From the NCBI GenBank assembly GCA_001643675.2, contig LSRY02000015.1, positions 248,001 through 312,000 on the forward strand: DNA of 64,000 bases, given 5' to 3'. The DNA comes from Monocercomonoides exilis PA203 (taxonomy: Eukaryota > Protista > Preaxostyla). Below, in pieces: positions 1 to 64,000 of the stretch. Below the pieces are notes generated by a model. It saw only the letters and a program-made list of their open reading frames with translations. It searched no databases and had not been told where the DNA came from. A program made the position numbers and the translations under genes. Positions within the stretch are counted from its first letter, which is position 1. The number at the start of each line of letters is the position of its first letter.

Positions 1-46
1 TGAGAACAGTACTGAGAAAGGGTCCATCAATGGCAAGCACAGGTGC

Positions 47-1423
47 ATGTCTTCCTCCAGGCCGGTTAAGAGTCATATTCATCAATCCACCAGAGTTAAA
101 GGCGAGAGCTGGTGGAGAAGGGCTTTGGAAGAAAGATCTTTCCAAGTTTCATTGGCAGAGGAGTGCATATCGGGAATTGCTCAGTCGACGTGGGATGGAT
201 ATTTATTCGGCTTCGCACACTTTGGAGAACAGTGGGAAAAGAGTGATATGGGCATAATTCCAGAGGATATTCACGAGTGGGCAGCTCGATGTTCCAGTAT
301 GTTTATTACACTGAGAGACAATGGAATGAAGCTGTCATGTTTGCAGCTCATCCGCTCAGCAGTTTCATTTTTCACAAGCTTGGTTTACAACACAAATTTA
401 GTGGATATTCCGATAATAAAAATATTGTTTAGAGGGTTTAGAAGAACAGAGAGGACAAGAAAAAAGAAGGTCCAAGAAATTTGGAATCCGAAGACCATTC
501 TGACATTCTTTTCTAATCTTGGAGAAAATCAAAGCTTGAGTTTCAAACATCTGACAATGAAAGCCATTGTGCTCACCATGTTATTCACTGCGTGCAGGTT
601 TACAGAGTTGGAAAGAGTAGATATGGAACGATCCAGATTCGAGCAGGAAGGAATATATCTAGACACAAGGCTAAAAACATCACTTAATCGAACAGAGATT
701 GCTGTTCCTTTTTTAAATGAAAGCCCTTCAATTTGCCCAGCTTCGGCCATTCAAGTTTTGTGGAAAGAGATAAAGAAAAGAAAACCAGATGGAAATTAAT
801 TGTTTTTGAATACCGAAACTTTTCACCCTCTTACAGTGAAAGGTATTAGACGATTGGCAAATAAGAGGTTGAAGGAAGCAGGAATTCCAGGCCATTTCAC
901 TCCTTATTCAATAAAGGCTGCAACGCTTTCAACGCTAACGATGTCTGGAATTCCACCAACTCAGATTGCGAAGTTTGTTCGTCTTTCCCCCAGAACAGAC
1001 ACTTTGGTGAAGCATTATGTGAAGGCCAATCTTGCTTCAACCTTGGGGAAAGTGATTGTCTCAACTATGAATGTTCCCAGTGAAGAGTTAGCAAACAATC
1101 CGTGTGCAGAAAATGGTGTCAAGAAGTGCGTCAGACCAGACAGAGACCAGAAGAACAAAAAGGAGAGACGAGAAATGGAATCTGGGATGGTACTGAGGGA
1201 TAAGAAACGCCTGATGAAGCCAGGTTTGAGTGAGGAAGAAGCTAAAGATACTGTTGAATTCCCTTCCAGAGTAGACGAGCCTGATGAGGAGATGGAGGAA
1301 CAGAAGTCACTTGGAGAACAATTCATTATTCGAACAAGATCACAAGCAAAAAAGGAGGAAGAGAGCAACAACGCAAAGAAGACGCACACTGTGGTAGTAA
1401 TGATGGCTTCATCATCCAACTAA
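47..1423 (+). pseudogene. DIRS tyrosine recombinase with one in-frame TAA (797-799)
   Basis: ORFs 47-799 and 800-1423 are in frame. Motifs: FTACRFTEL (box I Arg), CPASA, TPYSIKAA (box II), LVKHYVK (catalytic Tyr position). Confidence 0.8.
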
Positions 1424-1428
1424 TTGAT

Positions 1429-1730
1429 TCTCTCAAAAAGAGAAGGAATTGATGAAACACTTTCTTGATAATTAAGGTGCTTATGCACTTTAATTAAAAA
1501 AGAAAGTGGAGAATCAATTCCTTCTCTTTGCCCACCACCGTTTTCACTCCCACCCTTTGAAGTTCTGTTTTCAAAACTGTTGATGTTTTTGTTGTTCCTT
1601 CTCTTTGCGCCTTTTGGTTTTAGAAGCGCAAAGTGGTTTTTATCCAATTCACCAAAACACACAAATGGGCGACTGACCCATAGATTGTGGCGTCTCTCAA
1701 AAAGAGAAGGAATTGATGAAACACTTTCTT
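1429..1730 (+). repeat. 38-bp perfect direct repeat (1429-1466 and 1693-1730)
   Basis: tctctcaaaaagagaaggaattgatgaaacactttctt occurs twice. Confidence 0.9.
1437..1529. repeat. ~93-nt imperfect hairpin right after the YR stop codon
   Basis: aaagagaaggaattgat pairs with atcaattccttctcttt (1513-1529); cactttct pairs with agaaagtg; aattaaggtgc pairs with gcactttaatt around a ttat loop. Confidence 0.85.
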
Positions 1731-2639
1731 TTTTAAAGAAGACTCTCCTTCATCTTCTTTAATTCGTGCTGGATCTGTCCGGCTATCAAGCTCCGACTGA
1801 ACGCTTGATTGGGAAGCGGAATAACTCCCTGATATTGAAGGAATTGCACTCGGAGGGCCACCAGAAAGCGGAGCTGACAAGGTTCGGTCGCGAGTCCGAT
1901 TCCCATGAAAATAGTCGACATTCTTCTTTGTGATCAGCGATCGTGACTAACCCATAACGTGGCGCTCTCATAAATATAAGAGAAGGAAGTGATATAAATG
2001 TTTTCTTTGTAATCAAAACGCTTGTGTTTTGATTTCAAACATATATCAGAGCGAGAATTAAAAAGTTAGAAAAAAAATCTTTCGGCACTTTCGATATTGT
2101 TTGAAAAGGATAGTATTTTCTATCAATTGAATAAATTGAGAATGCGTATTAATTATTTGGATGTATTTTGTGACAAGCATTGATATTTTCGTTTATGATT
2201 AAATTTTTATTTTAAAAAAGATTTTAATAATATCACAAAATTTTAGTCATTATTCCTGTTTATACAAAAAGATTTGTGAAACGTCTCTTAACTATGAAAA
2301 TACAATTGAGAGAAATATCAGTGGCAATTATTTAACAATTAATCTGAAAAATTTAAACTTGTCATTCATAGATAAATTATAGGCATCATTTTCAGTATGG
2401 TCTTTTTCGCCTTAACAATTCTGTGTATTGAAAGAAATGAATATTGTCGGATTATATTCTGTTTAAAAAGAAAATTCCTTTTTTTTCATTCCAATATTTG
2501 GCACAAATCAAATGGCTTTGTTTAATATTCATTTTTTTCTTTTTTTAAAAACAACAAAGCAATGAAAAGATAAATACTACGAATCATTCAGATATTTTGT
2601 TTCATTCAACAAAAGTTATTTTCAAATGAATTGTCTTCT

Positions 2640-5600
2640 CATGGTCAAAAAAAGAGAATTGCTCATTCCTTCAGCAACTGTCATCTGCATCCCTTTCCTT
2701 CCCTTTGTCGTGGAGAAGGTGTATTTCCAGCTGCATCCTCTGCTTTCATCGAGTCTGTGCAAATTCATTGAATTCGCGAAGAGCGAAGAAAACGTGGAAT
2801 GAAAAGTGGATTTGTGTATTGAGTGTGAGAGAAGCGAAGAAGAATCTTTCTTTTCGAGTTCAACTGACCATCATTCAATTGATAACAAAAGCCAGATGTT
2901 TGCGTTGAAGAAATTGCAATTTTTATGAACTCATCAAAATATGCAATGTTGGAAAGGCTTTCACATTGAAAAACATTCCCCTAAATACATCACAAGGCAG
3001 ACTCTCATTCAATAATAAAAAATCCTTTGAAATGCAAGTGAATGTTGTAAATCACTCATTTTCTTCATCCAAACAACATCAGCCTTTCTGTCAATCGCAA
3101 CTGCTGATTGATTTTCCTGCTTTCTGAAATGCTGCATCTGCAATGTCTCCAGGTTATTTTGGGTTTTCCCTCCATTGTTCTCTCCTCTCTGCAATTACAC
3201 AGCACATCACAGCTTCTTCAACAAAAAAGTTGTGTTTTCTCAAATATCTTCTCTTCCTGTTCTTCAAATTTAATTTCGCTCCTCTTTCATTCATTTCCTT
3301 GATGCTGCCCTTCCACATCAGCAAAAATACTTGTTTGGGCTGAGTCACAAAGAACAGTCATTGATAGCTGCGAATGAACAAACTGGGATAAATATCTATC
3401 TGATAAAATGCGAATGTGCAGAAAGAGGTGCAAACAATTGGAATTGGCAACTTTTTGCTGAAATATTGTTCGCAGAGACAAAGCCTGTCATGTGAGTTTC
3501 TTCAGTCACTCGGAACTCTGCAATGGCTGCTGCCAACTTGCCAGACAATGAAATTGCAATGTATTTCTTCAACTTTGACTGGGAAATTCAACACTGAAAG
3601 TTCAATGAAGAATGCTCACTCCAGCTGAAACACATTTCGCTTGAAAAGTGGATGGTGCTGCCAACTGCTCTGGAAACAAGCCCGATTAAGTTTCAAAGTC
3701 ATTTTCTGAGTTTATCAAAAATTCTGTCAATGATGAGCTGAATCGTCAAAATTGAAACTTCATTGATGATGCCTTGCTAACCCCAGCCAAGTTGTCCCAC
3801 CAAAAAATCATCACATGTCTTCCTCCACAGGCCTGCTTGCAATCTCCCTGAATGAAGTCATTTCTCCAAAAAAAAATTCAATGTTCATCAAATCGTCAAT
3901 GTATCAACTCCAAAAAATATCATGAAAAATATATGCACGCTTCAATCATTCCATTTATGCTCCTTTCATGTGAAACATTCAAATGCACAAATCTCGAAAA
4001 CACTCAAGATGAAAAGAACTCCCATGCAGTCATCACTCAATGCTCTCAAATTTATTCAGATGGGAAATAATCGCAAATGACAGTAACTTTGCAGCAGAAT
4101 TTTGGGGAAAATCATTCAATTTCCATTCTTCAAACAAAATGGGAAAAACAACAAATGCCTGAAAAACAGTCAGAGAGAAATGACTTCAAGCAGGCAATCT
4201 GCAAAACAATGGCAGATAAAGTGCAGAAGGTTTCTCAATATTTATTTTTTAACAAGAAATAAAACTTCTTCTCCACATTGCCCAATTGGTTGTTTTCGTT
4301 CAATCGCTCAATCCAGTATGGCTGATGATCAGGCTTTTATCAAAGAGTGAAAAAATAAGAAAACAAAATGAAACAAAAACCCATTCAAATGCTCTTGGTA
4401 AAATGTGAAAGGTGACCAAATAGTTATTTCTTGGTTTTGTGAGCAAGGATGCGTTGAAACCACAATGGAATTTGTGCATTTATTCTCATTTTCTAAAGCA
4501 AGATTTTTTTGTAGATAACAATAAATCATGTTTGAAAAATTCTTGGTTGAGAACAGAGAAGGGATTTCGACAAGGCCAGACACATGGCGTGGGAAGAATT
4601 GAATATTCAGAAACAAATAGGAATCAAACTCAGAGGTTTCCTTTGAATTAAGAACCGTAAATGCATTTTTTCCACTTTTTCTTTTTGATGCTTTCATTTC
4701 ACTCCACCCAAAAATGAGTAAGGGATTTGACGGGAATTTTCCATTAAACATCCTCAAGAAATGAGCATTTGTTCCTTTCTGGATTTAAAAATCATTCGGT
4801 TATCAAGAAAAGGCATTGTATTTGTTAATGCTTTCATATCTTTTAAATTGTATTTCAAGATTGTTCAGAAACTTGAATTTTTGCATGGCTGTTCATTTTA
4901 ACCAGCGATGCACAGCCATTTAGATGAACAGAAGATGAAATGAAGTGTTCAACAGCCAGCTCGCTTTGACCATTCCAAGCAAAATGATTGCCAAGAGCGG
5001 AGCAGATGTCTGTTTTTTCATCAAAACACAACAGGCCCCATGCCATGCAATCAAGTCCATTGTGAATAACTTCCATGTCTTTGGCTTGCTTTGAGCTCCA
5101 GCTGAAAATGTACCTCACTCACCTCATGAAGCAAGGTCAACAAAAAAATACAAACATCATTTTTGAATGCTTTGAAAGCCAGTTTTCGATTTAATGCCAG
5201 TCGATGGGCTTCGTATGTGCTGTTTCTATTCTCATTGTGAATCGACCTGACTTTTGTGAAGGCAAACTGCCTGTTTGAAAATCAAATGGTATCATCGAGA
5301 TCTGAGGTTTTCCAGAAAAGAATATTCCTGTATTCACATTAGTCACTGAAGTGGAAGAAGAAAATGTAGAAGAAGAAGAAGAAGCATGAAGAACGGAAAG
5401 ATTGAGTGAAGGGTTCAGAGTGGAAGAGGAAAGAGATGGATGCATCATTTTGCACACAGCTTAAAACGAATTGCAACTCTCCTCAACAAAACAAGAAAAG
5501 ATGGCACAATTTCATATTTGTCAATAAGAATCCCGACTAGCGAAGACCAGAAAAATGAAGGTGTGCTTTGGCTGTGTATTTCTTATTTGTTGTTATTTGT

Positions 5601-6430
5601 AAAGAAAACAGAAAATAAATGAAATTTACTGGAGAAAAAGAAATATTTTTTTAATTCATTAATGATTTTTGATTTTGATTTCAACACATTCAATTTTATC
5701 ATTTTTTGTTTTTTGTTATCTTTTGTTTTTTGAAGTGCTTTTGGCATATCAGTTGAGAAGGCCTGCATTCCACATCCTCTTTATGGACACAGAAGACTTT
5801 GCAAAAGAGTCGGTTTGCTGGAGAAAGGAGCTGAGCGTGTCTGAAAAGAAATGTTGTTCGTTCATTTTGACAAATAAATGAGAAAAAGAAGAAGATGATA
5901 ATGATTGTGAGAGAAGAGAAAAAGGAAATATGGTTATTTTTGGATGGCTGGGCTGAAGATGGCAGGAAAGCAATATGCAAAGTCCACAATGTGGAAACAC
6001 AAGGAGCAGATTGGGAATGAGATGCCAGAAAGAGGAAACAAAGAGGAAATATGGAGGAGCAGATGAAATGCTACTGGATCTGATGCTGCTGCCAATGAAA
6101 TTTCAAAAAGGTCTCTTCTGAAAAATGCAGAATGCGTGATTAATGATTGACAAGGAGAGAAAACAAGAGGCAATTTAGCAAAGATGCCTCGGTTGAGTGA
6201 GGAAAAGCAGAAACAAAAAAGAGAAAAAAAAATGTGGGGAGAAGATTGGAACCGAAGGGAAAGAAGAGAGAGAAGAAGAGGAAATTGAGGAATGGAAGAG
6301 ATGAAAAAAGGGATTGTTTGATGGGCCTTCATTCCGCCAAAAAAACAGGAATGTTTCACAAGGATTTCTATCTTTTGTTTTCAGGGAAGAGCAGAGCAGG
6401 GGGTGAAGAAGTGCTCATCATTTGAATGAA
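2640..6430 (+). pseudogene. Decayed coding-like region of unknown family (copy A)
   Basis: Higher GC than the flanks, many broken ORFs, colinear with 47530-51340. No recognisable motif; strand is tentative. Confidence 0.4.
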
Positions 6431-6706
6431 TTAAGAGATGAATCATTTTGTATTTCATTATTTTTTATTCATTGTCCAGATTTGTGGGACTTTTTTGAAA
6501 ACTTTTTTCCCCTTCAATTTATCCTCTCCTTTGATTCAATGAGGCTTAACGATATGTTAATTCAGTGCTTCAATTAGTATTTGATACTTTTCTCATTTCA
6601 TTTTCTGATATAATATTTGTTTGATATTTATATTTATATTTGAATTTATATTAATTAAAAATTTTGATTTTTATATAATTTTTTTCTTATGTTTTCATAT
6701 TTAATT

Positions 6707-9700
6707 AGATACAATGCAGATTAAGTTGGGAAATTTGAATTAATTGAGGTTTTTTAAATAAACCTCTATTAATTTGAATTAATACCCCTCAATTCAAATA
6801 AAAGCACAAAATTTAAAAATCACCATCCTAATTCAAATGTGGCAGAATATTCACTTTTATGAAAAAATCAATAATTTGTTTCAAACTTTAACTGCGATCG
6901 TATAATTATTTTTATGACATTCTCACGTAATCTTAAATATAAAAATATTCAAAAATCGAGGAAAATCTTTGAAAGTTCCATGTGGAACAAAATTCAAATA
7001 GCAAAAAAATTCGTCCCAAATTAGAAAAGATCATTCAAATTAATAATAATTGTGGGAAAGGAAAATAAAACAAACAAAAAACACTAATGAAAACAAAGTG
7101 GAAACAAAAGAAAAATCAAACCTTTTTTGACGATTTCATAAATGAAATCTTGATTATTCCATGGAAGCGTGAAAATGAGCATAAATAAAACAAAAATTAA
7201 ATTAATTATTTGTTAATAAAGTGAAAATGTTATTTGTTTTGAATTTTAAGTTAAGAATGATTCACTTTGAAGATAATTTTTTTCGTTTTTGCATAAAAAA
7301 TAAAAAGAAAACAACAATATTCTGTAAATTCTGAAGAATATATTTGTTTCGTGAGTGTATTTTATTATACTGAATATATTATCATATTTACATAGAATAG
7401 TGATGTTAAAGCTGCAGAATAATATGTTTATTTCCTTTTCCTTTTTCCTTTTCCTTATTTCCTCATTTTTTCTCTCATTTTCTCTTTTGCCGTAATCTCA
7501 TAATTTCAAAATGATCTTTCTCTTTTACTTAAATTTTGCCTCTCTCTTTCTTATCACTTCACGCATCTTCTTTATTTTCGTTATCATTTATCTCTTCATT
7601 TTCATACCACATCCCCATAAAATCTCTAATGCCAACTTCTTTGAAAAGAAGTACATTTTCTTCTTTTCACCTTTGCATCTGTTTTCAGAAGCATCCACGT
7701 TCTCTGTAATTTTTTCCTCCTTCATTTTCTCGTTTTTCGTTTTCCTTTCGCTCACATAGCAGCTGGAGAAATTTGTGTCACTCACTGAAAAGGAGTTGGC
7801 AGGGGCAGATGAGGCGAATGAGATGCACCCACCATTGGTGGAAGTCTGTTGGTTTTGTGGAGCTGAGTGGATGTTGGTGATGGTGCAGTTGGCGAGGGAG
7901 AGGGAGAGGGCAGGGGAGGTGGCAGAGGAGAGGACACAGCTGGCTGGAGTGGCTGTGGAGGTGATGTCGGTGATGTTGGAGGAGTTGAGGGTGAGGGGAT
8001 TTGTGAGGGAGGTGAGGTGGAAGATGCTTTGGCTGTTGAGGGAGAGACTGGTGATTGCTGTGTGGTTGAGGGCGAGGGAGCCAGCAGTGAGGAAGAAGAG
8101 GGGAGTTTTTATTGTTATGGAGGTTGTTCCGGTGATGGTGGTTGTGTTGAGGTTGAGGGAAGGGGAGTTTTGGGAGAGGTGGAAGAGGATGGGGGTGATT
8201 TGGTTTGTGGAGTTGTGGACGATGGCGAGGGCAGAGACTGTGAGGGAGCCCTGGGTCTGTTGGAAGAGGGCAGACGAGGCAGATGGATCTGGTGAAGAAG
8301 AAGATGTTAATGATGATGATGAGGATGAAAATGATGACGGAGGTTGAGGAATGCAATCTGAGGCGATGGTGGTGGTAGTTGTTCCATTTCCCGTGATTCT
8401 TGTGTCAAAAGCAAGGAAGATAAGTGTCTGGATGAGTGCAAAGGTGGATTTGAGGAGAATGAGAGATGCATCTTGGAGGAGGGCGAAGCCACTGAGAGCA
8501 TACTCGATTGTGGCACATGGGCTTTCCTGCGTTCGACCACAGGCACTGACATCAGTTCCGTTGTTTCCAACGATTTTGCTGTTTGCAATGAGAGGAAGCC
8601 AGCTGTTGACAGTTTCATTGGATGCTGTGTTGTTGAGAAAGATTCTGTTTGCGGGTGTTGTTGATCCACAATTCTCAAATGGAGATTGGGTGATTGCATC
8701 ACCACTGAAGAACACATCATTTCCTCTGCCATTTTTGGCAGTGTTGCCATCGAAAAAGCAGAATGCGATGAATTTGACTTCATTCATCCAGGAATATGTG
8801 TCTCTGAAAAATATTACAGCACCTCCCCATGAAGTTGAGGTAGCATTCAGTTTATTGTTTGTAAATTGGCAATCATCAACCAAAAACTGACTTGGTTTGT
8901 TTCCTGGAGGCCAAATGAATGAAAAAGGGCCAGCAGAATCACTACCAATATTTATAATACACTTGCATTTGGTGAATAGAAACTGAGAATTTGATTACAT
9001 GTTTTCGAGCCTGAAATACCAACCAGTTCCACGCCAATCAGCTATTGAGCAATTATCCACTCTGTTTTCTGAGAATGTCCAGACAGAACTGGATAGAGGA
9101 TAAGCTATACAAGTTGCTCCTCCATGTCTCGCCTGGCAATTTGTGAAATTCGATTTTGTGATGCTGATTTGCAAAAAATTTTCACAAAACAAAGCTCCTC
9201 CTTCACCATTGCTTGATGTACATTTGTTGAATGAGCAAGAAATGATAGAGAGATTTGCATTTATACACTCAACATGAAGAGCTCCGCCATGATTCGATCC
9301 ACCATTTGAATCGTTCCATTCGCACCACTCGAATCGATGACTGTTCACATAAAACGAAATCAGTCTTCCAGGTTTCTTTTTATTAGTTTCATTTCCAATA
9401 TGTTCAACAGGAGCATTTGGTGTAGAGCTTGTTTGGCGAAGAAAGGAGGTGTCAAAGGCAGGGAAAAAAGTGTCGGAGCTGCAAAAAGAAGAGAAGATAG
9501 AACTGTTGATGATGGTTTGAGTTTGCTGAAAAAGAAATCTGTCAGCCAGGACACGATAGAATAAATAGATGGGATCGTCGAAATTTGATTTGCACTTTCG
9601 AGTAATCCTGAGGATAGAGTGTGTTATAAATGTGGGATATCCAAATGCAAAATGTTTATAGAATTTGGAACTGTAAGAAAATTGTGTAATCGGCTAAATA

Positions 9701-10406
9701 ATTATATAAATATCGAAAAAGTCAAATTTGTTAAAAATAGAAATGTTTAATACTCAAAACGAAATCTTGAAAAAGAAACGTATATACCTTTTAATATTCA
9801 GTGTTTTATATATTTTTTGTTAATGATTTTTGGTATTGTTTTACAAAAAGGTGAAAAATGAAAAACAATATTGTTTGAAAATAGCTGTTGCTTGAAACGG
9901 GAAAAGCAGTAATTACCTTATGAGCACTGAACAAAATGGCACAGAAGTTGTCGTTGGTGCTACAGTTTTAAAGAAACAGTTCACAATTGTGAAGAAATAA
10001 ACTGAAAGTTTTCAGAAGCTTTTATGATTTGTATATTGGGAAAAATGACTTTTTAATTGCAATAATCATTCAAACTCTCGTTATAAAGCTCACATTTTCA
10101 ATAACATAAGTTGGAATAGCATTTTAAACGAATTATCGAATTATTCAATTTTTTCGAAGAAGATTATTGAAAGATCAAAATTTTTCAAAAAGAGAATCAA
10201 AAGAAACTTCAGTATTTTATATCAATCTTTTATGCAAATCATTTAATGTTATCTATTTTCATGTTTTGCATATTCAATTCAAAATTGGATGAAGATTTTT
10301 AAAATAAGCAAGTCAATTTAAATAAACAGGGGTTATTTTAAATAACCCCCACAATTTTAAATTATTTTTTCAATTTGAATAATTTGATTCAATCTGCATT
10401 GTATCT
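6707..10406. mobile_element. Non-autonomous TIR element (3,700 bp) carrying a captured gene fragment (Pack-type)
   Basis: Perfect 16-bp TIRs AGATACAATGCAGATT (6707-6722) and AATCTGCATTGTATCT (10391-10406). ATT is duplicated (6704-6706, 10407-10409). The paralogous empty site tta-att-atttcatatattg lies at 51611-51629. Subterminal palindromes at 6746-6766 and 10329-10349. Confidence 0.9.
7588..9693 (-). pseudogene. Fragment of an adhesin/Pmp-like beta-helix surface protein gene (cargo of the TIR element)
   Basis: One frame is open from 9693 to 7588 except a single TAA at 8997-8995. Motifs FEWCEW..GGAL, GGAVIF, NxAxxGxGNDVF and CGRTQESPCATI are shared with the large receptors. Likely acceptor (ttag) at 9694 and donor (GTGAGC) at 7756. 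No TM or kinase part. Confidence 0.75.
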
Positions 10407-10627
10407 ATTATTTCATATATTGTCAGATGCTGATTCATAAAGCTGAATATATGAAGAAACAGTATTATTCCAAGGCTGCATCAAATATTTTGTGAATTAT
10501 TATCAAAATGAAATGTCTAATATTTATATTCTTTTCAATCAGGAATTGAAAAAATATTTTATTATGGCCATTTTGATCCTTCAAAAAATAATTTCATTCA
10601 TCATCAAAATTGTGTTATCTCATTGAA

Positions 10628-13600
10628 ATGAATGTGCATTTGCGGTATTTGGTGTTCTTGCTCCTTGCAAACATGTTTGAAATCCAAGGCGTTTCTGGAA
10701 GTTCCACATGGAAAAGCGAAGGTTTCCTCTCAAATGTTCATTTTTCTAATTATCATGCTTTCTCAGGCCAAGACAATGCAAATGATGCTCGATTCCCATC
10801 AAAGGGAGATGACAACTGTTTATTTGAACAGAAAAATGTTCCAGAAGTGAAAAAGTGGCAGTCAGGAAGATTATCAGTGATTAATGCATTTTTGGGATTC
10901 TACAATTCCACGGTTGGACTGAAAATTTTGGCATTTGAATATTCTTCTCCATCATGTGTGCAAATAATAGACAAGTCAAGTGTAGTGATGGAATCGTGTG
11001 TTTCCCACCAAAAATCAACAACTCCTTTTCTTTTGCAAAGTGGGTCAATCAACATTGTGAATTTCACTATGATCCCTCAAATCAGTCTTTGTTCCAGAAG
11101 TCTCGTATTTTCATCTGATGATTCAAATTCGGTCGTTTTGAGAAATTCCATCATGGCAGATATGGCTGTTTCCTCTTCAGATTATTTCTTATTGTCTGGT
11201 CAGAGCAAAAGTGAACAGATTGATAATTGTGTCTTCAGGAACATGTCTGTGAAATCTGACAAAAGCAGTGATTATAAAATGGAACGTTTTTGCCATCAAA
11301 GTTCAATGGAGAGCTGCCTCATTTATTCGTGTGTGAATGTGTTTGAAGGAGGGATCTCAGATGGATCGCTTTCATCAGAGGAATTTATCTGCAGAAACAC
11401 ATCAATAAGCTTTGGGAAAAGAGAAACGAATGCTCTTGAGAAAAAAGGACAGATGAATATAACCGATTGCCAATCATTTTCGTTGTGTGAATGGACTGAT
11501 TGCACAGCACCGCAAGGAGGTGCTCTTTATGTGCATGACAATGAAAATGCCATTCTGAAAGTTGAAAATTCGTCATTCACAAGATGCAATGCTTCTTCGA
11601 AAAGAGGGGGTGGAATATATGCTTTGAATGTTGCAGAATGCATTGTCCTTCATTCTGCGTTCCTTCAATGTTCATGTGCTGCTATAGATACAGACTGTGG
11701 TGGTGGAGGAATAATGATTGAGAACGTCAACATGCAACCAATGGTTGATAATTGTTTATTTAACAACTGTTCTTCAGGCGACGATGGAGGGGCAATTGAT
11801 CTTCGTCCAACGATGACAAAAAAACAGAAGAAATGCATTGTTAATTCATTCTTTATAAACTGCAAAGCAAATCACACAAGCTCATCCACTGGAGGTGCAA
11901 TTGAGCATTGGGACTGCATTGACAAGGTTGTAATTTCAAATTGTTTGTTTCGGAATTGCCATTCCATGTGTGGAGGAGGTGCAGTTTGTCAATGGATTAA
12001 TGAGAATAATAACGGAATTTTGTTTTACTACTGTTTTTTCCATAATAATACATGCGTAAAGGGAGGACATGACGTTGTTCTCTATGATTCCACTGAAAAC
12101 AATATTGATTCCAGCTGTTTTTCAACCAAGAAAACATCAAACAGAGTTAGCACAAAATTCAGCTCAGTTGTTGACAAAAGCGATTCACTTCGAAACGATT
12201 TTGGAAGAATCAGATTTGTTTCCTCTGTGCAAACACAATTAAATGCCAAAGACACATATGCCTGTGGGCTGGATAAAAGCTATCCTTGCAACACCATCAG
12301 CCATTGTTTAACACAATTGATTCCAGACTTTGTCACCAATGTTGAAGTATTTTCAGAGACGATAGGAGAGACGAAGAGCGTGGACTGTGGAACAAACTCT
12401 TTCACAATATATGGTCAAAGTGATTCAACAACAACTGTGCAGACAGAATTGGAAGCAGCTGGGTTGACTCTTTTTTCAGTCTCGACAGGAGCATTGACAG
12501 TCAATGATCTTGCCCTTGTGCATGACTCAGCATATGAAAATAATCGAGCCTCAAGGCTGTTTGAGATCACTGGAACTGGAAAGATGCATGTTAGCAGACT
12601 GAACATATCTGTTGGAAGCGGGCACTCAACAGAAACAGCATTCACCACAGAACTGATAAATGTTCAGGGAGGAATATATCAAATGGAAAACGTGAACTGG
12701 GCAAAGACCCTCTCAACAACTTCGCTGATTTCGCTTTCTTCGACAAATGAGATTTCATTGACACTTTCAGTGTGCACATTTTCTGGGATGGAAAGAACAA
12801 GGAATGGAGCAGCTGTGATGTCGTTTTCCAACGACAAGGCAAACATCGATCTGGATTCTTGCACTTTTGAAAGATGCGGAAGCACAACATCAGAAAATGG
12901 AGGATCGATGATGCTATGTGTGGGAGAAGCAAATGAAGTGAAAGTGGAAGGTGGATCTTTCGATGAGTGCTTTTGTTCTTCTTCCAATGGTATTGGAGGA
13001 GGAATTCTTCTTCGATTGATAAAGGAAAATCCAGATTTCCTGATTTCTTCTTCCTTTGGCACAAACACAGCCAAGTGGGGAAGAGATCTTTTCGTTCTTT
13101 CTCAAAATCTGGAAGTGACTTCAAAGTCACAAAAAATCGCATGCGTCACTGCCTCTTTGGATTCTTTTGATAAAGTTCGAGGATATGAAAACGGAAACAC
13201 GAGTTTGGCGATCCCTCTGTGCATCTATCTCCTTCCCACTCCAGAAGACATTTATGTGAGCAATACCGAGGCATATGATCATTCACATTGTGGAATTGTC
13301 CAATTCCCTTGTTTGACAATGAAGCACTCACTCACACGACAAACAGGAACAAAGAAAATTGTTGTGAATGGAATGATTTCAATGAGCGATGAATTGGCAT
13401 TTGAAGAAAAGAAACATGAAATCAGAGGAAATGATGAACAAAGTGGCTGGACAGTCTCTGATGCAAATGAAACATCCAATTCAGCGATGATAACAGCAAA
13501 TGTTGAAACAGAATTATCAAAGCTCATATTCTCTCTTCCTTCTTCTCTTTCATCACACTCCACTTTCATTTCTTCATCTTCACAACTGACTATGTCTCAT

Positions 13601-16600
13601 TGTTCGCTTTTCCTTCAAGACCATTCATCTGAATTGGCATTGCTATTCTTATCTGTTGAGTCTGGGACATTGGCTATCGACTCGTTTTCAGCTTCATCAA
13701 TCACTTTGAGTGGAAATCCATTGATCTCGTTGAGAAGAAGCACAACAAACACAGAGTTGATGAACATTCAGTGGTTGAACATGACGAACTGCAATTTCAC
13801 AGAAATCGAAAGAGCAGCTGGAAGTGGAGGCTGTGTGAGCATCGATAACAGCAATGATGAAGATTCAAATGGAGAAATAAATATTGAAGAATGTGATTTT
13901 GAAGAATGTTCTGTTTTGGCTGAGGGAAGCAGAGGAGGGGCTATCAATGCTAAGTTGAAAGGGAATATTCAAATGAATATCACTTCATGCACATTTACAG
14001 GATGCACAGCACCAGCTGGAGAAGAGAAGACTGGGTTTGGAGGAGGGATGGCACTGAAGTTGATCGATGGCCTTTCTTCATTTGTGATCTCATCCCCTGT
14101 TTTTGTGGAAGACAAGCCAAATGTTGCGAAATACGGAAATGACCTGTTTGTTGAGGCATTCAACTTGACAAAGAGCATCACAAACACCTCTCTTCCATTT
14201 GTATCTGGGCATCTGTCTGATATTTCGTTGGATTCTATGAGAGGGTTTGATGGGAATGATACTGAGAATGCTATTCCACTGATTTATTTCTGGAGAGCAA
14301 TTGGCTCAGGGATATTTATCAGAGATGATGGAAAAGATGTATGCATTTGCGGGTTTTCGGATTATCCATGCCTGTCAATTGATTATTCACAAACAAGATT
14401 GACTGAAGGAAACGAAAGGATAATCAGCGTTATTGGGAAGGGGATTCTTCAGAAGAGTGTTGATGTGAGTGGGTTTTCAATAAGCTCAAATAATACAGAC
14501 ATGTGCTCTTTGGAATGTCTCTCATCTCTTGAAGGAGCAGAAGGAGCAGCAATGAAGATTTCTGGAATTACCAATTTCGAGCTAATTAACTTTGTGATTC
14601 CATCTTCATTCACAGGTGGAGTCAATTATTTGATGCATGTTGGATCAAGTGAAGGGATATTGACCGTGAAAGACTGCTCATTCTCAAAAAATGAAGAAAG
14701 TGGAGAAGACACGATTATGTTTGGACTGATAAAGGCAGAAAGAGGCACAGTTCAATTGGAATTTGTGTCAATGCAATCACTTAGCTTTTCAAAGGATGTT
14801 ATTTCTGTGCTGTCAACAACAACATTGAACATTAAAAACCTTACGATGAAGAAAATTGAGCTAGATGGATCAAGTGGATTGAGGATATCAAAGAGTTCAG
14901 GGAGAGAAAAAAATGAAGTTGAACAAGATGTTATCGTTGAGTGGAATTCATTGGAAGAAATCACCCAGAACACAACAGATGATATTCCCATCATCCGAAA
15001 TGACAACGATGATACGCCTTTGAAAATGGTGATTCGAAACACAACGATGAAGAAGTGTGGCGGAACGAGGTGTGGAAAGGGAGGAGGGATGTTTTGTGTA
15101 TTGAATGAGGGAGGAAAGTTTGACTGCTCATTTTGCACGATTTCTGAGTGCTTCTGCTCCACCACAGGAAGAGGCGGGTGGCTGTTTCTGGAATGTACCT
15201 CGGTGGTTGAGCAGCCTCTGAACTTTGTTCTCTCAAACATCACATTCAGAGGCAACTCTGCATTGAGAGGGAGAGATGTGTATGTGAGATGCCATTCAAT
15301 CGAAACACAAATAGTTGATGAACAATTCCTTTTGGATTTCAGAACACCATTTGTGAAGGAGCTGGCAATATGGGGATGCACAACAGACTCGTTTGTTGGG
15401 GAAGAGGATCTTCTGCTGAGGGTTGTGAAATATCAGAGTGAGACGATATTTGTTTCTTCAGCAACGGGCAACCATGGAGATAGCAAGCAATGTGGAGAGT
15501 TCAATGCTCCATGCCACTCATTGGATGTTGGAGTTCAACACATCATTCCATCATCATATTCTCAACTGTTGATCTCGAAGGAGACAGTTATTGTTGGGAA
15601 ATGTGATGTGCATGATGTGATCATTCGCTCACTTGAGTCTCCCTCAACTGCTTTGGTGCATCTGAACTCAACAATTGCTGGCAATGAGGGCAGTCTTCTC
15701 AAAACTTCTGAGAAAGTTCGGATTGAGAGTGTGAAATTCAACTTTGACCAGTCATTTTCATATTCAGGCAGCTCTATTATCCATGAAGCAAGTGGGCAGC
15801 TTTCTCTTTCATTTGTTGACTTCGCATCTGTTGGAGAATCAAACAACAATCAACTTGTTGTTGTTTTCAACTCAACATTACTGAGCATTTCAAAAGGGAT
15901 TCTTCATGTTGACAACTGTTCAATATCAATGCTTTCATTCAAGAAGACTTCATTTCTGCTAAATGGAGATGAGGTCTCATTCACAAATATGAAGCTGGAA
16001 CAGATAGAATCAACAACAAATTTATTTGAATTTGGCAATTGTGGAAGTGTTGTGCTGAATGGAATTGATGCTGATGGAGTGAAGTTGTCTGAAGGTTGCA
16101 TCATTTTGATTGGCAGCTCAACTTCGGGAAGTGTTTCGGTTGGAAGCTCCTCATTCAAGAACTGCTCGAGGAATTCAGAAGGGGCTTCTGTTCTTTCTTC
16201 TTCCTCGACATCTGCTCAAATTGTTCTTTCAAATTGTTCCTGTTCAAATTGTGATTCTCTGTCAAGCAAAGGAAGCATGATGGAGATGAACAATACGAAG
16301 GATGTTTTGATAGATTCGTGTCGATTTGTTGGAGTTCTTGCAAAAGAAAGTGAAAGAAAGAGAAATAATGCATTTGAAGAACTTTGTAAGTGGAATAGTT
16401 CGGTTGTTGATTTCTTAAGCAGTTCTGTGATGATGAAAGATACAACAATCTGCAACTCATCAAAGGGAGGGATAACAGTGAGTGGAGGATCTTTGATGAT
16501 TGAGAAAGGAGAGTATTCAAACAACAATCCATTCATTGAAAAATATCCTTCTCTTCGTCGAAACATCATTTGTTCAGACTCTTCTTCATTGACCATTTTC

Positions 16601-18391
16601 AGTTTGAAAGGAGGAGATGGAGTGAAGGATGACTCATCGATGTGGATATTGAATGAAGGATGTCTGTTTGAAGGGATTGTTTCTGAAAGAGCATCACCAT
16701 TTTTCATTCCAGTGTTGGAGGGTGTTGAAGCAAATGAGAAAGGAGAAGAAGTTGAGGTTGTATTCAAAGGGAAGCTTCTTCTCCCGTGCAACTTGTCATT
16801 CATGGTTGTGAAACAGATTGGAGATGAAAAGCAGATCGAAAAGTTTGTGTTTGATGAGAGTGGATATGTTTCGGAGACAAAAGTTAGAGGGAGATTGGCA
16901 AGGGAGATGATAAGTGAGGCAGGAGATGAGGCAGAAGTGAGAGTGAGCATTCTGTTTGGAGATGCTGACAAGCAATCATCAACTGATCCTTTTATTCTGA
17001 AGAACAGAAGTGAGCCCAGGGTTAATGGAGATGAAAGGATTGTTGAAGGAGGAAAAGAAGGGAAATCATATTGGTTGTTGATTGTTTGCATTGTGATTGT
17101 TGTAATACTGCTTGTGGTCATTATTGTTCTGGCTGTTCGATGGAAGAAGGTTAAGAATGAAGCAGAAGATCTGAGAGAGATTGTGAACGATAATATCAGA
17201 AAGGATCCGAAAGCGTTTGAGATGGTGACAATGGAGATGTCACCTGAGGAGCAGTGGAGGAGAGCAGAGAATGAGGCAGAGAAGAAGAATGATGTGAGGA
17301 TGAAGAAGAGGGTGTATGCGAAAAGCTTGGAACATTCAGAGTCATCAGAGCATCTTCTTTCTGAGAGTGGCTCCACTGAATATATATTGGGAAAAGATTC
17401 TGATAAGATCCCAGAATGGGCATTGGAGAAGGTTGAAGAAGAGGAAATTAGAAAACAGACTCCTTCTCCATCCATTTCTTCGACATGCTCAACTGACTCA
17501 GATTCCACATTTGTTCGAGGGGAGGATTTGTGCCCAACCACCTCATCGATGTCGAACTTGGTGGATGCAATGGCCTGTTCATCTCCTCACGAGAAACTGA
17601 TTGTGGACTTGAGGGATTCACTGTTCATGCTGCTTCATGGGCTGAACAAGACAAAGGAAATGCCGATTGGCACATTGAAAGAAAGAGAGCAAACAGCTGC
17701 CCAGATCCTGTTCTGGGTGGCTAACCTTGCACTTCACTCGTTTGATGAAATGGAAAACCCTCTTCAATCTCTTTCCAATCTGAGTCCTCACATTGTTCTT
17801 TTCTCCGAACACATGGTGATCTGCATTGTGATGCATTCAGACTTATTGTCAGATGATGATTCAGATTCCTCATCCATCTCATCATCAACAGTTGTGACAT
17901 CTGCCAGTGGCAACGATGATGATGACTCCCTTCCCTCGTCTGCCTTTGAGGATGAAGATAGTTTCAAAAAAGAGTGTCTGAGGTGGAAGGCACCAGAGCT
18001 GCAGATAAACAAGAAGATGGGAGCAACAAAGGAGTCAGTGTCATTCTCGATTGGGATGATGCTGTGGGAATGTTTGACTCTTCAAATCCCATTTGGCGAA
18101 TATGAGGCAGAGGTTGCAGGGCAGAAGATCGTGAATGGGGAAAGACCCCCACTGGAGATAATTGGAGGGAGTTCGAAGTTGGACATTGTAAAGAGTTGTC
18201 TGGAACAGAACAGCCAGTGTCGAGGAACATTGAATGGATTGAAAAGAGAGCTCATTCAGGGATTTCCACCAGGTGCCTTGATAATGACGATTTCTGATGC
18301 AATCACACTTGAGCCAGACAGTGGGATTGAGAGTGGGAATGGTGAGGAAAATGGTTCTTTGTGCACAAACAGCACAACAACTGTCAAATGA
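10628..18391 (+). CDS. Large receptor-like protein: signal peptide, repeated Cys-rich/beta-helix (GGA..FxxN/C) ectodomain, single TM, C-terminal pseudokinase
   Basis: Uninterrupted 2,587-aa ORF from ATG 10628. Hydrophobic N-terminus; four CGxxxxPCx(I/M/L) modules; TM WLLIVCIVIVVILLVVIIVLAV followed by RWKK; kinase C-lobe motifs WKAPE, SFSIGMMLWECLT..PF and GERP. Confidence 0.9.
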   Translation: MNVHLRYLVFLLLANMFEIQGVSGSSTWKSEGFLSNVHFSNYHAFSGQDNANDARFPSKGDDNCLFEQKNVPEVKKWQSGRLSVINAFLGFYNSTVGLKILAFEYSSPSCVQIIDKSSVVMESCVSHQKSTTPFLLQSGSINIVNFTMIPQISLCSRSLVFSSDDSNSVVLRNSIMADMAVSSSDYFLLSGQSKSEQIDNCVFRNMSVKSDKSSDYKMERFCHQSSMESCLIYSCVNVFEGGISDGSLSSEEFICRNTSISFGKRETNALEKKGQMNITDCQSFSLCEWTDCTAPQGGALYVHDNENAILKVENSSFTRCNASSKRGGGIYALNVAECIVLHSAFLQCSCAAIDTDCGGGGIMIENVNMQPMVDNCLFNNCSSGDDGGAIDLRPTMTKKQKKCIVNSFFINCKANHTSSSTGGAIEHWDCIDKVVISNCLFRNCHSMCGGGAVCQWINENNNGILFYYCFFHNNTCVKGGHDVVLYDSTENNIDSSCFSTKKTSNRVSTKFSSVVDKSDSLRNDFGRIRFVSSVQTQLNAKDTYACGLDKSYPCNTISHCLTQLIPDFVTNVEVFSETIGETKSVDCGTNSFTIYGQSDSTTTVQTELEAAGLTLFSVSTGALTVNDLALVHDSAYENNRASRLFEITGTGKMHVSRLNISVGSGHSTETAFTTELINVQGGIYQMENVNWAKTLSTTSLISLSSTNEISLTLSVCTFSGMERTRNGAAVMSFSNDKANIDLDSCTFERCGSTTSENGGSMMLCVGEANEVKVEGGSFDECFCSSSNGIGGGILLRLIKENPDFLISSSFGTNTAKWGRDLFVLSQNLEVTSKSQKIACVTASLDSFDKVRGYENGNTSLAIPLCIYLLPTPEDIYVSNTEAYDHSHCGIVQFPCLTMKHSLTRQTGTKKIVVNGMISMSDELAFEEKKHEIRGNDEQSGWTVSDANETSNSAMITANVETELSKLIFSLPSSLSSHSTFISSSSQLTMSHCSLFLQDHSSELALLFLSVESGTLAIDSFSASSITLSGNPLISLRRSTTNTELMNIQWLNMTNCNFTEIERAAGSGGCVSIDNSNDEDSNGEINIEECDFEECSVLAEGSRGGAINAKLKGNIQMNITSCTFTGCTAPAGEEKTGFGGGMALKLIDGLSSFVISSPVFVEDKPNVAKYGNDLFVEAFNLTKSITNTSLPFVSGHLSDISLDSMRGFDGNDTENAIPLIYFWRAIGSGIFIRDDGKDVCICGFSDYPCLSIDYSQTRLTEGNERIISVIGKGILQKSVDVSGFSISSNNTDMCSLECLSSLEGAEGAAMKISGITNFELINFVIPSSFTGGVNYLMHVGSSEGILTVKDCSFSKNEESGEDTIMFGLIKAERGTVQLEFVSMQSLSFSKDVISVLSTTTLNIKNLTMKKIELDGSSGLRISKSSGREKNEVEQDVIVEWNSLEEITQNTTDDIPIIRNDNDDTPLKMVIRNTTMKKCGGTRCGKGGGMFCVLNEGGKFDCSFCTISECFCSTTGRGGWLFLECTSVVEQPLNFVLSNITFRGNSALRGRDVYVRCHSIETQIVDEQFLLDFRTPFVKELAIWGCTTDSFVGEEDLLLRVVKYQSETIFVSSATGNHGDSKQCGEFNAPCHSLDVGVQHIIPSSYSQLLISKETVIVGKCDVHDVIIRSLESPSTALVHLNSTIAGNEGSLLKTSEKVRIESVKFNFDQSFSYSGSSIIHEASGQLSLSFVDFASVGESNNNQLVVVFNSTLLSISKGILHVDNCSISMLSFKKTSFLLNGDEVSFTNMKLEQIESTTNLFEFGNCGSVVLNGIDADGVKLSEGCIILIGSSTSGSVSVGSSSFKNCSRNSEGASVLSSSSTSAQIVLSNCSCSNCDSLSSKGSMMEMNNTKDVLIDSCRFVGVLAKESERKRNNAFEELCKWNSSVVDFLSSSVMMKDTTICNSSKGGITVSGGSLMIEKGEYSNNNPFIEKYPSLRRNIICSDSSSLTIFSLKGGDGVKDDSSMWILNEGCLFEGIVSERASPFFIPVLEGVEANEKGEEVEVVFKGKLLLPCNLSFMVVKQIGDEKQIEKFVFDESGYVSETKVRGRLAREMISEAGDEAEVRVSILFGDADKQSSTDPFILKNRSEPRVNGDERIVEGGKEGKSYWLLIVCIVIVVILLVVIIVLAVRWKKVKNEAEDLREIVNDNIRKDPKAFEMVTMEMSPEEQWRRAENEAEKKNDVRMKKRVYAKSLEHSESSEHLLSESGSTEYILGKDSDKIPEWALEKVEEEEIRKQTPSPSISSTCSTDSDSTFVRGEDLCPTTSSMSNLVDAMACSSPHEKLIVDLRDSLFMLLHGLNKTKEMPIGTLKEREQTAAQILFWVANLALHSFDEMENPLQSLSNLSPHIVLFSEHMVICIVMHSDLLSDDDSDSSSISSSTVVTSASGNDDDDSLPSSAFEDEDSFKKECLRWKAPELQINKKMGATKESVSFSIGMMLWECLTLQIPFGEYEAEVAGQKIVNGERPPLEIIGGSSKLDIVKSCLEQNSQCRGTLNGLKRELIQGFPPGALIMTISDAITLEPDSGIESGNGEENGSLCTNSTTTVK

Positions 18392-19337
18392 AAAGAAGGT
18401 TCAAACTTTCATATCAGAGAGAGAAAGTTGAAAATCAGAAAATGGAGAATGTAGATTTTTGAGAGGAAAAGAATGAACAAATAAGTTATTTCGCTTATGA
18501 ATGGCTGACACCATCAATCACCACGATTTATTTCTTTCTTTTGATTTGTGATATCACTAGAAATATTTTTGTTAGAAAAATGGGAAGGTGCACACGTTGT
18601 GTGTTTTTCTTTTGTTTTGAATTGAAGATTTGAGTTTGTTTGATATTTTAATTTAAATTGTCAATTTGGACTGCTGTGCTTTTTGTTTCTTCTGAAGTCT
18701 GACTTCGCCTTGGTTTTTGAAATTTGTCACAAGATTTTCGACCATTTTGTTATAATTCATGTTTGTCACAATTTACATTTCACACAAACACATTGATATA
18801 TTTCACTTTTGTGTTTTCGTGTTACCATTTGACTTCTAATTTTTGTTCATTTGTTATTCAATATTTTGTATTTTGCGTTTGTAATATGTATTTCCATTGA
18901 GTTTTATTGAGTTTATATAATCAGTAACCAGCTTTTTGAAGCACTATTTTTATATATTCAATCCTTCTTTGCACTTTTCACTCACACTTTGAGCTTTTTT
19001 CAAAATCTTCTTTTGTTTTGAATCAGCTTTAATCATTTCGTTTTATTAACAATTTTCAACAAAGAAACAATTATTAAATTAACTTCCATTCAATTCATCA
19101 AAAATAATTCAAATTTGAGTGTTGTGAATGAATTCGAATGCTGGGAAATACAATCGCAAATATCTTTTTGTTTTCAATTGATGATGTTTGTTCTTTGCAC
19201 AAAAATTATCATTGAAATTAAAACGGTATAACTTGATATGTCTTCAAAAAATTTGTGGTTCAATATTCAAAGAATTTTATTGAAAGAAATTTCAAATTTT
19301 AGAAAGTTGTGAAATTTCTGTGTCTAAATGATAAAAA

Positions 19338-19338
<1 letters not shown>

Positions 19339-19382
<44 letters not shown>
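19339..19382. repeat. Poly(T) homopolymer
   Basis: Run of about 44 T. Confidence 0.95.
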
Positions 19383-19383
<1 letters not shown>

Positions 19384-21077
19384 CTTTCTAAAAAAGACAG
19401 ATAATTAACAAACATTTTTCGAAGTGAAAAATGGAGAGTGTTTGAATTTGATTTTTCACCACACTCATAAATACAAATATGAAAATGTATTTGCATTATT
19501 GTTTTCAATTAATGGAAAGTGTTATTAAGCCGTTTGAAATAAGCATTTCATTTTTTGACCAATGTTTGAAAGCTATTTGCACAATTTCACCATTTAACTT
19601 GAACTTTCACAGAAGTCCTTTCATCATGTTTTGAGGTGTTAACATTTTCTGTTTGATGAATTATTTGAAAACTTGACGAAAAACATTGAATGATTAATTG
19701 TCACAAAAAATTGCACTTTTTGGACTTCATAAAGATTGAGCAGAATAATAAAAAAAAAAAATAAAAAATATTTTGTGTGAATGCATAGTCAAAATTGCAT
19801 TTGAATATTTTCTGAATAAGCCGTTTTTTTAATAATAAAAACTTGAATGATTATTTTATAAACATATTTCTTCAATCAATAATTTCTGTTCGAAATATTT
19901 CTTTGAATATTAACAAATGTTCACCAAAAAGTGAGAAGGCTTAGAACTTTTATCTTTTTTTTCAGTAAAGACATTGGCTTTTGAAACAGGTGGGATAAAT
20001 TCGTGATTTGAATGCATAACACCTTTCCATTTTCAAACGACATTTGATAAATTAAACCCCCGAAAAAAGTCATGATTTCAAAAGAAATCACCCACTATCA
20101 GAAGACTATTTTTCATATGGGTCAAACTTCTTGCATTAATAAAAAATCAACGATTTGTTTCATTCTTTCTTGAGTAGTTTTGTAATTATTAGTCAAATGT
20201 TCTCAAGCAGCAAATTTATAGACAAATCACAGTCTTTGCTGGATATAATCACATCGGATGTTATCAAAATCGTCTATTATCTCATTTTTTGATGCACAGA
20301 CATTTTTTCCTTTTTTTCATTTCCTTTCCATCGCATATAATCACTGGGAAAACAAATATATAATCAAATTTTGTTTATAAAGGGTTCTTTTTTCATTGAA
20401 AAGTTAATTTTTTGATCAAAAATTTCAATTTTTATAATTTTTTTAAATTATGTTCAAATAAGTCTATATAATGAGCATTAATGATAAAAATTGTTCAATC
20501 AAGTGAGAAATGTGTATTTGTGATGAATTTTCAAATATTGAAAAATTGACCCTAAATTAATTAATTAATAAACTATTGATTGTTTTTTTCAATGGAATGT
20601 CACATCGCATGTTGTCACAATCGTATATTATCACAAAATGTTGTGCAATGACCGATGTGATAATATCCAATTTTTGTTTTATTTGTTTGATTGTTGACTT
20701 TTTCGAATTGTTTTTTTATTTAATGAAGTATCTGTTATTTAAAAAATTCGAAAAGAATGAAAGAAAAAAAAAGAAATGATGAATGTTTACTTCTAGAAAA
20801 AAATTGTAAAATATTATTTGAAAAGATATAATAAATGGAAACAAACTTCTGTTAATTCGAAGCAAAGAAAAAACTTCGTTTAATATAATCAAGTGAAAAT
20901 TGTCATTAAATAAAATGAACACAAAAGGAGCAAAATATAACACTCCAGGTATTTAAAAATGAAAAAAATATACTATGAAAATGAACTTTTCGTGAACAAA
21001 AATAATGAACAAAAAGAGTTTTATTTGTTAATTCCTTTGAAATCACAAAACTCAATGAAATGATATCAATAACACCT

Positions 21078-21524
21078 GCACCTCTGTGACATGACAAATC
21101 ACTTGAAGCCTCGTCTGTCACAAAAAAAAGTTTTTTAATTTTCGATTTATATAAACCAAACGATTGTTTATACTTCTAAAGACTTTTCAAAGCACTTTGG
21201 GGAAGATTTGTTGATAGCATTTGAAATATCTGGTTGTTTTTTTCTTTATTGTCAGTGACAATCACAGACAAATTGTGACAAATATATTCCTCAACTGACA
21301 TTTCCTGTCAAAAAAATACATATTGGGAAACAGATCATATCAATTAAAAATTAAATTTTTATTTTAATAATAATTTGAATTGCAACATGAAGATTTTCAA
21401 ATAAATTATTATTGTAATTAAGAATCATGAAATCGTAACGAATATTTTTTTTTGACAAATCACAAATATCTTATCAGTCATTTTGTCATTTTTTCAACTT
21501 TCTATTGTCATGTCACAGAGGTAC
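21078..21524. mobile_element. MITE (~447 bp) with 18-bp perfect TIR and 8-12 bp TSD, Mutator/hAT-like
   Basis: acctctgtgacatgacaa (21080-21097) and ttgtcatgtcacagaggt (21505-21522). Flanks caataacacctg (21067-21078) and caataacacttg (21524-21535). Many internal TGTCA/TGACA motifs. Confidence 0.8.
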
Positions 21525-21698
21525 AATAACACTTGTTAACGAATGAAAAATGCCTATTTATTTTCGAAATCTGAATAAGTTAAAGAAAATTATGAGTGAA
21601 ACAAAGATTTGATGTTTTGCTCTAAAAAAAACATGAAAATCTTCATTTTTCTGCAATTGTTCTAACAATTTTTAAAAAAAAATTCCACAAAATCAAGA

Positions 21699-21702
<4 letters not shown>

Positions 21703-21734
<32 letters not shown>

Positions 21735-21742
21735 AACAACAA
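21703..21742. repeat. (CAA)n microsatellite
   Basis: Tandem caa units. Confidence 0.9.
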
Positions 21743-22073
21743 ACATACAAAAAAAATATTTAATCAAACTTTTTCTGCAATCTTATCGTAATAAGTCATG
21801 CATCATCTTGCAAAAATGCATATATTAAAATTAAAAAATAAGAAAAAGTGTTTGTGAATATTTATTCGCAAGAAAATTCAAAAATTGAAAAATTTGGTCT
21901 TTTAAGAATTTTTTAATAACATTAAAAAATTTTTTTAATTTATCAGTTTCTTATATATGTTCTCATTTACCATAATAAATACTTTATCAGTTATAAATTC
22001 TTTCAGTTGAAAATCTTCTCCCATTATTTTATTTTATTTAATCAGAATTGAGTTTTTTTAATTATTTGGTTCA

Positions 22074-23892
22074 ATGGCTGAGCATAAGCACACTATTCAT
22101 ACCAATAAGACAATACAACCATCTCCGACTGGTGCATATTATCATTTGTTTTGGGCCCCTCCTCCCGGAGAACAATTTCCATTAACAAAGATTAAACAGC
22201 TTTCAGCGTTTTTGTCAAATGTTAATCTGGAAGTTATTGTTTTGGAAAAGTGGATATGTGGGAAAACAAAAGATGGTCAGGATATAGTTTATCTTTTGGT
22301 TTGTAATTGAATTCGAATTCTTTGAAATCTACTAAAAATTTCAGATTTCTGACGATACAGGTAGCTGTCATTTAAAAGTGATTGGAAGCGAAGCGGAATC
22401 TATTATTCCATCCGAGATTTTGAGATTAACAGCAGTATCAGTTTCATTCTTCTTAGGATCGATGATTCTATCAAAAACTCGCCAGTCCAAAATGGAAAGA
22501 ATAGGATCTTTTGCTTTATTGTTTGTTCATATTCCAAATATATCTTTATTTGAGTGGACTAATGAAAGAGGAGAGAGGCTGCATTCTGGAAGCAAAGCGA
22601 GAACAGCCAATTTTGATTACGATTCAACACTATGTTGCAACCAAAATTCAACATTTCTTTCTTCAAGTCTAAATGCAGTTCCTCCTTCAATGCGCGAAAA
22701 ATATAAAAGAAATGCAGACATGGCCCTTATTACCAGAAAGGAAGAATTGAGAAGGATGGCCGACAGTGTTATGATCAGTAAACCTTCAAATTTAAATCAA
22801 CGCACTTCGCAAAGTTTGCAATTCAGTTCAGACAGGCCACATTCCTCGCTTAAAGTTTCTCCTCCTAATTCATCTGCATTTAATCCATCATTATTTTTGC
22901 CTTCTTCATCGGGATCTGTTCAGTCTTACAAACCTGTTGCTCATCCAACATCTTCTCATTCTTCTTCGTCCTCGTCTTCTTCGTCAACTCTTCCAATGCC
23001 AACGCAATTCACGTCTTCGCAACAGGCGCTGCTGCCACCGGTGATTGCAGCCCCAATTCTGTCTTTGCCTTCTCAGCCAGCTGCAATGCCCGCTGATTCA
23101 TCTTCGGCTTCATCCAAAGAACTTGCTTCTTCTTCTTCTTCTTCTTCTTCTTTATTTCCTTCTCGCCATTCGTCAACTCCTCCTGCTTCAAATTTCACCT
23201 ACAATCCTTCTCACACGCCTTCTTTGCCATCATCCTCTGGCTCTCAACATAATGCCTTGTCAGACACTTCTCCCTCCTCACTTCCTTACCAGCCAGCAAA
23301 CTCATTCAAATACACGCCTTCCTCTTCTTCTCCATCTTCTTCCTCTTCCTCCTCCTCTTCTTCTTTATCATCTTCGTCATCATCATCCCGCGGAACTTCT
23401 CCATCTTCTTCCTCTTCCTCTTCCTCTTCTTCACCCTCTTTTCCATCATCATCTTCTTCTTCTCAATTTTTTCAGTATCGTCCATCCTCTTCCTCTTCAT
23501 CAGCTTCCGCTTCACTGCCATCTTCAAACACTTTTCGCCCTTCATCGCAAGAGCACCATTCACACAGCAGCGACCACTCGCTCAATTATCGCTCTCTTTC
23601 TCCGCATTCTGCCCCCTCTTCGTCGATGCATTACTCATCATCTGCCTTGCTGCCTTCATACAATTCTTCTTTGCCTCCTTCATCTTCGTACAGTTCTCAT
23701 TCTTCTTTGCCTCGCACTCCGCAGTCATCAATGCCTTCTTATTCCTCTCACATGCAAGCAGAACAGTCCCACCATCATTCAAGATCTCCACAAAGGGCTT
23801 ATGGCCAGTCGTCTTCTCGCCATTTTGGTTCATCTTCAATACCACAAAACCCAAGAGATTATGAATCAAATAGAAGGGATCATAGAAGGTGA
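22074..23892 (+). CDS. SOSS complex subunit B (hSSB1/NABP-like) OB-fold ssDNA-binding protein with long Ser/Pro-rich tail
   Basis: Exon 22074-22298, 46-nt GT-AG intron 22299-22344, exon 2 in frame. NVNLEVIVLE..KTKDG..ISDDTGS..IIPSEILRLT..KMERIGSF..PNIS follows the hSSB1 OB-fold pattern. Confidence 0.8.
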
Positions 23893-24028
23893 TTTACTCA
23901 TTAAATTATTATTTTCGTATTATTTTAATTATTTTTCTAAAAATATTGATAATTTTTTTCAAATGAAATGGAATTTAAAAGTTTTTTGAAAAAATTAAAC
24001 TTTGATCTTAGCCTTAATAATAAATGAA

Positions 24029-24661
24029 ATGAGTCAACTATTTTTTGAACCGAGTATATCTCGGCTGCCAAAGTTTACAATTACCACTGAGAAAAAGGAA
24101 TTTGATAATCTGGATATTTTAATTTTAAGCCTTGCTTATGTTTGAAATTTTGACGTCTATTTTCTCAATAATTTGGAATTATATAAACTTCAATAGTTAC
24201 TCTATAAAAATTCTGGTTCAATTAGCGCCATGAATTTTTTGGAGTTATATCTGTATTTTCTTGGAATGTTCGTTGTTATCATACGTCTATATTTTCGAAT
24301 AGTCATGGTAGTTGAAGAATCTGTCGTATTTGATTGCAGAGGAAATTTGACAATTTCATGGAAACGAAGAATTGGAATCAGATGGAAAGCAACATATAGC
24401 GTTAGGGATATTGACTATTTTTTCATTCACGAGGCAATAAAATCGAGTCAAGTGTTTTATTACATTGGAGCAAAACAAAAAGACTCGGACAAAGTCATTG
24501 TTTTATTTCCAGTTTGCATTTTTTTTATTATCTATGAATAAAATCTCATTATGTGTATTTGTTTGATTTTATTTGTAAAGCACATCACTACACCACTTCG
24601 CTTTCTTCTGCCAATCTATCACACAATTCAAAATTCTGAGTTGTTCTTGAAAAATGAATGA
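24029..24661 (+). CDS. PIGH: GPI-GlcNAc transferase subunit PIG-H/Gpi15-like (3 exons)
   Basis: TM segment, then EESVV...IHEAI..VFYYIG..VIVLFP|HITTPLRFLLPIY, the typical PIG-H domain pattern. Introns at about 24140-24225 and 24512-24580. Confidence 0.65.
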
Positions 24662-25162
24662 TGAAAAGTTGACACAATTTTATATTTACGTTGATTTACG
24701 TTTCTTTCAAAAATTTTTTAATTTATACAGTTCAACTTTTCATTTTTATGTTTTTTTTAAAAAAATAACTTATTTTTATAATTACAACAAATGACTATAC
24801 GTATAATTTTCCATTTTTATTCATTTGAATGAATATAAGAGTCCATTCAAGAATTCACTCTTTTATTCCTCATTTATTTTTTTAGGGAGAAAATGTTTTT
24901 TTGTTGTGAATTGTGATAATCTTTTTTTCACAAATACTTAGATACTTTCCTATTTCTATTTTTATCTTTAATAGTTATGATTACACTTTCTGTGCTGAGA
25001 TGGAAACAAATTTGTTTCCCATTTTATTATCCTTGAAATAACTTTCACATTCAACTGAAAATAAAACAAATTTTGCGAACAAACACAAACAAAAACAATA
25101 ATTATTACATATTTCTTTATACTAATTAATATTCTTCACATTTAAATTGTTGATTGTATTGA

Positions 25163-28100
25163 ATGGACAGTGAATATAGTGTTTGCTTGTATTTTTTGGC
25201 ATATTTCATGTAGTAGTTTCTTTAAGAAATCATCTATCGTTCTATTGGAACAAGCTATATCAAATCCTTATGATGATACTAACGTAGAAACAATTCGCTC
25301 TTTTCGAAATTCTTTGTTGGAAGGTTTTCACAATTTTTTTATTCATTGATAAGTTATTTCTTTTTGTTTTTTCAAGAATCAAAATCACTTGACATCGTAT
25401 TCGAGACAAATCTTATTTCTACGCTTATCAAAGCTATTAAAATGCAACCACCGCATCCACTTCAACTCGAATTGGAATTCATTATTTTTGCAATTCACAT
25501 TCGTACAATTGGAAACGAAAAATCACCGCAATTGTCGAGCATTATCAATCATCTTATGTCTGTTCACAATGTATGATTTGTGTTTTTTTTTTTTATTTTC
25601 TGTTTATATCCAAAAAAACTGTTGAAGGGAACATACACACCTTCTCCAGGTCAAGAAATGAAAAAGCCGAAAACAACAAATGACATTATTGCGATCTTGT
25701 GGTTTGCGCTGAAATATTTCACAGCATTTTATTTTAAATTTTCTCTGTATTGTATTTTAATGTGCATTTGCATCTTTAGTGAAGGGAATGCAAAAGACGT
25801 TGGAGATCAGCTCATTTCACTGCGAAATTTACTAATAAGCCATCCACAAAAGAGTAAAAAGTTTATATCAAAGGGCTTGTTTGATGCACTTGCTTATCAT
25901 TTGCAAGAATCATCTGTAGAAGTGAAAATTGAAGTTCTCAGATTGATTGCAAACTTATCATTGAACGAAGCATGCGCGGAGAAAATGATGGCAGACCGGG
26001 TAATAAAAGGCACAGATCTTGTCCAGCAAGCTCTCCTTCTTGACGTTATGACTGCAGCCCGTCAGTTCCTTGGCCTTGACGAAGACCAATACGAAGCGAA
26101 ATGGTATTCGGAAGCAAGCTCACTTCGAAACATGCCAAACATTTCGCGCTCAATCAGCTTCGATGCAGCAATTAGCAGCGCGTCTGTGCTATTCAACTTG
26201 AGCCACACGGCTCCGTATCCGCTTGCAGAGCAGCTCTTACAAGGCCAGTTCTGCATGATGGAGTTTATCGGAGCTGCGCTTCGATCGCTCCTTTCGAAGA
26301 GAAGCGTCTGCAATCGCTCTCTCTCCACACAGATGGACATGCTGCTGTCTCTTCTGCTGGGCACACTGGAGAACTTCATGTGGACCGGCTCGCTGCGCGC
26401 GAGAGAGGCAGAACGAGAGCGCCGACTGCAGCTCGATGCAGAAGAAGTGGCAGGCACGCCGCTGATTGGAACGTCCTTCCGCAGGTCAGCGTCGATTCTC
26501 ACGTCGACGACACGATTGTTCTCTGCTCGCCATCCGTTTGCCTTTGCGCTGGAGTCATCGGGCTGTCTGGAGGCAGTCAAAAACATCGTGTCGGAGGTTG
26601 CTATTTCAAAGCAGTCTGAACGAATTTCTGGTTATTCCAACGCAGCAAACGCTTTCCCGTCTCAAACGCACGCTGAAATATCTGCAGTCATTTTGTGCTT
26701 TGCATCACAAGGGGCGACGCTGCCGCAGCAGATTTCAAGTGAAATCTGCTCTTTTCTGTGCGACTTGTTCAGAACTTGTCGAAGTTCTGTTATTCCGCGC
26801 GTTTTGGACGCTGTGATGGTTGCATCTTCGCAGATCGGTATGTGAATTCTTTGAAAAGTTGACTTGAAGAAAAAAAAAAGTAGAAGAAAAGAAAAAGAAA
26901 TGATGGTGATTAATTTGAGCATTGCGTTTTGAAAATATATATGCGCATTTGTTTCTGTTTCTTGCTTGAATGTCGATGCGAATCAGCACAATAGATCGTT
27001 GCACAAACTTGCACGCACAAATAAAAATTCATCTTATTTTGCACAAATTTTGTGTGAATTCTCACAATTAATGAGTTTTGTGTGTGTGTGCTGAGTGTGC
27101 CGATGTCTATTGGTTGCATCGTGTTCAACAGAATCGCAGAATCTCTGGGACCAATTGTTCTCAACTCGATTTTTTCCTTTTCTTTCTTTCTTTCTCTTTT
27201 TATTTTTTTGTGAATAACAAAAAATAAAAACGGAGAGAGAAAGAAAGAGAGAGAGAAAATTTGAGAGTTGTAATTTGCAATTGATTGGATTTTCTGGCTT
27301 TATTTTTTTCTGGTGCTGCTTCTGTTGTAACAGACATAAGCAATCCGAAAGCCATCCTCGTTTGTTCTGCGAAGATTGAAGCTTTCAGCTTTTGCTCCTT
27401 CTCTTTCTGTGCTTAAAATTTTATTTATTTGTTTATTTGTTTATTATTATTATTAGAAATCATAATAAGTCAATAAATAAATAAATAAATAAATAAAATG
27501 CGATTTTATCAATTTTTTTTCCGTCTTCCTTTGTCGATGAAAGCTGCCATCATTTTTTATGGCTGGTAGTTTTCGGAGGAGGAATGATGGAGGAATCGCC
27601 GCAAAGCACAGAATGACTGAAGAAGGAAAGAAAACTGAATGGCTATTGATGCTTATCTCTCTGCTTGTTGCTGTTTGGAAGTGGCAATTGTTGGCAAGTA
27701 CAACGCATCATACATCGAAATTATTTTTTTTTTATTTTATTTTATTTTTGAAATAAGTTTTAGTTCTTTTTCTGTTTTATTTCTTCTTTTTTTAAGAAAA
27801 AATAGATTTTATTTGATGTTTTAACATATTTTATGTCTTCATTATTTTTATCCGAATTATTTAATGTAATGTTTCTTGTCACATATTTCAAAATTTTTCT
27901 TCTTCAGCCAACCAAGAGGCGCTTGTTGACTCTGAAATTCTGATCTACATCTGCCAACTTATTCGGTGTGTTTCTTCTCTTTCATTACTTTTTTTTTTTC
28001 CCTTTGTAATTGCAACAGCATATTCATTCTTTTTTCATTCTTTTATTGTTTTGTGATTAAATATTTGCAACTACACTTTGTTTTATCTCATCGTTCCTTT

Positions 28101-30281
28101 TATAATCTCTATCTATCTATCTATCTTCTTTACTTATTTTATTTTTATTTCGTAACACTTTATTTCCTTCTCCTCTCCCACACATCAGCGATCCCAATCC
28201 AATCATCGTCTCTCGTGCATTAGACTGCCTGCTGATACTAACTCTGCCTTGTGTTCCTATTGTCGCTTCATTCTCGCCTTATCTCGCTCCTCCTCTGACA
28301 TTGATGCCTTCCTTCGACGTAAGACATATTCTGCAGCCTCTTTCACACCTCGATCCAATCTCATCCACTTCAACTAGCTCTTCCTCCTCCTCTTCTTCTT
28401 CCTCCTCCTCTTCCACCTCCTCTTCCTCTTCCTCTTCCTCTTCTTCTTCTTCACCAAACACACTCCTCAACCTCATCCACACCCGCATTGCAAAAGCCGT
28501 CCGAAGCGGCTGCTTCGAAATGATGGCGTCTGTCCTTCTTTCCATCGCTCCCCCGCTCTCCTTCGCTGCCGAGCCTCTTCTTTCCCCTCACCTCGCCCAC
28601 ACTTCCCACACAAACATCGTCAAAATCGTCTTCCTTGTGTCTGTCTTTATCCCTACCTACCCCGCCGGGTTCAACACCTTTGAGCACTTCATGAAATCTT
28701 CTCTGTCTTATTCTTTCTTCCTGTTCGGCTCGTTTCCTGACAGGCGCGTGCGTCTGTGTGTTGCTGCAGCCGCTGTGCAGATGCTGAGCAGAGGGGCAGT
28801 GGCTGTGAAGAGGGCGACGAAGAAGAAGATTATTGCAGCGCTTGGGACGATGCTGCTGGATGAGGTGACGCGAATGAAGATGGATGAGATGGAGAGGAAG
28901 AAGGAGGCGAATCGGAAGAAGGAGAAGATGATGCTGATGAAGATGATGACGATGAGGGAAAAGAATAGAAATTCAAGTGATTTCAATGAATCAAATGAAA
29001 AAGAAGAAGGCAAAGCCAATGAAGCCAATGAAGATAGCAAAATTAAAGAAGAAAAAGATAAAGAAAAAGAAGATGATAATGATGAAATGTTCTATGTGAT
29101 GCCTTCGCTCTACTCATACACCAATTTCGATGGGGCAGAAGCTGTTGATGTGCCGAGGACGAAGAGCAGATACGACGTGACCAGCAACGAAATGGAGGCA
29201 GTTCTGAGTGAGAAGACGATGGAGTTGTGTTTGCTGTGCTTGTTTTGGATAGCAAAAGCTGGGTGCCGACGAGCAGAGGAGGTGGAGAGGGAGATGCGGA
29301 TGGGGTGGAAGCAGAGAGAAGAGGAGGGTGGTTTGATTGAGAAGGAGCTGAAAACAAAGAAAGAATCAACAACAACACCATCTTCTTCTTCTTCTTCAGA
29401 TAGCTCGTTGAATTTACCAGCTAAAAGAACATTGATAGAAGAAGAAGTAATAAAAAGACTGAAGAAACTGGGAGAGGAAAAGGACGATGAGTTCTTCCAT
29501 TCTGAAATTACGCTGGCAGACGTGAAAAAGAAGAGAGAGAAAATAAAAGCACAATTAAATGCCAAAAAACAGCAGGAAGAAAAGGAATTGAAGCAACTTG
29601 CGACTTCTCTGTCAGAAGCGCTTGTTGATGTGTACCACGAAGACAACCCGTTTCGGCGCTTTTTTGACTCAACTGGCACGTTGAGTGCGCTGTCGCTGGT
29701 GGTGCTGCTGCAGATGGAGCAGAAGAATAGATTGGCAAGTGGAGAAGGAGAAGAGAAAGAAAAGAAGGAAAAAGAGAAAGAGAAAGAGAAAGAGAAGGAG
29801 AAGGAGAAAGAGAAAGAGAAAGAGAAAGAGAAGGAGAAGGAGAAAGAGAAAGAAAGAACAGAAGAATCACAAGTTGTGAATACAGACAATACAACCAAAC
29901 AGAATAAAATAAACAGAGAAAATCACTCCATCATATCTTCTGAGCTGTGGGGCCTGCTTCTCTACAAAAACCTGTCAGCCGCCTGGGACAGCAGCGAATG
30001 CCCAGCTGAGCTGAGAGAAGAGCACGCTTGTTGTGCGGCTGCGCTGCTGTTCAAAGGAAGGGCAATGGAAAAGCAGCTTCTTCAGAACATCATCTGCGTC
30101 TGGGAGAGAATAAGCGAAGAGTCTGGAGAAAGAGGGTGTGGGGTGGAGTTTGCTCGCAATGTGTCGATGGCGGTGAAGCATCTGGCTGAAAATCAAGGTA
30201 TGTGATGGTAAGTAGGGTTATGTGAATATTTATATATATTCATTTGAACGATTCTTTTGTGAATTAAATTTTTTTTTCTCG

Positions 30282-30312
<31 letters not shown>

Positions 30313-30550
30313 AAGTTCATCAGCAATTTTCTTAATTTATTATTTTTTCATTTTTTTTTTCATCATTCATTTATCTGCTTATTTTTCTATTGTAATCCAA
30401 TTTGCCCTGCCCAGAAAATCGCAAGTCGATGCTTGACAAATGCATCGTTCCTCTTCTCGTCTCCTTCCTTCGCATCTATCCAGAAGACGACAAAATCGCA
30501 CTCAACACACTTCAAGCTCTCAATCTCTTTGCCATTCCAGAAACAACTTT

Positions 30551-30583
<33 letters not shown>

Positions 30584-30743
30584 ATTTTCTTCCTCTTTCG
30601 TCAACCAGAAGTTCATCGCAATGTTGTTTTCACTTGATGCTTCTGATATTTTGACTCGTTTTTCGTCGGAGTGGTTTTCAACTGCAGTCAGAAAAGAGGC
30701 GCTGCTTTTGGAAAGAGCACTTTTATCTGCTCAGATGTGCTGA
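25163..30743 (+). CDS. Multi-exon armadillo/HEAT-repeat protein with Ser- and EK-rich inserts
   Basis: ARM-like segments (EVLRLIANLSLN, VLFNLSH, AVKHLAENQ|ENRKSMLDKCIVPLLVSFL). Large exons about 25780-26837, 28188-30197 and 30415-30743. Exon boundaries are approximate. Confidence 0.6.
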
Positions 30744-31265
30744 TTTCACTTGAAAATGGAAGAATTTAAATGTGTTTTTTTTCATTTTGTATTTATTCTT
30801 TAAAGTTTAAATTTATTCCTTTTTTTATAATTTTCTGTTGTTTTTAATGTTGTAAATTGGTATTTGTTTTCTTTTGCTTTTTTTTAAAGAAAAAATTTAT
30901 TTTATTTTCTCGTTTTGTAATGTTTTTATATCATTTGTTGTTCATGCAGTTGCGGATGTTTTTGAGTTAAACGGTTTTTCTTTTGTGCATGTGCTTATTT
31001 TGATATTTGGCTGAAACCAAATTCATTTATTTATTGCTTCATCATTGCGATTTTTTTTAAGAGGAAAAATAAAAATTTTTAAATAAATAAATAAATAAAT
31101 AAACTGCTCTTCAATTGCACAAAATGTGCAAGTTTTGTTTTGATGAAGCACAAAATGGAACCAATAAAAAGAATAACATGAAATGTCTATTTTTCTAATT
31201 TTTTAAAAAAAAGAAAAAAAAATCGAAAAAAATCCAATACAAACACAAAATTCAAAATGAAGTGA

Positions 31266-33615
31266 TCAGAAATTGAAGTCCGCATCATCGTCGTCGTTGT
31301 TTGCGTCATCTGCAAGTTTTGGTGTGGGTGTTGTGCTTTGCCCCCTCTTCTTTCTGACAGAGCGACGCCTGTTGGGATAAGAAATGGTCTCTGGCATTGA
31401 AGAAGGCAGTGAAGTTTCATTGTTATCATCATCGTCTATATCGAGATTGATGTTGAAAGAGGAGGAGGAAGAAGAAGAGGAAGAAGAAGAAGAGGAGGAG
31501 GAGGAGGAGGAAGAAGAAGAAGAAGAAGACTGCTGATTCCCCGCATCAATCTTTGTTTCAGGTTTGTGATTCATCCCTATAAATCCTTCATCATCGCTCT
31601 CATCATCACCAAAAAGAGCCAATTTTGAATGAGATTTCTCTTGTTGCGCAGCCAACGAGGGCGCAGGCGAGGCAGCTGGCGTGTGTGTCCGTATGCTCAT
31701 CCTCAACTTCGCCTTCAGCGCTTCCGGATCTTCCTCATCATCATCATCATCATCATCGTCATCATCTTTTTGAGCACTTTTTGCAGGTTGTGTGTTCTTA
31801 TTGGATTTATTGTTAGTTTTTGATTGTTTCGCGTTTGTTTTGCTTGCATTGCTCGTCTGTGTGTTCTTCTTCGGCTCTTCTTTCTTCTTCGGCTTTGCTT
31901 CAGTTGTTTGTGCTGCTGCTGCTGATGATAATGATGATGCTGAAGCAGAAGCAGAAGGCATCGAAGTCTGCCCAGAAACACCCGAAAACGAAGAAGTCGA
32001 AGCACTCTGCACAGGTTTCGGGGCAGAAGCAGCAGGAGGAGGAGAAGAAGAAGAAGATGCAAATGAAGAAGAAGTGGAAGAAGTAGCAGAGGCAGAAGCA
32101 GAAGAAGGCGCAATGCCTGGTGTGTTCACAGACCTCACCGACGCAACAGACGGAGTACGGGGAGGAGGAGGTGGAGGAGGCGGAGTGTTTCGAGAGAAGT
32201 CTGTTCGACTTGTTGATTGAGCAGAAGCAGAACGCGAAGACGCCTGCGCGTCGTTGAGTTGAGAGGAGGATGGAGTGGGCGATGCAGAGACAAGACGAGA
32301 AGGACGAGAAGACTGAGGCGATGTGGCTGTCTTTTGGGAAGATTGTTGCGCTCTTTCTCTTTCTCTTTCTCTTTCTCTTTCTCTCTCTTCCTCTCTCTCT
32401 CTTTCCATCTTTTGCTCTGCTTCTAATTCTCTCTTCTTTTCTTCTTCGATCATTTTTCTTTCGTCTTCCAGCCTCTTTCTGCGAACCTCCTCTTCCATTT
32501 CTCTTCTCTTTTTTTCTCGCTCTTCCCTTTCTCTCTCAAAGCGCAGCTTTCTCTCTCTTTCTTCTTCGTCAATTCTTCTTTTCCATTCAATTTCTTCTTC
32601 TTCTTCTTTCTTTCTGATTTCTTCTCTTTCTCTCTCTTTTCTCTTTTGCTCTTCCAGGTAATCCATCTTCCTCTGTTCGAGATCACGTTTTTTCAATTCT
32701 GCTTGCTTTTTCTCTTCTTTTTCCCTTTCCTCTTGAAATATTCTTTCTCGTTCCTTTTCAACCCTTCCTCTTTCCTCTCTTTCCTCTCTTTCCTCTCTTT
32801 CCTCTCTTTCTTTTGATTCTTGCTCTTGCATTTCATCAAGAATTCCAATGTTGTTTGTCGTGTCCATTCCAGAACGAGAGCGAGCAACTTGAGATGACAT
32901 CATCGAAGGAAATGATGCTTGTTGCTGTTGACTGGAATGGAAAGACGTTGGATTAGCATATGGGGTATGAAGAAGATTTTGTACTTGAAAAGAGGAGGTC
33001 TGCGGAAGTGGAGAATACAGCGATGAATGTCGAAGCCGCGAATCTGTAGGAATTGCTGTTGATTTAAATGGCGTGTTGGAGGGGAAACCTGCAGCAGGCA
33101 ATGAACGTCGCTGTGAAGCCTGTTGAGTTGAAGATCTGACTTTTGCTTGCGCCTCTGCAATCAAAGCGTTAAGACGTTCTGGACTCAGACTTCCAAGAGA
33201 TAAAAGATCAATTTGGCTTGATTGCAACAAGTTTTGTGGAGCCCCTACTGCTTTAGCAGGAGTAAATGGTGAAAGAAGTAATTGAGAATTCCTGAAATGT
33301 TTTTGTTCCAACATTGAATGCTTCTCTTTTTGCCTCTTTTCTTCTGAAAGGCATTTATCAAAATGTTCTTTAAATTGTTTGAGCTTTCGTTCCTATTTTT
33401 TTCGAAAAAATTAAAAAACAATTCATTTGCATTAATGTGAATTAGAAAAAAATTCTAACGTATTGTTTCAGAAATTGTAGCTTCTCTTCTTGACTTCTGC
33501 TCCTTTGTCTTTCTTTCAAATTCTCAAGAGGGTTTTGGCTTGATTCTTTCTGAAATTGTCTCAGTAAGAGTTGAGCTTCATTTAAATAACGTTTTCGTGG
33601 CTCTGCCATCATCAT
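31266..33615 (-). CDS. Hypothetical coiled-coil, low-complexity protein (2 exons)
   Basis: 682-aa ORF with E/R/K coiled coil, poly-P, poly-S and acidic tracts. Upstream exon 33615-33462 is joined through an intron at about 33461-33394. Confidence 0.65.
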
Positions 33616-33906
33616 CTTAAATTCCACAAAACAAGAAATCGATATAACAAATATCTATATTGAACACGACTTTATGTCAAAATATTATCTGTATTTTAAG
33701 ATATTTTTGAAAATACACAAAATTAAATTAATTATAAAAAGTTATGGTCGATAATGTTTTGATAAATTATTATCCATTGCATAATGATGAGGAGTAATTA
33801 AAAAATGTGATAGTTTCATTTGGAAATTTTCTTGTTTTTCTTTTTCACATTATTTTTCTGATCATAAACCAACGAGTTTCATTTTCCTTAAATAGGTAAT
33901 TATCAA

Positions 33907-34780
33907 ATGGGTTTGATTTTTTGTTATTATCAAAATTGAAATTAATATTTCATAATTGTTTGGAAACTCATATACAGGAATTACCAGAGACTCAATTCAC
34001 AAACGCCGTGCAACAAGCGGTAAGCAAAAGGAGTGGAGAAAAAAGAGAAAGTATGAAATTGGCCGTCCAGCTGCCATGACCCATCTTGGTGGTGTTCGCG
34101 TCCATCCAGTTAGATGCCGCGGTGGAATCATCAAGCACAGAGCTCTTCGTCTTGAAACCGGAAACTTTTCATGGGGTTCAGAAGGTGTGTTTTTCATTTT
34201 ATCTGTATTTAACATGCTTTATTTATATTTTTTCATTTGTTTAGTAACAACAAGAAAATGCAGAATTTTGAATGTTGTTTACAATGCTTCAAACAATGTT
34301 TGCATTCACTTCTTTCAAACAATAATTTCAATTGTAAATTATTTTGACTATTCAATTGTGTCAACTATTTGTTTTCTTTTTAATTTTCAGGAGCTGGTGA
34401 GAATGAAAGTTCTCGTCAAAGGATGCATTGTTGAAATCGATGCTTCACCTTTTGCGGCCTGGTATGAGAAGCACTATGGAGTCTCAATTGGAAAAAAGAA
34501 GATTTCCAAAGCACAGAAGGACAAAAAGGGAGGAAAAGAGAAAGCAGCTGAAAAGGAAACTGTGAAGAAGATGTCAGACCACCTTCATCGCAAAATGCAA
34601 CTTCGTAACAAACACAGATCACTCTCTGAAGCTCTTGCTGCCCAATTCCAGAGCGGAAGACTTCTTGCTCGCATTTCATCACGTCCAGGCCAGTGCGGAA
34701 GAGCTGACGGATACATCTTGGAAGGACCTGAACTCGAATTCTATTCCAAGAAAGTTGGAAAGAAGAAGGGTAACAAATAA
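33907..34780 (+). CDS. RPS8: 40S ribosomal protein S8 (eS8), intron-containing
   Basis: [60 protein letters not shown]. Three short GT-AG introns; TAA stop. Confidence 0.97.
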
Positions 34781-35023
34781 GTTTTATTAAATATTATTTC
34801 TGATTTTCACTTCTTGACTCTCTGGAATTCACAAAACGATATAAGAATGTGACGAAAACATTTCTTCTATTTGTTTATTCAACGAGCAATAACTAATTAT
34901 TCAAAACGAAAAAAAAAAAAGACTTAAAGGAAATGAAATGCGGAAGAGAGTGAAAATTCAAAATGTTTAGAAGAAATTTCTAAAACAACATGTTCAATAT
35001 AAAAAAAGTTGGATTTAAATATT

Positions 35024-35910
35024 TCATAATGAAGGGAGGATTGGATTAGTAGAAAGATGCTTTTTCCTTTGTACAATCATATGTTTGTACATATCAGGGA
35101 AATCTAAGAATATTAAAGTATTCAAATAAAAAACATAAAATTAATAAATAAATAAATTTCTGAAATATGCACACAAATTGCGCTGGTGAGGGTGTATACA
35201 CGAATTATAAATGGAATGCTTATGGCCACATTAAGCATATTTGGAAGTTTAATTCCAATTTCTGATGATAGAGGGATGCGCATTATGGTCTTAAAAACAA
35301 TAAATAAGTAAAGCAAACATAAATAAATAAAAAGAAATTGCAAACCATGCAGTTTGTAATTGACTCTCCTGCGAAGCCAGTGAGGTACAAAATATAAAAC
35401 GACGAATATCGAAGTGAAACAATCCATTTCGGAAGTTCTTCCGAAGCCATGTTCAAAACATGATATCCATAACGAATTATTTCGGTTATGCTCCAACTGA
35501 AAAACATCATAGGAGTCCACCAACCAACGCAATTGCTTTTTGCTATTCCCCAAACAACAAAACTAACCATCGTTCTTGACATAATTTGCACAGCATTAAT
35601 AAACCAATTAGATTTTGTAACTTTAAAAATTGCATGAACGACCTGTGTTATAGATTTTAATACTTAAATACAACTGTTCGAAAAGATATAAAATCAAACA
35701 TCCATCCACATTACTCCATGAGCAATTTGAGACCACAAAAATGGAATTTTCCAACCGTTTCTATATGAAGAATCTTGATTGAACGAAAAAACCGAAACGA
35801 TAAAAGTGATTGCCCTGAAAAAATCAAAGTGAAAAAAAAATTAGATAAAGAAAGAATATTCTTTTAAAAAAGCACAACCAAATGCAGAATAATAAAAAAT
35901 TGTAGGCCAT
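35024..35910 (-). CDS. PHS1: Very-long-chain 3-hydroxyacyl-CoA dehydratase (PHS1/HACD/PTPLA family)
   Basis: QIMSR..SWSITEIIRYGY..LRYSSFYILYLTGFAGE..FPDMYKHMIVQRKK. Several introns. Confidence 0.9.
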
Positions 35911-36161
35911 CAAATAAATTTCTTTAAGTGAAAATTTTCTCTTGCCCTTCATTTTTTATAACGAAGGTTAACGCTGAGAATTTTAAGAAAATTTTCAGAT
36001 CTTCATATATAATTAGTCATTCTTTTTATTTTTAACAAATATAAAAACTGTTAGAAATAACCAAATTCCTTTTTCAAAATATCATTTCTTCACTCGGACA
36101 AAATTTTTAATTTTTTATAGAAAAGGGTTGGATCATACATATTGCATTTTTCCAATTGAAA

Positions 36162-37891
36162 ATGGACCGCAGAAATGAAAAAGAAAAAAACTCTGTAATG
36201 TGCATCGAAACGGTACATTGCGGCCCGTTGAATTTAACAATGTTTTTGATTATCATATCACTAATTACAATTGTATCGAGTTATTATTCAACATTTGTAT
36301 TTATTTGTTCTTTCCAATTTAAATATTTTAGGTTGTAAGCTGCCTATCACTTCTTCTTCCTGGCCATTATGTTTATCGAGTTGAATCTACAATGGGTTGT
36401 CCAGAAAATGTTACAGATTTTGACAGTAAGATTTGCACTGGCATCGACGTAATGCACTATCCTTACCAGCGTTTAAGCAAAGTCCCCGATGAAAAAGAAG
36501 TAAAATACAATCTTGTTGCATTTCTTCGCCCACATAGCAAATATCAACAAATTGGAGTAAATTTTCAAGCTCAGTTTTGGCTTAATACATCTCTTGAAGA
36601 CGGAACGAGATCAAGTGACAAAGTCAATGCGCGTTTTTACTGTAATCCAGGTGGCTTTTGCAATCAAGTTTGAATGAGTTATATTTGTTTCTTTCCAGTT
36701 TTGTCAACAAAATGAATAAATTGATTTTAATAGGTATCTCTTCTGCAATTCCATCAAAAGAAATATCATTTCGATCTATCTATTGCGAATATTACGCAAG
36801 CAGATGCAGCACAAAAATGGATTGGAGACTTAGATATCATTTGGAAATATGATAATATAAAACATGAAGGAGGAGCAGTATGAGTGAAACATTTGGCAAT
36901 TTGTAGTTTTAATTGATTTAACCTTTTATTTTTTTTAATTGCTTTTTCTTCTTCTTAAACCAACTGCTTTCAGACAATCTTCCGCTACGTTGGTCTTCTC
37001 GTTACGATTGTTCTACTTATTGTCTTCTGGGTGCAAGCCGGGCGCCAGGAGAACTCCATGTCCGGGGAGCAGCACTGGGTGATGTACCTGCTGATATTCC
37101 TCATCCTACTGGACAATCCGGTCTATGCCTTCACGCTCTTCTACCGCGGCGGCGTCTTCTCAATCATCAACGACGTGCTCGACACCATCGGCGTGTGCTT
37201 CATGATGCTCTACCCGCTCGTCGCGCTGGGAGGCTTCATCACGTCGAAGATGAGCTGCTGTGGCTTCTACCTCCCGCGCTGCGTGCTCATCCTGCTCTAC
37301 GGCGTGTTCCGCCTCATCGTCCAGATCTTCCTGTCTGTGCAGTCTCTTCTCGACCCGATGTCCACCCTGAACGACGTGCCTGGCTTCCGCGTGTTCAACA
37401 TCCTGTCCAGCGTCATCTACGCCATCTGGCTCATCTGGCTGCTCTACTGCATCATCCGCGTGTTCGTCGTCGCCAAGCAGCACCCGCGCGCCATCAAAGG
37501 AAGATACCGCGCCGTCATCCTGTTCATCGTGCTCTTCAACCTCGCCTTCCACGGGCTTGTGGCAGCTGAGTCGCTCAGAGGGGCAGATCAAACAGGCGCA
37601 CACGGAGTGGCAAAGATGTGGGTGGCGAACTGCTTCGGGTGGATGATGTGCCTCTTCTTCTTGCCATCGAAGCAGCAGCGCATGACCAGCACAAGCATCT
37701 CTGGAGCGTTGCACCCGAAGACGAAGAGCGTCCGTGCGCCAGAAGCAGAAGAGGAGGCAGGGAGTGCGCAGGACGAGGCAGCAGAGCACGGCCACGTGCA
37801 GCGCCTGTCTGGATCGGAGGGTGATGAAGAGTACGATGTTGACCTGGAGCCTGGGTTTACTGGGGACATCTCGAAAGACAGGGGAATCTAA
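36162..37891 (+). CDS. TMEM181/Wntless-like multi-pass membrane protein
   Basis: N-terminal TM, luminal domain and about 7 TMs. EQHWVMYLLIFLILLDNP resembles the TMEM181 EQKW..LL....NDP motif. Several introns. Confidence 0.65.
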
Positions 37892-38633
37892 GCAGTATTA
37901 TTAAGCGAATTGATATAAGCAAAAGGGGAAAAGATAATTATATCATATTCTTTCTTTCAGTGATGTATCGAATAAATATTAGAATTTCGTACTCTTTCTG
38001 ACTCAGTTTTTATTTGTTTGCCATGTTTATTTTTTTAAAGTTTGTTGTTGTTGGAGATGTCGTTTTCATTTTCATTAAGGTTAGGCAATTCTTTTTTCTG
38101 CTTCATTTTGAGTACTCAATCGTTTTATATAAGCAGCTCTTTCATCTTCTCTCTTCCTCTTCCTCTTCCTCTTCCTCTTCCTTATTTTCTTTTTCTTTTT
38201 TTATCTTTCTTTTTCTTTTTAACCTGATCCGAGCAGCCCTGTTCTGTTTTTGGGTATTCTATTTTCTTTCTTTCTTTCTTTCTTTCTTCTTCTTCTTTGA
38301 AGTTCTTCTTTTATAATAACTTTCTTTTCATTATTGTTGCTGAATCTGCTTCATTTTCTATTTCTTTTTGCTTCTCTTCTTTTTCATTGAGTTTTCGTCT
38401 TTCGATTCTTTGCATTGTGAGCAAAACCTCCCTCCCTTTGCAAGCAACTTTATTTTTAATTTTTTAATTTCAGTCTTCTCATCTTTTCTCTTTTTTTCTG
38501 CATTTTGCTATCTTCAAATGTTTTTTGTGTGCACATTTCAAGCAAGAAGACAAGCTGACTACTTTTCAATCCATCCTTCAGGAATTTATCCAGTTCTTAT
38601 ATTTTTTTGAAAAAAAAAATACACTTTAAGCAA

Positions 38634-38637
<4 letters not shown>

Positions 38638-38667
<30 letters not shown>
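38638..38667. repeat. (GA)n microsatellite
   Basis: Tandem ga units between convergent genes. Confidence 0.9.
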
Positions 38668-38670
<3 letters not shown>

Positions 38671-38799
38671 AGAGAATATTTTTATTTTAACTATTTCAAA
38701 ACTTTACTTGAAAAAAAAAATCTATAAAAAAACGTATTCCCACATTATTATTATCGTAATCATCATCATCACCACCACCAACCACAAGCACCTTTCCCT

Positions 38800-40548
38800 C
38801 TAATCCAAGTCAAACGAGACCGCCAGATCAATCGGCAGCGGGCGGAGGAGGTCGAGGTAGTGCTGTGCGTAGTCCGGGAGGTCTGTGCCGTACTCCTTCA
38901 GCAGCCTCTCCGCGCGGTCTCTGTCTCCCTCCACTTTGATCTCCAGCAGCTCCTTCCCCAACAGCCAGAACGCCTCGTCGCACTTCGCAAAGTCCACCTC
39001 AAACCCGCTCGGCCCGGGCTTCGCTGCCCCGTGCGCTATCAGCCAGTTCAGCTGGATGATGCACCCTTTCGCATGCGCACTTTCGTGGCCAAAGCGGATC
39101 GACCGGAACATCGACGCCAGCGACGTCACATGTATCGACTTCAGCTCTTCCTCAGTGATAAGCTTCTGCCTCTCCTTGCTGTTTTCTTCTTTCTTTGCTT
39201 CTCCTTCTCCTTCTTTGCAGCCATCTGAACGGTACAGCCGCCCATCGACTATGCACTTGGCAAAGATGGAGCTGAGCACGTCTGCTTTGCATTCTTCGAT
39301 GGTGCTGTACAAATCTTGCAGCGCCGACTTGATTGTTGTGACTCCGTCGTTGCGCACAAACGACGGACCGAGTGTGTGCGACAGCTCGTGCATCAGCACA
39401 TGCATGAAGAACCCGTCGTAGCTCACATACTTCCTGAACGCTTCCCCAATCACAACATTCGAGATTGGCACAAGTATCTTCTCCGCCTTCGTTTGGAGGA
39501 TGTTCAGATAAAACTGGTTTCGGTTCCCGAAGCGCGACGTAATCCTTTCGTCGTTCGGCAGATTGTGGGCAACCACGTATGTCGGCGCAGCTGCATCTCC
39601 CCCCAAATAAACCACGTTGTACAACTCAATTCTTGTCTCCGGCTCTGAACTTCCAGAAGAAGCTGAAGATGACGCTCCTGCTAATGGCCCGTCCACCCTT
39701 TTCTCCCGAAGGTATTCTTCCTTCAAAGGAATGTTTCTCTCCATCTTGTTCATCAGCTTCTTGAATTCTTCTAATTTTTGCATTTCATTGTCAGCCCTAA
39801 CGAATACGATACTTTGATATGATCCTTTCATCCCTTCAATTTGATCTTCATATGTTTCAATTGGTCCAATCACTAAATCAACAGGACATTTTGATGGGAG
39901 TCTCATCCATTCAATGTCAGTATCATATAAGTTTGTATTTGTTCGTAAAGCGTGTGATCTTGCTTCTATGAAATGACTAAATTCGGGTTCTGTTATTCGG
40001 AGAATTTCAGCTGCTTTATCCAGATGGTTGCACAACGGAGTTACCCATCGTTCATAACGTTCAGAAAATTTTATTGCTTTGAAATCATTTTCCCCATCAC
40101 GCTCAACAACTGTGTCAATTGCAAGGATATCTTCTTTTCTTTCTGGATGTGCAGCAACATATTTATCAATATCCTCTTTGGTCGTTCCTTTTGGATAAAA
40201 TCCAGCTTCGGGAGGAATTGTACCAGTTTCTCCGGGAAGGAAATTAACTCCATCTGGCTTTCCATACGGTCCTGCAAATAAATGCAAAAGATGAAGTCGT
40301 CTTTCGAGAAGCTTTTGTTGAGTTTCGTTTCCACTTTTTTTCGATTCTTGAAGTTCTTTTTCAACCTTTTCGATTGCGCCAACACCATCATGGCTTACCT
40401 GTTCCAAGAAAATATTATTTGCATATTTGCTAGCTTCAATCATTTCAAAAATTGCACTTTGCATTTCCTTTCCCAAATGGGAAATGAGTTTTTTTGAATG
40501 TATAGTGACCGGCACAAATCTTTGTATCAATTCCGATTCTTTGTCCAT
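38800..40548 (-). CDS. Peptidase M49 (dipeptidyl peptidase III), HEXXH type
   Basis: GPIETYED, AHNLPNDER, MHELSHTLGP, IEECKAD, FRSIRFG..AH. Intronless ORF from ATG 40548. Confidence 0.9.
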   Translation of the reverse strand: MDKESELIQRFVPVTIHSKKLISHLGKEMQSAIFEMIEASKYANNIFLEQVSHDGVGAIEKVEKELQESKKSGNETQQKLLERRLHLLHLFAGPYGKPDGVNFLPGETGTIPPEAGFYPKGTTKEDIDKYVAAHPERKEDILAIDTVVERDGENDFKAIKFSERYERWVTPLCNHLDKAAEILRITEPEFSHFIEARSHALRTNTNLYDTDIEWMRLPSKCPVDLVIGPIETYEDQIEGMKGSYQSIVFVRADNEMQKLEEFKKLMNKMERNIPLKEEYLREKRVDGPLAGASSSASSGSSEPETRIELYNVVYLGGDAAAPTYVVAHNLPNDERITSRFGNRNQFYLNILQTKAEKILVPISNVVIGEAFRKYVSYDGFFMHVLMHELSHTLGPSFVRNDGVTTIKSALQDLYSTIEECKADVLSSIFAKCIVDGRLYRSDGCKEGEGEAKKEENSKERQKLITEEELKSIHVTSLASMFRSIRFGHESAHAKGCIIQLNWLIAHGAAKPGPSGFEVDFAKCDEAFWLLGKELLEIKVEGDRDRAERLLKEYGTDLPDYAQHYLDLLRPLPIDLAVSFDLD

Positions 40549-40639
40549 TTGAAAGAGATGTAATATTTTGATCAATGCATATTTTTATTTTTATTAACAA
40601 TGAAATGAAATGAAATGAAATAATTGTTTATTATTATTA

Positions 40640-41916
40640 TTAATGTCTTCCCTTTCCTCCACGTGCTCCTTTTCCGCCTTTTCTAAATGACTTTCCACCC
40701 TTTCCTCTCCCTCCTTGAAACTTCTTTCCGCCTCCTCCTCTTTTCTTGCCTCCAAACCCTCCTCTACCTCCTCCTCTACCTTTTCCTTTCCTACTTCCGC
40801 TTTTTCCTCTTCTATTTCCTCCTTCATCTTCATCATCACTGCCTTCGCTATCGTCATCACTCGTCTTCATTCTCTTTGTACCAAATACATTATCTTTACC
40901 AATTCTTCCTACTAATCTCGCCGCTTTTGATGCATTTAAGCTTCCTTCTCCTGATAAAACGGCTCTGGCAATCATTGCGTCTCTCTCTCTCTCCGCTTCA
41001 TTCCATTCTCTACCTGACTTGAATCCCTCTCCTAATCTTTCTCCATTTCCATCCTTTCCTCTCTTCCCCAAAGAGTGCTGCGCAATAATCATCATCTTTT
41101 TCACGGCATCCTTGCTTCCTTTTAGTGAAGGTGTTAAAGCCGTTCCTTGCTTTATGTGCTTTTCAGCATCAAAAACTGCGGATGTGTATGAAACAGAAGC
41201 TGGAATACCTCCTAAAACTTCTTTCGTTGATGTTGGAAATTCGTGTAGTCTGCGCCTCTCTGTCGTGGAAGATGAAGAAGATTGCTTAAAAGCATTTTCA
41301 ATATTCTTTTCTTCTCGTTTTGACTGCTTTTGCCTTGCTTCCCGTTTAAGTTTTTCTCTTTCTTCGAATACATCGACTCCAAATTTCAATTTCTCTCCGG
41401 GTTGGTGTTCAATAATGATATCTTCTTTTTTGATATCCTTTTGCTTTTTCCTCATTCCCCATTTTGGCAGCCATTCTTGTGTTTCGTCATCAAATAATAA
41501 TCGATCTTTTGATCTTCCTTTTGCAAATTTGCCAATTCCTTTCTTTTGTGCAAATTTTTCCCAAACTGTTGGTTCAGGCTTGATTGGCAGCTGCAATATA
41601 TTTAATCATTAAAAAAAAGAAATATAAATATTAAATTATACTGGTTTTTCGCGTGGGAGTGGTGTAACAGGCTTTGGCAATTCAACAATTAGATTCTCTT
41701 GATCATCTCTATGTGATGGGAGTTTCATCAATTGCTCAATTAGTATTTGTACATTTCTTTTTGCATGCTCAAGAAAATACTCTTCAATTCCGCCTCTATA
41801 ATAAAAATACATAAAAGTCGTTGCAAAGAAATTTAAAGTACACACTTTAAATCTTCTATATCTATTGGTTGAGTGTCAAACACCGATATAAGTCCAAGAT
41901 CAGCTGATAAAGACAT
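40640..41916 (-). CDS. RRS1: Ribosome biogenesis regulatory protein RRS1
   Basis: DLGL..FD; LPKPVTPLPREKP|LP..PTVWEKFAQKKGI..LLFDDETQEWLPKWG; RGG-rich tail; two introns. Confidence 0.9.
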
Positions 41917-44610
41917 GAAATTTTCAGACTTTAGGTTTAGATCATATTTTCTTCATTTATAGAAACAAACACCGAAATAAATACTTATCTCTTGTTGTAT
42001 AATTTTGTATAGATTTTAAAAGAAATAATATTAAAAAATTTTATTTAAAAATACATATTCTTCGTCAATTTAGAAAAACTGTGTTAATTTTTGTATTTTA
42101 ACAAAAAATAAAAAAAATAATAAAACAAAAATTCGAGCAAAATATGTTACGGATGAATTGAAGTATTTGCGATTTATATTTATTTGTTTTCTATTTATTT
42201 TTTATTTTTATTTTATTTTATTTTTTTTTTAATTTGAAATTTTTCAAAACTAAATTATGTTATGAGTCAAACAAATTATTTTTGCATTGTTCAAAAAAAA
42301 GGAAGAAAGTATGTATATGAAACGAAATTTTTTGCTCCATGAATTTTGTTCCACACTGTTCTTTCAGATTTTTCTCGACTTTTTCATATTACAATGTTTA
42401 ATGTTGTACAGTTATGTCAGAGTTATAATCATTCAATTGAAGAAAAAGTATGGAACAAATCATTAAGTTTTTCATGAAATGAAAGAATTCTGTCCTTGTT
42501 GCCCTTAAACAACAACAAACAAAAAACTATTGGCAAGACTGACAGATGACTTTTATCTAGAAAAAATTCTCCTTTTGAAACAATTATAGAAATATTTATT
42601 TCAATTTTTAAAAAGATTGACCACGAATCTTTGTTTTAAGTTCATTCAACAATAACAGTGAAAGATTGCATCGAGCTTTGAATAACTTTTTGTGTAAAAA
42701 TGTGAATATTTTTGAAAACACGTTTTATTTGACCAAAAGTTCAGAAAAACAAGTAGTTTCGTATGTCTATTTTTGAACTCAGAAATGTGACTTTTCCTAT
42801 TTAACAACAGCTCTTTCTTTCATTTAGATCAATCATTGGCTAATGAGACAATTGTGTTGAATTTCACATTTCCACGATTGATTTATTTTCTATAACAATA
42901 AATTTTCCTCATTGTCTCCACACAGAAAAAAGCTATGATCAAAAAAATAATCACACATATTTTCAATCAAAATATTTGAATCAAAAGATTTGTTTTAAAA
43001 AAAAACCCTTGAAAATGAACCAAAAAATAAAGTCTATTAACATAAAGAGTTCACAAACATTTTTTTGTGACAAATATTTGTTATTATGAAAACTTCAACA
43101 CGTTGGAATTTAAATACGAATAATCTTTTGTCAGAAAGATAATGAGGCAATTATCCATCCATTGAAAAAACATGTTAATTCAACAATTTTGACCAACATA
43201 AATTCACACTAAAAAAACTTGAAAGTGATAAACATATTAAAATAGAATTAATTAATTTTTTTTGGTTCAACAAATAATAAAGAAAATACACTTTTTTCTA
43301 TTGGACTTAAATTTTATTTTGTTCATAATCTTATTTTTTCTTTCTCCAACAAATATTTTGTGAAAATCAAAAACACTATTTAATGAACAACAACATTAAT
43401 ATTTCTTTTGAAATTTCACATTTATAAAATGAACGATAGGTTTCAATACTTTATTCTGTGATAAAAAATGATAGAAAATGAATGAAAAAATCAAAGATTA
43501 TATTTTTTTATGAGAAAAATGTTACTGAATGTACATGAAATAATGAGATGGAAGATCTTATCCGATTTTGACCATATTCGGAGCAAATGAGAACAATTTC
43601 AACATCTTCAATCGATTTTCATTTGTTGTTTCTATTCGAGATGAAACAACATTCCTTTTATTTATGATGTTTCAAAAAAAATTCTTCGTTTTTTTCTCAA
43701 TATATATATATCAGTTTCATAATTAGCTAGCAAACATTAAAACGTGTTGCATTTCTGTTATTGTTTATCTTTATTCAACTCAACAAAAAGTTCTGATTCA
43801 TATTTATAAAAAAAATGTCAATGCTTAGCTCATTTTGGATAATATCGTACGAAGGAAAAATGTGGTTTTTCGTCCATTTTTCAGTTCATAGTTTAAAAAT
43901 TTTTCATAGAAATAAAATATTTAAAGATATAACAATGCAGCCACATAATCATTTCTGATCTTGAGATATTTTTGTAAATCGAAACTGAAATTCAGAAAAT
44001 ACTTAAAGTTTTTATTTGTTCCCAATATGTTTCACCAAAGAAATCCTTCAAAGCAACTTTGAAATTTTTTTGTTAACAAACAAAATTTTTTATTAACGAA
44101 GATTTGTTTCATTCTGTAGCTCAAAAATCATTTCTTCAAATTCAAAAAGCTCATTCTATTGGTTTCATGAAACATGAAACAGCATAATTCATCGATTTGT
44201 GAAATCTTGGACAATAGAAACCATTTTTTTTTTGAAAAAAGAATTTAAAATGAAATGGTTATTATTCAATATAAAAATTATTTTTGGAAATATTTCTGAA
44301 CAAGAATCAAAAAGAAAGAAAGAAAGTTAGAAAAGAATGGAAAAGATAAAACAAAACTTTAAACACTTTCGATATTGTTTCAAAAGAATAGTATTCTTAA
44401 TCAATTGAATACCTTTTGTATGTATTTTGATTAATTGAATGAATATTGTGATAACCATTGTTAAATTTGTTTTTGCTTTTATGATTATTAAAGAAAGACT
44501 TTTTTATAAAAATCAAATTCCAATCATAATTCCTGTTTATTCAATGAGATTTGTGAAATGAACCACTTCGATTCAAATTCAATTCATTCATCTTTCAATT
44601 GCAATTATAA

Positions 44611-45219
44611 CACCAAAAAAATTCAAAATTGAAAAATTTTCAAGCAAAGTCGAAAGTTCGAAAAACTTCAAATTTTCAAAAAGTTGACAACAATCATCAA
44701 AAGTTAAAAAAACATTGTTTTTGTTAAAATATCAATGACATTTGTTGTTTTTATGATTTTTCATCTTTTTTCTGATATTTTTCTTTGCTTTCTTTTGTTC
44801 AATTTAAAAATTTTAAAATATGAGATAAATACTGATACATTTTAATCTTATTTCAATTGAAATAACACTGCTTTTCAAAAGATTTGCAGAAAAATATAAT
44901 TTAAATTTTTTCATAATTAATGAAGAATGATGAACGCAATATTGGATCTCTTATTTCGCATCTTTTTAATCAAAAAACTCATTTCTTGTGGAAAGAAATA
45001 AATGTTTTTACTCTCCTACAAGTATATGATTGAGTTTATTTTGGTTCGAAATTTTCAATATTTGCAGAAAACAACAACACAAACATTGCTGATTATAATC
45101 ACAACAACAAAATAACAATATTTTTCGACAATTGAATTATCATAATATAACGTTTATTTTTTTTATGTTATAATTTCGATTTCGATTGAAAGTTTTTCGA
45201 TTTTGTATTATTTTTGGTG
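44611..45219. mobile_element. 609-bp MITE with CACC..GGTG termini and TAA TSD
   Basis: Imperfect ~33-bp TIR: caccaaaaaaattcaaaattgaaaaattttcaa and ttgaaagtttttcgattttgtattatttttggtg. TAA on both sides (44608-44610, 45220-45222). Absent from copy A near 2330-2345. Confidence 0.75.
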
Positions 45220-45315
45220 TAATTTGAAAATTTTAAAATTTTTAACATGTAATACATAAATTAATTACAAGCATCATCTTCAGTGCGGTCTTTTTCACGT
45301 TTTCTATTATGTGTT

Positions 45316-47316
45316 GAATCATAATTTTATTTTGACCTTTTTTAATCAAGACCTTTTTTTTTAATTAATCATTAACTTTACCCACAATTTCATATTTTTT
45401 AAGATTTAAAAGTATATATATGAATTCAACAGATAAAAACAAATACATTTTGAAACAAACCCAATTTCGCATGGGGGGGAGATGGGGGGTTCAGCCCCTT
45501 CATTGAACTCTGCGTAAAATTGGAGGGTCACATGTGGCATAAAACCATTTGTTTGTTAAAAATGTTATTTTTCGATTATTTTATCATTTCATTTCAATTA
45601 AAAAAATATTAAATTATTATGATGATAAAAATATTATTAAAAAATTGAAAATATCAACAGAAATAAAATTAAGAGAAGGTCAGAAAAAATTGCAGCGTGC
45701 AATGTCTTCACGCAAGTACAGGAATTATCACAGTTGGCTGGAGCGAATGGCTCACATCGTTGTTGATGGAGTTGTTCGTATAGCAGATGCTATAAATTTG
45801 AAGGAATTTATCCGAACAGGTATCAAAAATGCAGTTCGAGCGCTGAGAAAAGGAAGGCTGGTTGGTAAAATTGGCAGACCTGCAGCAGGAGTTGGTGAAA
45901 AGGAAAAAAGAGTTTTAGACATCATTCACTTTGAAGCAAAGTCTGGCACATGTTTAACTTTAAAAAAACAAGAGAATTGGTCTGTTTTTATTTTATTTAT
46001 ATCCTTTAATCAGTTGCTTTTCAGAAAGAAAATGTAATAAACGACAACGATGATGAAGACTCATTATTTCCGAAGTTTCAATGTCTGCTTCGAACGGCTT
46101 TGTCAAGTGTCATCCGGAGCTGAAGACAAAAACGCCTAAGAATTTGGACATCAACAGACTGGCTGTTTCGTGCAGAAGTGTTTATAAACCCTGGTATAAA
46201 ACACTCGACGAGCTGCACGAAAAATACCACAACAATCCAGCTTTTATTTTAAATATCGACGAATCTTCAACGTGCGTTCCCACAGATTCAAAACAGCTTG
46301 TTGTGCATACAGCAGACACAAAAGCAGATTATACGAAAGAACCACCAAGAATGATAAATTCTGCATTCGTGGCAGCTGTTGCAGCGGATGGATATGCCTT
46401 ACCTTCTCTTATTCAATGGCCAAGTGTCAACCTTCCAGAGGAGCTGAAAAGCCTTTTATCTCCAACGCTTGAGATATGGGTAAATGGAAGCGGCTTGATG
46501 GAAAACGAGCGCTTCAAAAGGTGTGCTCTCACAGTTCTTCTACCTTCCATCATCGAAAGAAGAAAGCGCATGTCACTTGAAAACGAACACATTCTTCTCC
46601 TTCTTGATTCGCATGCATCTCGCGCAGATCCATCGATCTGGTGAGAATTCCAAAAGCAACAAGTCGACGTTTTAACCGTCGTGCCACACAGCACACACCT
46701 CTGTCAACCACTAAACAGAGAAGTGTTTGCTGTGTTCAAATCTGAACTGACAAACAGATTTGAGGCTCCATCTTCTTCTTCATCTTCCTCTAAACGAGCT
46801 GCAATTTCCGACGTTCTGCCTCAAGCCATCCACACTGCATTATCTTTTGATGAAATACAGAAAGCTTTCGTCTGCAGTTGTGTTCTTCACAATTCTTCTG
46901 GGCCAGTTCTTTTGAAACTGCCCGAATCTTCGATTTACCCTCTTCCATCCCGAAGAAATAGATTCAACTTTTATGGAAAAGTGATAACCGACGAAAATCT
47001 TTCAGAGAAATGGGAAAATCATTTGAAAATGAATATTGAAAGGAAAAATGAAATGGATAAAAAGGAGAAAGATGAAGTGAAGACTGTTGTGGATGAAAAT
47101 AAAAAAAATAAAAAGAAAATTTCTCCACGTTAAAAACGATGATTCTGACGATGAAAAAAAAGATAATTCATTAAATCGAGGTGAAGGAAAAAGGAAACTT
47201 GTCAGAAGAATTAATTCTGATTTCATTTTCTTTTAATCATGTTGTTTTTTTGAATTTTTTCACTTCATTTTTTTGGGTCGGAATAAAGAAAAAGGGTCAG
47301 GATAAAATAATAACCC
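45316..47316 (+). mobile_element. Decayed pogo/Tigger-like (Tc1/mariner superfamily) DNA transposon, ~2.0 kb
   Basis: Degenerate TIRs: gaatcataattttattttgaccttt against the reverse complement of aaagggtcaggataaaataataaccc. TA follows at 47317-47318. Empty site tgtg-ta-ttgaaag in copy A at about 2422-2434. Confidence 0.8.
45549..47133 (+). pseudogene. DDE_1-type transposase pseudogene
   Basis: ILNIDESS, LLLLDSHASR and PHSTHLCQPLN (QPLD decayed). In-frame TGA at 46642-46644. Confidence 0.85.
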
Positions 47317-47529
47317 TATTGAAAGAAATGAATATTGTCAAATAATATTTTGTTACAAAAGAAAAATCCTTTTTTTTTTTCCATTCCAATATTTAGCACA
47401 AATTTAATCACTTTGTTAAATATTCATTTTCCACTTTCATTAAAAACAACCAATGAATTATAAGAAATATTGTCAAACCATTCAGATATCTTGTTTTATT
47501 CAACAAAAGTTATTTTCAAATGAATTATC

Positions 47530-50500
47530 TCCTCATTGTCATACACACAAAATGCCCATTCCTTCAGCAACTGTTATCTGCATCCCTTTCCTGCTCCTTG
47601 TTGTGGTGAAGGAGTCTTTCCAGCTGCATCCTCTGCTTTCATCGAGTCTGTGCAAATTCAAAGAATTCGCGAAGAGCGAAGAAAACGTGGAATGAAAAGT
47701 GGATTTGTGTATTGAGTGTGAGAGAAGCGAAGAAGAATCTTTCTTTTCGAGTTCAATTGCCCAGCATTCAATCGAGAACAAAAGCCACATGCTTGCTTTG
47801 AAGAAATAGCAGTTTTCATGCAATCATCAAAAGATACAATGTTGGAATGGCTTTCACACTGAAAAAACATTCCCTTCAATTCTTCACAAGGCAGACTCTC
47901 ATTCAATAAAAAAAACAATCACTTCACAATACTAGTGAATGTTACCAATCACTCGTTTTCTTCATCCAAACAACATCAGCCTTTCTGTCAATCGCAACTG
48001 CTGATTGATTTTCCTGCTTTCTGAAATGCTGCATCTGCAATGTCTCCAGGTTATTTTGGGTTTTCCCTCCATTGATCTCTCCTCCTCTGCAATTGCACTG
48101 CACATCACAGCTTCTTCAACAAAAAAGTTGCGATTTCTCAAATATCTTCTCTTCTTGTTCTTCAAATCCAATTTCACTCCTCTTTCATTTATTTCCTTTT
48201 CATCTCCCTTTCGTTTTAGCTAAAATACTTGCTTGGGCTGAGTCACAAAAAACAGTCATTGACAGCTGCAAATGAACAAACTGAGATAAATATCTTTCTG
48301 ATGAAATGCGAATGTGCAGAAAGAGGTGCAAACAATTGGAATTGGCAACTTTTTGCTGAAATATTGTTCGCAGAGACAATGAATGTCACGTGGGTTTCTT
48401 CACTCACTCGGAACTCTGCAATGGCTGCTGCCATCTTGCCAGACAATGAAATTGTGAGGTATTTCTTCAAATATGACTGAGAAATTCAACTCTGAAAGTT
48501 CAGCGAAGAATCCTCGCTCCAGCTGAAACACATTTCGCTTTAAAAGCCGATGGTGCTGCCAGCTGCTTTGAAAATAATCACGATTCAGCTTCAAACTTAT
48601 TTTCTGAGTTTATCAAAAATTCAGTTAATGATGAGCTGAATTGTCAAAATTGAAACTCCATTTGTGATGCCTTGCAAACCCCAGCCAAGTTGTCCCACCC
48701 CCAAAAATCATCACGAAATTTCTCCCAGAAGTCTGCTTGCAATCTCCCTGAATGAAGTTATTTCTCGGGAAAAAAATTCAATATTCATCAAAACATCAAA
48801 ATATCAACCTCCAAAAATATCATGAAAAATATATGCACACATTGTGCATCAAACATATGCTCCTTTCATGTGAAATATTCAAATGCACAAATCTCGAAAA
48901 CACTCGTGATGAAAAGAACTCCTATACAGTCATCAATCAATGCTCTCAAATTTATTCAGATGGGAAATTATCGCAAACGACAGTTGTTTTGCAGCAGAGC
49001 TTTGGGGATAATCAAGCAACCTCCATTCTTCAAACAAAATGGGAAAAACAACAAATGCCTGAAAAACAGTCAGAGAGAAATGACTTCAAGCAGGCAATCT
49101 GCAAAACAATGGCAGATAAAGTGCAGAAGGTTTCTCAGTATATTTTTAAACAAGAAAGCAAAACTTCTTCTCCACATTGCTCAATCGGTTGTTTTCATTC
49201 AATCGCTCAACCCAGTATGGCTGATGATCAGGCTTTTATCAAAGAATAAAAAAATTCATAACCAAATGAAACAAAAATTCATTCGAATGCTCTTGATAAA
49301 ATGTGAAATGTGACCAAACAGATATTTCACGGTTTTGTGAGCAAGGATGCGTTGAAACCACAATTGAATTTGTGCATTTATCCTAATCCTTTGAAGCAAG
49401 ATTTTTTTGTAGATAACAATAAACAATGTTTGAAAAATGATTGGTTGAGAACAGCAAAGGGATTTCGACAAGGCCAGATACATGGTGTGAGAAGAATGGA
49501 ATATTAAGAATCAAATTGGAATCAAGCTCAGAAGTTTCCTGGAATTGAGAACTGAAATGCATTTTTTCCACTTTTTCTTTTTGATGCTTTCATTCCTCTC
49601 CACCAGGAAGGGAGTGAGGGGTTAGATTATCATTTTCCATGAAACTTCCACAGGGCATAAGCATTTGTTCCTTTCTGGATTTAAAAATCATTCGGTCATC
49701 AAGAAAAGCAATTGAATTTGGTTTGTGCAAATTTTTCTTTTTTTGTTTTTCAATATTGTTCAAAAACGAGAATTTTAACTTATCTGCTCATTTCATCCAG
49801 TATTGCACAGCCATTTAGATGAACAGAGGATGAGATGAAGTGTTCAACAGCCAGCTCGCTTTGACTATTTCAAACAAAACGATTGCCAAGAGCGGAGCAG
49901 ATGTCAGAGGCTGCATCAGAACACAACAGGTACCATGGGATGCAATCAAGTCCATTGTGAATAACTTCCATATCTTTGGCTTGCTTTGAGCTCCAGCTGA
50001 AAATGTACCTCACTCACCTCATGAAGCAAGGTCAACAAAAAAATATTCAACCATCATCTTTGAATGCTTTGAAAGCCAGTTTTCGATTCAATACCAGTCT
50101 ACGTGCCTAGCATGTGGTATTTCTATTCTCATTGTGAATCGACCTGATTTTTGTGAAGGCAAACTACCTGTTTGAAAATCGAGTGGAATCATCGAGATCT
50201 GAGGTTTTCCAGAAAAGAATATTCCTGTATTCACATTAGTCACTGAAGTGGAAGAAGAAAATGTAGAAGAAGAAGAAGAAGAAAAATGAAAAGATTGAGT
50301 GAAGGGTTCAAAGTGGAAGAGGAAAGAGACGGATGCATCATTTTGCACACAGTCGAAAACGAACTTCAACGCTTTTCAACAAAACAAGAAAAGATGGCAC
50401 AATTTGATATATGTCAATAAGAATCCCGACTAGCGAAGACCAGAAAAATGAAGGTATGCTTTGGCTGTGCATTTCTTTTTTGTTATTGTTATTTGTGAAA

Positions 50501-51340
50501 AAAAACAAAAAATAAAAATGGAACTAGCCAAAGAAAAAGAAATATTTATTTTGTTCTTTTATCATTTTTTATTTTGATTTCAACACATTCAATTTTATCT
50601 TTTTTTGTTAGTTGTCTTTTGTTTTTTGAAGTGCTTTTGGCATATCAGTTGAGAAGGCCTGCGTTCCATATCCTATTAATCGGAACAGAAGACTTTGCAA
50701 AAGAGTCGGTTTGCTGGGGAAAAGAGCTGAGCGTGTCTGGATAAAAACTGTTGTTCGCTCACAGAGATAAATAAATGTGCAAGAAGAGGAAGATTGCTGG
50801 GAGCGAAGAAAAAATGGAAATAAGGCTATTTGAATGGCTGGGCTGAAGATGGCAGGGAAGCAATGTGCAAAGTCCACAATGTGGAAACATGAGGAGCAGA
50901 TTGAAGGAGATTACAGAAAGAGGAAACAAAGAGGAAATATGGAGGAGCAGATGAAATGCCACTGGTTCTGATGCTGCTGATAATGATGTCTCAAGCAGAT
51001 CTCTTCAGAAAAAGAGTAGAATTTGTGATAAATGGTTGAGAAGGAGAAGATTGCAGAAGAAACAAAGTTCAATTCATCCAAGATGCTTGTGCAGAATGAG
51101 GAAAAGGAGAAACAAATAAGAAAAAATAAACAACAAAGAAGATATCAGAGAGAAGATTGGAACTGAAGGGAAAGAAGAGAGAGAGAAGAGGAGATTGAGG
51201 AATGGAAGAGAGGAAGAAAGGGATTGTGGAATGGGCCTTCATTCAACCAAAATAATAGAATGTTTCACAAAGATTTTCATCTTTTGTTTTCAGGGAAGAG
51301 CAGAGCAAGGGGTGAAGAAAGGCTCATCATTTGAATGAAT
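47530..51340 (+). pseudogene. Decayed coding-like region of unknown family (copy B)
   Basis: Paralog of 2640-6430. Confidence 0.4.
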
Positions 51341-51832
51341 CAAAAGATGAATCATTTTGTATTTCTAAATTTTTTATTTATTAGCCAGATTTGTGGTACT
51401 TTTATGAAAACTTTTTTCTTTTTTCAATTTATCCTTGGCTTTGATTCAATGAGATTTAATGGTATGCTTGTTCAGTGCTTCAATTAGAATTTGATACTTT
51501 TCTCATTTCATTTTCTGATATAATATTTGTTTGATATTTATATTTATATTTGAATTTATATTAATTAAAAATTTTGATTTTTATATAATTTTTTTCTTAT
51601 GTTTTCATATTTAATTATTTCATATATTGTCAGATGCTGATTCATAAAGCGGAATATATGAAGAAGCGTTGTTATATCAAGGCTGCATCAAATATTTTGT
51701 GAATTATTATCAAAATGAAATGTCAAACATTCATTTTCTTTTCAATCAGGAATTTGCAATATTTAATTATGGCCATTTTGATCCTTCAAAAAATAATTTC
51801 CTTCATCATCAAAATTGTGTTATCTCATTGAA

Positions 51833-54800
51833 ATGAATGTGCATTTGCAGTTTTTTGCGTGCTTGCTCCTTGCAAATATGTTTGAAACAAAAGGCGTTTC
51901 TGGAAGTTCCACATGGAAAAGCGAAGGTTTCCTCTCAAATGTTCATTTTTCTAATTATCATGCTTTCTCAGGCCAAGACAATGCAAGTGATGCTCAATTT
52001 CCATCAAAGGTTGATGACAGTTATTCATTTGAACAGAGAAATGCATCTGTAGTGAAAAAGTGGAAGTCAGGAACATTTTCAGTGATAAATGCATTTTTGG
52101 GATTCTACAATTCTACAGTCGGACTGAAAAATTTGGCACTTGAATATTCTTCTCCATCATGTGTGCAAATAATAGACAAGTCAAGTGTAGTGATGGAATC
52201 GTGTGTTTCCCACCAAAAATCAACAACTCCTTTTCTTTTGCAAAGTGGGTCAATCAACATTGTGAATTTCACTATGATCCCTCAAATCAGTCTTTGTTCC
52301 AGAAGTCTCGTATTTTCATCTGATGATTCAAATTCGGTCGTTTTGAGAAATTCCATCATGGCAGATCTTTCTATTTCAGCTTCAGACTATTTTGTTGTTT
52401 CAGGAAAGAGCAAAAGCGAACAGATTGATAATTGTGTCTTCAGGAACATGTCTGTGAAATCTGACAAAAGATGTGATAATAAAATGGAGCAATTTTGTAT
52501 TCGAAGTGGAATGGATGGCTGCCTCATTTATTCGTGTGTGAATGTGTTTGAAGGAGGGATCTCAGGTGGATCATTTTCGTCAGAAGAATTCATCTGCAGA
52601 AACACATCAATAAGCTTCGGGAAAAGAGAAATGAATGCTCTTCAGAAAAAAGGACAGATGAATATAACCGATAGCCAATCATTTTCGTTGTGTGAATGGA
52701 CCGATTGCACAGCACCACAAGGAGGTGCTCTTTATGTGCATGACAATGAAAATGCGATTCTGAAAGTTGAAAATTCGTCATTCACAAGATGCGATGCCAC
52801 ATCCACAAGTGGAGGAGGAATATTAGCAATAAAAATTGCTGAATGCATCGTGCAACATACAACAATTACCGAATGTTCATGCGCTGCAATTAATACAGAT
52901 TATGAAGGCGGAGGTTTATCAATTGTTAATATTTTTAACCAACCAATGATTGATAATTGTTTATTTAACAACTGCTCTTCTGGTGATGATGGAGGGGCAG
53001 TGGATCTGCGTCAAGCGAAAACTCAAAGGCAGAATGAATGCATTATTAATTCGATCTTTAAATACTGTGGAGGAAATAATTCTGGAAGTGAAGGAGGAGC
53101 AATATTGCATTGGAATCCAATAGATAAAGTGATAATCTCAAATTGTTTTTTCATCAATTGCTATTCAATGGGTTCAGGAGGAGCAGTTGACCAACTGATA
53201 AATGATAATAATAACGGAATTTTGTTTTACTTCTGTTTTTTCCATAATAATACATGCGCTCTTTGGGGTCATGATATTGTTCTTCACAGTTCAACATCAA
53301 ACAATATTGATTCCAGCTGCTTCTCAACAAGGAATACATCAAACAGAGTCAGCTTGGATCATTCAAAAATCATAGATAGAAGTGAATGGCTTCGAAACGA
53401 TTTTGGAAAAGTGAGGTTTGTCTCATCAACACAAATACAACCAAATTCAAAAGATACATATGCGTGTGGGCTGGATAAAAGCTATCCTTGCAACACCATC
53501 AGCCATTGTTTAACACAACTGATTCCAGATTTTGTCACCAATGTTGAAGTATTTTCGGAAACGATTTCAGAGACGAAGAGTGTGGACTGTGGAACAAATG
53601 CTTTCACAATATATGGTCAAAGTGATTCAACAACAACTGTGCAGACAGAATTAGAAGCTGCTGGGTTGACTCTTTTTACTGTCTCGACAGGAACATTGAC
53701 TGTCAATGATCTTGCCCTTGTGCATGACTCAGCATATGAAAATAATCGAGCCTCAAGGCTATTTGAGATCACTGGAACTGGAAAGATGCATGTCAGCAGA
53801 CTGAACATATCTGTTGGAAGCGGACACTCAACAAAAACAGCATTCACCACAGAGCTGATAAATGTTCAGGGAGGAATATTTCATATGGAAAATGTGAATT
53901 GGGCAAAGACCATCTCAACAACTTCGCTGATTTCTCTTTCTTCAACAAATGAGATTTCATTGACATTTTCAGGGAGCACATTTAATGGGATTGAGAGAAC
54001 AAGGAATGGAGCAGCTGTGATGTCATTGGAAAACGACAAGGCAAACATTGATCTGAATTCTTGTTCATTCGAAGGTTGTGGAAGCACAAGTTCAGAAAAT
54101 GGAGGATCGATGATGCTGTGTGTGGGAGAAGCAAATGAAGTGAAAGTGGAAGGTGGATCTTTCGATGAGTGCTTTTGTTCATCTTCCAATGGTCTTGGAG
54201 GAGGAATCCTCGTTCAGTTGTTGAACGAAAATCCCAATTTTCAGATCTCTTCTTCATTTGGCACAAACACAGCCAAATGGGGAAGTGATATTTTTGTTGA
54301 CTCAATCGATCTGGAAACAACAGCAAAAGGTAGAAAGATAGCCCCGTTGACAGCTTCACTGGATTCTTTCGATAAGGTGAGAGGATATGACAATGGAAAC
54401 ACGAGTTTGGCAATCCCTCTGTGCATTTATCTCCTTCCCACTCCAGAAGAAATTTATGTGAGCAATACCGAGGCATATGATCATTCACATTGTGGAATTG
54501 TCCAATTTCCTTGTTTGACAATGAAGCACTCACTCACACGACAAACAGAAACAAAGAAAGTTGTTGTGAATGGAATGATTTTGATGAGCGATGAATTGGC
54601 ATTTGAAGAAAAGAAACATGAAATCAAAGGAGATGATAAACAAAGTGGCTGGACAGTCTCTGATGCAAGTTCAACATCCAATTCAACGATGATAACAGCA
54701 AGTGTTGAAACAAAATTGTCAAAACTTATCTTCTCTATTCCTCCTTCTCTTTCACATTCAACTTTTATTTCTTCATCTTCACAACTGACTTTGTCTCAAT

Positions 54801-57800
54801 GTTCTCTTTCTCTTCAAAATCCTTTATCTGAATTGACATTTCTATTCTTATCTGTTGAGTCTGGGACATTGACCATTGAATCGTTTTCGGCTTCTTCAAT
54901 CACTTTGAATGGAAATCCATTGATCTTGTTGACTGGAAGCAGCACAAATACCGATTCAATGAGTACCAAATGGCTGAACATGACGAAGTGCAATTTCACA
55001 AAAATAGAAAGAAGAACAGGAAGTGGAGGCTGTGTGAGCATCGATAACAGCAATGATGAAGATTCAAATGGAGAAATAAATATTGAAGAATGTGATTTTG
55101 ATGAATGTTCTGTTTTGGCTGATGAAAGCAGAGGAGGGGCAATCAATGCTCAGTTGAAAGGGAATACTCAATTGAATGTTATTTTGTGCACATTCACAGG
55201 ATGCACAGCACCAGCTGAAGAAGGAAAAACTGGCTTTGGAGGAGGGATGGCACTGAAGCTGATTGATGATGATTCTTCATTTGTGATCTCATCACCTGTT
55301 TTTGAGGAAGACAAACCAAATGTTGCGAAATATGGAAATGATCTGTTTGTTGAATCATCCGACTTGACGAAGAGCATCACAAACACCTCTCTTCCATTTG
55401 TGTCTGGTCATCTGTCAGATATTTCGTTGGATTCTATGAGAGGGTTTGATGGGAATGATACAGTGAATGCTATTCCACTGATTTATTTCTGGAGAGCATT
55501 TGGCTCAGAGATATTTATCAGAGATGATGGAAAAGATGTTTGCACTTGCGGGTTCTCAGATTATCCTTGTTTATCAATCGATTATTCATTGGATCGATTG
55601 CCTGAAGGAAATGAAAAGAATATTAACATCATTGGGAAGGGGATTCTTCAGAAGAGTGTTGATGTGAGTGGGTTTTCAATAAGCTCAAATAATACAGACA
55701 TATGCTCTTTGGAATGTCTCTCATCACTTGAAGGAGCAGAAGGAGCAGCAATGAAGATTTCTGGAATTGCCAATTTCGAACTGATTGACTTTGTTATTCC
55801 ATCATCCTTCACAAGTGGAGTCAATTATTTGATGCATGTTGGATCAAGTGAAGGATTGTTGACTCTGAAAGACTGTTCATTCTCAAAAAATGAAGAAAGC
55901 AGAGGACAAATTACTAATTTTGGGTTGATAAAGGCAGATGGAGGGACGGTTGTATTGGAATTTGTGTCAATGCAATCACTATCCTTTTCAAAGGATGTTA
56001 TTTCTGTGTTATCTTCAACGATTCTGAATGTTAAAAATTTGACAATGAAGAATATTGAGTTGAATAGAGCAAGCGGATTGAGGATATCAAAGAGTTCAGG
56101 GAGAGAAAAAAATGAAGTTGAACAAGATGTTGTAATTGAGTGGAGTTCATTCGAAGAAGTCACCCAAAATACAACAGATGATATTCCCGTCATCCGGAAT
56201 GACAACGATGACGAGACATTGAAAATGGTGATTCGAAACACAACGATGAAGAAGTGTGGCGGAACGAGGTGTGGAAAGGGAGGAGGGATGTTTTGTGTGT
56301 TGAATGAGGGAGGAAAGTTTGACTGCTCATTTTGCACGATTTCTGAGTGCTTCTGCTCCACCACAGGAAGAGGCGGGTGGCTGTTTCTGGAATGTACCTC
56401 GGTGGTTGAACAGCCTCTGAATTTTGTGTTGTCGAATATCACATTCAAAGACAACTCTGCGTTCAGGGGAAGAGATGTGTATGTGAGATGCCATTCAATC
56501 GAAACACAAATTGTTGATGAGCAATTCCTTTTGGATTTCAGAACACCGTTTGTGAAGGAGCGTGCAATATGGGGTGCCACAACAGACTCGTTTGTTGGGG
56601 AAGAGGATCTTCTGCTGAGGGTTGTGAAATATCAGAGTGAGACGATATTTGTTTCTTCAGCAACAGGCAATCACACAGACAGCAAGCAATGCGGAGAGTT
56701 CAATGCTCCATGCCACTCATTGGATGTTGGAGTTCAACACATCATTCCTTCATCATATTCTCAGCTGTTGATCTCAGAGGAGACGATCATCAATGGGGAA
56801 TGTGATGTGCATGATGTGATCATCCGCTCACTTGAGTCTCCCTCAACAGCTTTGGTGTATCTGAACTCAACGATTAATGTCAATGAGGGAAGTCTTCTCA
56901 AAACCTCAGAGAAAGTTCGGATGGAGAGTGTGAAATTTAACTTTGATCAATAGCTTTCGTATTCAGGCAGTTCTGTTATCCATGAGGCAAGCGGCCAATT
57001 ATCTCTTTCATTTGTTGACTTCTCTTCTGTTGGAGAGTCAAACATCAATCAACTTGTTGTTGTTCTCAACTCGACCTTGCTGAGCATTGCAAAAGGGATT
57101 CTGCATGTTGACAACTGCTCAGCATCACTCCTTTCTTTCAAGAAACCTTCATTTCTGCTGAATGGAGATGAGATTTCGATGACAAATATGAAGCTGGAAC
57201 AGATTGAATCAACAAGAAATGTTGTTGAGATTGGGCAATGTGGAAGTGTTGTGCTGAATGGAATTGATGCAGATGGAGTGAAATTGCCTGAAGGTTGCAT
57301 CCTTTCAATTGGCAGTTCAGCTTCGGGAAGTGTTTCGGTTGGAAGCTCCTCATTCAAGAACTGCTCGAGGAATTCAGAAGGAGCTTCTGTTCTTTCCGCT
57401 TCTTCAACTTCTGCTCAAATTGTTCTTTCCAACTGTTCCTGTTCAGCCTGTAATTCTCTGTTAAGCAAAGGAAGCATGATGGAGATGAACAATACGAAGG
57501 ATGTTTTGATGGATTCGTGTCGATTTGTTGGAGTTCTTGCAAAAGAAAGTGAAAGTGAGAGAAATAATGCATTTGAAGAACTTTGCAAGTGGAATAGTTC
57601 GGTTGTTGATTTCTTAAGCAGTTCTGCGATGATGAAAGATACAACAATCTGCAACTCATCAAAGGGAGGGATAACAGTGAGCGGAGGATCCGTGATGATT
57701 GAAGCAGGAAACTTCAGCAACAACAATCCTTTCATTGAGAAATATCCTTCGCTTCGTCGAAATATCATCTGCTCTGATTCTGCTTCAATGACCATTTCCA

Positions 57801-59584
57801 GTTTGAAAGGAGGAGATGGAGTGAAGGATGACTCATCAATGTGGATATTGAATGACGGAAGTCTAATTGAAGGGATTGTTTCTGAAAGAGCATCTTCACT
57901 TTTCATTCCAGTGTTAGAGGGTGTTGAAACAAGGGAGAAAGGAGAAGAAATGGAGGTTGTGTTCAAAGGGAAGCTTCTTCTCCCGTGCAACTTGTCATTC
58001 AAGGTTGTGAAACAGATTGGAGAAGAAAAGCAGATAGAGAAATATGAGTTTGATGAGAGTGGATATGTGTTTGAGACAGAAGTTGAAGGAAGACTGGCAA
58101 GGGAGATGATAAGTGAGGCAGGAGAAGGGGTGGAAGTGAGAGCGAGCATTTTGTTTGGAGATAACAAAAACCCATCATCCACTGATTCTTTCATTGTGAA
58201 GAACAGAAGCGAGCCAAAGGTGAATGGAGATGAAAGGATTGTTGAAGGAGGGAAAGAAAGGAAATCATATTGGTTGTTGATTGTTATTGTGCTTGTTGTT
58301 GTTCTTTTGTTTATTCTAATTGTTGCAGTAATTTCAACACTTCGGTGGAGGAGAGTCAAGAATGAAGCAGAAAATCTGAGAGAGATTGTGAATGATAACA
58401 TCAGAAAGGATCCGAAGCTGATTGAGATGGTGACGATGGAGATGTCACCTGAGGAGCAGTGGCGAAGGGCAGAGAGAGAGGCAGAAAAGAAGAATGAAGA
58501 AAGGATGAAGAAGAGAGTGTATGAAAAAAGTTTGGGACACTCGGAGTCATCGGAGCATTTGTTGAGTGAGAGTGGCTCAACAGAATACATCTTGGGAAAG
58601 GACTCAGACAAGATCCCAGAATGGGCATTGGAGAAGGTTGAAGAAGAGGAAATTAGAAAACAGACTCCATCACCATCAATTTCTTCGACATGTTCAACTG
58701 ATTCAGATTCCACATTTGTTCGAGGGGAGGATTTGTGCCCAACCACCTCATCAATGTCGAACTTGGTGGATGCAATGGCCTGTTCATCCCCTCATGAGAA
58801 GTTGATAGTGGATTTGAGGGATTCGCTGTTCATGCTGCTTCATGGGCTGAACAAGACAAAGGAAATGCCGATTGGCACATTGAAAGAAAGAGAGCAAACA
58901 GCTGCACAGGTGTTGTTCTGGGTGGCAAATCTCGCTCTCCATTCGTTTGATGAAATGGAAAACCCTCTTCAATCTCTTTCCAATTTGAGCCCTCACATTG
59001 TGTTGTTTTCTGAACACATGGTGATATGCATTGTGATGCATTCAGACTTATTGTCAGAAGATGATTCTGATTCATCCTCCATCTCATCATCAACTGTTGT
59101 GACATCTGCCAGTGATGATAGTGAAAGCGACTCTCTGCCCTCATCAGCGTTTGAGGATGAAGATGACTTCAAAAAAGAATGTCTGAGATGGAAGGCGCCA
59201 GAGCTGCAGATGAACAAGAAGATGGGGGCAACAAAGGAATCGGTGTCATTCTCGATTGGGATGATGCTGTGGGAGTGCCTGACCCTTCAAATCCCGTTTG
59301 GAGAGTATGAGGCAGAGGTGGCTGGGCAGAAGATAGTGAATGGAGAAAGACCGATCTTGGATAATGTTAGACAAACGCGATTGTTTGAGATACTCAGGGA
59401 TTGTCTGTCGAATCACGTGAATAGCAGACCTTCATTGCAAGGCATAAAGCGAGTATTCATCCAGCTATTTCCTGAATCAGGGCAAATGATTACGATGTCA
59501 GATGCTGTGGACTATGAAACAGAATCAGAGGAGCATGGAGGCGGGAATAGCGGAGATGGAGAAACAAGTATTGTGAGTTATTGA
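51833..59584 (+). pseudogene. Paralog of the receptor-like pseudokinase, interrupted by a single in-frame TAG (56951-56953)
   Basis: ORFs 51815-56953 and 57077-59584 are in frame and colinear with 10628-18391. NFDQ*LSYSG aligns with NFDQSFSYSG. Confidence 0.85.
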
Positions 59585-60716
59585 AAGGAATGAAAAAAGA
59601 CAATGAAGAATGAAAAAAAATAAATAAATAAATAAAAATAAAAAAAAAAAATAAAAATAAAAATAAAAGATAAGAAACGATGCATGCAATTATGAGGAAT
59701 GATTGATGGATAGAATCGGATTTGGAATCGGATTTAGAAGCGATTTTCTGATGAAAGATTTTGAGAATGTGTAACTTTGAATGTTGCATCTCTGCTTGAT
59801 TGAGCAAACACATGCTTTGAAGAGAAAAAGATTGCGATTTAACGATCAACCTGAATCTTTTTAGCTATTCAAAGCAATTGTAACATGAAAAAAAGAAAAA
59901 AGAACCATTTTTTTCTTTCAGTGTTTCTTTCGTTATTTCTTTGAGCAGTTGGAGTTGTTTTGATCACGCCTAGGGAAACAAAAGTTAAGCATCATCAGAA
60001 CAAGAATATTTATGTGATGAAAACTGATTATTTCCACTGAAAGCAAACAGTTCCGTAGCACATCTATTATGGGGGATAATCACAGAGTATTTGATTTCCA
60101 TTTTTCAGAATATGTTAAAACGGCTGCACTTAAAGTTGGAGCGCAGCCAAGGTGGATGGTCATTTATCCAATTGTCCAGACAATTGGCAGCATAGGGCCA
60201 CATAATCCTGTCTGCATAAACACAAGTTTTGGCACATCTATTAACTCTTCCGAATGGAAGTACAGCATTCCATTCTTCTCAAGGAATGAGAGGAATACAA
60301 CATTGGAAGGCAAAGATTTGTTGGTGCAGTTGAAATTGTTGATGACCACATTGAATTTTTCACGATTTTTTTGAGATATAGGTGATTGCGATTGGGGTGG
60401 ACTTTTTAATGGGACACTTTCCTTTATTGGCACTTTATTTGTTTTGATGTGCCAATCAAGCGAGAATTCCAAATTAGTTTCAATGCCCTAACTGACCTTT
60501 TAAATCAAATTTTTTTACACTATTATTTGCAAGGTAGTTATTTTTTTGTTTTTGTTTGTTATCCATTTCGAAATTGAGGTGTTTTTTTGTTTTTTGTTAA
60601 TTTCAAAGTTATTCTAAACATCCAACAAAGATTTTCTCAAAAATCTGAAACAGAGATTTGAAAAATATTGACTTTTGTCTATTTATCTTTGAAAAATATT
60701 CAAAAGATTTTAAAAC

Positions 60717-60751
<35 letters not shown>

Positions 60752-60999
60752 CATTTCATAATATTTTAACAAACAAACAGAAATCTGATTTATTTTATGG
60801 TTTTTAAATAATGGCAAAAATAAAGGAAACAAAATGAGTGAAATGTTCGAAATAAAGTCTTTGTGTGAAATTAGTAGTCCATTGCTGAATTATGATAATT
60901 TGATACAATTAATAAGTTTTTCACTTGATTTGATATATGATCATTTGATAAAGTGTTTCACAATTTTTTTGTCGAGAACAATCAGGAACTTCAACACAT

Positions 61000-63900
61000 C
61001 CTTTTTTGGGAGAAAAGAAGTTGGGCTATTCTTCTTGGACATTAAGTACTGACTCCAATCATTGCATCCTATTATGTGACTGCTTCTTCTTGATTCATTT
61101 CCCAAGAGTATCCCAATTATCATGGTTATCTTCAACTGGTTCTTCAACCTTGTTGGGGAATACTGTTTCTTTTTCGGAAGCCTTGGGCAAATTCAAAGAC
61201 ATGATTTGAGCTGGCCGATCAAATTCATTTGTGTCCTGTTAGCAAAACTGACTTTGGGACTTCCTTTTTTCTAACGTTGACAATAAAGTGTCTGTCATTT
61301 TTGAAGCTAAATTTGCTTTGAAGTGTGAACGAGTTGGAGTGTGTGAGGTTGGGGACATACGTGCATTCCTCGCAACCATTGCTTCTGTCACTCTCTTGGT
61401 CAACAGTGCGGAAATTGCTGCATATTTGAGAGCGAAAGGTCGATATTCATTGGGAATCCCAATCTGAGTCATTCTTAGGCGGGCTTTTTTTCGAATTCCT
61501 TCTGTCTAAAGAGGAGTGTGATGCACCATGTTGAGGAAAAATGTGTCTCTATTTTCGCAAGTTATCCTAACTCTGCACCAAAGTGATTTAACGGCTCTTC
61601 CTAGGAAAACCTTTTCGCCCACGCAATCCAAAATTGGAACTGTTTGATATGAGGGTGTTTGTGATGTTTTCAAATATGTGAATAGATGGATGGAGTCCTC
61701 TTGAAGAACTGACTGGTTCATTGATATTTTTTACAACTCGCGGAAGCGGCATGTTGTGAAAATGATTAGCAGAATAATGCATTTGACGGTCAAATCAAAA
61801 AACGATAATTCCTCATTTGGAGGCATTCAACTGTGATAGTCAAATACAATTGAAGGAGACCACATAGATGTAGAAGGGTTCCTTGGGGTGTGCGATTGAT
61901 GAAACGAGCGGAATAATGTCTCTTTCGAAGGGACTTGTCCAAGGTTTTCTTTCTTTATGATTTTGGTCAATTGTAAGACAGCGGATCTTGTGGAACAGAG
62001 CATGTGAATGGCAAACCTTTGTCTCTCAACTTTACGAAAATGTTAGCACAAATCTGTTTCCAATCGCTGAATTCCTTCGAAAAGTCTCCAAATCCCTCTT
62101 CCTCCAACTCCTGTGAAAAATGCGCATACCAGAAGGTTTGTGAAGACCAGGTTGTGGAAGTTACACAGTTACCAGACTCGAAGATAATGAGATCGGAAAC
62201 ATTGAACATTTTCAGTCCTCTCGTCCACAATTCCTCCCCGATATCCATAACAAATGTCGTCTCCCCGCAATGGAACCTCCTGGAAGGAGAGATGCTCTTG
62301 TTCTCTTTAAGCTTTATCCTGCTTGAAGAACGATTTGTGAATTCTTCCAATATGCAAAGCGTTTCATCATTCTTTTCAACAGAGGTGTCCAGATTTGATC
62401 TCTCCAGGCAGGAATTAGAATAACTGCTCTTGCTCTCTTTCTCCAAATCTTCCTCAGACTCGGAAGAATAAGCGGAATGGGAAGATGAACAAAAGTCACT
62501 TCGTATTTCCATCTTTCCACCAATACTTCCTTTGAGAAGGGACTTCCTGGTCCAAACCATATTTTTGCTTTGTTGTTTCCTTGACTTTCGAATTCATCCT
62601 GCTCTATTTCGACATTCAACTGCTTCTGAAGCTCCTCCATTCCCTTCCGTGTGATCTGGTAATCTCCTGATCTTTCTTGTCTTGAAAAGAAATCTGCTGC
62701 ACTGTTCAAAACGCCTGGAAGATGAATCGCTTTCACATTGATCCCCTTCTGGAGAATTGCTTGTCTGATCTTTCTTATGATGCAGATTAAGTTTCTTCTT
62801 GCAGCCCAGCGGTTTATGTTGAAGACAATGCTTGAGTTGTCCGATCAAAGAAGCAAATTCTTCATCTTGAATTTCTTGATATAGGCTCGAAATGGTTGAG
62901 ACAAATGAGAACTGTCAGTGTTTCCTTGAAATATGAACTTTTGGAAATGAATCTTCGATTGAGAGGCTGATGATAATGGAAACATGTTCAGTTGACTTCA
63001 AAGATGGCTCCACAGGCACGAGGAGCTGCATCTGTTGTTAATATCGCATCTGGAACTGAGTAAATTTCCAAATCTCTTTTTTCTTCCTTCTTCAAGCATG
63101 ATTCACAGTATGAGATTTGCTTGAAAACTCTTTAATTCATTGCGAATTCTCTATCCCATCCATTTTTTCGAACAGTCCTGTTGAGCAGAGCGTATAATCT
63201 GCTCATTTGAAGCCCTTCTTCTTTGCACACAAATCGCACTGCACTTATTGAACTGATGAATGAGGCATAGTCTCTTGTTTTCACTTTCGCTCCAATTTTT
63301 GCCTTTGTCATCCACCGCTTGCACTCCTTGTTCAATGCCTTCCTTCTGTTCCTTTCTAATGCCACTGTCATCTTTGTTGTTCTCCAAGTCCAACCCAAGA
63401 AGTTGAAGACTTGTCTCGGAGTTACACTGCTTTTTTCCCCACTGATAATAAGACCAAGCTCTGGAAAACCATTTTATCACTTTGTTTGTCACTTCTGCTA
63501 GACAAATAGGATCTTGATGTATAAGGATAACATCGTCCAAGAACGCCATGCAATTTTCATCCCATTGATTTCTGACACCTTGCAATTCCTTTCTCATCAG
63601 TCGTGTGAAGATTCGTGGAGCATTCTTGTTTCCTAAGGGAATTCCCGAAAAGCGAATGTTTCTTTGTGAAAGGAGAATGTGAGAAAAGGAACCAACAAAT
63701 CGTGAACTGAGACGAGGAAAAATTCTTTGGATAAATCCAACGTGGTGGAGAAATCGTTATTCTTGAGTAGTCTTTCGACTGTTCGGTGATCTTCCATTTT
63801 GAAATGGATGTTCTTCACAGCGGCATATAATGGATAGCAATCTAGTATTTGTCGGTATCTTCCATCTTTCTTTGGTTAGAAAAATATATTGCTCAGGCAA

Positions 63901-64000
63901 CGAACCTTCTTTCTGTCTATTTTTGATATGACGCCTATTGCTAAAGCTTCTTTTATCCAAGCGGAACAGGATAACTCCTCCTTCAAAACTCAAAAAAAGC
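61000..64000 (-). mobile_element. Degenerate DIRS-type retrotransposon (RT, RNase H, methyltransferase-like domain, YR), running off the window end
   Basis: RT: HFKMED, LDLSKEF, APRIFT, FLDD. RNase H: TTDAA, HLPGVLNSAADFFSR. MT-like: HLPIPLI..ILIPAWRDQIW. YR: TTCRFREL, PFALK, SHFKANLAS. Many stops and frameshifts; 3' end approximate. Confidence 0.88.

Follow-up and report, generated by a model that had tools for sequence, protein, structure and literature searches.

Judged from its ends and its longer relatives, the 3,700-bp element at positions 6707-10406 of the window (the whole 64,000-nt stretch of DNA analyzed here, from the gut protist Monocercomonoides exilis) is a non-autonomous PIF/Harbinger DNA transposon, a deletion derivative of an autonomous element of about 6.3 kb. 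Its cargo is a piece of a giant receptor-like gene, which was very probably captured by an ancestor of the family and whose core has since been overwritten, most likely by gene conversion. The captured fragment would then not be simply decaying: its core appears to have been rewritten from the host gene family, with a synonymous distance (dS) of about 1 compared with about 0.15 in the element-specific arms.

The ends of the element are perfect 16-bp terminal inverted repeats (TIRs), AGATACAATGCAGATT at 6707-6722 (plus strand), which returns as an exact reverse complement at 10391-10406 (minus strand), read directly from the letters and flanked by an ATT target site duplication (TSD) at 6704-6706 and 10407-10409. 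The left end, which lies downstream of the cargo in gene sense, is called type 1 and the right end type 2. Next to the left TIR, a subterminal region (6723-6838) that recurs in other copies contains a palindrome (6746-6766) together with ATTTGAAT and AATTCAAAT motifs; a second palindrome lies at 10329-10349, and the subterminal sequences are found again at the ends of other copies. Five of the 32 occurrences of ATTTGAAT in the window fall within the two terminal 150-bp stretches, and the ATTTGAAT/AATTCAAAT motifs are presumed to be transposase-binding sites. The length, the perfect repeats, the duplicated ATT, and the palindromes and repeated motifs at both ends had all been described in a first-pass annotation of the window and were confirmed here.

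Two element-specific arms (both minus strand) enclose the cargo. The downstream arm extends over 6707-7747, and most of it (about 7058-7747) occurs only in non-autonomous copies; the upstream arm (9678-10390), which includes the palindrome at 10329-10349, is common to transposase-encoding copies. At 6839-7021 lies a nested, dispersed MITE-like repeat of about 178 bp with an apparent 5-bp duplication, CAAAT (6834-6838 and 7017-7021). Sister copies do not have this insertion and some public DNA contigs skip it too, and it accounts for the length of 3,700 bp in the window copy against about 3,515 bp in sister copies. Genome-wide, the nested repeat gave 349 first-look candidates and 41 scored matches at 73-93% identity.

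The paralogous locus reported to have a single ATT and no element was also verified: its sequence is tttaATTatttcat, with one ATT at 51614-51616, and the site is clean, with no footprint. The element locus and the empty locus belong to a segmental duplication of about 15 kb (approximately 2657-18400 versus 47550-59600; 85-91% identical). Before the element, the two copies of the duplication are spaced about 44.9 kb apart; beyond it the spacing is about 41.2 kb, and this drop equals the element length. The right end of the element lies 204 bp away from the start of a giant receptor-like gene (10610-18391, plus strand), whose 2,593-aa product has a membrane-like hydrophobic segment and a kinase-like domain at its C terminus.

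The 82.3-Mb genome of M. exilis contains 146 matches to the 16-mer TIR at one mismatch or less, versus 0 for a reversed control, and about one third of the exact matches examined are a coding site of a host gene family, not element ends. With 32-nt end-specific patterns, 29 and 24 genomic matches were obtained (0 in controls), which are lower bounds for the copy number, that is, at least 29 type 1 ends and at least 24 type 2 ends. Of 20 element pairs checked, among them the window copy, 18 have the same 3-bp TSD at left and right (ATT in 12, AAT in 5 and ATA in 1); the remaining two are L035, a double copy joined tail to tail, and a copy (C24) in which one end has decayed. Most sister copies also have the perfect 16-bp TIR. 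The genome search for TIR pairs proposed in the first-pass annotation therefore yielded a family with a consistent 3-bp TSD and with the cargo in every copy. Pairwise divergence among all copies is at least about 8-10%, so that recent activity is no more than a possibility. Two candidates for longer elements were rejected: in L048 (C6, 4.8 kb) the supposed TIRs are the host coding 16-mer, and the 14-kb pair in C13 consists of host coding 16-mers in a large palindrome of host genes.

The superfamily, for which no name had been offered before, can be assigned to PIF/Harbinger because longer copies with the same ends (6.3-16.4 kb) encode a DDE_Tnp_4 transposase (PF13359; E 2.6e-16 for L034:6037-7965, 60 bits against a cutoff of 24.8; E 1.8e-15 for L040:1421-2788). 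The D...D...E signature stretches are readable as LLVDATT, ADKGYQG and VEWFFGR, and a weak HTH_Tnp_4 match lies directly before the DDE domain. The suggestion to look for an autonomous copy was thus a fruitful one. One intact transposase gene of the lineage was found, an ORF of 642 aa at C14:1137701-1139626 (MONOS_9377 locus); MONOS_9377 matches part of the transposase ORF at 100% identity. Autonomous copies align collinearly with non-autonomous ones over gene-sense positions 1-2616 and again over the last 170 bp or so. Within the window copy (6707-10406), ORF and profile searches found no transposase, in agreement with the earlier reading. Gene models P0025 and P0026 were rejected as members of the lineage, being a different Harbinger transposase fused to a host receptor gene.

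PIF/Harbinger elements include maize PIF, rice Ping/Pong and zebrafish Harbinger3_DR, with HARBI1 as a host-derived relative; their TSD is classically TAA or TTA, and many lineages, though not all, have a Myb/SANT-like second ORF. The family described here resembles them in the DDE_Tnp_4 domain after a weak HTH_Tnp_4 match, the short TIRs, the 3-bp A/T-rich TSD, the subterminal repeats and the many non-autonomous deletion derivatives, which are probably mobilized in trans. However, its TSDs are ATT, AAT and ATA rather than the textbook TAA/TTA, and the usual place of ORF1 is occupied by a host receptor-gene fragment, even in transposase-encoding copies. No Myb/SANT-like second ORF was found among the unspliced ORFs of the intact autonomous copy, in which ORFs other than the transposase gave no Pfam match at E ≤ 1.

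The cargo is an internal fragment of a giant receptor-like gene family, located on the minus strand at 7748-9551 (about 1.8 kb); it may extend to about 9677, from where copies begin to differ by type. It corresponds to roughly residues 200-800 of about 2,700 in receptor-like proteins, that is, to the distal ectodomain "head" module, and its family includes hundreds of host paralogs. Compared with host loci inside open frames of 2,500-3,100 aa, the cargo is 72-80% identical at the amino acid level and 77-84% at the nucleotide level. Host homology always stops at one base, giving a sharp 3' capture boundary after ...SVSE, across which host proteins read ...SVSE-DTSSGG, whereas element copies read ...SVSE-RK. 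The fragment is present with the same boundaries in every copy, transposase-encoding copies included, which points to an old, family-wide capture and not to one made by the window copy.

In the window copy the cargo lies in one continuous 701-codon frame, and its sole break is an in-frame TAA at 8995-8997 (minus strand) that splits it into 8998-9693 and 7591-8994; unspliced frames were used, and the two pieces were searched separately. The first-pass annotation had recognized apparent splice sites and had concluded that genomic DNA rather than cDNA was captured. Neither claim is supported, because the cargo is collinear with uninterrupted host ORFs, and a possible intron-like polypyrimidine-AG exists only at the cargo 5' edge. 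A 16-nt intron at 8980-8995 was rejected as well, as a plain in-frame TAA is seen there and both ORF pieces are in one frame. No usable start codon occurs upstream in the cargo frame of the window copy. The fragment in this copy, interrupted by one stop and lacking a start, is a piece of pseudogene in decay. The idea that the element moves ectodomain modules can be kept in a passive sense only.

What had been described as about 2 kb of a beta-helix surface-protein gene is a receptor-gene fragment of about 1.8-1.9 kb, and for its beta-helix nature there are weak matches only. The Chlam_PMP profile matches the cargo at E 0.28, below the cutoff. The AlphaFold model has a mean pLDDT of 54, with residues from about 25 to 250 all-beta at pLDDT 70-90, and Foldseek returned no match at E ≤ 0.001, while its weak top matches consist nearly entirely of beta-helix proteins, such as PL6 lyases, tailspikes and Ag43. 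These predictions weakly suggest a beta-helix-like fold.

Arms and cargo core have different histories. In the hypervariable core (8338-9352, minus strand) most pairs of copies are 65-77% identical, compared with 80-95% in the arms; along the element, identity swings from 57% to 98% in 150-bp windows, and the clades of copies differ from segment to segment. The AU test rejected both the arm tree on core data and the core tree on arm data (p 2.9e-85 and 2.2e-74). The cargo core has a dS of 0.7-1.3 and an omega of 0.2-0.34 (about 0.25), against an arm distance of about 0.1-0.2, and several cargos hold far fewer stops than expected from the arm branch (0 vs 5.4 in L043, 1 vs 7.6 in L039 and 1 vs 10.2 in L049). 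The 12 best genomic matches of the L043 core are host loci at 80-83%, and sister elements reach at most 80%. In the core tree, the three host proteins that were included, classed as host solely by reading past the capture boundary, nest among the element cargos, and a single clade of elements is rejected (AU p=0.0009).

In the core, the copies differ from one another in the manner of paralogs that diverged long ago and were shaped by selection. From the conflict between the arm and core trees, the core dS and the nested host proteins, we infer that other family versions have taken the place of the core, with gene conversion as the most likely route, and the exchange that the sequence comparison indicates is the one into the transposon copies. 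A search for the intact donor of the cargo, also proposed earlier, led to homologous intact host frames but not to a donor: with 40 candidates scored per query in the genome search, no near-identical donor gene was found for any cargo, and the best host nucleotide match is 83-84% for L043 and 76-80% for the window copy. The conversions may therefore be old, or the donors were lost or were missed by the search.

The mosaicism might instead come from recombination between elements only, for example by template switching in post-excision gap repair, with old alleles shuffled and no host genes involved. Some exchange of this kind likely occurred, since the window copy shares 92% identity with L041 over positions 740-1060 and only 59% with L031, its closest relative otherwise (94% in the cargo core), and the beginning of the L041-like patch, near 735, falls at the limit of detectable host homology or just outside it. 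As a full account it is unlikely: it leaves the origin of alleles with dS about 1 and omega about 0.25 unexplained, some cargos have closer counterparts among host proteins and loci than in any sister element, and cargos have fewer stops than the arms predict. A low dN/dS would also be expected if the receptor-like ORF were a functional element gene, either a substitute for the second Harbinger ORF or a benefit to the carrier, under selection within the family. Every copy retains the ORF, at the usual Harbinger ORF1 position and in the same orientation as the transposase gene, the core omega is about 0.25, a few copies have long open cargo frames (570-621 codons) and some are annotated as MONOS genes. 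However, most copies contain stops or frameshifts, no conserved start codon or signal peptide was found in the cargo frames, host proteins nest among the element cargos, and selection cannot raise synonymous distance 5-fold above the arm distance. Moreover, in public Logan contigs for the reads (about 60-190 nt long), RNA contigs occur only in the host-homologous part, where they are not distinguishable from host-gene transcripts, and none in the arms. We regard a functional element gene as very improbable. Part of the "uncharacterized protein" annotation in M. exilis is transposon cargo.

The Pack-type reading of the first-pass annotation is right in that a non-autonomous TIR element holds a receptor-gene fragment, but the capture was not made by this copy. 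That the 3.7-kb copy itself took the fragment from a nearby gene is barely credible: the giant receptor gene 204 bp away belongs to the same superfamily, but is only distantly related to the cargo (25% aa identity), and at least 20 other copies on other contigs, as well as the transposase-encoding copies, share the fragment and its breakpoints. These sister copies are not segmental duplicates of the window locus, because their flanks and TSDs are different. Short public contigs do not bridge the junctions, and the insertion or the empty site could in principle be a mis-join in a repeat-rich Nanopore assembly. Such an artefact is extremely improbable given the perfect TIRs, the exact 3-bp TSD, a paralog that lacks precisely the element and one ATT, and about 20 further loci that share the architecture and follow the same TSD rule.

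Under ancestral capture followed by conversion, the preferred reading, the ancestor of the whole family would have taken up about 1.8-1.9 kb of a giant receptor-like gene, from the part that encodes the ectodomain, and its descendants would have kept the fragment between the same breakpoints, with or without the transposase. As far as the transposition steps can be read from anatomy alone, the DDE_Tnp_4 transposase, supplied in trans, would recognize the 16-bp TIRs and the subterminal ATTTGAAT-type repeats, cut the element out and reinsert it at A/T-rich trinucleotides, with 3 bp duplicated. The window copy would have arrived 204 bp upstream of the giant receptor gene after the local segmental duplication. 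Because hundreds of host paralogs share homology with the fragment, homologous recombination (gene conversion) with other members of the family could rewrite its hypervariable core again and again; patches would also be swapped between element copies, and the arms would be inherited with the element.

DNA transposons that capture genes are well documented in plants, and metazoan cases exist too. The window copy falls within the definition of Pack-TYPE elements, which are non-autonomous class II elements with TIRs and TSD that contain host coding-gene DNA (PMC8903248). Pack-MULE, Pack-CACTA and Harbinger-PIF elements were covered by a plant survey, in the main text of which the term "gene conversion" is absent (Gisby & Catoni 2022, PMC8903248). 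As in Pack-TYPE elements, a host coding-gene fragment has been multiplied around the genome by a non-autonomous TIR element. Pack elements typically hold many different captures, whereas one capture is common to about 30 copies here, and the autonomous relatives of 6.3-16.4 kb also carry the cargo, a departure from the usual Pack-TYPE element in our reading rather than by a formal criterion. Unlike the cases in the survey, the host is an oxymonad protist and the core has apparently been exchanged repeatedly for other versions found in the gene family.

Trypanosome VSG pseudogenes, Borrelia vls and chicken pseudo-V segments are comparable as incomplete silent pieces that have tracts in common with full-length surface-protein genes through homologous exchange. 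They differ from the units described here (3.5 and 6.3 kb, with the 16-bp AGATAC... TIR) in that the exchange indicated for the latter is into the transposon copies only. For oxymonads, full-text literature searches yielded no account of Harbinger elements or of capture of the Pack type. In the M. exilis genome papers, 35% of the assembly is "unclassified repeats", which overlap the largest gene family (PMC8767320, PMC6759080). One transposon family of this genome can now be named, with its transposase gene and target rule.

It is possible, though quite doubtful, that the transposon-borne receptor fragments act as part of a mobile, dispersed conversion reservoir from which variation also returns to those giant receptor genes that are expressed. 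If exchange runs both ways, transposons in a protist would spread raw material from which receptors diversify. An exact match to the 16-bp TIR also occurs in frame (ESALYL) inside intact receptor coding sequence, and, more speculatively, nicks or cuts made there by the Harbinger transposase might trigger the recombination that diversifies receptor genes. Capture through the host 16-mer as a pseudo-TIR was rejected, as the arms have no similarity to the host coding sequence around the site. The host 16-mer is native coding sequence and not a transposon remnant, because it aligns without gaps (by eye) to the distant paralog in the window.

The element at 6707–10406 is 3,700 bp long on direct reading, bounded by a left terminal inverted repeat (TIR) AGATACAATGCAGATT (16-mer; 6707–6722) and by its exact reverse complement at 10391–10406, with ATT on either side. 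The paralogous site reads ...tttaATTatttcat..., with a single ATT (51614–51616) and no footprint. Both loci are held by a segmental duplication (about 2657–18400 versus 47550–59600; identity 85–91%), and the spacing between its copies drops from about 44.9 kb before the element to about 41.2 kb after it, by the element length. The filled and empty paralogs and this drop show that the element was inserted into one paralog after the segmental duplication. The boundaries, TIRs, ATT flanks and empty site proposed in the first-pass annotation were all seen, as were the subterminal palindromes (6746–6766 and 10329–10349) and repeated motifs of the ATTTGAAT type, and sister copies repeat these subterminal sequences. 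A nested, MITE-like dispersed repeat of about 178 bp in the element arm (6839–7021; apparent 5-bp CAAAT duplication) is the reason for the extra length of this copy over the copies of about 3.5 kb, and DNA contigs from sister copies omit exactly this stretch. Genome-wide, this repeat has at least 349 first-look candidates, and the scored matches are 73–93% identical. Public DNA runs cover the whole element stretch as very short contigs, none of which bridges a junction. RNA contigs are confined to 7408–9423, the part common to host genes, with none in either arm; they give no evidence for transcription of the element itself.

In the genome (82,301,135 bp, 101 contigs) of M. exilis, a gut commensal not known to be harmful, AGATACAATGCAGATT has 146 matches at no more than one mismatch, while the reversed 16-mer has none. 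These matches form two classes: true element ends, with two subterminal types, and a coding site in a host gene family. End-specific 32-nt patterns (up to 3 mismatches) gave 29 and 24 matches, and 0 in the controls, so the family numbers roughly 30 copies. Of 20 elements whose paired ends were compared, among them the window copy, 18 had identical 3-bp flanks (ATT 12, AAT 5, ATA 1); the other two are a tail-to-tail double copy and a copy on contig C24 with a decayed end. The first-pass annotation had named a lack of further TIR copies and an inconsistent 3-bp target-site duplication (TSD) as evidence against a transposon; copies are many and the TSD is consistent. The copies of about 3.5 kb all have the whole interior in common, at 75–89% identity. 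The double copy (L035; G000:C16:1225255-1232169) is a palindromic element of 6.9 kb without internal TIRs. Another locus (L038; G000:C33:989915-997045) spans 7.1 kb and, inside matching AAT flanks, combines a single copy with 3.7 kb of additional sequence.

The superfamily, left unnamed by the first reading, can be assigned from longer copies with the same ends. Their protein contains a DDE_Tnp_4 domain (E 2.6e-16 and 1.8e-15) with a weak HTH_Tnp_4 match directly upstream; because of this transposase, the 3-bp A/T-rich TSD and the short TIRs, the family, including the window element, is classified as PIF/Harbinger. In the genome search, a single intact transposase gene of this lineage was found (C14:1137701-1139626, 642 aa), part of which is publicly annotated as 'uncharacterized protein MONOS_9377 [Monocercomonoides exilis]', and the copies on C24, C38, C6 and C58 are decayed. 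Other Harbinger lineages in the genome are 45–53% identical. A Myb-like second ORF was looked for and not found. The canonical autonomous form is about 6.3 kb (C24 copy), with extra insertions in the C14, C38 and C58 copies. Those of the C14 and C38 copies measure 2.5–3.4 kb: the one in the intact copy (L034:3043-5563; G000:C14) has no Pfam match in the ORFs scanned, and that on C38 is a 3.4-kb stretch at element positions of about 6188–9637. In the literature open to search, neither Harbinger elements nor Pack-type capture were found described for Monocercomonoides; the M. exilis genome papers give DNA transposons as a total only, and they note an overlap of 'unclassified repeats' with the largest gene family, tyrosine-kinase-like kinases (PMC8767320, PMC6759080).

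The interior contains a 701-codon frame on the minus strand (9693 down to 7591), with a TAA at 8995–8997 as its sole break and no usable start codon. The middle of this frame has homologs throughout a very large host family (72–80% protein and 77–84% DNA identity; 590–2,321 first-look candidates), and most host matches sit within open frames of 2,500–3,100 aa. The host homology ends every time at one and the same base (7748), beyond which annotated host proteins read ...SVSE-DTSSGG... and element copies ...SVSE-RK.... Since host proteins continue past this common boundary and element copies diverge there, the alignments identify the cargo (7748–9551) as an internal ectodomain fragment of the host gene family. 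Judged against the window's distant paralog, it spans about residues 200–800, without the N-terminus and without the membrane and kinase parts. The earlier beta-helix label is weakly supported, and the apparent splice sites are unsupported, because the cargo and its host homologs read as continuous frames. A polypyrimidine-AG lies at about 9677, the point from which copies vary, and may derive from the 3' end of a host intron. The neighbouring gene (10610–18391) was excluded as donor, being only 25% identical to the cargo. Contig C25 is very dense in cargo-module matches at about 1.5–2.5 Mb, many in short open frames of about 715–875 aa and not in giant genes. A public model, P0022 (MONOS_9448), lies on a contig with the length of C17 (1,379,369 bp), the contig on which the L049 copy sits. 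In this model, upstream exons with a signal-peptide-like start are linked to sequence of the receptor module resembling the cargo; it is a candidate for exon shuffling or else an artefact of annotation. Two M. exilis gene models (P0025 and P0026, on contigs of 810,774 and 869,231 bp; one carries the name 'putative nuclease HARBI1') fuse the C-terminal portion of a transposase from another Harbinger lineage to receptor-gene sequence spanning mid-module to beyond the SVSE boundary; these are either a separate capture by a further Harbinger family or insertions into receptor genes.

The transposase-encoding and short copies are collinear over positions 1–2616 in the cargo reading direction, a stretch that takes in the cargo, and again over the final 170 bp or so. 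By this collinearity the short form is a deletion derivative in which the transposase is gone but the cargo remains, and the cargo capture is old and family-wide. About 700 bp (approximately 7058–7747) is unique to the short copies, either gained or retained by them. The Pack-type interpretation is partly supported, with three improvements. The window element agrees with the published definition of Pack-TYPE transposons (PMC8903248); its superfamily can be named, an autonomous partner was found and the capture is family-wide. Unlike in the usual Pack-TYPE picture, autonomous relatives here hold the same fragment.

What stands out in this family is that cargo and arms have evolved separately. 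Copy-to-copy identity in 150-bp windows ranges from 57% to 98%: the arms are 80–95% alike and the 3' third of the cargo 85–93%, while the hypervariable core (8338–9352) is 65–77% alike in most pairs. Partners also change along the element. For example, the sister copy L041 pairs with L037, L039 and L050 in the 3' arm and with L044 and L046 in the core, and the window copy is 94% identical to L031 in the core but only 59% over positions 740–1060, where L041 reaches 92%. The arm and core maximum-likelihood trees reject one another (AU p 2.2e-74 and 2.9e-85). Pairwise, the core has dS of 0.7–1.3, dN of 0.18–0.35 and omega of 0.2–0.34, compared with dS of 0.1–0.3 and omega of 0.3–1.0 in the 3' third and divergence of about 0.1–0.2 in the non-coding arms. 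Core dS far above arm divergence, with low omega, indicates that the core versions diverged in working genes, under purifying selection, long before the arms did. Several cargos hold far fewer stop codons than the neutral expectation from the arm branch: L043 has 0 versus 5.4 expected, L039 1 versus 7.6 and L049 1 versus 10.2. The counts for the window copy (1 versus 2.6) and L031 (4 versus 5.0) look neutral.

For the L043 core, host loci take the top 12 places among genomic matches (80–83%), above almost all sister elements. In the core protein tree, whose host side consists of three host proteins only, these three are placed among the element cargos, and a tree constrained to unite the elements in a single clade is rejected (AU p=0.0009, delta lnL 54.7). 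No near-identical donor gene was found for any cargo among the 40 candidates scored per query. The simplest reading of these comparisons is a single capture with fixed breakpoints, after which the core would have been repeatedly replaced by homologous exchange from other family members, with some exchange among element copies.

Intact coding sequences of the giant receptor gene family that supplied the cargo also contain the TIR 16-mer without mismatch, read in frame as ESALYL and placed in the ectodomain about 1,600–1,900 residues C-terminal to the captured module (position 1501–1516 of the loci L002, L009, L014, L017–L019 and L025–L028; e.g. G000:C17:294764-294779). This site gave rise to two spurious 'long element' pairs, one on C6 and one on C13, which were rejected. 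A comparison of the arms of the element with the host sequence flanking this site found no extended similarity. Chance is an unlikely origin (rough estimate below 1e-3); the reversed control had no match in 82 Mb. The motif aligns gap-free to the window's distant paralog, so the host 16-mer is native coding sequence.
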